A stretch of 64,000 nucleotides of DNA. It comes from an uncultured delta proteobacterium. Its GTDB lineage: Bacteria > Desulfobacterota > Syntrophobacteria > Syntrophobacterales > Syntrophobacteraceae. Both the position numbers and the translations under genes were made by a program. Positions 1 through 64,000 of this stretch are shown here, piece by piece (within the stretch, counting starts at the first letter, position 1; every line of letters begins with the position of its first letter). The stretch is taken from assembly GCA_963808625.1 (NCBI GenBank), contig CAWEHK010000021.1, positions 1-64,000 of the forward strand, in the 5' to 3' direction. Under the pieces are notes generated by a model. The model did not search any database. It was not told where the DNA came from and was given only the letters and a program-made list of their open reading frames with translations.

Positions 1-706
1 TTTGGCGCTGTCCGATATTTCCATCCCCATTCGAGAGCATCAGGTCACGGCCCTCATCGGTCCGTCGGGATGCGGCAAGTCCACTTTCCTGCGCTGCCTG
101 AACCGGATGAACGATACGATCCGGGGGACACGGGTGACCGGGGAGGTGCTCCTGGACGGGCAGAACATTTAAGATCGAAACACTTCTGTGTTCGAGTTGC
201 GCAAGCGCGTGGGGATGGTCTTTCAGCGACCCAATCCTTTTCCCCAATCCATCTTCAGCAATGTGGCTTTCGGCCCGCGGGTGCTGGGGCTGGGGAACCG
301 CAATGAATTGGCCCATATTGTGGAAGAAAGCCTTCACGGCGCAGTCCTCTGGGATGAAGTGAAGGACAAACTCAATCAGGATGCGTTCAGTCTCTCTCTG
401 GGGCAACAGCAGCGGCTATGCCTTGCCAGGACCATCGCGGTCAAGCCCGAAGTCATCCTCATGGACGAGCCCTGTTCGGCTCTTGATCCCATCGCCACCC
501 AGCATATCGAAGAATTGATGCGAGCGCTCAAAGCCAACTATACCATCGTCATCGTTACTCACAACATGCAACAAGCCGCGCGAGTGTCGGATTTCACCGG
601 TTTTTTCTGGATGGGTAAGCTGGTGGAATTTGATGTGACCAAGTCGATCTTCACTCGGCCCAGCCAGAAACTGACGGAAGACTATATCACCGGGCGGGCA
701 GGCTAA
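1..706 (+). CDS. pstB: Phosphate ABC transporter ATP-binding protein, 5'-partial, with in-frame TAA at 170-172
   Basis: Frame 2 reads ...[23 protein letters not shown]...[25 protein letters not shown]...[27 protein letters not shown]; adjacent to phoU. The TAA sits where Tyr is expected. Confidence 0.93.
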
Positions 707-891
707 GGCGCATGGCAATGAATAATCGTGCACGGATGGGAGACCGACTCGGTTTCAAAGAACCGAAGATCAGGTCTGCGATGTTCGACGTGATAAATAG
801 TTTCTTGTCCGTGAGCCTGAGCGCATGACGACCTGGAACAGGCCGGGACCGGACAGAACACCTTTTTGCCAAGGGAGGTACAATTCAGGCT

Positions 892-1555
892 ATGGCACGA
901 ACAGCATTCGACCAGGAATTGCAGGACCTTGAAAAAAGACTCCAGGAGCTGGGCGGGATGGTGGAAGAAGCACTGGTGGAAGCAGTGGATGCCTTGAAAC
1001 GCCATGACCTGGAAAAGGCGGCGCAAATCATCGATGCCGATCGTGCAGTGAATGAGAGGCGTTATGCCATTGAACACGAAACCTTTGTGCTCATCGCCAC
1101 ACAGCAACCTATGGCGGTGGATTTGAGGACTCTCGCCGCGGTCCTGGAGATCGCCACCGAGCTGGAACGGATTGGGGATTACGCCAAGGGGATTGCCAGA
1201 ATCACCCTCAAGATGGGGACGGAACCCTTTGTCAAACCTCTGATCGATATTCCACGCATGGCCGAGAAAGCACGCAGCATGCTGCACCGAGCGCTTCGAG
1301 GCCTTCCTGGGACGGGATACCGAACTGGCCCGAGCGATTCCTGCCGAAGACGATGAAATGGACGCTCTCTATGACCAGATCTTCCGCGAGCTGATCACCT
1401 ATATCACGGTCGACCCCAAACTGGTCGATCGAGCCAATTATCTTATCTGGGTGGCCCATAACCTGGAACGGGCCGCCGATCGTGTGGTGAACATTTGCGA
1501 GCGGGTGATCTTCATGGTCACCGGTGAAGTCGTGGAGTTTGACGAGAATCTCTAG
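892..1555 (+). CDS. phoU: Phosphate signalling protein PhoU, frameshifted near 1300
   Basis: ORFs 892-1356 (QQPMAVDLR, ELERIGDYA) and 1358-1555 (HNLERAADRVVNICERVIF) give the two PhoU repeats. Confidence 0.92.
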
Positions 1556-1620
1556 GATCTCAACAGCGGCTGCTTCGATGAACATCCTCTCAGAGCGTGT
1601 CTGAAAATTCCCCGTAAAGC

Positions 1621-1760
1621 TGGTTCCCAAGCTCTGGCTTGGGAACCCACCTGCTTGGAAGCTCTAGCTTCGTCAGACGTGTGGATGCCACCCGATACTC
1701 AAGAGGCACGGGAAGCTGGAGCTTCCGTGCCTGCGTTCCCAAGCTGGAGCTTGGGAACGA
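1621..1760. repeat. REP-like palindromic cluster
   Basis: Hairpins tggttcccaagctctggcttgggaaccca (1621-1649) and gttcccaagctggagcttgggaac (~1735-1758), plus related ggaagctggagcttcc copies, downstream of phoU. Confidence 0.75.
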
Positions 1761-1841
1761 GCGAACGAGCGAACTCTCCCCCTTTCTAGGCTTGGGTTGG
1801 GGGAATTTTTCTTCGAGTTTTCGGGCGGGGTCGGGCCGAAA

Positions 1842-2502
1842 GCGCCGGGATAAACCGGCATAGAGTAGGGGATGAAAGAGCCCCACATAAAAGGAGAAGC
1901 TGCTCCATTATGGCCCCGAGTCATGTGCGGGTGGTCGTGAGGCTGCACGTGAAGCGTTGACAGGGGAAAGCGCAGGCCAGCCATTGAGCTCCGAAATCAC
2001 CCATCCGGGATGCCGACCTTGTGGTCCGAAGGGGAAGGCAACACTGGAGGAGGACGTTAGACAGCGAGCCCTCGCCAGGTCCCGCGGAGTCTGAGACCCT
2101 GTGCATGCGTGGACACTCTATGCTCGAGAACCGGGAGATCTCCATAGCCTCTGGCGGATTCTTGCCAGAGCGGTCGGGGAAGGCCTGTGGCCGCAAGCCC
2201 GACATGTACGCTATGGAGAAGTCAGACATCGGCGTAGTACCGAAGAAGGGGCCGAACAATGCTGCAGATTCGGCGGCGGAGGCTCTGGAGGGAAGGCCGG
2301 TGACCGAGGGGAATTCTGTAAAGACCGACTGGGACCTGCACGCAGAGGCAGGAGTAAGCATTGAGCGGACTTGACAGAATACGTGAAGCAGCGCAAAACA
2401 AGCGACTTTGCGTCATCAACCCAAGGTAGGAGCCGTATGAGATAATTCCTCACGTACGGATCTGTGCGGGGGGTGCCGGGCGACCGGCATTCCTACCGCG
2501 AT
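1842..2502 (+). ncRNA. Group II intron ribozyme lacking its RT ORF (internally deleted)
   Basis: Domain I-type motifs (ggccccgagtcatgtgcg...gaagcgttgacagggg...gcaggccagccattgagctccgaaat); domain V gagccgtatgagataattcctcacgtacggatc (~2430-2463); domain VI and 3' end gggggtgccgggcgaccggcattcctaccgcgat. IEP remnant MYAMEKSDIGVVPKK...LDRIREAAQNKRLCVINPR*. 5' boundary approximate. Confidence 0.85.
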
Positions 2503-2809
2503 AAACTATCTGTTTGAGAAGTCATGACAATCCGACAAAATGAAGCCTGATATCAACCTTAAACGGGCATTTTCGGGGTCGAAACTGAACGTCTAAGGTC
2601 CAGGAGAGAAGTCGATGAGAAGGGGATCTGGGATCGCTCTTCATCTGCACTGAATGATGGTGGGGCAGTCTCGATCACATACAGCCCACCCCTCAATAAG
2701 GTCAGCCACCGCGAGTAGATATAGAACAATCCATGAGCTTTTGCCATTACCTTTTTGGTTCCGGCTTGTTCCGGGTTAGGATAGGTGGGTCCTGCATGGA
2801 GTTTCTCCT

Positions 2810-3476
2810 GACCGGAGTGCTCTTTCTGCGCTGATGGAAAAGATCTATCCGGACCAGAAGCCTAAGGCCAGTCAGAATTGGGTCAGTCAGGTCTGGCCTT
2901 TCACTCATGAGAATCAAGACAGGCGACCTTGTGGTGCTTCCACCCAAAACCCAGCCCGCCATCTCCATCGGGGAAATAGCGGGAGGGTATCACTTCGATC
3001 CTGATGGACCCAATCCGTATTACCACTGGCATCCGGTGAAATGGATCGGTGGGGCCATTCCTCGGTCGCACTTCAGTCAGGACCTTCTCTGCACTTTTGG
3101 TGCTTTCCTAACGATCTGCCGCATCAAACGCAATAACGCGGAAGCACGTATTCTGGCCATGCGCGCCAACGCCTGGAAACCCGAGGCCGTTAAAACAATC
3201 AAAGCCGCGCCCTACACCTCGGACACCGACGAAGCCGCTTCCTCAACAGACCTGGAGGATTTGGCGCGCGATCAGATTGCGCAGGCCATTTCAGTCAAGT
3301 TCGACGGACATGGGCTTACACGACTGGTTGATGCGATCCTCAAGGCACAGGGTTACACGACCTACCAGAGCCCTGACGCGGCAGACGGTGGGGTGGCTAT
3401 ACTAACCGGGGCTGGGCCGCTCGGGTTTGGAACACCGCTGCCAGATGGCGTAAGGTCGCATAACGGCCGCTCATGA
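2810..3476 (+). pseudogene. Mrr-like restriction system protein remnant
   Basis: GDLVVLP..IGEIAGGYHF..VKW..IPRSHFSQDL..GAFLTIC, then GHGLTRLVDAILKAQGY..DGGV; frameshifted, N- and C-terminally truncated. Confidence 0.7.
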
Positions 3477-3649
3477 AGTAACGCAGGATGACGCGGAGGG
3501 ATTCTTTCTGGCAGTCGCGCGGTCCGCAGAGGGCGTCAAGGAATGGCTCATACAGATTGATGTCGAAGCGCTTCTGATCGATGTTCGTGCTGAAACGCAG
3601 GACCAGGTCTTCATTGCGAAGTCGCTGTTGGTCAGGGATAACTTTTCAC
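3437..3649 (-). pseudogene. Type III restriction enzyme Res subunit, N-terminal fragment
   Basis: Manual translation DQQRLRNEDLVLRFSTNIDQKRFDINLYEPFLDALCGPRDCQKESLRVILRYFMSGRYATLRHLA resembles Res N-termini (from memory, not searched). Confidence 0.55.
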
Positions 3650-3653
3650 GTTC

Positions 3654-4008
3654 CTAAGGCAAATCCATTGACGCCAGTATTTCCTCAACCTCATCGAGAA
3701 ATGCGGTAAGGCTTTATGGATCGCCGGCCTTCCGGGCTGCTATCGTGCATTGCCGGATCATTCACTGGATGCCAGTGCCAGCGTCCATCAAGCTGATCCC
3801 TCGCGTGGATGCGCTGTCCATTGTGGATCTAAACCAGATTGGTAGAGTCAAAGCGATCATTTCGGTACACCTGAATGAATGTCTCAAATGAGAGATAGAG
3901 CCTTGCCTTCAAGAGATTCGCGCTCTGATCGAGTATCTCCAGGCGGGTGATGTAATGGCGTCGGTCGACTTCGTGCGGCAGATCGTCAGCAAGGACGGCT
4001 ACATTCAT
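3654..4008 (-). pseudogene. Putative TumE/DUF6516-like toxin, with internal stop and frameshift
   Basis: ...KARLYLSFETFIQVYRNDRF...RIHARDQLDGRWHWHPVNDPAMH...; start overlaps the stop of the upstream small gene. Confidence 0.45.
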
Positions 4009-4315
4009 GGTTGTGATATGGGCCTTCGCAGTCGTTCGATTTCTTCGGTCATATCGGTAATGCCGGTCATCGCCATTTCCCACTCAAATAGTCTTGCTCC
4101 AGTTCGAAATCCGGCTCGGATTGCAGGATCTGCTTGCGAAATGTCAGAAAATCCTGACGATATTTGGCTTCAAACCGGCGAGCAGCGGCCTGATACTTGA
4201 CAAGATTTCTTTGCGCCCGCTCCAGGAGCAGCTCCACCAACGCCTGTTCCGGATTCAAGCTGGGAAAAAGGCGCTTCACGCTCGATTCGATTTTCTCTGC
4301 CAGATTGAGGCTCAT
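4005..4315 (-). pseudogene. Putative antitoxin, small helical protein, frameshifted
   Basis: MSLNLAEK...RRFEAKYRQDFLTF...ELEQDY(L)xWEMA; the FExKYxxxF...EExDxxxWE pattern is typical of partners of DUF6516-type toxins. Confidence 0.45.
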
Positions 4316-4429
4316 TGCTTTTTCTCCATCTGCTTTTGCCGTGCAGTTCCTCTTCGGTGGTCGTTGAGGATCGACGGTGATCGTTGTTAGAAACATCCAT
4401 GGGAGCCGTCCTACCTGGGGACGCTCCTC

Positions 4430-4530
4430 TACCACTTGGAAGGCGTTTTGATTTCCGTATACTCATTGCCATAGATGTCCACATAGATCAGCATAACATG
4501 TTTGCCCAGCGCATCCACCGGCAACTCCAT
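4430..4530 (-). pseudogene. Type III Mod methyltransferase, C-terminal fragment
   Basis: LGKHVMLIYVDIYGNEYTEIKT resembles the MIIYxDIFGNE C-terminus of Mod subunits; lies upstream of the Res fragment on the same strand. Confidence 0.5.
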
Positions 4531-4797
4531 TTGTATACCACAGGTGAGTTTCACCGTAGCTCACTTTAACCGATTGACGATCTGATTCCCCTTCTTTCTA
4601 TAAGCCTCAAAATGACCATCCACCGTGTAGACGCGCTTTCATCAGGCAAAAACCAGGCTGGCCAGAATCAAGGAATCCATTGCCGGCATTCCGGTTCCAT
4701 ATGAAATGAGAACTGCTTTCTCAGCCGCCGCTCTGGTGGTCGGTGATAGGAGGTAGAGTCCGGGAAATGGAGGTGATACCTTCGCACAGACGAGCTT

Positions 4798-7700
4798 TCA
4801 ACCGCCGGCAACAGGACTCCTCACCTCGACCCAGTGTTCCTTATGGTCGTCAACAAGAGGGATGGTCTTATCGGGTTGCTCGGTGCCGTCCACGGTTACG
4901 CGCATCTCATCATTCCCGGCAGGCGTTTGCAGGACCGCGATGTGGTAGACCGTCTCCCGATAGCGGTAGTGCATCGTGAACCCCTTCCAATCGGCAGGGA
5001 GGCACGGCGCTAAAACGCAGTTTATCCACCTCGAGTCTCAGCCCCAGGAGGGATTCCACGATCAGCCGGTACATCCAGGCGGCCGAGCCCGTGTACCAGG
5101 TCCAGCCGCCGCGGCCGGTATGCGGCGGCACCGCATAGACGTCGGCGGCAACGACGTAGGGTTCGACTTTGTAGATGGCGGTCTCCTCAGTCGATCTCGC
5201 ATGGTTCACCGGGTTGATCATGGTAAAGAGCTCCCACGCCCGCCGGTTGTCCCCCAGGCGAGCGAAGGCCATGGCCGCCCAGATGGCCGCATGCGTGTAC
5301 TGCCCGCCGTTTTCTCTGACTCCCGGGACGTACCCTTTGATGTAGCCGGGATTCAGCTCCGACTTGTCGAAGGGCGGGTCCAGCAGTTGGATCAGTCCAT
5401 GCTCACGGCGAACAAGGCGCTCATCCAGCGCTTCCATGGCCATGCGTGAACGCTCATCATCTCCCGCACCCGAAAGCACCGACCAGCTCTGCGCAATGGA
5501 ATCAATTTGGCATTCGGGGTTGACTGACGATCCCAGCGGCGAGCCGTCGTCGAAGTAAGCGCGGCGATACCACTCGCCGTCCCAGCCATGTTCCTCGAGA
5601 TTCCGGCGCAGGTGAGCCGCCTCCCCCTGGCAGCGTTCGACAAAGGATATGTCACCCCGTCTGTTTGCCACCTCCGTGAAGCGCATGAGCACTTCATACA
5701 GGAAAAAACCCAACCAGACGCTTTCGCCCTTGCCGTGTTCGCCCACCAGGTTCATGCCGTCGTTCCAGTCACCGGAGCCCATGAGCGGCAGGCCGTGGTC
5801 ACCGAATTTGAGGCTGTTCAGGATGGCTCGGACACAGTGTTCGTAAAGACTCGCCGCCTCTTCGGAGCGCCCGGGCAGATCGTAATAGGAGTCTTCATCC
5901 GCGTTTACCGGGCGGCCCTGGAGGAAGGGGACGGGCTCATCCAACACGCCGGTGTCCCCGGTGGTGAGGACATAGCGGCACGTCGTGAGCGGCAGCCAGA
6001 GGTAATCGTCCGAACAGTGAGTACGCACCCCCCGACCCGTTGGAGGATGCCACCAATGCTGCACATCCCCTTCCGGGAATTGACGGGCCGCGCACCGGAG
6101 CAGGTGCTCGCGCACGAGATGCGGCCTGGCGTGGATGAGTGCCATCACGTCCTGCAACTGATCGCGGAAACCGAAGGCGCCCCCCGACTGGTAGGTTGCG
6201 CTTCGCGCCCAAAGGCGGCACGCCAGCGTTTGGTAGAGCAGCCAGCCATTGGCCAGCAGGTTGAGGGACCGGTCGGGGGTTTCCACATTTACCGCGCCGA
6301 GGGTGTGCGTCCAGTGCTGCCACGCCACATCGAGGGCGCCGCGCGCCGCGGTTGATCCGCGAAAACGATGGACCAGGTTTCGGGCCTCGTCGGCGTCGCG
6401 CCCGACGCCGAGCCTGAAGACGATCTCGCGCTCTTCCCCCGCGGCCAGATCGAAGCTCACCTGGATCGTAGCGCAGGGATCCAGGGCGGCCCCCACCTTG
6501 CCGGAAAGGCGCGTGCGCGTCATCGCGGCAGGAGCGCGCAGCGTCCCGTTGCGTCCCAGGAATTCCGTCCGATCGCCGCTTACGGTGCGCGTCGTATCAT
6601 CCACATCGAAGAACGCAGTCCGGTCGCGGAACTCGGTGTTGCATGGGTTGCGCGCGAAGAGCGCGCCGCTGTTCGGGTCAATTTCGGTGATCACGTGCAT
6701 GGTCGATTTCGGCCGCAGGTCGCCAAGCACCCATTCCGCATATCCGGTAGCGGAGAGCCGGCGGGAGCGGCCCGAGACGTTTTGCACTTTGAGCACCGAA
6801 AACTTGATCGCTGCATCCATGGCCACGTAAACCCACAGCTCGGAGCGGATGCCATCCTCGGTGTGCTCAAAGACGCTGTAGCCGAATCCGTGCCGGGTGA
6901 CGTAAGGCGTTGCCCCGCGGCAGGGCAGCGGCGTGGGCGACCAGAAGTGGCCGGTCTCTTCATCACGGAGGTAAAAGGCCTCGCCGCTCGCATCGCTCAC
7001 CGGATCGTTTTCCCAGGGAGTGAGGCGGAACTCGTGGGCATTCTCGCTCCAGGTGCAGGCAAGACCGCTCTCTGAGATGACGGTCCCGAAGTCGGGGTTG
7101 GCCAGCACATTGACCCAGGGCGCCGGCGTCACCTGCCCGGGCGAGGTGGTCATAACGTACTCGCGCCCATCCGGGGTGAATCCGCCCAGTCCGTTGTAGA
7201 ACGTCAGATCGTGGCGTGGCAGCGGGGCCGCCGCCAGGGGTTCGGAGCGGTGGGTTCGGGTCGGGATAAGGAGGGGTGCGGCGCCTTCCACGGGAATGCG
7301 ACCGTCGATCTGGTCCGCCAGCGTCCCCCGGCGGTCGGTGATGATGGCGCGAGCGACCGTTTGGATGAGGATGCGGTCCTCCTCGGCGATCTGGTCCCCA
7401 GGTCTTACGAATATGCCGCCGGGTCGATCGGTCAGGCTGACTTCAGTTCCTGCGGCAATGAGCCCCATGATCTGGTCGTGGAGGAGTTGCCGGTAACCGG
7501 CGTGATCTTCATTCCAGATCACCAGGTCCACCGCCAGTCCCTTGAGGCGCCAGTACGCGTGGGCCTGCACGAGTTGGCGCACCAGGTCGATATTGGCCGC
7601 ATCTTCAATCTGCAGCAGCACAATCGGTAAATCGCCGGAGATGGCGTAGCCCCAGAGACCGGATTGCCCGCGGCGGTTCTTGATGAGGACGCTTGGATCG
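4798..7700 (-). pseudogene. GH94 cyclic beta-1,2-glucan synthase/phosphorylase (NdvB/Cgs-like), 5'-truncated, 3' frameshift
   Basis: [73 protein letters not shown]; no native start, homology appears to end near 7700. Confidence 0.88.
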
Positions 7701-8063
7701 GATCGGCTTTTCGATCAGTTTTTTGTTTTAAGGTCGCGTCATCGGACAACCTCATCGCTAAGCTAGCCTCATGGGTTGAAAGCTCTGGATTCGTGACCAA
7801 GTTCTGCTATGATGGACACATCTTTGACAGCTATTCGTCTGATCAGACCGAGTGGGGTGTGATCAGGGCGCGGGGACGCTCCTTTGGATCATAAGAGTAT
7901 GCCCGCACCTAAGGTTGGCCGCCTCTGGAGGTTCAGGAGGGAGGGGCTTGACGAGTTGGTCCGACGCGGTAGCGCAGCAGAAAAGACTGAAACACCCACT
8001 CTCCAAAACGCTGACAGCCGCCAAGCGTAAGTCAATTCTTGGCCTGCGGAGCTCTTGCACGCA

Positions 8064-8831
8064 ATGATTCGAGACCTTGGACTGTATAGCTCACGAAACA
8101 CTTCAAAAGGAGCCCTCATCGAAGAGGCAGCTCAGCTCTTAGGTCCCTTGTCAGCGGAAAGCTCTTTTCATGATATCAGGCGCGAGGCGCTTGAAGGCAC
8201 ATTACTCCGTCAGAGAGCACGTACAACGCGCCAAACGATTTGGCGCAGGCTGCACTATCGGCTCTTTTCACATGGTGTGCATTGGGTAATCGAGGATCTG
8301 AAAAAGGCTCTTCAGACAGGACACCATAGCCCTGAATTTGTTTCACTGGTCTACCTCCATTATGCCCTCAGAGATCGCTTGACGTTTGATTTTGTGACGG
8401 AGGTGGTGTGGCAGCACTGGACGAGCGGGATTCAGACCGTTAACAGAGATGACCTTCTATCTTACCTCGACCAGGCTGCTGAAACCCAGGATCAAATCAG
8501 AAAGTGGTCTGAAAGTTCGAGGCGAAAACTTGCTGCCAGCATCCTCACCGCCCTTCGAGACTTCGGAGTCCTTAAGGGCACGCGCGGTAAGAGAATCATC
8601 AGACCTCAGCTTCCGACTCCTACTGCGGAGCATCTCCTACGTATCCTTACCATTGAGGGGTTGCGCGGAAGTGAAGTGCTTTTCGATCGAACCTGGCGGC
8701 TCTTTCTTCTTTCTCCTGATGATGTTGCGCATGTACTTTCACAACTTGCTCAGACACAGCATATTCAATTCGAGCGCGCAGGCAGCACTGTTGTACTCGA
8801 AACACCGGCTGAATGGAGTGCTTCCTGGTGA
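8064..8831 (+). CDS. brxA: BREX BrxA-like protein (DUF1819)
   Basis: ~255 aa; YSSRNTSKGALIEE, WSESSRRKLAASILTALRDFG; first gene of the brx operon. Confidence 0.75.
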   Translation: MIRDLGLYSSRNTSKGALIEEAAQLLGPLSAESSFHDIRREALEGTLLRQRARTTRQTIWRRLHYRLFSHGVHWVIEDLKKALQTGHHSPEFVSLVYLHYALRDRLTFDFVTEVVWQHWTSGIQTVNRDDLLSYLDQAAETQDQIRKWSESSRRKLAASILTALRDFGVLKGTRGKRIIRPQLPTPTAEHLLRILTIEGLRGSEVLFDRTWRLFLLSPDDVAHVLSQLAQTQHIQFERAGSTVVLETPAEWSASW

Positions 8832-9398
8832 GCGATCGTGACTGGCGTTGGAAAATTGGGGAAGTGATCGAGCGGCTGCGTTCTCGCTACCAATACATTG
8901 GCAGGAAGACTGGGGCTCCTTTCCTGGCAATGGTTTATCCTGTGGAAGTTCAACTTGCTGTATTCGCTGAATGGCATGCTCAGAGCAGTGCACTTGAGCG
9001 TGATTTCGATGTTCGCACGATCGATGTTCTCGAACATAACTCAGCGTGTTATCTCGGATATCGGGTCGGAAAATATAGTGGATTGTCTGTCGGATCCGAT
9101 GCCTGGTTCGGACCCAATATCTGATCTAGGACAGCTCTGGGTCAACGCTGTCGCTGAAGCAGTGGGCAGCGCATTCCTCAACTCAAGGGCAAATAAACCG
9201 GTTGTCAGTATGGGACGGTTGGCCGCTTTGTATCCTGCCATCGGCCCACGCGATATCATGCAGGCGCTCTCGGACAGCAATCAAGCGACCATTAAGGGAC
9301 CAGTTATTGTTCTCATCCCCGGGAGCCTCGAAGGACCGAGGACTTACGCCTTCCTGGATATCAAGAAGGAATTCATGTACCGGGGCGACCTGCTATAA
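8828..9398 (+). CDS. brxB: BREX BrxB-like protein (DUF1788), frameshifted near 9040
   Basis: APFLAMVYPVE... joined to ...LAALYP...PVIVLIPGSLEGPRTYAFL..YRG; lies between brxA and brxC. Confidence 0.72.
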
Positions 9399-9418
9399 AG
9401 GGAAACAGGAGTTAGATC

Positions 9419-12400
9419 ATGCGAATCGCAGATCTGTTTGAAACCAGGGTAGAGGAAAAGATAGAGCCTGTCATAAAGGTCGGAGAGACCAAAGATGAGC
9501 GTAAGTTGGCGTCTGAGATTGGCAGTTATGTGGTCACGCCACTTATAGAGAAGTATTTGGATGATTATCTCGAGCACTATACAGAGAGCTTCCTCACTCA
9601 GACGACAGAGATCGGCGTTTGGATTTCAGGATATTTCGGATCAGGGAAATCGCATCTTGCTAAGATCATTGCTGTTCTTGCTGAAAACCGGAAACTGGTT
9701 GGCGTGCCTGCATGTGAGAGGTTCATAGCACGAATCCCTCCTCAAAGCTCCAGGCAAGGTTCGCTCCACCGCAGCCTGTCGCGCATGGATCAATCTGCTA
9801 CAAACATCCTCGCTTTTAACCTGAATACCATAGCAGATAGCAGGAGCCGCCCGCTGCCCAGCATTCTCCTTTCGCAATACTATCTATCTCGTGGCTACGG
9901 AGGGAACCTCATCTATGCACGGGTAATTGAAGCCGAGCTTGACCGGCAGGGAAAGCTTGAAGCACTGCACCGTGCTGTTGAGACTCGGGCGAACAAAAGC
10001 TGGCCTGATATTCAGCGCAACCTGTCATTTTATAGAAAGCACCTTTACGAGGCAGCCTGCGAAGTCGCTCCTGAAGTCTTTGAGAGCCCTCAAGATGTTG
10101 AGCGAGCATTGAAAGAAGCAGAACACGGTGAACTTTACAACGTTGGTTTCCTCATCGATACCGTGCTCGATGATCTCAGAAGACGCGAAAAGGAGGCCAA
10201 GAAGCCTCAGCGGATGCTCTTCGTATTGGACGAGTCCGGGCAGTGGATCGAGAACGAAGCGAGCCGTTTGGCCCAACTGCAGGCACTCATCGAAGAAGCC
10301 GCTATCAAGGGACAGGGCAGGATATGGGTCATTGTAACCACGCACGGAGATATGGGTTCCATATTCAAGGAAGCCCGCGCCCTCGAAGGGGACATGAAAA
10401 AAATAGAAGGCCGCTTCAGATTTAAATTTGGTCTGACTACGGAAAACATAGAGCTCGTTTTGGAAGACAGGCTTTTCAAAAAGGTAGTGGCCGGCAAGCA
10501 CCAGTTGGAACAGGTGTATTTGAATCGTGGCGGCACCCTGCGCGGACTGGGAGAGCTTGCTAACACCAGCCAGACGCTTCCCGCCTGCACTAAGGAGAAA
10601 TTCGTAACTTACTACCCTTTTTTCCCATACCAGGTTCACCTTATCCCCGAAATTGTAAAGTCTCTGCGCTCCAAAGGGGGGCGGGGCGAGCAGCTTTCCG
10701 GCTCCACACGCACCCTTCTGGCCATTACCCAGGATATTTTGAGAAGCGGACGGCGCCAATACCTTGATGAGGGCATAGGGGTTCTTGTCAGCTTCGATGA
10801 GATCTATGGCAATCTATCCGGCGAAGGGGAAGTCAGTCCGGATGTTCGCACTGAGCTCTCCCGCCTCAAGGATGTGATCCCGGGGGCTACGGAGCTTACC
10901 CCCAAGGTGGCGGAAGTCCTCTATCTCATCCGCGAAATTCCTTACATCCCCCGCACCAAAGACAACCTTGCGCGCCTGCTTTGCGATCGAATCGATGAGG
11001 ATCTGCCTGCGGTGTTGGCCCGCGTTGAACCTGAACTGGAACGGCTCATCAAAGCGAAGCTCGTAGCACGTATCGGGGAGGAGTACGAATTCCTTACTGG
11101 TGAACGGCGGACTTTTGAAGATGAAGTGGCCACCATCGAAGAACAATACCGTCAGCAGGACCGCGAACGTGGTCTTGTTGAGCACTTCATCTATGGTGGT
11201 GGTAAGGCGCACTGGCGCAAGTGGCTCGATTTCGAAACGGTCAGCCATCTTGGCATGGAGTTCCCATTCCGCCTTCAGATTGATGGTTTCGCTGTGCCGG
11301 GCAGACAGGGAGATATCGCCCTCAAAGTTTCCACCCCTCTTGCCGTGCTTGGGGCTATAAGTCTTGATGACCTTGAAAACCAGAGCCTCCGCTCCGACGA
11401 GCAAAACACGATCTTCTTCTACTCCGGAAGGGTGAAGGGCTTTGACCGAGAGATCACGCGGGACCTCGCAATGAAGGAGGTAATCGATAATTGGAAAGGT
11501 GATCCTCACCGTAGCGAGGATGCTCGAAAGCTTGCTCAGGAGCGGGAGTCCAACGACCTTCCCAAGCTCGAACGAAAAGTCGTCGAGGCCCTCAAGGAAG
11601 GAATTCGTTCCGGATGGACCATTTTCCGTGGGTCGAGCCGCTCTCTGGCGATCAAGCAGGGCCAGAAACCCAGTGATGCCCTGCGCACAGAGCTCAGCAC
11701 TTTCTGGCCGGTTCTATACCCCAAATTTGATCGCGTTCCTGTCCGCATAGTCAATGATCAGCGAGCCATTCAGGAAGTTTTGGCAGGGAGTAGTAATCCG
11801 AGCAAAGACGTTCTTTCCCTTAAGCTCTATGACAAGGCAGGTAAAATTGACGTTAACTGTCCACTCCTCGATGCCATCCGCATGTATCTCTCCACCGAGC
11901 AAAATGCCGGACGCCGGGTGTTGGGAAAGGATCTCGTCAGCTATTTCAGTGCGCCTCCCCACGGATGGGACCCAAATGCGGTCAGGATCGGTGTGGCGGC
12001 ATTCGTTCGCAGTGCCGCGGTCAAGATCTTGATCAACAAGAAGGCCTTCGCAAACCCCACCGATCGCGAGCTCGTGGATGCTCTGCGTGTCAGTCGGAGC
12101 TTTGATCGAGTTGAATGTGTGCTCGAGTTGGCAGATGTTGATCGGGAAGTCTTGACGGAAACACGCTCCTTCCTGATAAGCCTGACAAAGCAACGAGGCA
12201 TTGACGAAACCCCTGCCGCCATCAGCGAAGGTGCAGAAAGCCTTGCTGACTCTATCCTGGCCAGAGCAAGCACTATCAGACTCTGGGCAGGAGCTGCGCG
12301 CATGCCGCTACCCGAGTCGTTTCTCAACGGAGAAGATGCCTGGAAACGAGTGAAGGAGCTCTCCAATCCAGTGCACCGGGTAATTGAATTTCACGGAAAC

Positions 12401-13132
12401 CGCGAGCTCCTGGAGGAAGGCTGCAAGGCAATCGAACGACACGTGACATTCCAGACAGACAATGGCGCCCGGTTCACCGAGCTTCAACAAATGGTTACTC
12501 AGCTCGCTGGGATCGAACACCTTTTCGAACAAGACGGTATTGTCTGCAAACTCCTTGATGCATATAGAGCAACGGCTCAAGCTGCGGACTTTGCCGACAA
12601 GGAAACATGGAAGCAGATTCAGAGCCTTAAGGCCCAGGCGGTTTTGGATCTCCAGGGATTTGTCGAAGAGAAGCGAAACGAAGCCAGAGGGCGAGTTGAT
12701 GCCGTACTGAATGATCTCTCGGATGAACTGGACCGGCGCGGACTGAGTTCGGATTTGGAGACTGAGCTATCCGCACCGCTCCGCAACTTACGTGATGGCA
12801 TGGACGAAATCACGGCTCCGGTCAAGGCCGCAGCATTGGCCCAGCAAGTTGAAGCCGCCATTCGCGCAGTGGGGGAAAAAATCCTGAGAAAGGCTGCTGA
12901 GCAGGTAGAGGCTGATGCCGAGAGGGATAAGCCTGAGGAGGATGCTGCACAACCGGCCCAGCCAAAGGATAAGAGACCAGCTAACTCCCAGCGGGTTCAC
13001 ACCTTGCGAGTGGGCGAAGTGGTTACGGTGACCCGCGTGGCGACATTTGAAGATTGGGATAAGATCAAAGAGCGGCTAGACACCCGTGTCCGGGAGTTGT
13101 TGAACCAAGGCCTTCAGGTGGAGTTTGGCTAA
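9419..13132 (+). CDS. brxC: BREX P-loop ATPase BrxC
   Basis: 1237 aa; EIGSYVVT, GVWISGYFGSGKSHLAK (Walker A), LFVLDESGQW (Walker B), KIEGRF, YPFFPYQ. Confidence 0.92.
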   Translation: MRIADLFETRVEEKIEPVIKVGETKDERKLASEIGSYVVTPLIEKYLDDYLEHYTESFLTQTTEIGVWISGYFGSGKSHLAKIIAVLAENRKLVGVPACERFIARIPPQSSRQGSLHRSLSRMDQSATNILAFNLNTIADSRSRPLPSILLSQYYLSRGYGGNLIYARVIEAELDRQGKLEALHRAVETRANKSWPDIQRNLSFYRKHLYEAACEVAPEVFESPQDVERALKEAEHGELYNVGFLIDTVLDDLRRREKEAKKPQRMLFVLDESGQWIENEASRLAQLQALIEEAAIKGQGRIWVIVTTHGDMGSIFKEARALEGDMKKIEGRFRFKFGLTTENIELVLEDRLFKKVVAGKHQLEQVYLNRGGTLRGLGELANTSQTLPACTKEKFVTYYPFFPYQVHLIPEIVKSLRSKGGRGEQLSGSTRTLLAITQDILRSGRRQYLDEGIGVLVSFDEIYGNLSGEGEVSPDVRTELSRLKDVIPGATELTPKVAEVLYLIREIPYIPRTKDNLARLLCDRIDEDLPAVLARVEPELERLIKAKLVARIGEEYEFLTGERRTFEDEVATIEEQYRQQDRERGLVEHFIYGGGKAHWRKWLDFETVSHLGMEFPFRLQIDGFAVPGRQGDIALKVSTPLAVLGAISLDDLENQSLRSDEQNTIFFYSGRVKGFDREITRDLAMKEVIDNWKGDPHRSEDARKLAQERESNDLPKLERKVVEALKEGIRSGWTIFRGSSRSLAIKQGQKPSDALRTELSTFWPVLYPKFDRVPVRIVNDQRAIQEVLAGSSNPSKDVLSLKLYDKAGKIDVNCPLLDAIRMYLSTEQNAGRRVLGKDLVSYFSAPPHGWDPNAVRIGVAAFVRSAAVKILINKKAFANPTDRELVDALRVSRSFDRVECVLELADVDREVLTETRSFLISLTKQRGIDETPAAISEGAESLADSILARASTIRLWAGAARMPLPESFLNGEDAWKRVKELSNPVHRVIEFHGNRELLEEGCKAIERHVTFQTDNGARFTELQQMVTQLAGIEHLFEQDGIVCKLLDAYRATAQAADFADKETWKQIQSLKAQAVLDLQGFVEEKRNEARGRVDAVLNDLSDELDRRGLSSDLETELSAPLRNLRDGMDEITAPVKAAALAQQVEAAIRAVGEKILRKAAEQVEADAERDKPEEDAAQPAQPKDKRPANSQRVHTLRVGEVVTVTRVATFEDWDKIKERLDTRVRELLNQGLQVEFG

Positions 13133-13639
13133 TGGTTGGTCAGCACAAGAAGACGCTCAAAGGTCTAGCCCTTGATCTGCGTCATTTGCTGGAAGGCGTC
13201 TACAATGGCGATGGCCGGTGGCAACCGGGTGATCTTGAACAACGCCTTGCTACCATTGGTCTACGGCGGGGTCGCGACTCCGTCCCGGTGGATGAGTTGC
13301 CCCATCTTGGCCAGGAAGATAGGCGAGCCCGAGAAGTCGTTTCTGCGCAGCTTTGCCGATCTGCGTGCACCCGAAGAACCGGATGCCTCATTCAAGGGTG
13401 TTCTGCGCGAGACCACGATAGAAGCATTGGCGCATCTTGGACCAGGTGCTTTTGGGGAAATCAGCGGAGAGGTTGTTAACATTGTCCTTTTCTCACTGAC
13501 TAAGGCGGCTCCGAGCTCAGATCATCGCTTGACGGCATTTCGGCTCATTGGCCCCAAGAGCCCTGAGGAGAAGGATAGGTTATTGCGCCAAGCACTCAAT
13601 TCCATCAATAATGGCAATGACTCTAGGAGTGTCAACTGA
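13132..13639 (+). pseudogene. pglX: PglX N-terminal half with the methyltransferase core deleted
   Basis: N-terminus MVGQHKKTLKGLALDLRHLLEG...RRAREVV joins out of frame at ~13340 to FLRSFADLR...LAHLGPGAFGEISGEVVNIVLF (post-NPPY PglX motifs); no DPACGSG or NPPY motif; ends at its own TGA. Confidence 0.8.
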
Positions 13640-14085
13640 TGTCGAACATGCGGCAATCCTCAGGAGAGGACTATCCAGATGCAGCGAGAAAACATTACAC
13701 GGATGCACGCATCCTCATGAACAGGCGCCGTTATGATGGCGCTGCGTATCTGGCTGGATATGCGGTCGAATGTATCCTGAAAACCATCATTCAAATGAAC
13801 CAACCTTCCGGGGTGCCCATGATTCACGACATCAACACGTTGAGCAGGGACGCGCTGAGACTGGCAACCATGCCGTCTTCCAGAACGGCACGGTACGTTC
13901 CCAAGGGTTCTTCTTTCACGAGTCTTCCATACGGCAATCCGCCTGCAGGATGGAAAGAAACCCTTCGTTACCATTTTGAAGGAGCCATTCCGAAAACAAC
14001 GGCTTCTGCCTGGGTGGCGGAAGCCAAACGTCTTTATGAGCACGTGCTTTGGGGCCTAATCAAAGATGGTAAGGTGACGCTATGA
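13639..14085 (+). CDS. HEPN domain protein
   Basis: AARKHYTDARIL..RRYDGAAYLAGYAVECILK..HD..W..LRY; TGATG overlap with the pglX-N stop. Confidence 0.8.
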   Translation: MSNMRQSSGEDYPDAARKHYTDARILMNRRRYDGAAYLAGYAVECILKTIIQMNQPSGVPMIHDINTLSRDALRLATMPSSRTARYVPKGSSFTSLPYGNPPAGWKETLRYHFEGAIPKTTASAWVAEAKRLYEHVLWGLIKDGKVTL

Positions 14086-15404
14086 CTGCAAAGTTCAAAC
14101 ATATGGATGAGGCGCGCCACTCAGCGGTAATGCTTTTGATCTCTGCTTTGGAGAATGCCCCGCGTGACTGCAGAATGGTGCTGATCGAAGATCTTTATGG
14201 CAAGCTTCGCCTTGTAGTCTGGCCGGGAGGCGCACCTGAAAACTTGATCGATGATATTCGGAAGAAACTGGCTGAAGAGGCCCAAGGTGTCTGGTCGGAT
14301 GACCTCTGGACTGTGAGTAAGGACGTATCAGACGCCGACAAGTCTGTATATGAGAACATATGGAAGGAAAGCAAGCCACATCCGGATGAATCTCGCCTGC
14401 GCATCCTGGATCGTTACCGGTCACGTGGTGCATGGTTTTATCCACTGGATAAGCCTCCTTGGGGAACGCCAGGTCGCCCGACCACGAAGCAACCTCCTAT
14501 AGTGGTTTATTATTCCTTCAAGGGCGGCGTTGGCCGATCCACCGCACTCGCGGCCTTTGCCATCCATCGGGCGAGAGAGGGCGAGAGAGTGGCGGTTATT
14601 GATGCGGACCTTGACGCTCCTGGCATAGGCACCTTACTCGCTGCCGACGAGGAAGGAACAATGGCACGCTGGGGTGTAGCGGACTATATGCTCGAAAGAG
14701 CTCTTGGGCCTGTGGACTTCCGCGACTATTACCATGCCTGCCGCCGCGAGAAGGTGACAGGAAAAGGGGAAATCCTGGTCATTCCATCCGGTCGGATCGA
14801 CAGCGAATACCTTGGCAAGCTGGCTCGCCTGGATTTCGAACCACCGGGGCCTGAGGATAAGCAAAAGCATCCCTTTTTCATGCTCCTCCAGGACGTGCGC
14901 ACTCAGCTCCGCCCTCACTGGCTTCTCGTAGATCTCCGCGCAGGACTGGCCGAAACTGCCGGCATGGTTCTGGGTGGTTTTGCCCATTTGCACGTGCTCT
15001 TTGGAACCTCTTCCGAACAGAGCTGGCGTGGCTTGAGGCTGATCATCGAGCGTCTGGGTGCTCAGCGGGTCCGGGCAGATAAGCAGCAAGGCGATTGCGT
15101 GATGGTTCAGGCAATGGTTCCAAGAGGAACTGACCTGTATTTGCAGGCGACACAAAGATTTGCAGATAGAGCCCGAGATGAATTCGCTGAGCTTTACTAC
15201 GCAGAGGCCGACTCGGATAGTTTCTGGACTATTGAAGACGTAGAAAGCAGCGATGCACCACATGTTCCGGTTCCGATTCGTTATGACGAAATTTTGGCCG
15301 ATTTTCGCAATCTCGATGAGGTGGCTGGAGCGATTGCGGAATCTCCTGATTACCAGAGTCTTACCAACCGTATCCTCAACCGGTTCAGGGCTGACAAACA
15401 ATGA
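14082..15404 (+). CDS. ParA/MinD-like ATPase, KGGVGR variant, with N-terminal extension
   Basis: YYSFKGGVGRST, VIDADLDAPG, LLVDLRAG; ATGA overlap with HEPN gene. Confidence 0.85.
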   Translation: MTAKFKHMDEARHSAVMLLISALENAPRDCRMVLIEDLYGKLRLVVWPGGAPENLIDDIRKKLAEEAQGVWSDDLWTVSKDVSDADKSVYENIWKESKPHPDESRLRILDRYRSRGAWFYPLDKPPWGTPGRPTTKQPPIVVYYSFKGGVGRSTALAAFAIHRAREGERVAVIDADLDAPGIGTLLAADEEGTMARWGVADYMLERALGPVDFRDYYHACRREKVTGKGEILVIPSGRIDSEYLGKLARLDFEPPGPEDKQKHPFFMLLQDVRTQLRPHWLLVDLRAGLAETAGMVLGGFAHLHVLFGTSSEQSWRGLRLIIERLGAQRVRADKQQGDCVMVQAMVPRGTDLYLQATQRFADRARDEFAELYYAEADSDSFWTIEDVESSDAPHVPVPIRYDEILADFRNLDEVAGAIAESPDYQSLTNRILNRFRADKQ

Positions 15405-16873
15405 GCAAATTCAGAAAAGAGACACAGAAGACACTCCTGGATTTCCTTTCGGACCTTGGTTACGGTCAGGCAGAATCGGAACCAGGGGAGCTTTTCGTAC
15501 GCCGGTTCTATCCTATCAAGCAGCACCTTCGTGCCTTCGATCCCGATGTTATGCTTGTAGTGGGAGAGAGAGGAACAGGCAAATCGGCGCTCTTCAATGC
15601 GGTGTTCAGAAACGGACTGCTGTCGGCTCTGGCCCCTTTTGCCCCTGAACTGCGATTACCCTATAAGAAAACCGATCTCATCAAACTGATACCCGGATAC
15701 CCAATAGGGGCACAATTCCCCGATCCACGAGGCCTAAAGAACGCACTGAGGACACCGGATCAGGCTGTAGATCTTTGGTTCTCATACCTCATACGTGTTC
15801 TTAAAAAGGAGATAAGCGAGTCCAGGAAATTGAAATTTCTTGATCTTCCCGGAGGAGCTCCGGATCAAGTGCTCGATGCATTCCTAAAGTCGGGAAATGA
15901 GCCGTTACTCGCATTGGACCGATTGGACCAGGAGCTCCAGGAGGCAGATAAGTGGCTCTTTGTTGGTTATGACGAATTGGATACTTTGGGCGGTTTCGAT
16001 TGGGAAGCAATGGCGAAGGCCATCCAGGGCCTCGTTGCATTCTGGTCCAGTTATGCACGACGATGGCAGAGACTCCGGGCTAAGATCTTCCTGCGAACGG
16101 ATCTGTTTCGACGTCATGCGGGAATTGGGGGGGCCGACCTGGCCAAATTGGCCGCGAATCGGGTTGAGCTTGGCTGGAGTGATCAGAATCTATTCTCAAT
16201 GCTCATCAAGCGTATCGCGAACACTGATGACCAGCTATTCGATTACTGCAAGGGCGCTCGGATCCCTTTCAACAAGGAGCCACACAAAACATTCGGCCAT
16301 ATTCCGAACTTGAAAAGTGCAGAGGATGCCCGCCCCTTTATCGAACGTACTGTAGGACAATACATGGGTGCCAACCGAAACAAGGGGCAATGCTTCAATT
16401 GGGTTCTCGATCATCTGCGTGACGGCCACAAATGCGCCACGCCAAGAGCATTGGTCAGGCTCTTCGAACAGGCGGCTCAGAAGGAACGCGGTAATCCTCG
16501 TGCTACTCCTCCGAAACTCCTTCATCCCACATCTCTTCGCCAGGCTCTCGAAGACGTTTCAGCAGATCATGTGATCCAGGCTATCCACAATGAATGGCCA
16601 TGGCTGTATGGGGTAAGGGAGCGGATAGCGAGGGAAAGACTGGCTCCATGGAAACGACGCGAGTTGCAGGAGCTTCTCGATCGAAACTGGAACAGTTCAT
16701 GGGGACAAGGTGACAAGCACATTGGCCCGCCCGCGCAGACCGCAAGGGAGCTCATCGACTATTTGGTGGAGTTGGGCGTCTTCCGCGAGCGAACCAACGA
16801 TCGTATCGACGTTCCGGATATCTACCTGTTTGGGCTCGGTCTGCGCCGCAAGGGAGGCGTGAAGCGGAAATGA
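15401..16873 (+). CDS. P-loop ATPase (Sll1717-like/STAND-like)
   Basis: LVVGERGTGKSA, FVGYDELD, KIFLRTDLF, TPRAL, C-terminal VPDIYLFGLGLRRKGG; ATGA overlap with preceding gene. Confidence 0.8.
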   Translation: MSKFRKETQKTLLDFLSDLGYGQAESEPGELFVRRFYPIKQHLRAFDPDVMLVVGERGTGKSALFNAVFRNGLLSALAPFAPELRLPYKKTDLIKLIPGYPIGAQFPDPRGLKNALRTPDQAVDLWFSYLIRVLKKEISESRKLKFLDLPGGAPDQVLDAFLKSGNEPLLALDRLDQELQEADKWLFVGYDELDTLGGFDWEAMAKAIQGLVAFWSSYARRWQRLRAKIFLRTDLFRRHAGIGGADLAKLAANRVELGWSDQNLFSMLIKRIANTDDQLFDYCKGARIPFNKEPHKTFGHIPNLKSAEDARPFIERTVGQYMGANRNKGQCFNWVLDHLRDGHKCATPRALVRLFEQAAQKERGNPRATPPKLLHPTSLRQALEDVSADHVIQAIHNEWPWLYGVRERIARERLAPWKRRELQELLDRNWNSSWGQGDKHIGPPAQTARELIDYLVELGVFRERTNDRIDVPDIYLFGLGLRRKGGVKRK

Positions 16874-16942
16874 TGCAAGTCCCCACCAGCCTCTGAAGAA
16901 GGTCTTGTAGGACTGGAATCGTTTAATATCGAATATGATATA

Positions 16943-17293
16943 ATGGGCACAGTACGTAAAACAGATAAGCCTTTAGTCTGGCTGCACGGGGAAGTGAAAA
17001 CTCCTCCTTTTGGCCGTAATGCGCGGATGGAAGCAGGCTTGCTGCTGAGACAACTTCAGCAGGGCCAAAGCATTGGCATGCCACAGTCGCGCCCTATGCC
17101 GCAGGTTGGGGAACGATGCCATGAATTGCGCATCCGTGACGAGAACAGGAACTGGAGAATCGTGTACCGTATCGATGAAGATGCCATAGTGATAGCAGAG
17201 GTTTTTGATAAAACCACAAGACAGACACCTGCCTCTGTCATCGAAAACGGCCGGAGACGTTTGAATCGATACAATCGCGACCAGCAGGAGTGA
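16943..17293 (+). CDS. RelE/HigB-like toxin (phage Gp49-like)
   Basis: KPLVWLHGEVKTPPF..GMPQSRPM..CHELRIRD..WRIVYRID..VFDKTTRQTP. Confidence 0.85.
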   Translation: MGTVRKTDKPLVWLHGEVKTPPFGRNARMEAGLLLRQLQQGQSIGMPQSRPMPQVGERCHELRIRDENRNWRIVYRIDEDAIVIAEVFDKTTRQTPASVIENGRRRLNRYNRDQQE

Positions 17294-17297
17294 GGCA

Positions 17298-17624
17298 ATG
17301 GACAAGAGGAAGCAAAAGCGTCTGGAAACAAAAGGCTGGAAGGTGGGTTCAGCAGCCGAATTCCTGGAGCTGACGCCGGAAGAGTCCGCCCTGGTAGAGA
17401 TCAAGCTGTCACTGAGCCGTAAGCTGCGGGAGCGACGCGAAAAGCAAATGACCCAGGCAGAGCTGGCAAAGAGGATACAATCGAGCCAGCCACGTATCGC
17501 AAAGGCTGAGCGGGGTGATAGTTCCGTATCCATTGAACTGCTGATTCGGGCAATGCTCGCCGCCGGTGCGACTGCCAAAGACATTGGCGAGGCAATAACC
17601 GGGGCTGGGACAGATAATATATGA
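17298..17624 (+). CDS. XRE-family HTH antitoxin
   Basis: GWKVGSAAEFL..MTQAELAKRIQSSQPRIAKAE; directly follows the toxin. Confidence 0.85.
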   Translation: MDKRKQKRLETKGWKVGSAAEFLELTPEESALVEIKLSLSRKLRERREKQMTQAELAKRIQSSQPRIAKAERGDSSVSIELLIRAMLAAGATAKDIGEAITGAGTDNI

Positions 17625-17643
17625 GTCCTTCGAGGGTACGATC

Positions 17644-17895
17644 ATGTGTAGAATTGTCATGGAAATACTGGATGAATCGTTGCTGGCTTTAAAGGTTTTG
17701 CCGGAAAATGTGGGTGCTGAGCTCCGAATGGCTGCAGCTGTCAAGTTCTATGAATTGGGGCGTTTGTCATCAGGCGCCGCGGCCCGTCTGGCCGGGGTCC
17801 CACGGACCCTGTTTCTGTCCAGACTTGCCGATTATGGTGTTGATACCTTCAAGTTGACTGAAGAGGAGCTCAATCGGGAGACTCGCCTTGGCTGA
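17644..17895 (+). CDS. UPF0175-family antitoxin-like protein
   Basis: AAAVKFYELGRLSSGAAARLAGVPRTLFL..YGV. Confidence 0.85.
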   Translation: MCRIVMEILDESLLALKVLPENVGAELRMAAAVKFYELGRLSSGAAARLAGVPRTLFLSRLADYGVDTFKLTEEELNRETRLG

Positions 17896-18376
17896 AGTCG
17901 TATGCAACAATTCTCCACTCCAGTATCGTCACCAGCTCGGATTGCTGCATATTCTTCCCCTACTGGCCGGGCGGATTGTGGTCCCTCCGGCCGTCGTAGC
18001 GGAAACTGAGGAAGGGCAACGCCGCGGAGTCAATCTACCCCATCTTGCAGAGCATGACTGGCTGAAGGTACGAAAACCGTCTTGCATCGATGCGCTTCAC
18101 CTGGTTTTCGATCTTGGCCCCGGTGAGACACAGGTGCTGGCGCTCGCTCTGGAGCTGCCCGGTGCCGTCGTCGTTTCGGACGACGCCCTTGCCCGGCGCG
18201 TTGCCGAATCACTGAAATTCCCGTTGACCGGCACGCTTGGGCTTCTGCTCGACGCCGAACGCGCCGGCATCATCACCGCGGTTACTCCACTCATTGATCA
18301 TTTGAAGACATTGGGTTGCCGACTGGCGCCCCAAACCTCCGAGGCCGTCCTCAAGCTTGCCGGAGAACCCCTATGA
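17888..18376 (+). CDS. DUF3368 PIN-like protein
   Basis: VVCNNSPL..VPPAVVAE..DLGPGETQVLALA..DDALARR..TGTLGLL; usual partner of UPF0175. Confidence 0.85.
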   Translation: MAEVVCNNSPLQYRHQLGLLHILPLLAGRIVVPPAVVAETEEGQRRGVNLPHLAEHDWLKVRKPSCIDALHLVFDLGPGETQVLALALELPGAVVVSDDALARRVAESLKFPLTGTLGLLLDAERAGIITAVTPLIDHLKTLGCRLAPQTSEAVLKLAGEPL

Positions 18377-21153
18377 TGCAACCAGTCCAGAGTGTTCTCT
18401 TCCGCCCGCTTCAGACGCGCTTTCTCGATATACCGCAAGCGCCTTTGTGTTACTGGCTGCGCGAGCGTTTTTTTGAACTGCTGGCAGACAGAACTCTTGG
18501 CGATGTAGCTGATGTATGCCAAGGTCTTGCTACGGCTAATGACCCTCGATTCGTTCGAATGACCTGGGAAGTCCTACCAAGCAGTTGGAGCTCATCTGCA
18601 CGTGATCGAAGGTGGGTGCCTTTTGAGAAGGGGGGCGGCTATGGCAGGTGGTTCGGACATCATTGGTGGACCGTGGATTGGCAGTACAATGGGATGAGAA
18701 TTAAGGCGTTCCCGAACTCCGTTGTTCGTAACGAGCAGCACTACTTCAAGGAAGGCTGGATTTACAGCTACATGGCTAGAGGTAGTCTCGGATTGAGATA
18801 CCTGGACGAACAAACTGTCTTTTCACACCTTGCGTCTGCAATATTTTTCCATGATGAAGACACTCCCGGCTCTGCAATAACAAACTGCAGGTTCGCCAGT
18901 GCAATCGGACGGTCACTTAGCGCAAAGATCCAACTGAATGAGAGTTATGTGTCTCGCATCCCCTTCCCGAGTAACTTCAACAACGATCTTTTGGCAGTGA
19001 GTCAGCAAGACTCAATCCTACTAAAACGCTATCTTGTCGGCCAGGACCCGGCAGAACGCTCATTCGATACTCTATCGCTTACGAAGTTCTCTGCTTTTAA
19101 GATTGGCGGAGCAGTAACAGCTGTTCTCCACACCCTTGAGGGCTACTCCGAACATATCGTCTTCAAGGCCTATGGCCTCGATAGTGCTTCCATGGCCGCC
19201 GTTCTCGATGAGACAGGTGCTCCTGCCGGCTGGTTTCCGCTGATTCAAAGCTACGATATATTTCTTGATCTCCCATCGGACCTTCAACCATATGGATTAC
19301 CAAGCGAGCTCGCCGAATTTTTTAAGAACCTTCACCGGGTGGACCCCCATGCCATCGGCTTAGCCGACCTGAAGAGCCGTCTTCGGCTCCTCTACGAAGC
19401 TGGACCAGGAGCCAGGACAGACGGAGAAGAGGTTGAGAGCGTAGAAACCACAGACGAAGATGATGAGCAGACAACCGCCGGTGCACACATCCCCATTCCT
19501 GCCGAAACCTTCATCGAGGAGCTCTCCCAGAAACTGGAGATCCATCCCATCTCCGTATACTGGATGCTCAGGGAGGGAATTGAAAACGAAGGCTGGCGCT
19601 GCTTGCCTGAGGAACGGCGTATTACAGCAGATCGCATGACTGTATTGATCCTGAGTCTGCTTGGCCATCGCTGGCCACGGCAGGTTGAAGCCGGTGAGCC
19701 GATTCCCGACTGGGCCGATTCCGAAGGGATCATCCCGCTGACCGAGGGCGCGGCAAAGCTCTCACTGCTGGAGACTCTACGAAAACGGATGCCTGCCGAG
19801 TTTGAAGTGCCGGAAGCAACGGCATTCGAGCGAGAATTCTCGGCCGTTATGGGCAAGAACCTCGATCAATGGCTTGAGACGGAGTTCTTCAAACACCACA
19901 CGAAACAGTTCAAGAAGCGCCCTATCGCCTGGCAGATGCAGAGTGGTCCGTTTTCCAAAAAGTGTAAGCCCGCTTTCGCCTGCCTTGTTTACACCCACAA
20001 GCTCGATCTCGATACCTTTCCCAAGCTTCGTACCCAATATGTCGGTCCTCTGCGACAACGATACGAAACCGAACTCCACGGCATCGAAGCTGTTCCGTTG
20101 GATGCAAGGAGCGAGCGCCAGGAAAAGCGTCGCGTCTTGCTCGAAAATCAGATCCAGGAGCTGAAAGACTTCGACTCGAGGCTTGAGCAAATTGCCAATG
20201 AAGGATTCGGCCCCTGGGGACTTCGTCCCGCACTGCGGCAGGCTGCCATCGATGATGCCATGTTGCACCTCAAAGCTGTCTGGTTGGATCGATTGCAGGA
20301 GACCATTGCCAAAGGCCCCTTGCCGGAATGGATCCATCTGGCCCGGGAGACAGCTCTTGACTGCCCGATAGAGGACTGGATAGCAGATGCCTTTTCACAT
20401 TTAGCCCACCACTGTTCCAGATTGGGGCCCAGACCACCGGACCAGGGACAGACGCCCAATGACCCCGAAGCAACGGACCTTGCCGGGCTCATCGGTTCGC
20501 ACAGCACAGAAATGATCAGGGGGGCACTGAATCTGGGATGCAATGAATGGTGGCAGAAGATCAACCGTCACCTCTTTCGGCCCTTACGTGAAAAGATCCA
20601 AGCGCTCAGGGAAGAGATCAAGCAACTCAGCACTGAGGCAAATGATTTCCGTTTTTCCTCTCCGATAAGCTCACAAACGCTAAGAGACCTCGACAGCCAA
20701 ATCCGGCATCTCAAAGCTCAGATCAAGCAGCAGAAGAATCAACTGGACGATCAGGTATCCCGAGCGGCCAAAGTACGCGAAGCCATAGAAAGATGGGAGT
20801 ACGCGGAAGCCGAAACCTGGGAGCCCTGGCTCGCCGGCCAGCCATTGTACGATTCCATTTCAAGCCTCGATGGAAAACAACGCCCACCGCTCACAGTGGA
20901 GGAATTCGTCCGGCAGGAAAGCATTTACGCACCGGATATCAATGATGGTGTCCGGGTCAATATTGCTCCCATCCAGAAAGCAGGACTGCTCCCCTACGAA
21001 GTCTTGCCAGCCAAAGACATGGACAAAGCCATCTCCGACCGCATTCAGTGGCGTTCCGACGAGCGCCGCTGGTGCAGAGAGGGTAAACTGCCCCAGCCTG
21101 GATGGTGGCGAATCAAAGAAGAAGGCCCATCAGGGGAGACCAAGAATGTATGA
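18373..21153 (+). CDS. pglX: PglX C-terminal half (target-recognition and C-terminal domains) as a stand-alone gene
   Basis: Begins RFLDIPQAPLCYW; QGLATANDPRFVR, WVPFEKGGGYGRWFG, FFKHHTKQFKKRPIAW, DINDGVRVNIAP; ATG at 18373 overlaps the DUF3368 stop (ATGA). Confidence 0.85.
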   Translation: MMQPVQSVLFRPLQTRFLDIPQAPLCYWLRERFFELLADRTLGDVADVCQGLATANDPRFVRMTWEVLPSSWSSSARDRRWVPFEKGGGYGRWFGHHWWTVDWQYNGMRIKAFPNSVVRNEQHYFKEGWIYSYMARGSLGLRYLDEQTVFSHLASAIFFHDEDTPGSAITNCRFASAIGRSLSAKIQLNESYVSRIPFPSNFNNDLLAVSQQDSILLKRYLVGQDPAERSFDTLSLTKFSAFKIGGAVTAVLHTLEGYSEHIVFKAYGLDSASMAAVLDETGAPAGWFPLIQSYDIFLDLPSDLQPYGLPSELAEFFKNLHRVDPHAIGLADLKSRLRLLYEAGPGARTDGEEVESVETTDEDDEQTTAGAHIPIPAETFIEELSQKLEIHPISVYWMLREGIENEGWRCLPEERRITADRMTVLILSLLGHRWPRQVEAGEPIPDWADSEGIIPLTEGAAKLSLLETLRKRMPAEFEVPEATAFEREFSAVMGKNLDQWLETEFFKHHTKQFKKRPIAWQMQSGPFSKKCKPAFACLVYTHKLDLDTFPKLRTQYVGPLRQRYETELHGIEAVPLDARSERQEKRRVLLENQIQELKDFDSRLEQIANEGFGPWGLRPALRQAAIDDAMLHLKAVWLDRLQETIAKGPLPEWIHLARETALDCPIEDWIADAFSHLAHHCSRLGPRPPDQGQTPNDPEATDLAGLIGSHSTEMIRGALNLGCNEWWQKINRHLFRPLREKIQALREEIKQLSTEANDFRFSSPISSQTLRDLDSQIRHLKAQIKQQKNQLDDQVSRAAKVREAIERWEYAEAETWEPWLAGQPLYDSISSLDGKQRPPLTVEEFVRQESIYAPDINDGVRVNIAPIQKAGLLPYEVLPAKDMDKAISDRIQWRSDERRWCREGKLPQPGWWRIKEEGPSGETKNV

Positions 21154-22485
21154 CACACCCGATGATCTGTTGCGTGAGATTCTCGCGGGCGAAGATTCCT
21201 TCCTTGACTGGAAAGAAGTATTCGTGAAGGGGGGAGGATTCGTTTCGCGGGGAAGACGGCTCACGCTGATGAAAAGCCCGCCATGGAACTGGCCAAGGAC
21301 CTGACCTGCTTCGCCAACACCGAAGGTGGAGTAATCGTCTTCGGTGTGCGGAAAGACAGAGAGCGTGTCGGCATTCCTGAGGATCAGATGGAAGCGCTTC
21401 AGAGAGAGATCGTGAATGTGGCCCAGAACAATATCGAACCATCACTCGGCCACCTGTTGGTATTTGACAGGGTTTTCATCCCGGACTCAGCAGGAGTTCT
21501 TCGGCTGTGCCTGAAGCTTGAGATCAAGAAGGCACTCTACAGTGTCCATGCACCGCGAGGGAGGATGCCTTACTGGCGTATTGCCGACCATTGTCATGAA
21601 ATGACCTTGGAGCAGCAAGCCAGAATGTTCGAACGCCGCGGGATGATGCTCCCTTTTGAGGAACGGCCTGTTTTTGGGGCCACGCTCCGGGATCTCAACA
21701 CACCCGGTTTCCTGGCCTATTATGAAATGCGCTACGGGGGTCCCTTCGATCCCACAGCGATCCCTCTGGAAAGACTCCTGCAAAACCTCAAGCTTGCTGC
21801 ACAGGACGAAACAGGGGCATTGCATCCCACCGGACTGGGTTTGTTGCTTTTGTCCTCACGTCCGGACCAATGGCTTACCGGGGCTTTTGTGGATCTGGTC
21901 GTATATAGCGGCATGGTTCCTGATGCTGACAGCCAGAAGGATGCCAAGAGCATCCACTGGCCAATTGTTGAGCAAATTGAACGGACCATGGACTACTTGC
22001 GCCTCTCACCCTACCTTCCAACCGCAGCCGAGAAGAACCATCAGGGCCGACTGGAGCATCCCGCCTATTCCCTCCGTGCTTTACAGGAAGCTGTGGTGAA
22101 TGCTCTTGTTCACCGTGACTACAGTACCCTTGGTTCACAGGTGCGGATGTTTATCTTTCCAGATCGGATTGAGATCTCAAATCCCGGCAGACTCCATAAC
22201 ACCCTGCAACCTGCAGACCTCTTTGCAGGGTGCCAACCGGTGCGTCGCAACCAGATGCTGGCAGGATTCCTGAGAGAATATGTCAGCCCGATTACTCATC
22301 GTTCGTATATGGAAGGACGCGGTGAAGGTTTTCTCACCATGGTCCGTGAGTGCGAGCGCATTTCGGGAAAACGGCCGGATTTGGAGATCATTGGTGATAG
22401 CGTTCGATTGACCATTTGGGGTGCTTTCAATTCTTCAAATGAATCCCTGGATACGATTGTGACGGATTATGTCAACCAAGGATAG
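21146..22485 (+). CDS. AlbA_2/Schlafen domain + HATPase-like (RecG-C) protein, frameshifted near 21235
   Basis: GEDSFLDWKE..LAKDLTCFANTEGGVIVFGV; ALQEAVVNALVHRDYS, DRIEISNPG. Confidence 0.85.
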
Positions 22486-24968
22486 CTTTCAGGATTGGCT
22501 CTTAGAGCAAATTGAATTGGTGCTGGGCAGCAAGACGGTGGCGCCACCGTTGCTCGTCTGGTGTGACCCTAATCGGGAATGGCTTGAGCTCCTGCGTAAA
22601 GCAGCAGCCTGTGGTGGGTTCGAATTATGGGCACCTCCGTCTGAGCATGAGCTGATCGTTAGGACTCGTTTTTATGACTCGGAGAGCGCACCTCGGGTAG
22701 TCTGGCTGCCATGTGCCCGTGACGAAATCACCTGGTTCAAAGTGTTTGAGCTGGAAGCTGAAGCTGTTTGGGAGAGAAGTCTTCTTGAGGCGCTACGGGA
22801 ATATGGTGTTCGTATTCCGCGCGAATACGAACACGACTTGATCTCCCTTCTTCCAAGCCATGCATGTAAGTGGTTCGAAGAACCGCTCAACACATGGAAA
22901 GATCTGACTCCTGGCTCTGCTAAAGGGGTTCTCATCGATGACCATCGAATGCTCGAAGTGTTGGCAGGAGAGAAAGGCGAGTTTGAACAACTCGAGACGA
23001 GAGGAACGGTTCGGCGTTTTTATACGTCGTGCGGTAGAGGATTTCGGGCTCCCCGATCCCACGGGCATGGCGGAAGATAGCTGGCGTGTGGCAGCCACGG
23101 CAAGATTGCTCGCAACCGAGGCAGCCCACTGCTGTCCTCAAAACCCTCCCCGAGAGGGCGAGAGCATTATTCCAAGAGGTCTCCCTCGCGAAAACGCGCT
23201 GAAACATCTTAAGATGTGGCAAAACCATATCCGGTTCATACCATCATTCGAGAGGCTGGTGGAGGCGGCGGACAAGACGCTAGGCCTGCCCTACTGGGCA
23301 AGGAATCAGGATACTCCGCCACGCTCAAAGAGCTCACGGGCCGTGGAAGAGACATTGTTCACTCAGATGGCCGAGCGTTTTGACCGGATTGAGGAGATCG
23401 ATCTGCTGACCAGGGAACTGGAACAGCATATTCAGGATTTCCAGGATCGGTCAGTCAGTTTCTGGGGGCGGGTTGCCACTCACCGAATCGGATGGCGCCA
23501 CCTTGAGCAACTCGCCGAAGCAGCCAGTCTGCTCGTTGAAAATGCCGGTATCGAACAAACCTTTAAGACGGCTAAAGATGCAATCACCTGGTACGTCCAT
23601 AGCGGCTGGATGCTCGACCAGGCTGGCGAGCTCCTTTTCATTGAATCCCCAGAGTTGCCAACGCAGCTCCATCGCGTCCGTGCCAGGCTACGCCGAGGTT
23701 ACCTGCGCAGAGTCGATCAGGTGGGTCGTACTTTCTCCGAGCTGTTGATAAAGGGCGGCGAGGAGGTTTTATCGCTTCCATCAGCAGGCGAAGCGGTCAT
23801 CGGTGAGATCGAGCGCAGCAAGACGCCGACTGCTCTGGTTTTCCTCGATGCGTGTAGCCTGCAGTTCGGACACAGGCTGGCGGCAATCATCAACAAAGGC
23901 GAACCAGCGGAGCGGGCGACGATCAGGACGGCCATTGCGCCAATCCCCAGCATTACAGCTCTTGGGATGGCTTTCGCCCTGCCTGTGGAGCGAAGGCAGC
24001 TCCATGTTGTATTTTCAGAAGAAGAAGGCGATTTCGGGTTAACAGCTAACGGCTTTGATGGCAACCTGAGACTGGCCAAGGAGAGGCGCAGGTGGCTGAG
24101 CGCTTATTTTGATGTTAAGGACTTCCTGACCATTGCTGATGTACTTGACAGTGAGAAACTCAAACCCGCAGGGAAGGCGCGGCGTCTGATTATCATAGAG
24201 GGTGATGAGTTCGACAAAGAGGGGCACGAAGGGCAGCTCGAGCTCACAGGGGCTGATGAGCATCTGGAACGTTACGGACAGGCGTTTCGTAAGCTCAAGG
24301 CAGCAGGTTACAACCGCATCATCGTTGTCACGGATCATGGTTTTTTTCACTGGCAGCCGGATGCGGACGAAGTTGAAGACGCAAAGCCCGACGGGGAAGT
24401 GCTCTGGAGCTCTCGGCGTGCAGTTATCGGCCGAAACCTTAAACACATGAGCGCGATCCACCTGCCGGTTCCATGCTCCGGTCTGGAAGCCATGGTTCCT
24501 CGCAGCATAAACGCCTTCAGGACCTACGGCGGTCTTGGCTATTTTCACGGTGGCGCGACACTGCAGGAACTGATCATCCCAGTCCTGGTAGCTCATTGGC
24601 CGGCAAAGGCTGCCAAGATTCATGTCGTATTGAAACCTGTCGGACATATTACCAGTGAAATGCCTCGCATTCAGGTCGAAGCGGGAACTCAAGGGCAACT
24701 TACTGTTTATCCTGACGGGTCCAAGCTGGCCCGCAGGGTTGCTGTAAAGGTCCGGGAGCCGTCTTCAGGAAAGCTTGTATTTCGTCATGCAGTCGCCATC
24801 ATAGTTGAGCCCGGCGGCAAGACCGCAACGGTCCAGCTACAGCTCGTGGAACCAAGACCAGGTCTTGCTTACGGTACTAAACTTATGGTGGAAGTTCTCG
24901 ATGCAGATGATGAGGAGCTCCTCGCCCGTGAGGAAATCATACTGAAGGTAGATATCGATGAATGGTAG
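22469..24968 (+). CDS. pglZ: BREX PglZ phosphatase-family protein, frameshifted near 22995
   Basis: VWCDP N-terminus; VFLDAC, PSITALGM, VVTDHGF, YFHGGATLQE. Confidence 0.9.
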
Positions 24969-27057
24969 TCTCAACGGACAGTGTGAGGCAAATGCACAGA
25001 TCGATTCACTCGATGAAAAACTGATAGCCAGCTTTCCAGGACGTGTGGTCCGTAAAGATCTCGTGCAGAAGCTCAAAGTCGGTTTCAGCATTCCTGTATT
25101 CGTTCTGGAATACCTGCTTGGCAAATACTGCTCATCCACGGATGACGAGGAAATCGCCAATGGGTTGATTCGCGTCAAGGAGGAAATTGCGGAACGGGTT
25201 GTTCGAGCCGACCAGGGTGAGCTCATCAAAGCCAGGCTGCAGCGAACCGGGTCGATGAAGCTCATCGATCTCGTCACGGTCATCTTCGACGAAAAGGACC
25301 AGGGGGGGAAGTATTGGGCCCGGCTTGCCACATCCGGATTGGAGCGGGTTCACATTGATGAGTCCCTGGTTCACAAGTATGAGCGGGTACTCACTGGAGG
25401 CGTGTGGGCCAACGCCCAAATCACCTATGATGAATCTCTAGTCCACGGAGGGGTAACCCGTCCGTTCGTTCTCAGCCGGATGCAGCCCATTCAGATTGCA
25501 AGCGCTCGGATTGAGGAGTTCATCGAAGGCAGACAGTCATTCACGAGAGAAGAATGGGTTGATGTTCTTCTGCGTACAGTCGGATATGAGCCCACCCACC
25601 CCGATTTTACCTGGCGCGGTAAGCTAATTTGCTTGCTGCGTCTGGTTTCCATGGTCGAGAAGAATTACAACCTGATAGAGCTTGGCCCCAGAGAAACAGG
25701 AAAATCTTTCGTTTTTCGTGAAATGTCCCCATACGTCATGCTCCTATCGGGAGGACAGGGCTCCGTTGCCGATCTATTCGGATGGAAGAACAGAAAAGAT
25801 AAGCCAGGGCTCGTTGTCCGTTACGACGTTGTCGCTTTTGACGAGGTGGCGGGTTCCCATTTTAAGAGTGAAGCCGACAAACAGATGTACAAGGGCTATA
25901 TGGAACAGGGGTCTTTCTCTCGGGGCGATGATAAAGGAACGATTTCCGCGGAAGCGGGAATTGTGTTCAATGGAAATATCGATGCCGATATTGCATCGAT
26001 TGCTCGAACATCGCATTTGTTTGCACCACTCCCGGACACGGTTAGAAACGACACGGCATTTCATGACCGTTGGCACGCCTATTTGCCTGGCTGGGAAATG
26101 CCCAAGCTCAAACCGGAGCACTTTACAAAACATCTTGGCTTCATAGCAGACTACATTGCGGAGATTTTCCACAATGGCTTGCGTCCAATGAATTACACGG
26201 ATGCTTATGATAGATATTTTGCATTCGGCAACCATGTGGGACAACGAGATCGTAAGGCTGCCGTGCGAACCATCTCTGGGCTAATGAAGCTCATCCATCC
26301 GGACGGCCAATGCTCGAAGGATGAAATGGCGCAATATGTCTCGTTCGCACTCGAAGTGCGCCGCCGTGTGAAGGAGCAGCTCAAACGCATCAATCCTATC
26401 GAGTTCTCACGAGTTAATCTCTCCTTTATTGACAAGGAAAGCGGGGACGAGTATCTGGCTGAGTGCACTGAACTGGGCGTCACAAAGCTGATCCCCGAAG
26501 GTCCTCTTCCTCCTGGAGATGTATTCGGGATCGGTTATGACCTCACCGGAGATCGCATGGCTCTTTTTCGAATTCAGGTCGCGGCCATGCCTGGATCGGG
26601 CAAGTTTCAGGTTATTGGGACGACCTCAAAAGCCATTAAGGAGAGTGCCCGGATGGCGTTTGACTATCTGCGTGGCAATGCGAGACGGATCGGCTTGGAA
26701 CGGGACTTTAGCAGCTACGACTTCAACATTCAGGTGATGAGCCCCATGCAGGGCAAAGATACAGAAGACCTTGGAGTCGCATTTTTTGTTGCCGTGCTTT
26801 CTGCAATGGTGGGCAAAAACATTGCACCGAGCTTTGTCGTGCTTGGGCAGATGTCAATCCATGGTGTTCTGGGACGTGTTGAGCGTCTTGGTGATCGCAT
26901 TCGAGTCGCTATGGATTCGGGTGCAAAGCAGGTTATGATTCCAACAGTAAATGCTCCCGATCTCGGTAGCATCCCCTCTGAACTCCTCGATAAAATCCGA
27001 ATTGAGTTCTTCTCCGAGCCAATGCAGGCAGCATATAAAGCTCTTGAGGAAGCTTAG
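24958..27057 (+). CDS. brxL: BREX BrxL (AAA+ plus Lon-like domain)
   Basis: FPGRVVRKDL, IPVFVLEYLLGKYC, NLIELGPRETGKS, VAFDEVA, AFHDRWHAYLPGWE, ALEVRRRVKEQL. Confidence 0.93.
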   Translation: MNGSLNGQCEANAQIDSLDEKLIASFPGRVVRKDLVQKLKVGFSIPVFVLEYLLGKYCSSTDDEEIANGLIRVKEEIAERVVRADQGELIKARLQRTGSMKLIDLVTVIFDEKDQGGKYWARLATSGLERVHIDESLVHKYERVLTGGVWANAQITYDESLVHGGVTRPFVLSRMQPIQIASARIEEFIEGRQSFTREEWVDVLLRTVGYEPTHPDFTWRGKLICLLRLVSMVEKNYNLIELGPRETGKSFVFREMSPYVMLLSGGQGSVADLFGWKNRKDKPGLVVRYDVVAFDEVAGSHFKSEADKQMYKGYMEQGSFSRGDDKGTISAEAGIVFNGNIDADIASIARTSHLFAPLPDTVRNDTAFHDRWHAYLPGWEMPKLKPEHFTKHLGFIADYIAEIFHNGLRPMNYTDAYDRYFAFGNHVGQRDRKAAVRTISGLMKLIHPDGQCSKDEMAQYVSFALEVRRRVKEQLKRINPIEFSRVNLSFIDKESGDEYLAECTELGVTKLIPEGPLPPGDVFGIGYDLTGDRMALFRIQVAAMPGSGKFQVIGTTSKAIKESARMAFDYLRGNARRIGLERDFSSYDFNIQVMSPMQGKDTEDLGVAFFVAVLSAMVGKNIAPSFVVLGQMSIHGVLGRVERLGDRIRVAMDSGAKQVMIPTVNAPDLGSIPSELLDKIRIEFFSEPMQAAYKALEEA

Positions 27058-27156
27058 ACTTGCTGAGCAGCATTTCGACTGAAGATAAAACACCAAGTTG
27101 GGTATCATGTTGGGTATCTCGGAGACCTCTTGGAGCGGTCACTTTGCAACACCATT

Positions 27157-27699
27157 CTAACTGCCTGAGGCGGGTATCCTCACCTCAACCCAGTGTTCCT
27201 TGTGGTCGTCAACAAGCGGGATGGTCTTATCGGGTTGCTCGATGCCGTCCACGGTTACGCGCATCGCACCATCGCCGGCAGGCGTTTGCAGGACTGCGAT
27301 ATGGTAGACCGTCTCCCGATAGCGGTAGTGCATCGTGAACCCCTTCCAAGCCGCAGGGAGGCACGGCCTGAAACGCAGTTTATCCACCTCGAGTCTCAGC
27401 CCCAGGAGGGATTCCACGATCAGCCGGTACATCCAGCCGGCCGAGCCCGTGTACCACGTCCAGCCGCCGCGGCCGGTATGCGGCGGTACCGCATAGACGT
27501 CGGCGGAAGCGACGTAGGGTTCCACTTTGTAGGTAGCGGTCTCCTCGGTTGATCGGGCATGGTTCACCGGGTTGATCATGGTAAAGAGCTCCCACGCCCG
27601 CCGGTTGTCCCCCAGGCGAGCGAAGGCCATGGCCGCCCAGATGGCCGCATGCGTGTACTGCCCGCCGTTTTCTCTAACTCCCGGGACGTACCCTTTGAT
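27157..27699 (-). pseudogene. Second, shorter 3' remnant of the GH94/NdvB gene
   Basis: Close but non-identical copy of ~4818-5341; cut at KGYVPG, where IS-like sequence begins. Confidence 0.9.
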
Positions 27700-28490
27700 A
27701 TGAGAACTCTCGGAATTGAAATCCGAGAGCCCATTGGTTGTTGAAGGCGGTTCGGGTTGGTGTGGCGGGGGTGTTTTGCGGTGGTTTGGGGGGGCATTGG
27801 GTGGGGATAGACGGTCGGAGGTCGGTCAAAACGGGTGATCCTGGGTCGAGTTGCGGGGCATTCCGGAAACAAGGGGAACAGCTCGGGTGTTCGGTCCGAA
27901 AGGGGCTTTCGGCCGGGCGAAGGTTATTTTGATTCAGTTTGGCAGCAGCAATCCTACATTTTGACTCCTATCGTTATCCGCTGTTGAAGAATTCCTCGCG
28001 GTAAATGATGCCGATCATGCTCAGGGTCTGGGCCAGGAGCTTCTTCCTGGAGGACCGTTTCACGGCTTCCAGATTGCGCACCACGGCATGTTCGACGATG
28101 TTCGCCAGAGTCAGGCGAATCAGTCCATAGCTGGCGTTTCGGCATGATCGATCCAGTTTGCAGGTGTCATTGAGGGCGTTGCAGCGCTCGGTGGCGCTGC
28201 GCTCTTTGTAGAGCTCTTTAAAGCGCTGACTGTCGCGAGGGATGGGGGGATAGAGTCGCGGGTCGGTATCGGATTTGATGTAGACCAGAGGGGCGAGAAC
28301 GCTTTCGGGTGCACAGTCCTTCTGTTGCGGGCAATCCTCGAGGTGCATGACATAAACTGATTTGCCGTCGCGATGGGTATTGCGTTTTGCCGGGCAGCCA
28401 TAGACATGAGTGTGGCGGCTTTCCTGGTACTGATGGTGGCGCATGCGCATTCCTTGCGGACAGAGGGGAACGCCGTCGCTGTGAACTTAG
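27700..28490 (-). mobile_element. IS remnant: C-terminal DDE transposase fragment plus downstream end
   Basis: ORF 27974-28450 with Cys-rich segment, DPRLYPPIPRDSQRFKELYKERSATERCN (YxxRxxxERxN signature); abuts the truncated GH94 copy. Confidence 0.7.
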
Positions 28491-28507
28491 CGCCCTTCGG
28501 GCGAACT

Positions 28508-28582
28508 TTCTTTGACAGGATTTACAGGATTTGCAGGATTAAGGACTCGCTTCCTGATAATCCTGTTAATCCTGTCGAAAAA
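28508..28582. repeat. Intergenic inverted repeat (REP-like)
   Basis: tttgacaggatttacaggatttgcaggatt ... aatcctgttaatcctgtcgaaa. Confidence 0.7.
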
Positions 28583-28863
28583 TGGAAATTCCTATACGGT
28601 CAAGTTTTACGCCTCTTTCGCGGCGGACTTCGCTTTATTAATGGCGGGGGGCAATCCCCCAGTTGCTTTCCGGGCTGGACCGTGACCGTATCTCATATTT
28701 CCGGGAGAACCCCGTTTTGAGGAGATTGCGATTCAATTCATTGTCATCTGTTACAATTGATGAATTCGTCGGAATGGATGTGTCGAGACGATAAGACGAA
28801 ACAAAAAGGCCGCCAACAGGCCTTTGGAATCTCCAGAAGGCTTGAAGCTCTGCGGAGGAACAA

Positions 28864-29088
28864 ATGACCGTTAACTGGAAAGATCACATCGTGAGCACGC
28901 CTGATGTGCTGAAAGGCAAACCGCGCATCAAAGGGACAAGGATTCCCGTGAGCCTGGTGCTTGGTTACCTGGCAGCAGGCATTCCCCTTGAAGTGATTCT
29001 CAGAGAGTTTCCCGATCTGAGGGCCGAACAGATCATGGCCTGCCTGGATGATGCGCGTGACCCGGCAGAATTCGAAGTGGCGGTCTGA
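28864..29088 (+). CDS. DUF433 antitoxin-like protein
   Basis: IVSTPDVLKGKPRIKGTRIPV..ILREFPDL..IMACL. Confidence 0.9.
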   Translation: MTVNWKDHIVSTPDVLKGKPRIKGTRIPVSLVLGYLAAGIPLEVILREFPDLRAEQIMACLDDARDPAEFEVAV

Positions 29089-29285
29089 TGCGACTGAGAT
29101 TCTTTGCCGACCACTGTGTTTCCGGTTCCGTGATTCGTGCTTTGGGTGATGCGGGTCATGAAATCCCAAGGCTTAAAGATCACATCCCTCAAGATTCAAC
29201 TGATATGGCAGTGATTTGCAAAGCCCGCGACCTGGATGCCATTCTGGTCTCGTTAAACGGTGACTTTGCGGATATCGTGATATAG
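29088..29285 (+). pseudogene. DUF5615 PIN-like toxin, truncated
   Basis: MRLRFFADHCV..L..AGHE..D..I..A....ILVSLNGDFAD; stops at 65 aa. Confidence 0.75.
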
Positions 29286-29322
29286 GAAGAAGAAGCTCAA
29301 CAATAGCGAAAGACGGGTTGGA

Positions 29323-30873
29323 ATGCTCGGTGTGAAGACGAAGCGGTACGGAAGCGGAAACCATTTTAAACGCATCTACCTGGTTGCCCCCAGGCACCCG
29401 GGTAATTTCTGGTCCATGCAGGGGACGGTCGAACTCCTGGGAGCCAAAACCCTCATGCCCAACGCCGCCCTGGCCACCCTTATGGCCCTGACCACGCCTG
29501 GCATCGACGTGGAGTATGTCCTGTGTGATGAGAACGTCTCCTCGCTGGACTGGAACATGCCCTGTGATCTCGTCGCCGTGACGGGCGCCACCCTGCATGC
29601 AGAAAGAATCCAGGAGATCTGCAAAGGATTCCGCAAGCGGGGGGTTCAGGTCGCCCTCGGCGGCACCTACGCCAGCATCAACCACGACCAATGCGGCCAT
29701 CTTGCGGACTATCATTTCATCGGCGAGGCCGAATACACCTGGCCGGTGTTTCTCGAGGAGTGGATCAGTGGCAGGGCAAAACCCGTTTATCACCAGCAGA
29801 CTTATATCAATTTAACAGACAGCCCGGCGCCGGACTGGTCCCTCATTGACACCGACGATTACCTTAACATCAATGTTCAGACCAGCCGCGGCTGCCCTCA
29901 CAATTGCGAGTTCTGCGACGTGATCCAGTACGTCGGCAGAAAACCGCGGACCAAATCCGTCGATCAGGTCATGGCGGAAGTGCGGCAGGCCCATGCCATC
30001 GGAGCCCGCACCGTCTTTTTCTCCGACGACAATTTCCTGGCTGATAAGGCCTTCACGGAAACGTTACTGGCCGCCATCATCGCCTGGAATACCGCCCAGT
30101 CCCGCCCCCTTTCCTTTTCCACCCAGATCACCGTGGAGATCGCCGACGACGACAACCTGCTCCGGATGTGCGCCGACGCCCGTTTCTCCGTGCTCTTTCT
30201 CGGCGTGGAGACGATTCGCCGGGAAAGCCTCGAGGAAGTGAAGAAATTCCACAATCTCAAACATGACATCTTCGAGCGCATCAACCGGATCTCCCGCTAC
30301 GGCATCATGCCCTTCCTCGGCATGATCGTCGGATTTGACCATGACGATGAAAGGACCTTTGGCGAACTCGATGATTTTTTCACCCGGACCCAAAGCCCGA
30401 TTGTTGGCATCAGCCTTCTGAACGCACCCCGGCATACGCCGCTCTATCAAAAACTCGAGAAAGAGAATCGTCTTCTCGGCGGGGATTTTTCCGGAGAATG
30501 GCAGCTTTATACGAACATTATCCCGAAACAGATGAGCCGTGAAGAGCTTCTAACCGGATACTGCCTCCTCTTCAAAAAGCTGTACGATCCAGTAGGATTC
30601 TACGAAAGGTTGGTGGGCTGGCTGCGGCAGGTGGCGTACTTCAGTCCGCTGTATGTCACCAAGAAATTTGACCCGAAGCAGTTTTTCCACGGCATCCGGA
30701 TGATCTCCTTTTTCCTGGTCCTGGCGACGCCGTCGGTGCGGGCCCTGTTCGTCAAAAGCCTGGTCGAAACATGGAAGATCAATCCGAAGCTCATGCGGCG
30801 GGCCTTCACCTTTCTGGCCCAGTATCATCACTTCCATGAATTCGTGAAAGAAAAGCTACCCAGCCGAATGTGA
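29323..30873 (+). CDS. B12-binding radical SAM protein
   Basis: LGGTYAS..GEAE; QTSRGCPHNCEFC; FSDDNF; GMIVGFDHD. Confidence 0.9.
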   Translation: MLGVKTKRYGSGNHFKRIYLVAPRHPGNFWSMQGTVELLGAKTLMPNAALATLMALTTPGIDVEYVLCDENVSSLDWNMPCDLVAVTGATLHAERIQEICKGFRKRGVQVALGGTYASINHDQCGHLADYHFIGEAEYTWPVFLEEWISGRAKPVYHQQTYINLTDSPAPDWSLIDTDDYLNINVQTSRGCPHNCEFCDVIQYVGRKPRTKSVDQVMAEVRQAHAIGARTVFFSDDNFLADKAFTETLLAAIIAWNTAQSRPLSFSTQITVEIADDDNLLRMCADARFSVLFLGVETIRRESLEEVKKFHNLKHDIFERINRISRYGIMPFLGMIVGFDHDDERTFGELDDFFTRTQSPIVGISLLNAPRHTPLYQKLEKENRLLGGDFSGEWQLYTNIIPKQMSREELLTGYCLLFKKLYDPVGFYERLVGWLRQVAYFSPLYVTKKFDPKQFFHGIRMISFFLVLATPSVRALFVKSLVETWKINPKLMRRAFTFLAQYHHFHEFVKEKLPSRM

Positions 30874-30942
30874 ATCATGGATTCTAAGGAAACTGTCTGA
30901 AGGCCTTGCAGGTCGATCCAGTGAATTCCGAACGATATGACC

Positions 30943-30971
30943 TTGACACCCGGGAGACATCTAGTTATTAA
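30943..30971 (+). promoter_or_regulatory. sigma70-type promoter upstream of the KS gene
   Basis: TTGACA (30943-30948), 17-bp spacer, TATTAA (30966-30971). Confidence 0.6.
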
Positions 30972-31094
30972 AAAGACCTTTTGCCGCCGAGGCGCAAAGC
31001 ACCACCTGATCTTAAGATGAATTTACCTGTTCTATCTGAAAGTGTCGTGACCGTGAATCGGTTATCGGCGCGGACCAATTTCGGCCGGAGGCTT

Positions 31095-33554
31095 ATGGAG
31101 CAGAACCGGGTCGTTGTCACCGGACTTGGGACCGTCAATGCCATCGCCCGGAGTGCGCCCGAGTTTTCCCGCGCCCTGCAGGCCGGCCGCTGCGGCATCG
31201 GCCCGGTGAACGTCTTTGATACCACCGACCACCGAACCCACAACGGCGGCCAGGTACAACAGTTCGCCCCCCGTGAGATGATTCCGCGCCGCTTTTCCCT
31301 CAAGCGCATGTCCCGTGCGGACTGCATGGCCATGGCGGCGACCATCGAGGCCCTCACCGATGCCGGGCTTTTCGAGGGGCCGGACGAATTGCGGGGCGAA
31401 ATGGGCGTCGTGATTGGGGGCGGGGCCGGCGGGATGCTTGAATGCGAGACGGTTTACCGGGACTATCTCCTGGGCGCGGGCCGGGGAGCGGCCTATTCCC
31501 GGTTTGCTTCCTTCGGCTGCGCCTCCTCGGCCGACCGGATTGCCTCCCAGTTGCGGCTCATGGGGCCCAAGACCACCTTCATGACCGCCTGCTCATCAGG
31601 GGCCACCGCGATCGGTTACGCCCGTGATCTGATCCAGGCAAAGATGGCGCCGGTCGTCATCTGCGGCGGCACCGAACCGTTGTGCCGGATCACCTATGCG
31701 GCCTTCAACGCCTTGCAGGCCGTGGACCCGGAGTACTGCAAGCCGTTTGATAAAAACCGGCAAGGGCTTTCCCTGGGCGAAGGCGCCGGCATCATGATTC
31801 TGGAAGCGTTGTCGCATGCCCGGCAGCGGGGAGCCCATATTTACGGTGAGATCCTGGGTTACGGAGTCAGCTGCGATGCCCACCACATGACCGCTCCGGA
31901 CCCCGAAGGGGCCGGGGCCGCGCTCGCCATGCGGCGCGCCCTCGAAGATGCCGGCATCGCCCCGGAGGCGGTGGATTATATCAATGCCCACGGTACGGCC
32001 ACACCGGCCAATGATTTGATGGAAACCAAAGGCATCAAGGCCGTTTTTGGCCGGCGGGCCTATCAGATACCGGTCAGCTCGACCAAGTCCATGATCGGCC
32101 ATACCCTGGGGGCCGCCGGCGCCATCGAAGGGGTGGCGGCGCTGCTGGCGATCCATCACCACTTCATTCCGCCGACGATCCACCTCGAGACACCCGACCC
32201 CCAATGCGACCTGGATTTCGTTACGGACGGCGCCCGTGCGTCCGACATCAACATCGTGCTCTCCAACTCCTTTGCCTTCGGAGGCAACAACACCGTGGTG
32301 GTTTTCGGCAAATTCACCGATTCGGGGTTCCCCATGCTTAGGCGGGTAGTGGTGACCGGTGTCGGTCTGGTCACGCCGCTCGGCGTGGGCAAGGATGTTT
32401 TCACGCGGCAGCTCTTCGGCGGCCTTTCCGGCATTCGACCCATCACCCTTTTCGACACCGCCCGCTTTGATGCCAAATTGGGGGCTCAGGTCCGGGACTT
32501 CACCCCGCAGGATTTCATCCGTCCCGCAACCCTGCGGCGCATGGATCGGTTGTCGCAAATGGCCACCGCAGCGGCGCGCATGGCCCTCGACGACGCCGGT
32601 TTTCAAATCGGTCCGCACAACCGGGACCGGGTGGGTGTTGTGCTGGGGACCTGCTTCGGCGGTACCGATGTAGCCGCTCAATTCGGAAAGGTGCTCTTCA
32701 CCGACAGCCCCAGGCGGGCCAACCCCATCCTCGTGCCAAACGTCGTGATGAACGCGCCGGCCGGACATGCGGCCATCGAACTGGGCGTCCGGGGTGTCAA
32801 CACCACCGTCAACCACCGCGAGGTGTCGGCGGAGACGGCCATGGCCTATGCCGCGGCCGAGATTGGGCGGGGGCGCGCCGAGGTCATTCTCACGGGCGGC
32901 GGCGAGATCATTTCGGAATTCTATTTTAACGTGCTGACCCACTTCCGCACCCTTTCTCCCCAGAAAGGCGGGCCGGAGGGGATTCGGCCCTTCGATGCCC
33001 GGCGCAACGGCACCATTGTCGGCGAGGGCGCGGGTATTGTCTGCCTCGAATCCCTGGAAAGCGCCGAAGCCCGGGGGGCCATCCCCTACTGCGAAATCGC
33101 GGGCTGGGGTCTGAGCGCCGCACCGGCCGGCCCCAACGATTGGCCGACGGACCCGGCCGGGCCGTCCCTGGCCATGACCAGGGCCCTGGCGGCCGCCCGG
33201 ATCGCTCCCGACGACATCGATTATGTCTGCGCGGCCGCCAACGGCGGGCGCCGGTCGGATCGACTCGAGGCCGAAGCCTTGGGCGCGGTTTTCGCCCAGC
33301 CGGGCCGTCAACCCCGCATCAGCGCCATCAAAGGCTCACTGGGCGAAAGTTTTTCGTCCGGCGGGATGCGCGCGGCAGCCATGGCGTTGTCCATCCAAAA
33401 TCAAACCCCGGCCCCCACCCTGGGGCTCTCCCAACCGATCTCGCCGCTGCACTTCGTCGTTAAAGCCGAAACCCGGGTTCCCATCCGTTACGGCCTGATC
33501 AACGGCATCTCGTCCGGCGGCACTTTTGCGGCGGTCATCATGAAGAATATTTGA
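31095..33554 (+). CDS. FabF-type ketosynthase in frame with a chain-length-factor-like KS (second ATG at 32334)
   Basis: Domain 1 has TACSSG/HGTAT/GHTLG; domain 2 has HREVSAE/AANG/GESFS (no catalytic triad); ggagg RBS before 31095. Confidence 0.88.
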   Translation: MEQNRVVVTGLGTVNAIARSAPEFSRALQAGRCGIGPVNVFDTTDHRTHNGGQVQQFAPREMIPRRFSLKRMSRADCMAMAATIEALTDAGLFEGPDELRGEMGVVIGGGAGGMLECETVYRDYLLGAGRGAAYSRFASFGCASSADRIASQLRLMGPKTTFMTACSSGATAIGYARDLIQAKMAPVVICGGTEPLCRITYAAFNALQAVDPEYCKPFDKNRQGLSLGEGAGIMILEALSHARQRGAHIYGEILGYGVSCDAHHMTAPDPEGAGAALAMRRALEDAGIAPEAVDYINAHGTATPANDLMETKGIKAVFGRRAYQIPVSSTKSMIGHTLGAAGAIEGVAALLAIHHHFIPPTIHLETPDPQCDLDFVTDGARASDINIVLSNSFAFGGNNTVVVFGKFTDSGFPMLRRVVVTGVGLVTPLGVGKDVFTRQLFGGLSGIRPITLFDTARFDAKLGAQVRDFTPQDFIRPATLRRMDRLSQMATAAARMALDDAGFQIGPHNRDRVGVVLGTCFGGTDVAAQFGKVLFTDSPRRANPILVPNVVMNAPAGHAAIELGVRGVNTTVNHREVSAETAMAYAAAEIGRGRAEVILTGGGEIISEFYFNVLTHFRTLSPQKGGPEGIRPFDARRNGTIVGEGAGIVCLESLESAEARGAIPYCEIAGWGLSAAPAGPNDWPTDPAGPSLAMTRALAAARIAPDDIDYVCAAANGGRRSDRLEAEALGAVFAQPGRQPRISAIKGSLGESFSSGGMRAAAMALSIQNQTPAPTLGLSQPISPLHFVVKAETRVPIRYGLINGISSGGTFAAVIMKNI

Positions 33555-33729
33555 AGTCGTCATCCCCGTTGCGCTCATGCTGGGCATCGGAATTCCGGCC
33601 AACGAGATATGCCCACTCCATTGCCCGAAGAAGTCGGGGTTGGCGCTGCCGCAAGGCGCAACGCCCAGAGGCTATGCCGATAGACATTTTGAACCCGATA
33701 CCCAAAATTTTCATGAGGAAGGAAAGCGC

Positions 33730-34890
33730 ATGCAAAGCAGCCTCTCTGTTGTGGCCGTGAATGGTTCGCCGCACACCGGCGCTGGAAATACAGCGTTGAT
33801 GCTGGCGATGATCGGGGATTCCCTGGACCGGCTCGGGCTAAGACTGGAGGTCATCCATCTCGCCGACCACGTCATCGAATACTGCGTAGGATGCGGCTTT
33901 TGCATTGAAAACGGCAAATGCTGGGTGCCTGACGATCATGCGGCCATCCTCGATCGACTGCTCGCCGCCGACGCAGTCATTCTCGCATCCCCGGTTTATT
34001 TTTTTCATGTCACCGCCCAAACGAAGACGTTCCTGGATCGCAGCCTGGTTCTGGGCCATCGGCCTCGACCCACATGGAAACCGGGGCTGGCCGTATCGGT
34101 CTCGGCCGGGGCTGGTGAAACCCAAGTCGCGGATTATCTGGCTGGAATGCTCCGCGTCTACGGGGCGTTTCCCGTGGGGAGTCTGACCGCCTTGGCGACC
34201 GTGCCCGGAGGGTTCGTCGGCAAAGATGCGGTGGCGGCTCGTGCAGAGGATCTTGCAGGGGACCTGGCGCGGGCGATCAGGGAAAAGCGCCGCTATCCGG
34301 CAACGGAAATGGACCTTCGATATTACCACTTCATGTCCGCCCTCATCCGCGAAAACCGCGATGCGGTGATGAAGAACGATTTCGACTATTGGGAAGAGAC
34401 CGGATTGAATCAAGGATTTGCAGCCTATCTCCAGCAGCAGCGGGAAACGACGGCCCCCCGCGACCCGGAACTCCGCAAGGCATGGATGAAGGAATTGACG
34501 GCGGAGTACGCCAAGAAGCGTTCCCTCAGGGGAACCCCCAAGTCGAAACCGACCCCCGATGGGTCCTCGCCTGCCAAAACCTGCCGTGAACTCTTGCAGA
34601 TCATGCCCGCCATCCTTGATCGGTCGGCGGCGAAGGGGTTGCATGCCGTTTACGAATTCCAGGTGTCGGGTGAAGAAGTCTTCAGCGCTCATTTAAGAAT
34701 CGAAGATGGGACCTGCACCTATGCTGAAGGGCCGGCGGACAGCCCGGACGTGGTCATCAAGACACCGGCGAGCGTGTGGTTGGCGATATCAAGAGGTGAA
34801 CTCGACGGTCAAACGGCTTTCCTGAGCCGCAAATTCACCGTCGAGGGGAATCTGACGCTGCTCTTTAAGATGAAGACGCTGTTCCATTGA
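33730..34890 (+). CDS. Iron-sulfur flavoprotein/FMN-reductase domain fused to SCP2 lipid-binding domain
   Basis: NGSPH..GNT, CVGCGFC....C, ASPVY; C-terminal YEFQVSG..IEDGTC..PDVVI..W..I..GELDG..AF..VEGN. Confidence 0.8.
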   Translation: MQSSLSVVAVNGSPHTGAGNTALMLAMIGDSLDRLGLRLEVIHLADHVIEYCVGCGFCIENGKCWVPDDHAAILDRLLAADAVILASPVYFFHVTAQTKTFLDRSLVLGHRPRPTWKPGLAVSVSAGAGETQVADYLAGMLRVYGAFPVGSLTALATVPGGFVGKDAVAARAEDLAGDLARAIREKRRYPATEMDLRYYHFMSALIRENRDAVMKNDFDYWEETGLNQGFAAYLQQQRETTAPRDPELRKAWMKELTAEYAKKRSLRGTPKSKPTPDGSSPAKTCRELLQIMPAILDRSAAKGLHAVYEFQVSGEEVFSAHLRIEDGTCTYAEGPADSPDVVIKTPASVWLAISRGELDGQTAFLSRKFTVEGNLTLLFKMKTLFH

Positions 34891-35123
34891 CACCCATGCG
34901 GGGTAAAATTACCGTAATGGTATTCAAAAAATAATGATTGTGTATTGGGTTGCCCCAAGCTAATATGAATGATTGAGGTTATTTTACGCTGGTTTGGAAA
35001 GCCGGTGGGGACGGCTGTGTTAGAGAGAGCCCGGTTCGCAATCCGGCCGCTTCCCGCAGGATAAGCAACCGGTCTTCATGAAGCGGCCCGGCAATAAGAG
35101 TGGGTGCCATTGAGGAATAGAGC

Positions 35124-35546
35124 ATGCAGCAGCGAGACGTGCCCCAGGACGAAGGATTGAACCTGGGGATGCGGGAGATCACTTACGCTATCGATGAAAA
35201 CGGCCGCTACGTTGGCGTTCCGAGCCTGGGGTGGGAACCGAAGAATATCGCCAACGCCCAGGCATGGGAAGTGATTGCTGAAAATATCAAGAGCGAAGCC
35301 CGCCTGGTCAGGGATGGCAAGCGAAGCCCCCTGGCCTATCATTTGGCCAGGCATCTCATGACGGTCGGCTTGGCCGCCAGTTATGTTCGCCTGCCCCGCT
35401 GGCGCGTGAAGCGCCATCTCAAGCCCTCGGTTTTCAACCGGCTAAAACCGGAGATCATGCAGCGATACGCCGATCTATTCGGCCTTACCCTCGCGGAATT
35501 CAAGCAAATCCCCGAAGCAGACGTTAATTTACTGGACCAGGAATAG
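35124..35546 (+). CDS. Conserved hypothetical protein of DAR/flexirubin-type clusters
   Basis: DVPQD..YAIDENGRY..SLGWEPK..SPLAY..WRVKRHLKP; precedes the BtrH-like gene. Confidence 0.65.
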   Translation: MQQRDVPQDEGLNLGMREITYAIDENGRYVGVPSLGWEPKNIANAQAWEVIAENIKSEARLVRDGKRSPLAYHLARHLMTVGLAASYVRLPRWRVKRHLKPSVFNRLKPEIMQRYADLFGLTLAEFKQIPEADVNLLDQE

Positions 35547-35553
35547 CTCTGAC

Positions 35554-36567
35554 ATGGAAATACCTTTCAACCACCGTCAATCGGCTCACTGCGAGACCGG
35601 TGTTCTTACGAATTTGCTGTACCACTACGGGTTGAACATCAGCGAGTCGATGGTTTTCGGCATTGGTTCCGGCCTCTTTTTCGGTTATTTCCCATTTATC
35701 CGCATCAATCGCCTGCCCCTTACGGCATTCAGAGTCCGCACGGGCGGCATCATGAAACGGGCCGTCAAACGCCTGGGCGTTTCGCTTGCCTGGGAAAAAT
35801 TCAGAAGCCCCGAAAAAGCGATGGCGGTTCTGGACCAGAAACTGGTCGACGCGGTCCCGGTCGGGTGCCGCACCGGAGCCTATTGGCTGAGTTACTTCCC
35901 CAGACGGTACCGGTTCCACTTCAACATGCACAACCTGGTCGTGTTCGGCAAACAAAACGGCAGCTACCTCGTCAGCGACCCGGTTTTCCCCGAACCCGTT
36001 CTCTGCCCGCATGACGACCTGATGAAGGCCCGGTTTGCCCGCGGCCCGATGCCGCCCAAAGGCCGGATGTATTATGTGACCCATGTGCCTTCGCAGCCGA
36101 ACCTCTCCGAAGCGGTCCGCCGGGGGATCAAAGAGGTTTGCCGCACCATGCTGAAGGCCCCGGGACCGTTTCTGGGGGTCAAGGGCATTCGATACCTGGC
36201 AAAAAATGTCGAATCATGGGCGCACAAGATGGAGGCGCGCGAGGCCGCGCTCCGCCTGGGGCAGGTCATCCGGATGCAGGAGGAGATCGGGACCGGCGGC
36301 GGTGGGTTTCGCTTCATCTACGCCGCCTTCTTGCAGGAGGCGGCCGGCCTCCTGAACGATGACCATCTTCAGCGGCTGTCTGACCGCATGACCGAGGTGG
36401 GGGACCTGTGGCGCGAGTTTGCGCTCATCGGGTCGCGGATTTGCAAGCAGCGCGCCGGTGAAACGGAGACTTATGCCGCGCTGGCGGCGATCCTGCGGCA
36501 ATGTGCGGACAAGGAAACCCGCCTCTATCAGGATCTCCTGGCACGCATGGACCAGGTGTCGGCATGA
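35554..36567 (+). CDS. BtrH-like (papain-fold) protein
   Basis: FNHRQSAHCETG, SESMVFGIGSG, FHFNMHN, SDP, MQEEIGTGGGGFRFIYAAFL. Confidence 0.8.
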   Translation: MEIPFNHRQSAHCETGVLTNLLYHYGLNISESMVFGIGSGLFFGYFPFIRINRLPLTAFRVRTGGIMKRAVKRLGVSLAWEKFRSPEKAMAVLDQKLVDAVPVGCRTGAYWLSYFPRRYRFHFNMHNLVVFGKQNGSYLVSDPVFPEPVLCPHDDLMKARFARGPMPPKGRMYYVTHVPSQPNLSEAVRRGIKEVCRTMLKAPGPFLGVKGIRYLAKNVESWAHKMEAREAALRLGQVIRMQEEIGTGGGGFRFIYAAFLQEAAGLLNDDHLQRLSDRMTEVGDLWREFALIGSRICKQRAGETETYAALAAILRQCADKETRLYQDLLARMDQVSA

Positions 36568-36830
36568 TCGGCGGCATGACCCTCAAAGACCAGCTCAAGA
36601 AACTCATCGTGGAAGACCTGAACCTCGATCAGGTCCTGCCGGAAGAAATCGGTGACGACGAGCCGCTGTTTGGCGACCGGTACGGGCTGGACTCGATCGA
36701 CGCCGTCGAACTGGTCTTCCAGCTCAAGAAACATTTCGGGGTCGTTATCAAGAACCAGAGTGAGGGCCGCTCGATTCTTCAAAGCGTGAACACCATTTGC
36801 GCATTCATTGAAAAAAGGCAGGGGGCATGA
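36564..36830 (+). CDS. Acyl carrier protein
   Basis: LFG..YGLDSIDAVEL. Confidence 0.92.
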   Translation: MIGGMTLKDQLKKLIVEDLNLDQVLPEEIGDDEPLFGDRYGLDSIDAVELVFQLKKHFGVVIKNQSEGRSILQSVNTICAFIEKRQGA

Positions 36831-38021
36831 ACCGCCAGCGGCCTGTCTCCGTCAGCGGCATGGGCTGTATCTGCGCCGCCGGCAGGGATCTCCCTGACTG
36901 CATGGAGGCCCTTTTCAGCCGGGCCCCGATACCCGCGCCGCCGCGCTCGCTTCCCGGGGCGCAGCATCCGGTCTTTGAAGTGCCCGATCGGTTTCTGCCG
37001 GCTTCCGATTCCCCCAATCTGGCAATGGTCCGAGCCGTCCGCCTGGCCTTGACGGCAACGCATGAAGCGCTCACGGATGCCGGTCTGACCCCGGCGGCGC
37101 TGCGGAAAAAACGGGTCGGCGTCGTGATCGGCACCAATGTCGGCAGCGGCGTGAGCAACCGAGCCCTCCAGAAAGACTTGATCGGGATCGATTGCAGTTC
37201 CTTGTCGCCGGCCGAGCGTTTCCTGATCGTCAACCCGGCGCAATGGCTCACCCGTCATTTCGAGCTCTCGGGACCGCATGTCACGATCGTCAACGCGTGC
37301 TCTGCCGGGGGCGATGCCATTGGCCTGGCCGGGACCTGGATTCGCTCGGGACGATGCGATGTGGTCCTTGCCGGAGGCACGGACGCCCTCTACGAAGTCA
37401 CGTATTACGGGTTTGCGGCCCTGTTGAACAGCGACACCACCGCCTGCAAACCCTTTGATTTGCATCGCAACGGTCTGAACCTGGGCGAAGGGGCCGCGAT
37501 GATGGTGCTTGAGTCAGAGGCCATGCTGGCGAACCGGGGCAGGAAGGCCCGGGCTTTTCTCGCGGGCTACGGAACGGCGGCCGATGCCTACCACCTCACC
37601 GCGCCGCATCCGGAAGGCAGCGGGCTCCGCATTGCCGTGCAGGATGCCCTCACCGCGGCCGGTTGCTCCCCGTCGGACATCGCCTTTATCAATGCGCACG
37701 GGACCGGCACCCGCGAAAACGACCGGGTCGAATCTTTCTTTTTCCAGCAAATGTTTCCGGGGGTACCGTTCGGGTCGACCAAGGGCTATACCGGCCACAC
37801 GCTCGGGGCTGCGGGCGCCATCGAAGCGGCTTTCACGGTCGCTTCTCTTGAACAACAGAAGATCCCCGCAAACAATGGGTTTACCACTCCCGACCCCGAG
37901 TTGCCGGTCCATCCCGTCATGGAACCCACCGAGATCTAGCGGCTCCACTGCGCTTTCCCAGACCCTGGCGTTCGGGGGCAACAACAGCGTGTTGGTTTTC
38001 ACCACGGGAAGAGGCGCATGA
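36827..38021 (+). CDS. Ketosynthase (FabF/ApeO-like), frameshifted near 37935
   Basis: NACSAG, NAHGTGT, GHTLGAAG; shifted tail LSQTLAFGGNNS. Confidence 0.88.
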
Positions 38022-39056
38022 AAACTTTCATCAGGGGAGCCGGTGTCGTCGGGGGGTTCGGCTGCCGGCTGTCAAGCCTGGAAGAAGCCATTCGCAGCCA
38101 CCCCGCTCCTGATTCGGATCCCGCAGCCTCGGGTTCGAGCGCCGAAGGGTCTGCCGTCCCGGCGTTCACGGCGAGGACCGACTTGCTGGATAAGTTGGTC
38201 CCGCCCCGGACCCTGCGCCGCGTGGACCACTATGCCCGAATGGCCATTCTGGCCTGTCATCTCGCCCTCGAAGATGCGGCGATGGGTAAGCGGGTTGCCG
38301 GAAAATACCGGTCTTATCGTCGCTACCGGGATGGGGCCGACGGCAAACACCTTGGACCTGCAAGCCGCCGACGTCGCGGCAACCGACCTCGCGCTCTCGC
38401 CCATTTTGTTTTCGAATTCGGTGCAGAATGCTGCCGCAGCATACATTTCGATGCTGCTGAAGATCCGGGGGCCAAGCCTCTCGATCAACCAGTACGAGTT
38501 GTCCGTGCCGCTCGCTTTTCAAACGGCGCTCGACTGGCTCGAAGAGGGCCGCACCGAAACGGTTCTGGTCGGCAGCATCGACTGTTTTTCAAAAGCCCTC
38601 CACGAGGCCTCTCTGAACTGCCGGGATTTAAATAATGGGGACGGGGGCCAAAGGGCGGTGCCGGTCGGCGAAGGAAGCGCGTTTTTTGTTCTCACCCGGC
38701 TGGGGGCGCAAGACATCCGATGCCCCTTCGTGCATCATGTCCATATGGGGAGGGCGTGCCGAGAAGATGGGGTACTCATCCCGAACACACCGATCCTGCA
38801 TAGCGGCCATTGCAGGAACACCGACTTCATGGGGCAGATTCGCGTGCATGCGTCTTTCGCTCACCTCTACGGGACCTTCCCTACCAGCATGGGCATGGAC
38901 GTTGCCGCAGCGCTGCTCCTGCTGAGAACGGAGCAACTCCTGAGCGCATCGTTGCCGCAGTTCGAAGGCGGACGCGCGTTCCATGAAAATCCCCGGATCG
39001 CCTGCTTGAAACAAGGGGAAACCGGTGACTGGGGCATGGTCGTCATCGGCCGATAG
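38018..39056 (+). CDS. Chain-length-factor-like KS N-domain protein, frameshifted near 38285
   Basis: LRRVDHYARMA..ALEDA joined to GLIVATGMG..SPILFSNSVQNAAA..GEGSAFF. Confidence 0.75.
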
Positions 39057-39079
39057 ACGGGAGAAGCGGTTTCCCGCTG

Positions 39080-40224
39080 CTATGCTTCGACTGTGAGCCA
39101 GGCGAAGCCGTGGGAAAACCGCCCGCTTTCGGGGATGAAGCAAAGCAGGTTCTGGCCGGGCTGGAGCTTGTCCGAGTGAAACAACTCCTCCAGGATGATG
39201 AAAATGGCGGCGCTTCCGGTATTCCCTTTTTCCGAAAGATTCGAGACCCACTTGCTCTCGGGCACTTCAAATCCGATCCGTTTCATTTCATCGTAGAATT
39301 TCGGGCGAAAATAGGCCGACGAATAGTGGGGCAGGAACCAATCCACCTGGTCGGGATGGAGACGGTGCTTCTGAACGACTTGCGAAAGAGCATCCCCCAT
39401 GGTTCGCACAATGTTCGCATCGAGGAGCTTGATATCCTGCCGGACTGAAAAGCGATGAGGCATCGCTTCCGGTTCGAACGCTTCGGTTTGCCGCCAGCCG
39501 ACAATGCTGCCGTCCGCCCGCTTCATCCCGCCGCCGTACATGCACGTCTCCAGAACGCCAGCGTAAGAGATCACATCGACCCATGACACCTTCAGGGAAA
39601 GTCCGTCTTTCCTTTTGCCTGCGGATAAGAACACCGCACCGGCTCCGTCCGAAAGCATCCACCTCAAGAAATCGGCGTCAAAAGCGCGCACCGGCCGCGT
39701 CTCGAGGTCGGCAACCCCATCGTAAAACGGGGTCAGGAATTGCGCCCGCATGTACGAAGAGGATAGTTCGGAACCGGTGGCCACCGCGTTCGAAGTCAGG
39801 CCGGCAGCGACACTCATGCACGCATATTTAAACGCTGTAATTCCGGCAAGACAAATGCCGGCGGTCGTCACCGCCTCGCACGCAGGGATTCCCAATTCCC
39901 CCAGTACCATGAGGGCGTGGCCGGGCAACAACAGGTCCGGACTCGTGGTGCCGCAACACAGGCATTGAATGTCACCCGGGACATACCCTTCATAGGGCTG
40001 CAGCCTGCGGACCGCCTCCGCCGTGAGCTGGGCATTGGTATGGGTCAGGCGACCCGATTCGGCGTCCAGGGCGTAATATCGCGGGTGATTTGATTGCTTT
40101 TGAGCACCAGTCGTTTGGCTTTGGAGGATACCCCCCGCACTTTTCCAAGAACATCCTCGATGGCATCGTTTGTCACCGGGCTGTTGGGAAGAACGGCCGA
40201 TACATCGTTGATAAATACATCCAT
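39080..40224 (-). CDS. darB: DarB/StlD-family ketosynthase III, frameshifted near 40080
   Basis: MDVFINDVSAVLPNSPV; CGTTSPDLLLPGHA; GICLAG; DFLRWMLSDGAGA; FLPHYSS; GNTGSA; FIPESGRFS. Confidence 0.85.
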
Positions 40225-40235
40225 GATCTTTTCTC

Positions 40236-41536
40236 TCACTCGTGGGATATATGCTTCAGAAAACGCTTCAGCATCGCCGCATAGGCCTGGTAGAAAAGCT
40301 TGGGCTCCATGCGCGTGGGGCAGACGGCATTGGTAAAGGTATAATAGTCCAGGTCGTGGATGGTGATTTTGTGTCTCATTTCCCGGTACAACGGGGTCCC
40401 GGGCAAGGGCGTCAGAATCGACGGCAGCGGCAGGTCGATGGCATGCGACGCCACAAAGCGCTCCAAAGCTTCGAAATCCGCCTCGGTGTATTCCGGAGTC
40501 ACGATGAAATCAGCAATGACCCGGATGCCCAGGTCCTCGAGTATGCCCAAGGCCTCGAGGTTGAGGGCAACCGAGCTTCGCTTCTGCAACCGCTCCAGCC
40601 CGGCATCAGTGATCTCCTCAAAGCCGATGACGGCCGCCGTCAGCCCGGCCTGTTTCCACAACCGGAGCAAGTCAGGATGCCGGCTCACCGTCTCCGCCCG
40701 CACATCAGCGATGAGTCGCTTTTTTCAACCCTGACTCAAGAATACACTGGCCCAGTTGGAGGGCACTCTCCGGGATCACCGAACGTGTTCGCATCCACCA
40801 GGCGAATGATCGGGACCTCCTCCAGCAGCTTCATGTCACGCAGGACCGCTGCCGGCCGGTGGGTGAGGTAGCGCCCGCCGGTCAGACTCGGGATGGAACA
40901 GAAAATACATCGGTGCGTACAGCCATAGGCCGTGGCGACGAAACCAACCTTCCCGCCCAGCCCACTTATCACATAATGGTCTCTGTGTGCAGCGACCAGG
41001 TCGTAGCGGGGAGGACGGTCATCAACGAGATCCTCGTGGGAATAGGCCCGCCGGACGTAATTCAGGCTCCCGCCCGGATTGGTTTTCGCGACGCCCGCGA
41101 TCCCGGAGCTGACCGTCCGGTTGGCGATGGCGTCGACCAGTTCCCTGAAACTGAGCTTGCCCAGGCCCACGACAATGTAATCGACGGCAGCATGGTTGAA
41201 AAACATGGGATCGCACGAGGCGTGATGGCCCCCCACCACGACCAGGGCATCGCGGTTGCGCTTGACCTCTGCTGCCAATCGCAACACGGTGTTGGCTTCA
41301 CAGACCACGCCGGTGAAACCGACCAGGTCGGGTTCAAAGTCGTCGAGGGTCTCTTCCAGTATATTCGGAGTCGCTTTCAAGTCGGCTATGGCGACGTCAT
41401 GCCCGTCCAAATTCCCGGCGATGACTTCCAGTGCCATGGGCTCGCCTCTGAAAAGCATCTTGATCGTATCGATCCCGTATTCTTCTTCGGGGATGCTTCT
41501 CCCGCAGTTGGGCGGGTTCACGAGGAGAATCTTCAT
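40236..41536 (-). CDS. B12-binding radical SAM protein, frameshifted near 40770
   Basis: MKILLVNPP, VGGHHAS, AYGCTHRCIFC, VDANTF, ILTPLPGT. Confidence 0.88.
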
Positions 41537-41610
41537 ACCTTTACCATGTACTCGCTTATTATTCCTGCGGCAGCTGCAATGATGCTCGTTAAGGTCCAAA
41601 TGTTTATTTT

Positions 41611-41685
41611 TCCACCGCAGAGGACACCGAGGCCGCAGAGAGAATCTTTGGTTTTCTATGCGATCTCAGCGTGCTCTGCGGTTAA
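41611..41685. repeat. Intergenic inverted repeat (REP-like)
   Basis: accgcagaggacaccgaggccgcagagag ... tctcagcgtgctctgcggt. Confidence 0.6.
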
Positions 41686-42183
41686 TTCCCAAGTCTGCCA
41701 CAATGAAGGTTATCAGCCTAAACGACTATACCCACGTCTCAGGCTTCAAAGCCATGAGACCAGGCGCTCTCATCCTCGGCCCGCCCGGAGCACGGCACGA
41801 GATCGGGCCGGTGAGCGCTTAGATCCCGGCGAGGCGGCCTCTTTTGTGAACCCTGAACCCTCGCTCCCGGAGTACTCACTCAGATCAACACCAACGGTCA
41901 ACCGCAAGATTGACTCACCAAGGCTTTGAGGTTAAAGATGCACGTTAAACTGCCAGACTGCCATCAATTAAGTGGGTAATTATATGGGTTGCGCAGGGAT
42001 ATTGCAAAGTGAATTTAGGTAAAAAAATCTCGCCCAACCAGCCAGGCACAAGCGACCGCAGCGAACCCCGACCGCTTTCGGCGAACGAACCACGACTCGA
42101 GGACGGCGGGCATCGCGCCTCAGGAACCATCTCCCCATACGAGCCTCCTTTGGGCCGAGAGACTCACCAAGACGTATCCGCAT

Positions 42184-42882
42184 ATGCCAACTCCCGCTCT
42201 CGCATCCTTCAGTTTGTCCATGGGGCCCGGGGAAATCGTGGGACTGCTGGGACCCAACGGTGCGGGAAAAACAACGGCCATCTCCCTGTTGACCGGGCTT
42301 TTGGCCCCGGATTCCGGCAGCGTGCACATTTGCGGTACCGATCTTTTCAAACACCCCAGGAAAGCACGGCAATGCATTGGGTTGGTTCCGCAGCACATCG
42401 CCTTGTATCCAAGCCTGACGGCTGCTGAAAACCTGTCGTATTTCGGCAGAATGTATCGCATCAGGGGGCGCGCATTGCAGGAGCGCATCGATGCCTGCCT
42501 GGAAATTGTGGGCCTCTCAAACAGCGCTCACGGCCGCATTGACGCGTTTTCCGGAGGCATGAAACGACGGGCCAATTTGGCTGTCGCCCTGCTGCATCAA
42601 CCCCGGCTGCTCTTCCTGGACGAACCGACGGCGGGAGTCGACCCGCAATCACGCAACATGATCTTAGACCGGCTTTCTGAACTGAGCCGCTCCGGAGTCA
42701 GCATGCTCTATACCACGCACTATATCGAAGAAGCCGAGAAGATCTGCTCTCGCATCGCCGTTATCGACGAAGGCCGCATCATCGCGCAAGGCAGCCCGAA
42801 GCAACTGGCACAAGCGCATCCGGACTGCAAGGACCTTGGCCAGCTCTTTCTCCGGTTGACCGGAAAAGACCTGCGGGATTGA
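42184..42882 (+). CDS. ABC exporter ATP-binding protein
   Basis: GPNGAGKTT, FSGGMKRR, LFLDEPT; true start may be slightly upstream. Confidence 0.92.
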   Translation: MPTPALASFSLSMGPGEIVGLLGPNGAGKTTAISLLTGLLAPDSGSVHICGTDLFKHPRKARQCIGLVPQHIALYPSLTAAENLSYFGRMYRIRGRALQERIDACLEIVGLSNSAHGRIDAFSGGMKRRANLAVALLHQPRLLFLDEPTAGVDPQSRNMILDRLSELSRSGVSMLYTTHYIEEAEKICSRIAVIDEGRIIAQGSPKQLAQAHPDCKDLGQLFLRLTGKDLRD

Positions 42883-44210
42883 GCATGCAGCCTTTCCTTG
42901 CCACCCTATTCAAGGAATTGCGCCTGCTCTACCGCGACCGGGCCGGGTTGCTCGTTCTTTTTATCATGCCCACCGTGCTGGTCGTGGTGGTTTCGCTGGT
43001 CCAGGAAAACGTGCTGAAGGCGACGGGCACGCCCCACATGGACATCCTCTTCATCGATCAGGATCGCCAGGATTTCGGCAAGCTCATCCGGAAAGAACTG
43101 GAGGCCCTCGAATCCGTGACGCTGATCACGTCGCTGGACGGGCAGGCGATAGGGTCCGACCAGGCCAGGGCCCTGGTCGACAAGGGCCGGTACCAGGTCT
43201 GTATCGTCATTCCGGCAGGGCTCACGGAAGCGGTTCGCGCCCGCGCCATCGAACAAATTTCGGATGCCTTCTCCGGCCGCTCGGGAGAGGGCGCCCTGCC
43301 CCTGCCCCACGTGCCGGTTTATTTTGATCCCCTGGTCCAGGGCGCCTTTCGCTCTTCCCTCTTGAATGCTCTGAAATTGATGCTCCTGGCCATGGAAATG
43401 GAAATGAAAGCCAGGACCCTGGCGGCATCATTGCCGGCCCAGCTCGAGCAGACGCTGAGTGCCCTTGCCGACCAAATACCCCTGGACCCGGCGACCTTCC
43501 CCAAATTTCAAATGGATCCGGGCTGGGGCAACCGACGTTTGCTGGATGTCGTGGCAGCACAAAGCAGTTTGCGGAAATTGCCGACATCGGTGCAGCAAAA
43601 CGTCGCGGCATGGTCGGTATTCGGCATCTTTTTCATCGTGCTCCCCCTGGGAGGCACCATCATCCGGGAACGCAAGGACGGCACCCTCGCCCGCCTGAGA
43701 ACGCTGCCGGTTCCCTATCTCACCCTGCTGGCTGGAAAACTGGGCGCCTACGTCACCGTCTGCTGGGTGCAATTCCTGTTCATCGTCCTGATGGGAAAAA
43801 CCGGTCTGCCCCTGCTGGGGACACCTGTTCTCAGCCTTGGCTCCGACACCGCCGCCTTGGTCGTTACCGTTACGATGATCGCCCTGGCGGCATGCGGCTA
43901 TGGCCTGATGCTCGGCACCCTCGCCCACACCTTGGAGCAGGCCAACATGTTCGGAGCGGTCTCGGTGGTCTGCGCCGCCGCGCTCGGCGGCACCATGGTC
44001 CCGGTCTACGTTATGCCCCCGCTCATGCAGACGATCAGCCTGTTCTCGCCTTTAGCCTGGGGACTCAATGCACTGGTGGAGATTGCGGTGCGCGACGGCA
44101 CCCTGGGTTCGGTCCGGCACGAACTGCTCTCCCTGACCGCGTTCTTTGTGGTGACCATGGCCATCGCCTGGACCCGCTTCGGCCGTTTCGACCGCCAGGC
44201 GGAAACGTAG
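42879..44210 (+). CDS. ABC-2 exporter permease
   Basis: KELRLLYRDR..LFIMP; SVQQNV; RERKDGTLARL; LGGTMVP. Confidence 0.9.
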   Translation: MSMQPFLATLFKELRLLYRDRAGLLVLFIMPTVLVVVVSLVQENVLKATGTPHMDILFIDQDRQDFGKLIRKELEALESVTLITSLDGQAIGSDQARALVDKGRYQVCIVIPAGLTEAVRARAIEQISDAFSGRSGEGALPLPHVPVYFDPLVQGAFRSSLLNALKLMLLAMEMEMKARTLAASLPAQLEQTLSALADQIPLDPATFPKFQMDPGWGNRRLLDVVAAQSSLRKLPTSVQQNVAAWSVFGIFFIVLPLGGTIIRERKDGTLARLRTLPVPYLTLLAGKLGAYVTVCWVQFLFIVLMGKTGLPLLGTPVLSLGSDTAALVVTVTMIALAACGYGLMLGTLAHTLEQANMFGAVSVVCAAALGGTMVPVYVMPPLMQTISLFSPLAWGLNALVEIAVRDGTLGSVRHELLSLTAFFVVTMAIAWTRFGRFDRQAET

Positions 44211-44284
44211 TACATTTCGGCAGAAATCATCATTCATTTTATGCGAGAAATCGAGCAGCTACCTTCCTTCACGTGAAGAAATGA

Positions 44285-44435
44285 ATTTCAAATATCGAAC
44301 AAAGAAATCCGAATGATGAAGTCTTCCTGGATTTTGCTGTCCAGTTTTAATGCCCACCACAAATCTTCAAAGCTGGATTTCCCTCAATCCTTTGACGTTC
44401 TGCGGTTCCTTGTTCGATATTCGATATTCCGCTGA
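44285..44435. repeat. Intergenic inverted repeat between convergent genes
   Basis: aatatcgaacaaagaa ... ttccttgttcgatattcgatatt. Confidence 0.6.
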
Positions 44436-44494
44436 ATTTCGTCTTTTTGCATACCGAGGGGGAAGAACTGGGTTTGGACCTGCGCCGGTGGGTA

Positions 44495-45392
44495 CTAAGG
44501 CTGTGGATGCCCGCGGTTCGGGTCGTGATGAATTTCATCGTGGTACCCTGCTGCAGCGATCATCACCGGCCGCCTGATCAAATCCGCGAGCGGAAGGATC
44601 TCCAAGCCTTTCTCCGGGATTCCCCTTAGCACCAGGTCGACCTCAGCGACCCAGCGGGGCAGCAGAGAAGGGTGGGGCAGGTTGTCGTGCAAGAGCAAAA
44701 TGTCATTGGCGCGCACGCGTCTTAAGATATTTCGTGCCAGATTGGTTACCCGTCGATTCCCGGCATCCCAGGCCCGGCAGCTGAAATTGACGACGAACAT
44801 GCCTTCCTTGTCGCATGACCCGGCGCAATTGCGGGGAGGTGATGGCCATGGGCGGCCGGTAGGCCAGGGCGACGATGCCGAGGTCCTTCAAGGCACGCTG
44901 GGTGGCCTCAATTTCGTGCTCCATCGTTTGGGTACTTCGAAAGGCGCCCAGCATGTCGTGGTGAAAAGAATGATTGGCCAGGCTATGCCCTTGCGCGAGG
45001 ATTTCTCTGACCAGTTGAGGATACTTGACGACCCGGTGACCGATTACAAAGAACGTCGCAGTAGCCCGATGTTTTTTCAGCAGCCGCAGCAGTTCCGGTG
45101 TGGTCAGCGGATCGGGGCCGTCGTCGAAGGTGAGGGCGACGGCCTTTCGGTCGCATGTTCCCCGGCTGACCACCGGCAGGAAAAAGCTGGAAGACGGGAT
45201 GAACGGGGCCGTCATGCACAACGTCAGAAATACCCCGAGAGGGACCACCGCCAGGCGCAGGTCCACCCATGCCAGAAGTACTGCGGCCAGGAAGACGACG
45301 CATCCCGTGCGTCCCATCGGCGACTGCGGCAGGTACTTCCGGAGAGTGTTTCTGATGGCACCCGACATGTTTTCTTCGAAAACAGGCATCAC
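44495..45392 (-). CDS. Membrane-anchored polysaccharide deacetylase family protein, frameshifted near 44810
   Basis: ALTFDDGP, ANHSFHH, YRPP, DILLLHD. Confidence 0.88.
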
Positions 45393-48300
45393 GCTTTCCT
45401 GGCAACCACCCAGACGAGTTCTTCATCGCACCCGGACGCGAGGGACTGTTCCACCTGAAAGCCCGCCTGCATGACCATGCTTTCCAATTGATGCACGGGC
45501 CGGTAATAGGCCGGAATCCGAGACAACTGCAGCAGCAGGTTGTGGTACCACCACGCCCAGGGCAAGCGCCGCTTCGGCAGCAGCGAGGCCCGGATAAGCA
45601 GCCTCCCGCCATCGCGGGTGCGTTCCCGCAAGCGTTCGAGCGTTTCCCTGAAATCCTCGTCCGTGAGGAAATGAACCATGTCGATCATCGTGGACAAATC
45701 GACCTGATCGCTGACCTCGGGGATCTCCGGAGCCCGGCCCTGGACAATAAGACCTCGGTCGCCCACTGCCATGGCCGCGATCCTGGCCCGCTCCGGCGAT
45801 GGCTCAACCCCGTGCAGGCGCGCCCCCGTGAACCGTTCGAGAAACCAGCTGGCGGGGACGCCGTAGCCCGTGCCAATGTCTCGAATCATCTTGAGGTCGC
45901 CATCGCCTCGAAACATCTGCTCCATTTCGGGGAACATCGGGTCCTGGCGCATCTTGAACCGTGCAAAGAGCCTTGGATAGGCCTCCAGGTAGCGGTACCG
46001 GTTCAATACCCGCTCCTGGATGGTGCTTCCGGTGACCACCCGTTCTTGCCGGAGCTTTTGAATGCGAGTGAGCACGGGCGGCAGAATCAAGAACGTCCCG
46101 ATCATCGAGTAAGCGATACCCAGAAACGCGGTTGCGCCGGTGCTCTGGAGCACGGAGTGGTCGGCCCCCCACATGGCCCCGAACCCGAGCAAGGTGGTTA
46201 CCGCGGAAAGAAAGACAGCCATGCGAATCTGGCTGAAGGACGGATGATCCAGGGTGGCGTAGCGCTGAAAGGACCGCACGTAGAAGATGGAGTAGTCGAT
46301 CCCGAGCCCAAAGACGATGATCGAGAGCATCAACCCGGGGATGTCGAGCGGCCGCCCCATGATGTTCAAGGTACCCAGGGTGCCGATCATCGCAAAGATC
46401 GAGGGCAACATGCACGCCAACGTGAGTGGCCAATCCAGCAGAAAAACGGCGACGAGGACGAAAGAGCAGATGACATTGATCAGAAAGAATTTGAGAGCGG
46501 TGCTGAACAGAAGGTCCCCGATGCTTTTGGAAAAGAATTGGGGATCGAACACCTTGACGGAGGACCTGTAGGCTTCGTAAAACTGCCTGGCGTCGTAACT
46601 CGGCCCCGTGGTCACAGTAGATACGAGGACCCATTGTGACCCATCCGCATTCCTGGTAATTCCCAGGAAGCCGGGGAACTGATCGAGGAGTCGAACATTC
46701 TCGGCGGGTGGAGAGGTTTCGCTCACCAGGTGGTAAAAGGCGGCGAAGGCATCATCGGCGAATCCCATCGAAGCGGACGAGGTCTCCGATGGTGCGCTTC
46801 AAGGTGCCGATTCGTTCAGGACTCCAGAACTCTCTCCAGGCATCAAAATTCTGCTGCCGGAGCGTCGCTCCCGGGACGATCATGGAGGGCGTAAAGCCTG
46901 AAGATAAGACCCCCGAGCGCAGATCCGAACGGATCTTTTCCGTAAGTTCATCGCCCTGGTGCTGGAGTTCCTCGAGCGATTGCGCCTCCGCCAGCAGGTA
47001 AACCTTGTCGAACAGGCCGCCCCACACCTCGGTGAGCAGCTTTTCCGCCGCAATGGTTTCGGCCCCGACGGTATTCATGGCCTGCAAGCTCACATTGAAA
47101 ACCGGCCTGGCAAAAAAAACCATAACGGCGGCAAAGATGGCCGCACCCCACAACCCTGTCCGACCGGTGCCGCCGAACGCATCCGCGACCTTTTGCAGGT
47201 GAAGCGACCGCTGGCCGCCGGGGGGCAATACCGGAAAGATCCTCTGGAAAACCAGGTGCACGATGAGAAAGCAGAACCCCAGACCCATCATCGTGAACTG
47301 CCCCAACTGAACGAAGACCGGAAACTCACTGAAACACAGCACCCCAAATGCCGCAACGGTGGTCAGCACCGCCAGCAGGCTCATGTCCCAGACCTCATGG
47401 GACGCCTCTTTTCCGAACGTATTGTAGGGCCGGTCCAGGAAGAGGAGGTAGGCGATGCCCTGATCGACGGTGAAGGATATGATCGCACCCCCAAAACCAA
47501 GAACCAGGATCGAGATGGACTGGTGGAAAAGCGAAAAGACGAAATAGGCGAGCATGGTTCCGGCCATCGCCGGCAGCAGGGAAAAAAGACCGATCACCGG
47601 CCGGCAGAACGAGAAAACGAGGAGCACCGCAATGCCGACGGTGGACAGCGTCACCGCAAAGCCGATGTCTTTCTTGATGATCCGCTGATTGTCCAGGGCG
47701 GCCCGATAGGCCCCGGTCGAGGTCAGAGTGACCTGCTGGCCCCCATGGCCATAGGTGTGGTTGACCTCGTCCGCAATCCGGTTCATCCGCTCCATGATCA
47801 AACCGGCAAATTCGGTCGCCGTGCTCGAGGCAATCGGGCTGGCAATGACCAGCAGGTGCCGGCTGTCGGCCGACAGAAGCTGTCCCCGAGAGACGCGGGC
47901 ACCGGTGGTTGGAATCAGGTGCGACATTCGTCTCAGAATCAGGCTGCTCAGATTCAGAGGGTCTGCGGCAATCATGGCCTGCTGGCCGATGCTCTCCAGC
48001 CCCAGTAAACCGGTATGAATCTGTTCCAACCGGCCCTGCACTGCCCCCGGCTCCAACAGCGGCTGCACCTGGTCCCGCAACTCCTCGGCCGAAAAGAGAA
48101 CCGGCAGGTTTGCCGACACGTAGGCGAGCATATCCGGCATGAGCGCCTGCGCGTCTTCCATGCCGACACTCTTGAACAACCCGCTCTCCTTCAGCCGGGT
48201 TTCGACCAACTTGCCGCAGGCGATCAGGGCATCCAGGTCAGCGTGCTTCAGGGAGACGTCGACCACGACCTGGTTTTGCATGGGGTGATGCAACAGCAGG

Positions 48301-48464
48301 TAGGTGGCATCAGCAATGATGGGGTCCGTCTTGGGAAGCGCGCCGATGATATCCGTGTCGATCTCGAGCCGATGCAGGCCCCAGGCGAACAGACCGACCG
48401 TGACCAGGAGGGTGAGCACCAGGAAGCGCCAGTTTAAGGGCAACGATTTCAGCACTGGAAGCAA
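45389..48464 (-). CDS. MMPL/RND-family exporter with C-terminal SAM-methyltransferase-like domain, frameshifted near 46770
   Basis: Two TM blocks (TVDQGI; GLGIDYSIF) then DIGTGYG motif. Confidence 0.8.
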
Positions 48465-48471
48465 CCTTCCG

Positions 48472-49206
48472 TCAATGGCCGGCGACCAGCATCAGCAAGA
48501 CCATGATTAGAAAAACGTGGACCCCTATGACCAGCCACCTGTTGCGGTGATAAAATTCGTCCATCTTCTGGATTCTTAAGAGCCCTCCCCAGAACCTTCG
48601 CCATCGGTCCACCTTCCAGAGGCGCACGTTGTCCGTGCGCGCGTTGCTCTGAAAGGCAAATGACGGGTAGGCAGCGAAATAGGCTTCGGCCCGGCCACGC
48701 AATACCACATCAAAAGGCACCTGCCGCCACGGGAGGGCGAGCAAAGTTTCGGCAAAACGACGTTGCACCACGTAGGCGTGAGCAAGGCTGCGATAACGCA
48801 CCTTCAGCACGGAGGCGTTTGCGGTTTTCCGGCTGCTCGATGTCAGGCAGCCGAAAAAGAAGACTTTCCAGTCATCGTACGTGGAAAGGAAACGGACGCA
48901 ATCCGACAGTACGCGGGCGCTGAATCGGTCAAAAACGATATCGTCTTCAAAAATGAGCATGGTCCGGGCGCCCGCCTGAATCCCTCTGCGGAAGCATTCC
49001 AGGTGAGACTCGTAGATTCCCCGCTCGATGTCAACGGGATGTTTCTTCACGATGACAAATTCGACCCGGTCCGCCAGGCCGACGGCGCGAAACTGCCTTT
49101 CTGCCTCCTGCCGACGGTCTTCGCGCTCGTCCAGCGAGATGCAGTAGGTCTTGTCGAAAAAGGCCCAGAGGGCGGAAGGTGATGAAGCTTCGGTCGTTTG
49201 TCTCAA
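48472..49206 (-). CDS. Glycosyltransferase family 25-like protein
   Basis: YCISLDEREDRR, GIYESHL, LIFEDD, AHAYVV. Confidence 0.8.
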   Translation of the reverse strand: MRQTTEASSPSALWAFFDKTYCISLDEREDRRQEAERQFRAVGLADRVEFVIVKKHPVDIERGIYESHLECFRRGIQAGARTMLIFEDDIVFDRFSARVLSDCVRFLSTYDDWKVFFFGCLTSSSRKTANASVLKVRYRSLAHAYVVQRRFAETLLALPWRQVPFDVVLRGRAEAYFAAYPSFAFQSNARTDNVRLWKVDRWRRFWGGLLRIQKMDEFYHRNRWLVIGVHVFLIMVLLMLVAGH

Positions 49207-49426
49207 GCGAACCCAACCCTGTTCAGTTTGCCAACCGGGCAGGAAAGGCGAAATCAGGGTCGATGGGCGAGGGCCGACTCCTGAATCGCTGTCTGCACGG
49301 GGTTACGGAAAACGCGTTTGCTTAGCGCCGGATTTGCTGTATAGCATATTCTCAAGGCGCATGGCACAGGAATGCGGGTGAGCAGTTACCTTTTATCGTT
49401 GAAGACCGGGCGCCGGGAATGATTAT

Positions 49427-49786
49427 TTGAACGTGATCTCAAGAATCGCCAACAGAATCGCGAACACCCCTTACGCGCGAAAGGCCGTCGAGGAAAAGGC
49501 CGACCTGAGCGCTTTCAAGCAAAAGCCGACGGCCCGAATCCTCCTGGGGGTGTTCCTGATCGGCTTCAGCTACGTCATCGGGTGGCCGGCCATCAGCGCT
49601 TTGACCGGCCTGGCCATCTACCTTAAAGAGCCTTTAGTGGCGGTCATCGGTGCGCCGTTGGCCTACGGTCTTTCACATCTGGTTTTCATCGCGGGGATGT
49701 ATCTGTCCGGAGCCAAATATTCAGCCATTTTTCTGCGCTGGGCGACACGGGTTGCCGTTGAAAAACTGCTGACAAAACAGACGTGA
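49427..49786 (+). CDS. Small membrane protein
   Basis: Two hydrophobic segments; no family recognised. Confidence 0.6.
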   Translation: MNVISRIANRIANTPYARKAVEEKADLSAFKQKPTARILLGVFLIGFSYVIGWPAISALTGLAIYLKEPLVAVIGAPLAYGLSHLVFIAGMYLSGAKYSAIFLRWATRVAVEKLLTKQT

Positions 49787-49866
49787 TCCGGATCTCGATG
49801 AGGGCACCATAGAACCAACCGCGCCGGCCTGAACGCGATCCCACGCAGCGGCCGGGGCAACGCCGG

Positions 49867-50865
49867 CTACCAGGGTATAAACCGGTAAAGCTTGGCAAAC
49901 ATTTCGTAGACTTCGATCCAGTTCTGTAAGTCCCTGGCCGATCCCATATGGGCGCGCTTGTTCACCATCACCCAGCTCATGTGGGCCGCACCGTCCTTGC
50001 AGGTGCTGCAGTCCCGGGTTTCCGAAGTGCAGCAGCGGTGCATGGTGTGGAGGTCCGACGCCCAGCGGATGAACTCGATCAGCCGCTTGGGGGCAGGGTT
50101 GCGGCGGTCGAGGGGCTGGGTGACGGAGGGACACTCGTTCCAGCCGAAGCTCCGGCCCTGCATGGTCCCGGTGGTAATGATTTCGTGGTAATATTTCGAG
50201 GAGATGACGGTGTCCGGATACCGGTCCAGCATCCCATCCATTTCAACGCGAATCGCTTCGAGCTGCGGCGGCGTCCATGAAAACCCGTTGACGCCTTCAT
50301 CGTTGGAAAGCAGTTGCATGTGAACCTTCAGGCCCACGTCCCTGATCTTGCGTACGATCCTCTCCGTCTTTCCGATCTGTCGCGGGGTAATGGTGTAGAG
50401 ATAGTAGACATGGGGGTCGCCCGCGTAATTCCGGCTCGAAATGCTGAAGGTGTCCTTGCCGCGCAAAATCGTTTCGTCCTGCTCGTCACCCCACAGGGAG
50501 ATCCCCAGCATCATGTCCGGAAACCGGTCCCGGGGGATCTTGATCAGGCCGTTGGTGGCGCAGAAGGTGGACAGGCGCTTGTAGAAGGCCTCGACCCGGT
50601 CCAGGCAAAGGGTGGGTTCTCCGCCGATCAATATGGCCAAGTTCACCCCGCGCTGCTTTTCCCGGTCGACGAACGCCTCCCATTTGCGAATATCCATTTC
50701 CTCGGGGGCGGCCTTGTCTTCGTCCGAGGAGAAGAAGAAACAGCCCTTGCAGCGCAGGTTGCACCGGTTGGTGACATCGTAGATGGAGCTTCGAATGTTG
50801 AGCTTCGAGATCCTTTTGTAGCGCTCATGCCATTCGGGGTTCAGCAACGAACTGACGGTCTGCAT
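49867..50865 (-). CDS. Radical SAM protein
   Basis: YDVTNRCNLRCKGC, GGEP, C-terminal CC....DCSTC. Confidence 0.88.
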   Translation of the reverse strand: MQTVSSLLNPEWHERYKRISKLNIRSSIYDVTNRCNLRCKGCFFFSSDEDKAAPEEMDIRKWEAFVDREKQRGVNLAILIGGEPTLCLDRVEAFYKRLSTFCATNGLIKIPRDRFPDMMLGISLWGDEQDETILRGKDTFSISSRNYAGDPHVYYLYTITPRQIGKTERIVRKIRDVGLKVHMQLLSNDEGVNGFSWTPPQLEAIRVEMDGMLDRYPDTVISSKYYHEIITTGTMQGRSFGWNECPSVTQPLDRRNPAPKRLIEFIRWASDLHTMHRCCTSETRDCSTCKDGAAHMSWVMVNKRAHMGSARDLQNWIEVYEMFAKLYRFIPW

Positions 50866-50912
50866 CCAAACACTCCTTAGAAATACTCCAGGTACGCCCC
50901 AGCCGGCACCTG

Positions 50913-52316
50913 TCAGAAAAGCCCGGCCCCGGGCGGAGCGATCGGGGAATCCGAAAGGTTGGGTCCTTTTTCATACCCCATGACCCAGACGGCAAGGTAA
51001 GTGTCCACATAGTCGAGCCACGCCTTGAAGGTTTCCGGATCGGCGGCGTGGCGGAACATCCGGGCCGTGACGACGGCACTCCCCGAGGCATAATGCCGGC
51101 AGTCCCGGCAATCGGTGTCCGGCACGCAGCAGGCCGCACCCCGATCCCAGGACAGGTCCGCCCGATACTGCCGGAACGACCGCCCGAGACCGATGTCGGT
51201 CGACGGGTTCATCCGCGGGTAGGAGCAGCCGAACAGGTCGTGCAACCCCAGGGTGTGCGTGTGGGCGACGGTGCTGTAGGGGGAGAAAAGGACGCTGCGC
51301 GGATATTTCCCCAAAAGGTCAATCATGGCCGTTCGACATCGCCTGAGCGAAGCGGCCGTGTGGCGCAGGCTGCCCTCGTATCCCACCGGCGCCGAGAACA
51401 TGTTGAAGGTCAACCGGCACCCTGCGGCGGCCAGGACCCGGACGACCGGCTCGGCCTGGTCGATGTTTTCCCGCGTGAAGGTGTAGACAAAAACGGCCCG
51501 GGGGTCGCCCCGGTAGTTTTCGATCTGGCGTTCGAGCATGTTCCTGGCCTTGCGGATAGCCAGGCTGGTCTCATCCGATCCCCACACGGAAATGTGAATT
51601 TTGTACTGGATGGTTTCCGGCATGGAGATCAGGCCGTTGGTGGCGATGGCCCCCAGGGGCATTTCCTGACAGCAGACCTCGCAGAGTTCGGGAACCAGCG
51701 ACGGTTCGGCGCCCGCCAACACCACGTAGGTGATTCCCCGCGCCTTCTCCGACTGCATCAGCCGGCGCCAGGCCTCGGGGTCCCGGTTTTCCCGCACAAA
51801 CTGCTTATCGCCTTCATAAAAGTAGCACCCGTCGCACCGGATGTTGCAGCGGTTGGTCATATCATAGGTGGATTCGCGCAGGAAAAACCATTTCTTGACT
51901 TTCTGCCAGCGCTCCGAAATCCGAGGATCAGCCAGGATGTCTGAAAATTTAATCCCGTTTTCGGGCACCGGGCTGCCCTCCCCACCGGATGTTGCGGTCG
52001 TGATCGCCATGGGTCTCTCCAGGGTCAGGCCAGCGGCCTTCTCAGCGGCCTTTTCCTGCAACTTCTTTTCGATATGCTCCGAAATCAGCTGAATCGTGGT
52101 CAACTTCGGATAGTCATCCTCATCGATTCGAATGCCGTATTGGTCCCGAATCACCAGCGCCACCGTGGCCAGATCCATACTGTCGATACCCACTTCATCC
52201 ACCAGGTCGATCCCCGGGTCAAAGGTCTCAGGCGTCACATCCGTCAGTTTCAACTCGTCAATGAGAATTTCGGCAACACGGAGAATGATTTTGTCGACGC
52301 TCTTGTTTCCGGTCAT
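50913..52316 (-). CDS. ACP (DSMD) in frame with a radical SAM protein (internal ATG near 52010)
   Basis: GIDSMDLA; YDMTNRCNIRCDGC, GAEP, CC....DCRDC. Confidence 0.85.
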   Translation of the reverse strand: MTGNKSVDKIILRVAEILIDELKLTDVTPETFDPGIDLVDEVGIDSMDLATVALVIRDQYGIRIDEDDYPKLTTIQLISEHIEKKLQEKAAEKAAGLTLERPMAITTATSGGEGSPVPENGIKFSDILADPRISERWQKVKKWFFLRESTYDMTNRCNIRCDGCYFYEGDKQFVRENRDPEAWRRLMQSEKARGITYVVLAGAEPSLVPELCEVCCQEMPLGAIATNGLISMPETIQYKIHISVWGSDETSLAIRKARNMLERQIENYRGDPRAVFVYTFTRENIDQAEPVVRVLAAAGCRLTFNMFSAPVGYEGSLRHTAASLRRCRTAMIDLLGKYPRSVLFSPYSTVAHTHTLGLHDLFGCSYPRMNPSTDIGLGRSFRQYRADLSWDRGAACCVPDTDCRDCRHYASGSAVVTARMFRHAADPETFKAWLDYVDTYLAVWVMGYEKGPNLSDSPIAPPGAGLF

Positions 52317-52340
52317 TATGTCCCACTCCTTGCTCTCAAA

Positions 52341-52709
52341 TTAAACCCCGCCAGGATTGACGGGATCGTTTCGTTTTTCCAGCGTCATCGTGCCGGTGCA
52401 CGCGATGTCGTCTCCGGCCGTGATGCGAAAGGCATAAAGACCGGGCCGGTTCTTCTGCGGCAGAACGGTAATCTTCAGGCAATCCCCCGGCCGGATCATC
52501 TTCTTGAATTTGATCCGGCTGAAACCAACAACCCTGAACCGTTCGTCCAGCGCCTTGCACGCGGCTTCATAGACCATCCCGAGTTGAGCGATCCCCGGAA
52601 GAATCGGATCTCCGGGAAAATGACCGGGAAACCAGGAGGATTCCGGAGGCAGGTGCACTTCGGTATACCACTCGCCCGTCTCGATGCGTTTCAACCGTGT
52701 TGAGGTCAT
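52341..52709 (-). CDS. FabA/FabZ-like (ApeI-like) dehydratase
   Basis: WFPGHFPGDPILPGIAQL, IKFKKMIRPGD. Confidence 0.88.
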   Translation of the reverse strand: MTSTRLKRIETGEWYTEVHLPPESSWFPGHFPGDPILPGIAQLGMVYEAACKALDERFRVVGFSRIKFKKMIRPGDCLKITVLPQKNRPGLYAFRITAGDDIACTGTMTLEKRNDPVNPGGV

Positions 52710-52753
52710 GCCACATGCAATTCACGCCTTGCGGTGTTGGAAAACCGCTTCGA

Positions 52754-53020
52754 TTATCGTATCAGTATGGGGGAGTTCTTGGAGATATAAGCAGCCAGGG
52801 TCGATAAGCTCGCAAAGACCTTTTCGCCGAGTTCGCGATTATCGATCCGCAGCCCATAATCCTTTTCGATCATGATGACCATCTCGAGCACATCGATGGA
52901 ATCCAGTCCGAGACTGCCGCCTACGAGGGGTCCGTCGACATCCACATGGATTGATGGAAGATTGGCCAGGTCCAGGATACTGACTATTTTCACCTTGAGA
53001 TCTTCGATCAGCTGTTCCAT
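52754..53020 (-). CDS. Acyl carrier protein
   Basis: LGLDSIDVLEM. Confidence 0.9.
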   Translation of the reverse strand: MEQLIEDLKVKIVSILDLANLPSIHVDVDGPLVGGSLGLDSIDVLEMVIMIEKDYGLRIDNRELGEKVFASLSTLAAYISKNSPILIR

Positions 53021-53352
53021 TCGATTTTCCGCAATATAAAGTGATGACCGTGAAGCAGTTTCAATGATCGTATCGAGATATCCTGTGGGCTTTGGCACGT
53101 CTGCAGGCTTCGGAGGCGCACACCCATGATTTCTTTACAATCCCGGGAAACTATTGTATCGTTTTCGCCTCCACCATTCAAAGGCCTTGCGCGGCATCGC
53201 CGGAGGCTTTTTCATGATTCAAACGCAAAAGCGATTCTTTGGAAGGTGATTGAAATTCGATTGATTTCATCGGGATGCAAACCCATGTCACCTGTTGTCA
53301 AAGTGAGAACTTATATTGAATTTCAAGTTTCTTTTCAATCCTTTTTATTTGC

Positions 53353-53802
53353 ATGCAGGGCCACATGAACCCGACGGATGTGAAACCCGACAGCATCCTC
53401 CCCCACCGGGAGCCCATGCTGCTGATCGAAGAGATCCTTGTGCTGGACGACAGCTGTGCCGTAACGCGGTCCGTGGCCACTGACAAATGGCCCCTCTGCG
53501 ACGGTCGGAATGTAAGCGCTATCGTTTTGATCGAGCTCGTGGCCCAAACCTCCGGGATTCACAATGGATTCATCAGGGAGAAGAGGGAAGGAGCCGCCGC
53601 GGGCACGATGGGGTGGATTGTCGGGATCAGGCAGGCGCGGTTTTTGGTGGACCCCCTGCCGGTGGGCACCGAACTCGTCACCAGGACCGAAAACCAGATG
53701 GAATTCGAAGGGTTTCGCGACATCTTCGGCAGGGTCGAAATTGCCGGAGAGATGGTGGCTGAAATCGCTCTGCAGCTGCTGCGAGCCACCCCCACGGCCT
53801 GA
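53353..53802 (+). CDS. Hotdog-fold dehydratase (ApeP-like)
   Basis: LPHREPMLLIEE, LIELVAQT, GWIVGIR. Confidence 0.82.
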   Translation: MQGHMNPTDVKPDSILPHREPMLLIEEILVLDDSCAVTRSVATDKWPLCDGRNVSAIVLIELVAQTSGIHNGFIREKREGAAAGTMGWIVGIRQARFLVDPLPVGTELVTRTENQMEFEGFRDIFGRVEIAGEMVAEIALQLLRATPTA

Positions 53803-53910
53803 CCACCAGCCGCCGGATTCAATGTCACAGGCTGGGGAGGAGTCCCCAGCCTGTGACGTTTTAATCATTGTTATCTTATTTGGGCATTGGAGAGGAATAC
53901 TGGTACCCGA

Positions 53911-54494
53911 TCAGATTGGCTTCGAAAAGGTATGCCGTGGGATTCCAGCCAACCATCGCGCCCTTTTCGGTGTCAGTTGGGCACTGCACATCCTCTGAAA
54001 GCACCAGCCAGATCTTCGCCCCAACGGCTCCGGAGAAATCTGCAGGTTTGAAGTTTGCGTCATCCGGAACGGGCAGAGCCCGTACCGATCTCCTTTTTCC
54101 CGTGGGTCATGAGGTTGCCGGCGCGATTGGTTTTCCCTTCGCCCAGACAGATCAAATAATCTCCAGGCCATGGGTCGGAATAGTAGATCAGCGTGTAATT
54201 CTCTCGAGGCAACAGTCTTCGACCCTCAAAAGCGAACGCGAACTTTTCTCCCCACAGATTGTAATGCATTCTTCCCCAGCGGTGGTTGCCAAGGAAAATG
54301 GGCCATGGACCATTTTCGGAAAGCGGGCAGCCGAAGGCATCATACGTCTCAGGGGGGTTTAGTTTTAGACTGTCATCGCACTTCTGGTAGAGCAACAATT
54401 CCCCCAGCCTCCCCACCCCTTCGTCTCGGGCCAGTGCGACCGACGTCAGGGCGATCAACATCATAACCATCAACAGAACTGCTGTCCTTTTCAT
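53911..54494 (-). CDS. Secreted hypothetical protein, probably frameshifted
   Basis: Signal-peptide-like N-terminus; YTLIYYSDPWPG; an alternate frame continues with GAKIWLVL. Confidence 0.5.
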
Positions 54495-54903
54495 AGCGTG
54501 CTCCTTGTTAGATGAGAATGTTCGAATTCAAGAATCCTTCCTTTGTCCTCCCTTGTGTGCCTTTGTTCCGGCAAATTCAAACCTCTCTCCCGTAGAGATA
54601 CCCCCCTTTCTTTGCTTGTTCAAAATGGCAGAGCCTCGTTAATGACTTTGGCCTCCTTCGAGCGGACCTTGCGCTCTCCCCCAAGGCCAGGATCACCGGA
54701 CACGTGTTGCTATACACGACAAACTGCCAGTGAGTCACAATAAGAGGGGAAGAAAAAGAGGCTTCGGCGAGTAAACCGCTTAAGCTGGAGCTCTATGGTG
54801 AGATAGCCAAAGGGATCACCGTGCGGCAGGATTCGGAGGTATGGATCAACGGGGAGCGATCCAAGGACTTGAACCAAATGGGAACGAGTCTTCTTCCAGG
54901 AGA

Positions 54904-55972
54904 TCACCTTGGCTTGGCGAGCAAATACTGAGAAGGCCACGGCAAGTCGACGTTGAGGGCTTTGGCGGCATGGAGCGGCCAGTAAGGCTGACGCAAGAAC
55001 TCTCGCGCCATGAGGATGGCATCCGCCTGGCCGGTAGCGATGATCTGCTCCGCCTGCACCGGATGGGTAATAAACCCGACCGCCCCCGTAGCGATTTCGG
55101 CCTGCTGCCTGACCGCCGCCGCAAAGGGGACCTGGAATCCCGGACCGGCAGGGATTTTCGCGTGAGGCAGCAAAGCCCCGCTGGAACAATCGATGAGATC
55201 CACGCCGAGGGCTTTCAGACGGCGGCACAAGGCGATGGATTGGGTCAGGTCCCACCCGCCTTCGACCCAGTCAGTACACGAGATGCGGACAAAAAGCGGC
55301 AGGTGAGCCGGCCATGTTTCGTCGGAGCGATTCCGCGACTCGCAGCGGAAGGCGCAGGCGGTTTTCGAGGGGGCCGCCGTATTCATCGGTGCGATGGTTC
55401 GATAAGGGTGAGAGGAATTCGTGCAACAGGTAGCCATGGGCCATGTGGATCTCGAGGACTTCGAAACCGGCCTCGAGGCTGCGGCGGGCCGCTGCGACAA
55501 ACTGGGAAAGAACCTCTTCGATGTCCGCCTGAGTCACTTCCCGCGGCCTCGGGGACGACTCATCGAAGGGAATGGGGCTTGGCGCCAGCGGCTGCCATCC
55601 GCCTTCTTCTGCGGTCAGCGGTTTGCCGCCGCGCCATGGGGCATCCGTGGACGCTTTTCGCCCCGCATGAGCCAGCTGGATGCCGGGCACTGCTCCCTGG
55701 CTCTTCAGAAAACTGGTAATGCGTTTGAAGGCCAGCGCATGGTCATCCGACCACATCCCGCTGTCGTTGGGGGAGATCCGGCCTTCAGGTGAGACCGCCG
55801 TGGCTTCCACCATGACCAGGGCGGCCCCCCCGACGGCGCGACTGCCAAGATGCACCAGATGCCAGTCGGTGGGCTTCCCGTCGTCGCTCGAATACTGACA
55901 CATGGGCGAGACGAAAATGCGATTCCTGAACTCAATTTCCCTGATCTTCAATGGTGAGAACAGCTTGCTCAT
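54904..55972 (-). CDS. NADH:flavin oxidoreductase (YqjM/NamA old-yellow-enzyme), frameshifted near 55320
   Basis: NRIFVSPMCQYS, GIQLAHAGRK, EIHMAHGYLLHEFLSP, GPGFQVPFA, WPSQY. Confidence 0.92.
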
Positions 55973-56181
55973 GGCGATCCGATTCCGGTCAGGTGAAACA
56001 TCCGATCATCGACGACTGAATACCTTTTTCAACCACTCACTTCTGGCTGCAGGCACATTCTACAGAGCGCACGCCCGTCATCTTGCTGTCTAATGACTCC
56101 ATCGACGATAGCCGCGTCGATGCCCAGTTCTGCATAACACTTACACAAGGGCTTGACCATGCGTGATCAGCTTTCACCTTA

Positions 56182-59100
56182 TCAACTCTTTGGAGCGTCG
56201 TCAAAGTGTCGAGTAAAGTCATTTTGAGTCATATGCCGTATCCACTCCTCCTCATCATTAGCTGCCCGCTCGCACAACAAGGGCAGCGTCTCCGGATCGT
56301 CACGATACCATTTAGCCAAGGCCGAAAGGGCCTGTCTTCGAACCCATCCATCCTCATCCTGAACTACCCGCGCGCGCAGTAAGGGCAGCGTCTCTGGAGC
56401 GTCATGATACCATTTAGCCAAGGCCAAAAGGGCCTGTGCCCGAGCCCCTCCAGCCTCATCCTGAACCACCCGCGCGCGCAGCAACCGCAGCGTCTCTGGA
56501 TCGTCACGATACCATTCAGCCAAGGCCAAAAGGGCCTGTTCCCGAGCCCCTCCAGCCTCATCCTGAACCACCCGCGCGCGCAGCAACCGCAGCATCTCTG
56601 GATCGTCACGATACCATTCAGCCAAGGCCGAAAGGGCCTGTTCGCGAGCCAATCCATCCTCATCCTGAACGGCCCGCGCGCGCAACAAGAGCAGCGTCTC
56701 TGGATCGTCACGATACCATTCAGCCAAGGCCGAAAGGGCCTGTATTCGAACCCATACATCCTCATCCTGAACTACCCGCGCGCGCAGCAAGGGCAGCGTC
56801 TCTGGATCGTCACGATACCATTCAGCCAAGGCCAAAAGGGCCTGCGTTCGAGCCCCTCCAGCCTCATCCTGAACCACCCGCGCGCGCAACAAGGGCAGCG
56901 TCTCTGGATCGTCACGATACCGCACAGCCAGGGCCGAAAGGGCCTGTGCCCGAGTCCCTCCAGCCTCATCCTGAACCACCCGCGCCCGCAGCAGGGGCAG
57001 CGTTTCTGGATCGTCACGATACCATTCAGCCAAGGCCGAAAGGACCATCCCCCGTGCCTCTCCATCCTCATCTTTAACCACTCGCTCGTGCAACAATGCC
57101 AGGGTCTGCGGATCGTGCCGATACCACTGGGCCAGGGCCGAAAGGGCCATCCCCCGTGCCCATCCATACTCATCTTGGACCGTCAGGTTGCGTAACATTG
57201 GCAGGATCTGCGGCTCGGCATGCCAAGCCTCAGCCGCGTAAGCTATCGCAAATCCACGTGCGACACCGTCGGTTGCCTTAAAGATGCTGTGTCGCAGGAG
57301 TTCCAAGTTCTCAGGATGGCCACGCCGCAGCTCGGAAAACGCGTGGACAGCAAAGCATTGGGACCCAGTAGTATCGCGGCGTGCGAGGAGCTCAAGCAAG
57401 GACTGCCGAAGTTCCGGCAAATCTGATCCTACTGCGCCTAAGAAGACCCCGCACGAATGCTGCTGAAGGTATCCGGTGAAGGAATCCAGAAAAGGCACGA
57501 TATCATTGCTCAACCAGGCACTGAGGAGTTCGTTGCCCGGCCAGTTGCGGCCTACGGATCTGGCATTGGGTGCAATCACTGTGTCGAGAAAATCTGCAAG
57601 CCGCTCTTCTTTTTCTTTGAGCATTCGAGAAAATAGCCGGCAACAGGTTTGCAGCAACTGTGCCGCGGCACCCCTAATTGCCGAAGGATTCCTCACCTCG
57701 CCAAGACACTGTACAGCCAGGGCAATATTCCACGGTGGAAGAGAACCAAACTCTTCGGGCCATGGCTGATAGACTTCTCTTATCAGATAGGTAATGATTT
57801 CCCCCACCCATTTCTGGTCAATCATCCCACAGATCAGTCGCAGCACCTCGTGCCAACTCTGATCCGCCCAATGCCTGCCGAAAACGTCCTCCTTCAGTTG
57901 CTCCAGCGACAGCTCCCGGGTCTTTTCAAACTTATGGACAAAAGCCGCGGCGCAAAAGAATTCCAGGAACGCCCGATGCACAAAGCCGTAGAGATTTGCG
58001 CCATACAGCAAAAGGATAAAATTGCGCTGGCGAAACTGGTCCATCATCCCCTTCGCAATTTTTGCGGCTTCGGCAGCCGAATACTGGTAACGTTCTCTCA
58101 AGTAGCCTTCGAACTCGGCCTGTAACTGCTCGTGATGAATATAATTGCCCGCCAGACCTCCATCGCCTCCCTGCATCTTGAAGGCGAGCCGGCGCAGCAG
58201 TTCCTTTTTGTCCTCTTCACCAATCACGTCCACATCGACACGGTCGTCCCGCAGATGTTTGTTCACATCCCAGTGCTGGATCAATACACCGGCAGCGTAG
58301 TCATAGAGTTTCCAGCGTTCCTGCGGCAATTCCTGATGCTTGCCGATAATCGCCATGATGGTAAGCAGCATGGGATTGGCCGCCAGTTGGCGGATGGATG
58401 AGGATCCTCGGAAAGAGCTCAGGATGCGCTCACGGCGCTCCCGAGCTTCGTCGGGACGATCTGTCATCGCCAACCGATACCAGCGGTCCACGAACGGCTC
58501 CACCTGGTTTTGGTCCAGGTCCTGGAGCGTGAAATGCGCAAACCCCGCATCGCTGAGGATCTTTCTCCGGTAACCGATAACGCGACTGGTGACGATGACG
58601 CGTGCTCTCGCGTAATCGGATGCGAAACCGACAATCTGCCGCGTGATGCGCTCGCGGTCTTCAGCATTAAAAATCTCATCCAGGCCGTCAAAGACCACCA
58701 CCGCGCGCCCGTCATTCTTCAGATGATGGTGGAGCGCACTCTGGGTGAGATGCCAGCCCTCGGTCTTGCCAAGGTATTCCAGGAATTCCAGGAAAGTGTG
58801 GCAGGTCCCGTCCTGGCACAACCCGGCATAACTGCGCAGTTCGATCAACAGGGGAAGATGATCCTCGAACGCGCAGCGGATTTTATCATCGCCCTCGGGG
58901 TCCATAAGGGAGAGCAGGATATAGCGGGCCAGCGTTGATTTGCCCGAACCCGGATCGCCAAGGATGATGACCTGGCGATGGCGCGCGTCGGTGAGCACGT
59001 CCAGCACCGGGTGCAAGACCTTTTCATAGTAAGTCTCCCGCACCCGGCGAAGGTCCTCGAGCGTCGTGCCTTCAGGCAAGTCCTCGGGGTGGATTTCCCT

Positions 59101-59790
59101 TTCGCGTTCGAGCCTACCCCAGACTTCTTTCGGCAATTCGATCGGGGGCGGACTTTCGCGGACGTTCTGCTCCACGAAAACGGAGCGAAGTTGCATTTGC
59201 AGGTATTCTTCCTTTTGCGGCGGAGTGAGCCCTTCCAGGGCAAGTGTTTGATAGCGCTTTTTCAGGGCGGTGAAATATGCGCTGAGGTCGAATTCGGTGG
59301 AAAACGCGCCGGGAGGGGTATAGCCGGTCTCCGTGGCCCACTTGTGAATCGCGGGCGCAACGATCGAACCGATGTCTTCCGCCGACATGAATGGTCCAGC
59401 CCCGTGCTTTTCGCTCATTTCTTCACGGAGCTTCCTGATCGGCTTCCTATCATCGTCAATGAAATCGGGTGGCCACGACGCTTTGCCGTCCAGGAGAAAA
59501 ATCAGGCATTTCTTTTCACTTTTCAATGCCTGGCGGTACTCCATCTCGGTAATGGAAAGCCGGTCTGGATTGTCTGCTGTCGGTATCCAGCCGTAGCGCC
59601 AGGCAAAAATGCCAAGATACAAATCACACCGGGCGACATCCGCCAGGCATTTGTCAACGGGGCGTTGATCTTCGGCGATGTAATACTCCATCGCCACATC
59701 TTCATGTCCCATCCTGCGGACCACCAACTCAACCTGCCTGCGGCATTCTTTCAGGTCTTCGAAGGTTGAGGAGATATAAATCCTGGCCAT
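56182..59790 (-). CDS. DUF4062-NACHT-HEAT repeat protein (bacterial NLR-like)
   Basis: IYISSTFEDL..R (DUF4062); ILGDPGSGKST, VFDGLDE, IVTSR, NPMLL, FVHRAFLEF (NACHT); C-terminal 34-aa repeats. Confidence 0.9.
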   Translation of the reverse strand: MARIYISSTFEDLKECRRQVELVVRRMGHEDVAMEYYIAEDQRPVDKCLADVARCDLYLGIFAWRYGWIPTADNPDRLSITEMEYRQALKSEKKCLIFLLDGKASWPPDFIDDDRKPIRKLREEMSEKHGAGPFMSAEDIGSIVAPAIHKWATETGYTPPGAFSTEFDLSAYFTALKKRYQTLALEGLTPPQKEEYLQMQLRSVFVEQNVRESPPPIELPKEVWGRLEREREIHPEDLPEGTTLEDLRRVRETYYEKVLHPVLDVLTDARHRQVIILGDPGSGKSTLARYILLSLMDPEGDDKIRCAFEDHLPLLIELRSYAGLCQDGTCHTFLEFLEYLGKTEGWHLTQSALHHHLKNDGRAVVVFDGLDEIFNAEDRERITRQIVGFASDYARARVIVTSRVIGYRRKILSDAGFAHFTLQDLDQNQVEPFVDRWYRLAMTDRPDEARERRERILSSFRGSSSIRQLAANPMLLTIMAIIGKHQELPQERWKLYDYAAGVLIQHWDVNKHLRDDRVDVDVIGEEDKKELLRRLAFKMQGGDGGLAGNYIHHEQLQAEFEGYLRERYQYSAAEAAKIAKGMMDQFRQRNFILLLYGANLYGFVHRAFLEFFCAAAFVHKFEKTRELSLEQLKEDVFGRHWADQSWHEVLRLICGMIDQKWVGEIITYLIREVYQPWPEEFGSLPPWNIALAVQCLGEVRNPSAIRGAAAQLLQTCCRLFSRMLKEKEERLADFLDTVIAPNARSVGRNWPGNELLSAWLSNDIVPFLDSFTGYLQQHSCGVFLGAVGSDLPELRQSLLELLARRDTTGSQCFAVHAFSELRRGHPENLELLRHSIFKATDGVARGFAIAYAAEAWHAEPQILPMLRNLTVQDEYGWARGMALSALAQWYRHDPQTLALLHERVVKDEDGEARGMVLSALAEWYRDDPETLPLLRARVVQDEAGGTRAQALSALAVRYRDDPETLPLLRARVVQDEAGGARTQALLALAEWYRDDPETLPLLRARVVQDEDVWVRIQALSALAEWYRDDPETLLLLRARAVQDEDGLAREQALSALAEWYRDDPEMLRLLRARVVQDEAGGAREQALLALAEWYRDDPETLRLLRARVVQDEAGGARAQALLALAKWYHDAPETLPLLRARVVQDEDGWVRRQALSALAKWYRDDPETLPLLCERAANDEEEWIRHMTQNDFTRHFDDAPKS
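56240..57180 (-). repeat. About 9 tandem 102-bp HEAT-like coding repeats
   Basis: tctctggatcgtcacgataccattcagccaaggcc recurs with a 102-nt period; unit QDExxxxRxQALxALAEWYRDDPETLxLLRARVV. Confidence 0.92.
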
Positions 59791-60039
59791 GCTATTCACC
59801 CTTCCTGAGCTCAAAAAGCAGCACAATCTTCGGATCAGACGCCCATTCTGCCGCGCCTCATGCGCAAAGCAGGCAGAACCCTTGACTGGCCAGTAGAATG
59901 ACAACTTATGAGGCACTGTACAACAATTTTGTTCGCCGTCTACTGCTCGCGTTTCTGTTTGTCAAATGCTTTGTATCAGGACAATCGCGCGCAAAAGCAC
60001 AGGCAAGGACAGGCTCGCACTGTAAGGTGACCATAATCA

Positions 60040-60280
60040 TGTCGCTTCATTCCGGTGAAAACCGGAATCTAGAAAAATTCTCTGGATACCGGCTTTCGCC
60101 GGTATGACGGTCTGACTTGAGACACTTATTTGGGTGGACTTGTACCAAGTTTGTGATGCAGGCTTATGGCTACAGGCCAGGGAGTTACACCATCTGCATG
60201 TACTTTCTCAGTAAGTGTGGGTGTACGAGCGCTTCTGCAACCTCTGGATTCCCGCCAAAAGCATACGGGAATGACGATCT
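60040..60280. repeat. REP-like elements
   Basis: cattccggtgaaaaccggaatctag / tctggataccggctttcgccggtatgac pair, and tctggattcccgccaaaagcatacgggaatgac. Confidence 0.7.
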
Positions 60281-60569
60281 GAGACTCCGATACTTCCTGG
60301 TTGCCTGCGACTATTGGAAAGTTACACCTGGATGAGGAAAATCGGCTGCGATCAGTTGTGGATTGGACGCACGCTTTTGGACGGAAATCGTGATATCATT
60401 CCTGACGGGGCTGCTTGAACAGCGTCAGCACCAGGTCACGAAAGATGTGCCTGGATGTGGCGGACTGATGGCTATCCCACACCGTTGATCCGAGAAGCTG
60501 GCAGAGGATGCTGCCACAACGCTCAGCACCTGTCGGTGGGAATCCAGGCTGGTTCCTGAACAATGAGGG

Positions 60570-61274
60570 TTGATGATGCTTGGCTTTGTGAGAATGGGAT
60601 TTGTGGCGAATTTGCCGGTTGCGGTGAGTGTGGCGGCATACGGCAGTATCCTCGGGGTGCTGGCGGCGCAGAAGCAGATCACCTGGCTCCAGTTGATGGC
60701 GATGAATCTGTCCATCTTTGCCGGCGCCGCCCAGTTTGTGATGGTCGATATGTGGCTTCCGCCGCTTCCCTATGGTGGAGATCACCCTTGCCGTGCTGGC
60801 GATCAATCTGCGTTATGCGCTCATTGGGGCCTCGCTTCAGCCGATATTCCAGGGAAAATCACTGCTCCACAAGCTCCTGATGATGCATCTTGTGGCCGAT
60901 GAGAACTGGGCGGTCACCATGGCTGCGTACCGAAAGGAACGGCTTGAACCTACTTCCTGTTCGGCGGTGGCCTCTGCATTCTGCTGGCGTGGTGCCTGGG
61001 AACGCTGACGGGGCATACGCTCGGCGCCGTCGTGCAAAACCCGGAAGCCTATGCCCTGGATTTTGTGTTTGTCGCCGTGTTTACGGCCTTGCTCATGACC
61101 TTGTGGCGAGGCAGACAGGACCTCACCCCCTGGCTCATCGCCGCGATCTCGGCCGTCCTCTGCCAGCAGATGCTGCCGGGGAAATGGTATATCGTGATCG
61201 GAGGAATCAGCGGGGCACTGGTTCCGGTGTTCTATCCGTCAAGCCCGCAAGCCGATTTGGGAAAAACCTCATGA
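60570..61274 (+). CDS. azlC: AzlC-family permease, multiple frameshifts
   Basis: IFAGAAQF, INLRY, LVADENWA, GTLTG, LDFVFVAVF. Confidence 0.85.
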
Positions 61275-61582
61275 TGACGGCCCTCGCTTCCGATGCACCG
61301 GTGTTTTTGACGATTGGTCTCGCTGCCGTAGTGACCTATCTGTTGCGTTTTGGCGGGTTGATGCTCGGCGGGAAACTCCCCCGGTCAGGAGGCTGGAAAC
61401 GCTTTATGGATGCACTCCCCGGAACGATTCTCGTGTCCTTGATCGCTCCCGCCGTCGTCTCCGCCGGACCGTGGGGAGGAGTTGGGGCCCTGGCCACGGC
61501 ACTGTGCGCCTACAAGACCAAGAATGTGCTGTTGTCGATGGTGCTTGGCGTTGCCATTGTGGCTCTCCACCGCCAGTTTTAG
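61271..61582 (+). CDS. azlD: AzlD-family protein
   Basis: VTYLLRFGG..FMDALPGTILVSLIAP; follows azlC. Confidence 0.82.
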   Translation: MMTALASDAPVFLTIGLAAVVTYLLRFGGLMLGGKLPRSGGWKRFMDALPGTILVSLIAPAVVSAGPWGGVGALATALCAYKTKNVLLSMVLGVAIVALHRQF

Positions 61583-61739
61583 GGCCGCTTCTATTCCTCC
61601 CTCATCTGTCGTGCAATGAACGTAACAATGCTTATTCTTTAAAGGGTGATGAACGGCGAGACGCAAGGCATCGGTGATGTTTGCCCTGGCCGGGTGAACG
61701 CCGGAAACGGTGCGGGCTGGCCTGCCTTTTGGCGAGCTC

Positions 61740-61770
61740 GGCATGGCAGGCTGGAAAGCCTGCCCCACAA
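61740..61770. repeat. REP-like hairpin
   Basis: ggcaggctggaaagcctgccccaca. Confidence 0.55.
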
Positions 61771-61816
61771 GGCTTGGTCATTCGAAAATGATCGTGTGGT
61801 ATTGGGAGAAACGGGC

Positions 61817-62941
61817 ATGAAAGGGATATCATTCGTATTTGCGGCTGCCCTGGTGTTGGGTTTGATCCAGGCGATATGGGGTTATGCCGGTAATAAAGAA
61901 CAGGGAGAGAGAACGGTCATGAGTGGAGAATATGCGACGGCTACCTTTGCCGGTGGGTGTTTCTGGTGTGTCGAGGCTGACTTTGAAAAACTCGAGGGGG
62001 TCGTGAAAGTCATTTCCGGCTATACCGGCGGCCAGGTTGAAAATCCAACCTACGAACAGGTTTCGGCGGGAAAGACAGGGCACGTAGAGGCGATTCAGGT
62101 CATTTATGATCCGAAAAAGGTTTCCTACAAGGACGTGCTGGATTACTTCTGGAGGCACGTGGACCCGACCGACCCGGGCGGGCAGTTCGTCGACCGGGGA
62201 TATCAGTATCGCACCGCCATCTTTTATCATGACGAAGAACAAAAGCGTTTGGCGGAAGCCTCGAAGCGTGAGCTGGAGCAGTCCGGGCGATTTGCGAAGC
62301 CCATCGTGACCGAGATCATCCCCTTCGCCACCTTCTATGATGCTGAGGACTACCACCAGGATTATTATAAGAAAAACCCGTTACGGTACAAGTATTACCG
62401 GTTTGCCTCCGGCCGCGATCAGTTCCTCGAGAAGGTGCCGGGTAATCAAAAGGAGGCAAGCGGCAAGGACTTGCGCGATGCCGGGTATGTCAAACCGGGT
62501 GACGATGAGCTTCGGAAGAAGCTGACGCCTGTGCAGTATAAAGTGACTCAGCAGGAAGGCACGGAGCCGCCCTTTCAAAACGAATACTGGGACAACAAAG
62601 AGGCAGGAATATACGTGGACATAGTCTCCGGTGAGCCGCTCTTCAGCTCGCTCGACAAGTACGATTCGGGGACCGGATGGCCCAGTTTCACCAGGCCTCT
62701 CGAGCCGGGCAGCATCGTTGAGAAAGAAGATCGCGGCCTTTTCATGGTGCGCACCGAAGTGAGAAGCAAGAACGGCGATTCTCATCTCGGGCACGTTTTC
62801 CCTGATGGCCCCCCACCCACCGGACGGCGCTATTGCATGAACTCAGCCGCCCTGCGATTCATCCCCAAAGAAGATCTGGAGAAGGAGGGATACGGCAAAT
62901 ACCTGGGCATTTTCTTGCAGGGTAACGATCCTGGAAAATGA
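61817..62941 (+). CDS. msrAB: Peptide methionine sulfoxide reductase MsrA/MsrB fusion with signal peptide
   Basis: [43 protein letters not shown]. Confidence 0.95.
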
Positions 62942-62946
62942 TCGCT

Positions 62947-64000
62947 TTACTCGGCCATCCCCGAGCGCATCGCGTCGAGCTTTTGGGCGATGAACTGGGC
63001 GATGAGCGATTCGTATTCTTTGCCCAGATAGGTGCGATAGGAAAAGAGCTCATATTTCAAGCTGTTCCAGTAAGCTACCAGCTCCTCCGCGGAATGGAAT
63101 GCACTGATCCGCTGCTCGATTGACTCGAGGTAGCGATCACGCATTCGAAAACGATGAAATTCGAACATTTCTTTGAGCAGAAAACGCTGTTCCTCGGAAA
63201 AGCTCAACTCTGCCTGCTGCCTTTCGAGCTCCTGTTCAAGTTCACCAAATTCCGAAAAACTGCGGACCGAAGCCAGCCGTTCCTGCAGGACGGCCAGGGC
63301 CCGATCACTGATTTTCTTCTGCTGCTCCTGCAACGCCCCCTGCAAGGCATCCTCGAAGTCCTTTGCGTCAAAGGGAAGCTTTTGGCGGAGTTCCTCGACC
63401 AGCTCATGGTAGCGCCGATCCAACGCTTCCCGGTCCCAGATCGTTGCCAAGGAACCCACCATGAGATCGATCGGCACCGTATAACGGTAGTCAACCCGAA
63501 TAACCCGGTCCGTGGTATTTACCTCGAAATGGATGCCGCCCGGTTCCTGATCGGGTTTGCCGGGTGACCGCCCTGCGGCACCGTTGGACTCCGGGAACGG
63601 AGAATGGCGAAGATCCCTTTGCAGCGCCGCGTGGACCCTTTCGATCTTCCGGTTTAAAGGCCCAAAGAGGATGAGGCAGTTCTTCGCTTCCGGCCCGAAG
63701 TGCTGCTCGTACACCCGCATGGAGAGCAGGAGAAGCTTAATACTCGCTTCAAGGTCCAGAAACGCGGGCAGGGTGTGGTAATCATGAACACGCACGCCCC
63801 CGCCAAGGTGATCGAGACCGCAGAGGAGCCCGCTTTGCGCGTTGGAAGGCAGCGCCGAAATGACCTCGACCGTTTTCACCGCTTCGTGGAGCTGGGCTTC
63901 AAACGCTGCCATGCCGACGCTCTTCAGCTTCTTCTTGTAGTAGATAAAGGTGACGGGCATCTTCTTGAGAAACATTTGCAGGTCCTGAAAGTCGACCCAG
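62947..64000 (-). CDS. Unknown protein, 5'-partial, helical C-terminus
   Basis: Open frame running off the window edge; no family recognised. Confidence 0.55.
   Translation of the reverse strand, partial: WVDFQDLQMFLKKMPVTFIYYKKKLKSVGMAAFEAQLHEAVKTVEVISALPSNAQSGLLCGLDHLGGGVRVHDYHTLPAFLDLEASIKLLLLSMRVYEQHFGPEAKNCLILFGPLNRKIERVHAALQRDLRHSPFPESNGAAGRSPGKPDQEPGGIHFEVNTTDRVIRVDYRYTVPIDLMVGSLATIWDREALDRRYHELVEELRQKLPFDAKDFEDALQGALQEQQKKISDRALAVLQERLASVRSFSEFGELEQELERQQAELSFSEEQRFLLKEMFEFHRFRMRDRYLESIEQRISAFHSAEELVAYWNSLKYELFSYRTYLGKEYESLIAQFIAQKLDAMRSGMAE

Follow-up and report, generated by a model that had tools for sequence, protein, structure and literature searches.

A type 1 BREX operon with pglX divided into two genes at the start of the MTase/TRD hinge and cargo genes between them

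It is likely that the window (the whole 64,000-nucleotide stretch of DNA that was analysed) carries a type 1 BREX system in which pglX is cut into two genes at the start of the hinge between the methyltransferase (MTase) and the target-recognition domain (TRD), with cargo between them, that in intact relatives the two proteins reassemble into one methyltransferase, and that the copy in the window is inactive.

Layout of the operon

Six type 1 BREX core genes, brxA, brxB, brxC, pglX, pglZ and brxL, are found in this order in the window. PglX of type 1 BREX is one polypeptide with MTase and TRD; here it is represented by two ORFs 4.7 kb apart, and the MTase motifs I (GxG) and IV (NPPY) are both deleted. 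The features are as follows.

8055..8831, + strand: brxA (Pfam BrxA, E 1.7e-26; PADLOC BrxA)
8828..9398, + strand: brxB, one-base frameshift near 9033 (weak BrxB matches)
9419..13132, + strand: brxC, 1237 aa (NF033441 BREX_BrxC, 599 bits, cut-off 400)
13132..13341, + strand: pglX N-half remnant, 5' piece, about residues 1-70 (77% identity to P0147 residues 1-70)
13340..13639, + strand: pglX N-half remnant, 3' piece, last 99 codons with own stop (90% identity to P0147 residues 590-688; PADLOC PglX matches)
13639..14085, + strand: cargo 1, HEPN protein (PDC-M28A; HINPO-type) (Pfam HEPN, E 2e-5; PDLC04558, E 3.6e-15)
14082..15404, + strand: cargo 2, KGGVGR-motif ParA-like NTPase (PDC-M28B) (NF047398, 164 bits; PDLC04559, E 2.6e-58)
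15401..16873, + strand: cargo 3, Sll1717-family (ORC/CDC6-STAND-like) ATPase (PDC-M28C) (NF047389, 107 bits; PDLC04561, E 8.5e-64)
16943..17293, + strand: cargo 4, RelE/ParE-like (Gp49) toxin (PF05973, E 7.9e-10)
17298..17624, + strand: cargo 5, HTH antitoxin-like protein (HTH_3, E 1.7e-8)
17644..17895, + strand: cargo 6, UPF0175 protein (PF03683, E 2.9e-22)
17888..18376, + strand: cargo 7, DUF3368 protein (PDC-S70), stop overlapping the C-half start (PF11848, E 1.3e-10; PDLC05071, E 1.1e-45)
18373..21153, + strand: pglX C-half, 926 aa, with docking strand and hinge, TRD, spacer and C-terminal domains (NF033452 positions 656-880)
21146..22485, + strand: Schlafen/AlbA_2 and HATPase_c_4 gene, frameshift near 21234
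22469..24968, + strand: pglZ, one extra base near 22996 in the alignment with L111 (profile searches)
24958..27057, + strand: brxL (TIGR02653, 754 bits)

The TAA of brxC overlaps the ATG of the pglX N-half. The brxB, AlbA and pglZ genes contain one single-base frameshift each. Related contigs are one base shorter at 9033/9034 in brxB, and one related contig has an extra base behind 21234 in the AlbA gene. These frameshifts are probably assembly errors, because 24 of 89 orthologous matches elsewhere in the window's genome (G000) are also frameshifted; a few antisense or duplicate ORFs are among those counted. Promoter and terminator scans gave signals at chance level, and no tRNA was found in the window.

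The two halves in the window

The first-pass annotation had the N-half ending at its own stop, and this is the case (...AHLGPGAFGEISGEVV...GPKSPEEKDRLLRQALNSINNGNDSRSVN, stop at 13639). As a correction, the N-half is not a complete MTase gene. Positions 13132-13639 are only 508 nt, and in them about 70 N-terminal codons run into the last 99 codons in a different reading frame. Relative to P0147, the closest intact N-half and the reference for the missing codons, about 519 codons are absent between the pieces, including DPACGSGHFL (motif I, SAM-binding) and NPPY (motif IV). Because these are missing, PglX of the window cannot methylate as assembled, and this copy, without its catalytic core, is likely inactive. 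A later deletion of about 1.55 kb in G000 would have disabled BREX without harming the cargo.

It is somewhat unlikely that the 1.55-kb gap is itself an assembly error and that the locus is intact in the strain. The frameshifts in G000 show an assembly rich in indels, but deletions over 150 nt were seen in none of 106 orthologous queries in G000, and the missing part of the N-half is found nowhere else in the assembly. In two DNA read runs, neither the slot nor the deletion was bridged by a joint; these runs represent relatives' contigs, with 7-8% shared words, and weigh neither way on the gap. The window's copy is a poor test object for a two-gene PglX.

The C-half is a separate ORF behind the cargo, as had been described, and 48 further stand-alone homologs begin at the same point. 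It has one TRD-aligned region, and no hsdR was found among the operon genes scanned in the window; the S subunit of Type I restriction-modification systems has two TRDs and an HsdR partner.

Cargo between the halves

All seven genes described between the halves are present and on the same strand, and the outer stop/start overlaps are as reported (TGATG at 13637-13641 and ATGA at 18373-18376). The coupling of the cargo genes is partial: four junctions are ATGA or TGATG and one is an 8-nt overlap, but genes 3/4, 4/5 and 5/6 lie 69, 4 and 19 nt apart. In agreement with the earlier reading, there is no transposase among the seven genes and no repeat pair around the window's slot. The DUF3368 protein is presumably PIN-like.

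Cargo genes 1 to 3 match the HINPO/PDC-M28 order of HEPN, ParA and STAND-like ATPase, and about 135 unannotated residues precede the ParA domain in cargo 2, at the place where HINPO/PDC-M28 has an inactive nucleotidyltransferase domain. The HINPO system (bioRxiv 10.64898/2026.10.19.760177) and PADLOC PDC-M28 likewise have HEPN, ParA with an N-terminal extension and ORC/CDC6-STAND-like ATPase in this order. The agreement in gene order and domains suggests that HINPO and PDC-M28 are the same system.

Recurrence of the split

Among the homologs listed, 63 of 120 for the N-half stop just behind the same motif, with catalytic motifs in 63 of 63, and 49 of 120 for the C-half start independently at the matching point; for most half-length proteins there is no record of the neighbouring genes, and some may be fragments produced by contig ends or frameshifts (e.g., P0010 and P0190). 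One half-length N gene, WP_447972353.1, is from a cultured strain. All loci examined are from metagenome assemblies. At 94 resolvable loci, pglX is split in 9 and fused in 85, with six different cargo sets among the split loci. Fused PglX of this lineage is 1400-1620 aa long. Separate catalytic and specificity genes are seen at the 9 split loci and at L189; L017, L018 and L189 represent the intact two-gene type. None of the nine split loci is without cargo, a pattern that also fits insertion damage.

A second, distant, E. coli-like PglX lineage is split at the same site, and the two lineages are 27-41% identical. A clean split was observed in only one of 34 matches to this lineage in a sample of 301 genomes. 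Its N-half matched 268 plasmid records, of which 60 were listed; these come without gene lengths, and split and fused forms are indistinguishable in them.

Relatives do split at the same residue, in two distant lineages, and they have intact halves and differ in their defence cargo. The opposite case, in which close homologs are uniformly single-ORF and the window a one-off insertion, is therefore not what is found. For the lineage, the placement of the break at the MTase/TRD boundary stands. Two other parts of the first-pass annotation need qualification. The two-subunit PglX was called stable; the break is recurrent, but fused and split alleles alternate on near-identical backbones and the window's MTase half is deleted. 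The junction was called a hotspot; its cargo is variable, but the same modules lie between brxC and a fused pglX at L025, L112, L116, L084 and L089.

A single-protein search of genome contigs gave no match, and an alignment-based search then succeeded. Searches of viral contigs and plasmids gave no relative of this PglX lineage. Close homologs are few in relatives of G000, with three weak matches in 60 genomes and two in 400, one of the latter being the same DNA as L009 and counted once. Several candidate splits were rejected: L008 and G694 are frameshifted assemblies, L087 has insertion-sequence-like genes upstream, inside the MTase, and G616 and G722 break near residue 810.

Predicted docking of the halves

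On BrxX the break corresponds to residues 637-640, where the hinge between MTase and TRD begins. The C-half starts sit just ahead of the same strand and often overlap the upstream stop or follow a purine-rich motif. The N tails and the C leaders consist of additional, variable sequence. When intact halves were co-folded, as had been proposed, the first strand of the C-half was placed on the MTase sheet with a score of 0.80 against 0.00 for controls; the mark used for this score is reached by 116 of 157 solved and 2 of 215 mismatched cases. The model, whose input alignments were made in this analysis, may reflect likeness to or memory of solved single-chain BrxX. In the model, the strand VVFRSRQ of the C protein (residues 12-18, L017) would lie antiparallel to the final N-protein strand (residues 647-653), the PQAPLCYW segment would pack on the MTase, and these contacts would take the place of a covalent hinge. 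The C-half had been regarded as a TRD subunit. It does contain the TRD, but it is predicted to carry the last strand of the MTase sheet as well, and would not be a pure TRD.

The two predicted docking segments are the most conserved segments of split alleles. The higher junction conservation, biased on the C side by the ranking of matches, may reflect shared descent, because split alleles also resemble each other more in part of the TRD. For the fused P0126, an AlphaFold model from a single sequence was discarded (pLDDT 36).

Exchange of fused and split alleles

Fused and split alleles differ only across the 3' end of the MTase, the junction and the TRD. Outside the junction and TRD they are 95-99% identical, and the flanks are near-identical. 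Fused neighbours have a different junction and TRD, and are not re-joined halves. These comparisons show that the split and its cargo together form one allele of a specificity cassette that can be swapped.

The head of the C-half is under purifying selection by dN/dS, in a comparison in which many pairs are saturated and only this short head lies inside the split cassette. Since cassettes swap, the backbone dN/dS may have accrued in the fused state. A tree of 90 junction-proximal columns is without resolution (27 changes, compared with 25 and 29 for the control regions) and speaks neither for nor against a single origin of the split. The MTase tree, built without L006, L059, L064, L069 and L091 (broken ORFs) and without loci off the core, including L054, does not separate gain from loss of the split because it has no true root.

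The specificity cassette would be swapped by homologous recombination in the conserved regions on either side of it, the MTase core and the spacer with the C-terminal region. An incoming split-type cassette would bring a stop codon, cargo genes and a new start, so that the exchange of specificity would also deliver accessory defence genes into the brxABC-pglX transcript. The start/stop overlaps would keep the C gene translated. A broader interpretation is possible, although we would not call it probable: BREX may have repeatedly made the specificity domain a free HsdS-like subunit, clipped to the MTase by a donated beta strand and exchangeable or supplied in trans, the gap riding in the cassette so that each swap can deliver new anti-phage genes.

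Alternative explanations

The split could be an OFF state, in which the cargo inactivates pglX, the C-half is a silent TRD store, and function returns only through recombination to a fused gene. The frequent interchange of fused and split alleles fits this, as do the broken copies among split loci (the window, the N-half of L054 and the C-half of L052). In the passages concerned of two reports, pglX disruption is common and truncated pglX is read as phase variation (PMC9122589; PMC9716671). Damage is, however, not expected at one residue in two lineages so diverged. All 63 N-halves keep catalytic motifs, the head is under purifying selection, and each C-half has a start of its own just before the same strand. 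A recombinase with repeats by partial pglX copies, which marks phase-variable pglX, was not found in the window and the four split loci scanned. We regard an OFF state as unlikely.

That both halves are expressed and form no methyltransferase, the C protein acting alone, for example in binding DNA or as a decoy for DNA-mimic proteins, and the N protein with another partner, is very unlikely. Ocr binds BrxX through the TRD and CTD only, and the window's C-half is still open despite its deleted N-half. On the other side, the conservation in split alleles is highest in exactly the segments that the model brings together, and a search of 10 genomes turned up no further close partner for N or C. 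The halves are colinear and jointly complete, as they would be if the cargo were excised from DNA or removed from RNA to give a single PglX chain. This is scarcely credible: no integrase, intron-like gene or direct repeat was detected at the slot ends in the same five loci, the cargo varies freely in content and length, the tails and leaders add extra sequence, and the junction and TRD of fused neighbours are not those of re-joined halves.

Comparison with known systems

The two-gene PglX preferred here has the gamma-class MTase, TRD, spacer and C-terminal order of single-chain PglX/BrxX of type 1 BREX (E. coli HS, PDB 9ewz/8zek; Salmonella, 8c45/8q56), and the operon order brxA-B-C-pglX-pglZ-brxL is the same. 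It differs in being two genes cut at about 637-640, in the cargo inside pglX, and in its longer lineage. Two truncated pglX genes of Ca. Regnicoccus frigidus (583-615 aa) jointly make up a full PglX, with lengths that fit the same break, a likeness by length and not by sequence (PMC9716671). They lie at contig ends and were read as phase variation plus a non-functional gene; the passages concerned describe no recurrence, docking or cargo slot. The split PglX of Brevibacterium casei was also proposed to act as two proteins (PMC9881135). Its break lies where the variable region ends on the C-terminal side, so that the TRD stays with the MTase and is varied by programmed inversions, whereas the break here precedes the TRD, with neither an invertase nor repeats found.

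Catalysis and sequence recognition are likewise on separate polypeptides in Type I HsdM/HsdS, in the part of the source concerned (PMC12707154), and, as far as partial sources describe them, in the methylase and specificity subunits A/B of Type IIB BcgI. In contrast to both, there is one TRD instead of two, no HsdR, a BREX context, and a C protein that, by prediction, completes the MTase sheet. Accessory effectors are also co-transcribed within the operon where BREX loci have nested defence genes (BrxU, PARIS-like ATPase/DUF4435, HEPN, PIN and Schlafen effectors), as described in the relevant parts of PMC12839542 and PMC9009780; those genes lie between core genes, and the cargo here lies inside pglX.

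Should the two-gene form prove active, some of the "disrupted" pglX genes would be functional, and DNA clamping would not require a covalent hinge, a point of relevance to BrxX licensing of methylation and restriction. The natural cut point at BrxX ~637-640 could be used to examine this in E. coli, where BrxX of strain HS methylates GGTAAG, and to swap specificity with one small gene. The slot would be a fixed address for mining defence genes. PADLOC includes half-length PglX models.

The BREX operon and its damaged pglX

The window carries a type 1 BREX operon with the following genes.
brxA
brxB
brxC (NF033441 match, 599 bits)
pglX pieces (PglX homology ends at 13639 and restarts at 18373)
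AlbA/HATPase gene
pglZ
brxL

The stop/start overlaps at the outer junctions reported in the first-pass annotation (TGATG at 13637-13641 and ATGA at 18373-18376) were confirmed, and the gene scan returned the seven cargo genes it had placed between the pglX halves.
HEPN, KGGVGR ParA-like NTPase and Sll1717-type ATPase (trio matching PADLOC PDC-M28A-C)
RelE-like/HTH pair
UPF0175/DUF3368 pair

The gene order of the trio is the same as that of the HINPO system in the accessible text of its description (bioRxiv 10.64898/2026.10.19.760177). Neither a transposase nor a flanking repeat was detected at the slot by the domain scan of the genes and the repeat scan, as the annotation had stated. The 3' end of a GH94 gene forms a 520-bp direct repeat (95%) at 4818-5341 and 27177-27699, bracketing the BREX island. 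An insertion-sequence-like stretch lies at 27702-28488, and contig C35 has a 98% copy of it.

The window's N-half (the MTase gene) is only 508 nt long. Compared with P0147, the closest intact N-half, its first ~70 codons match the start (77%) and its last 99 codons match residues 590-688 (90%), out of frame with the first piece. About 519 codons including both catalytic motifs are missing, and the missing segment was not found elsewhere in the assembly. brxB, the AlbA gene and pglZ each contain a point frameshift. These are probably assembly errors. Two congeners supplied 89 orthologous matches, of which 24 are frameshifted in this assembly (a count with a few antisense or duplicate ORFs among them), and at two of the three sites the number of bases in related contigs keeps the frame. 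The AlbA frameshift (21226-21234) is at a run of six G, either slippage or a read error. The single-base indel load is high, so other frameshift findings in this genome are likely errors. Large deletions are untypical of the assembly (0 of 106 orthologous queries), which makes the N-half deletion more likely real than an assembly artefact, though unproven. The two-gene pglX of the window is probably a dead example.

Recurrence of the split

The break residue and the intervening genes were tabulated in relatives, as the first-pass annotation had proposed. Among the best 120 of 574 C-half homologs, the window's own included, 49 are shorter than 1000 aa and begin 16-41 residues ahead of the IPQ-type motif; 60 are full length. 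The N-half search used an intact N-half as the query and was limited to 380-1211 aa, so that fused (single-ORF) forms cannot appear. In 63 of its best 120 of 278 homologs, FRL[IV]GPKSPEEK lies at most 60 residues from the end, and all 63 have NPPY/DPPY and the SAM motif.

We compared 160 loci (80 of 126 genome matches and 80 of at least 347 metagenome matches). The MTase adjoins the target-recognition domain (TRD) in 85, a count that includes between-collection duplicates and some frameshifted copies. Nine are split by a gap of 1.6-6.2 kb, with the N-half open in eight. Seven have no MTase upstream, six of them with their own start behind other genes. The TRD head (N-terminal stretch of the C-half) is uncovered in 56, and the contig edge ends three. 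A search of 10 genomes revealed no close full-length copy. The split architecture is real and widespread.

A second PglX lineage is split at the same site. L189 (4735-10654), from the genome of the split locus L017, has an E. coli-like pglX only 27-41% identical to the first lineage; in its gap lie a DUF1016 nuclease and a gene for an aspartyl-protease-like protein. Among the homologs listed, 23 of 120 for its N-half end at the split site and 19 of 150 for its C-half start there and retain the strand before IPGSPIAYW. The split is rarer in this clade: one clean split in 34 matches (301 genomes).

Cassette exchange

The MTase-core tree (173 rows, 66 split and 107 fused) requires at least 25 changes of state, 18 of them forced by starred branches, against ~53 with shuffled labels. 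Fused P0250 and P0251 fall in one 90% cluster with split P0121. Against the split locus L113 they are 99% identical over residues 1-550 and 95% from 1050, but 32-40% in the junction and TRD, which is the clearest case of exchange. At the DNA level, split L029 and fused L023 repeat this pattern. Between L017 and L018 the TRD alone is swapped, and the cargo of L009 and L018 is more alike than their pglX halves. In DNA, the cargo and N tail of the window share 83-86% identity with those of L009, L017, L018 and L113, whereas no such closeness holds for its brxC, pglZ and brxL. The split and its cargo therefore act together as a single allele of an exchangeable specificity cassette.

Position of the break and predicted interaction of the halves

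Alignments to solved BrxX put the break at E. coli BrxX residues 637-640. In the accessible text of the structural papers, hinge loops 638-675 lie between two jaws (Drobiazko et al., 10.1101/2024.04.12.589305), or the hinge is at 654-659, with Type I specificity subunits as structural neighbours for the C-terminal domain (Went et al., PMC11341690). The first-pass annotation had placed the break at the MTase/target-recognition boundary; by these residues the C protein starts slightly ahead of the hinge proper.

Co-folding of the halves, also proposed there, scored 0.80 for L017 (N 190-680 with C 1-420) and 0.00 for the best control. Solved complexes attain this mark in 116 of 157 cases and mismatched pairs in 2 of 215. 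Runs shared at least 75% of contacts, with partner pLDDT of at least 81. In the model, the tightest contacts run antiparallel between N 647-653 and C 13-18, and also join C 27-29 to N 581-590; we interpret this as strand complementation. The score could stem from the solved single-chain structure being already known to the model, and it indicates compatibility rather than binding.

All 10 N-half pairs have a dN/dS of 0.10-0.18. Beyond the TRD, comparisons of L017, L018 and L113 give 0.24-0.30, and the C head of the least saturated pairs gives 0.14-0.18; the backbone values may be older than the split. When core identity is matched, split forms share 80-83% of the last 20 MTase residues and fused ones 33-49%; for the C head the figures are 74-83% and 38-43%. 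This junction conservation fits either a docking constraint or shared descent of the split alleles.

No description of a recurrent cargo-filled split before the TRD was found in the literature searched. The accessible text of PMC9716671 reports two genes of 583-615 aa that together make a whole PglX, read there as phase variation. That of PMC9881135 proposes a two-protein PglX with the break after the variable region, unlike the break before the TRD in the present loci. The words "split" and "fission" are absent from the examined parts of PMC12839542. Such proteins are already represented in reference sets, since PADLOC has two half-length PglX models, PDLC02525 (607) and PDLC02516 (593), that fit the halves end to end. 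It is most likely that the intact relatives encode a working two-subunit PglX with cargo inside the specificity cassette, a reading open to direct test in E. coli.

Cargo of the split loci and related slots

The cargo sets of the split loci are as follows.
L009, L017, L018, L113: HEPN-ParA-STAND (the four loci are not independent)
L029: STAND alone
L054: HigB/HigA-like pair, AlbA, PDC-S06 ATPase
L061: HigA-like and AlbA
L066: Ppl-like ATPase and AlbA
L151: HigA-like and FRG

The junction had been proposed as a hotspot for accessory defence genes. Its cargo is varied and defensive, but it is not the only slot: in five loci (L025, L112, L116; L084, L089) the HEPN-ParA-STAND trio and the UPF0175-DUF3368 pair are found after brxC and ahead of a fused pglX.

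RAMP-family (Cmr-like) genes follow a stand-alone N-half at L190:11589-13492 and lie upstream of a stand-alone C-half at L072:120-1112. The cargo at these sites may be a CRISPR type III-like module. P0150 is an N-half that carries a minimal nucleotidyltransferase domain fused to it at the split point, resembling a joined cargo gene. L069:10-6953 has a tandem pair of pglX copies in a single operon. In L197:1929-9289, four more copies of the pglX 3' end are scattered downstream of pglX, interspersed with ATPase genes and small toxin-antitoxin-like genes, a pattern suggestive of cassettes having been inserted repeatedly at the pglX end.
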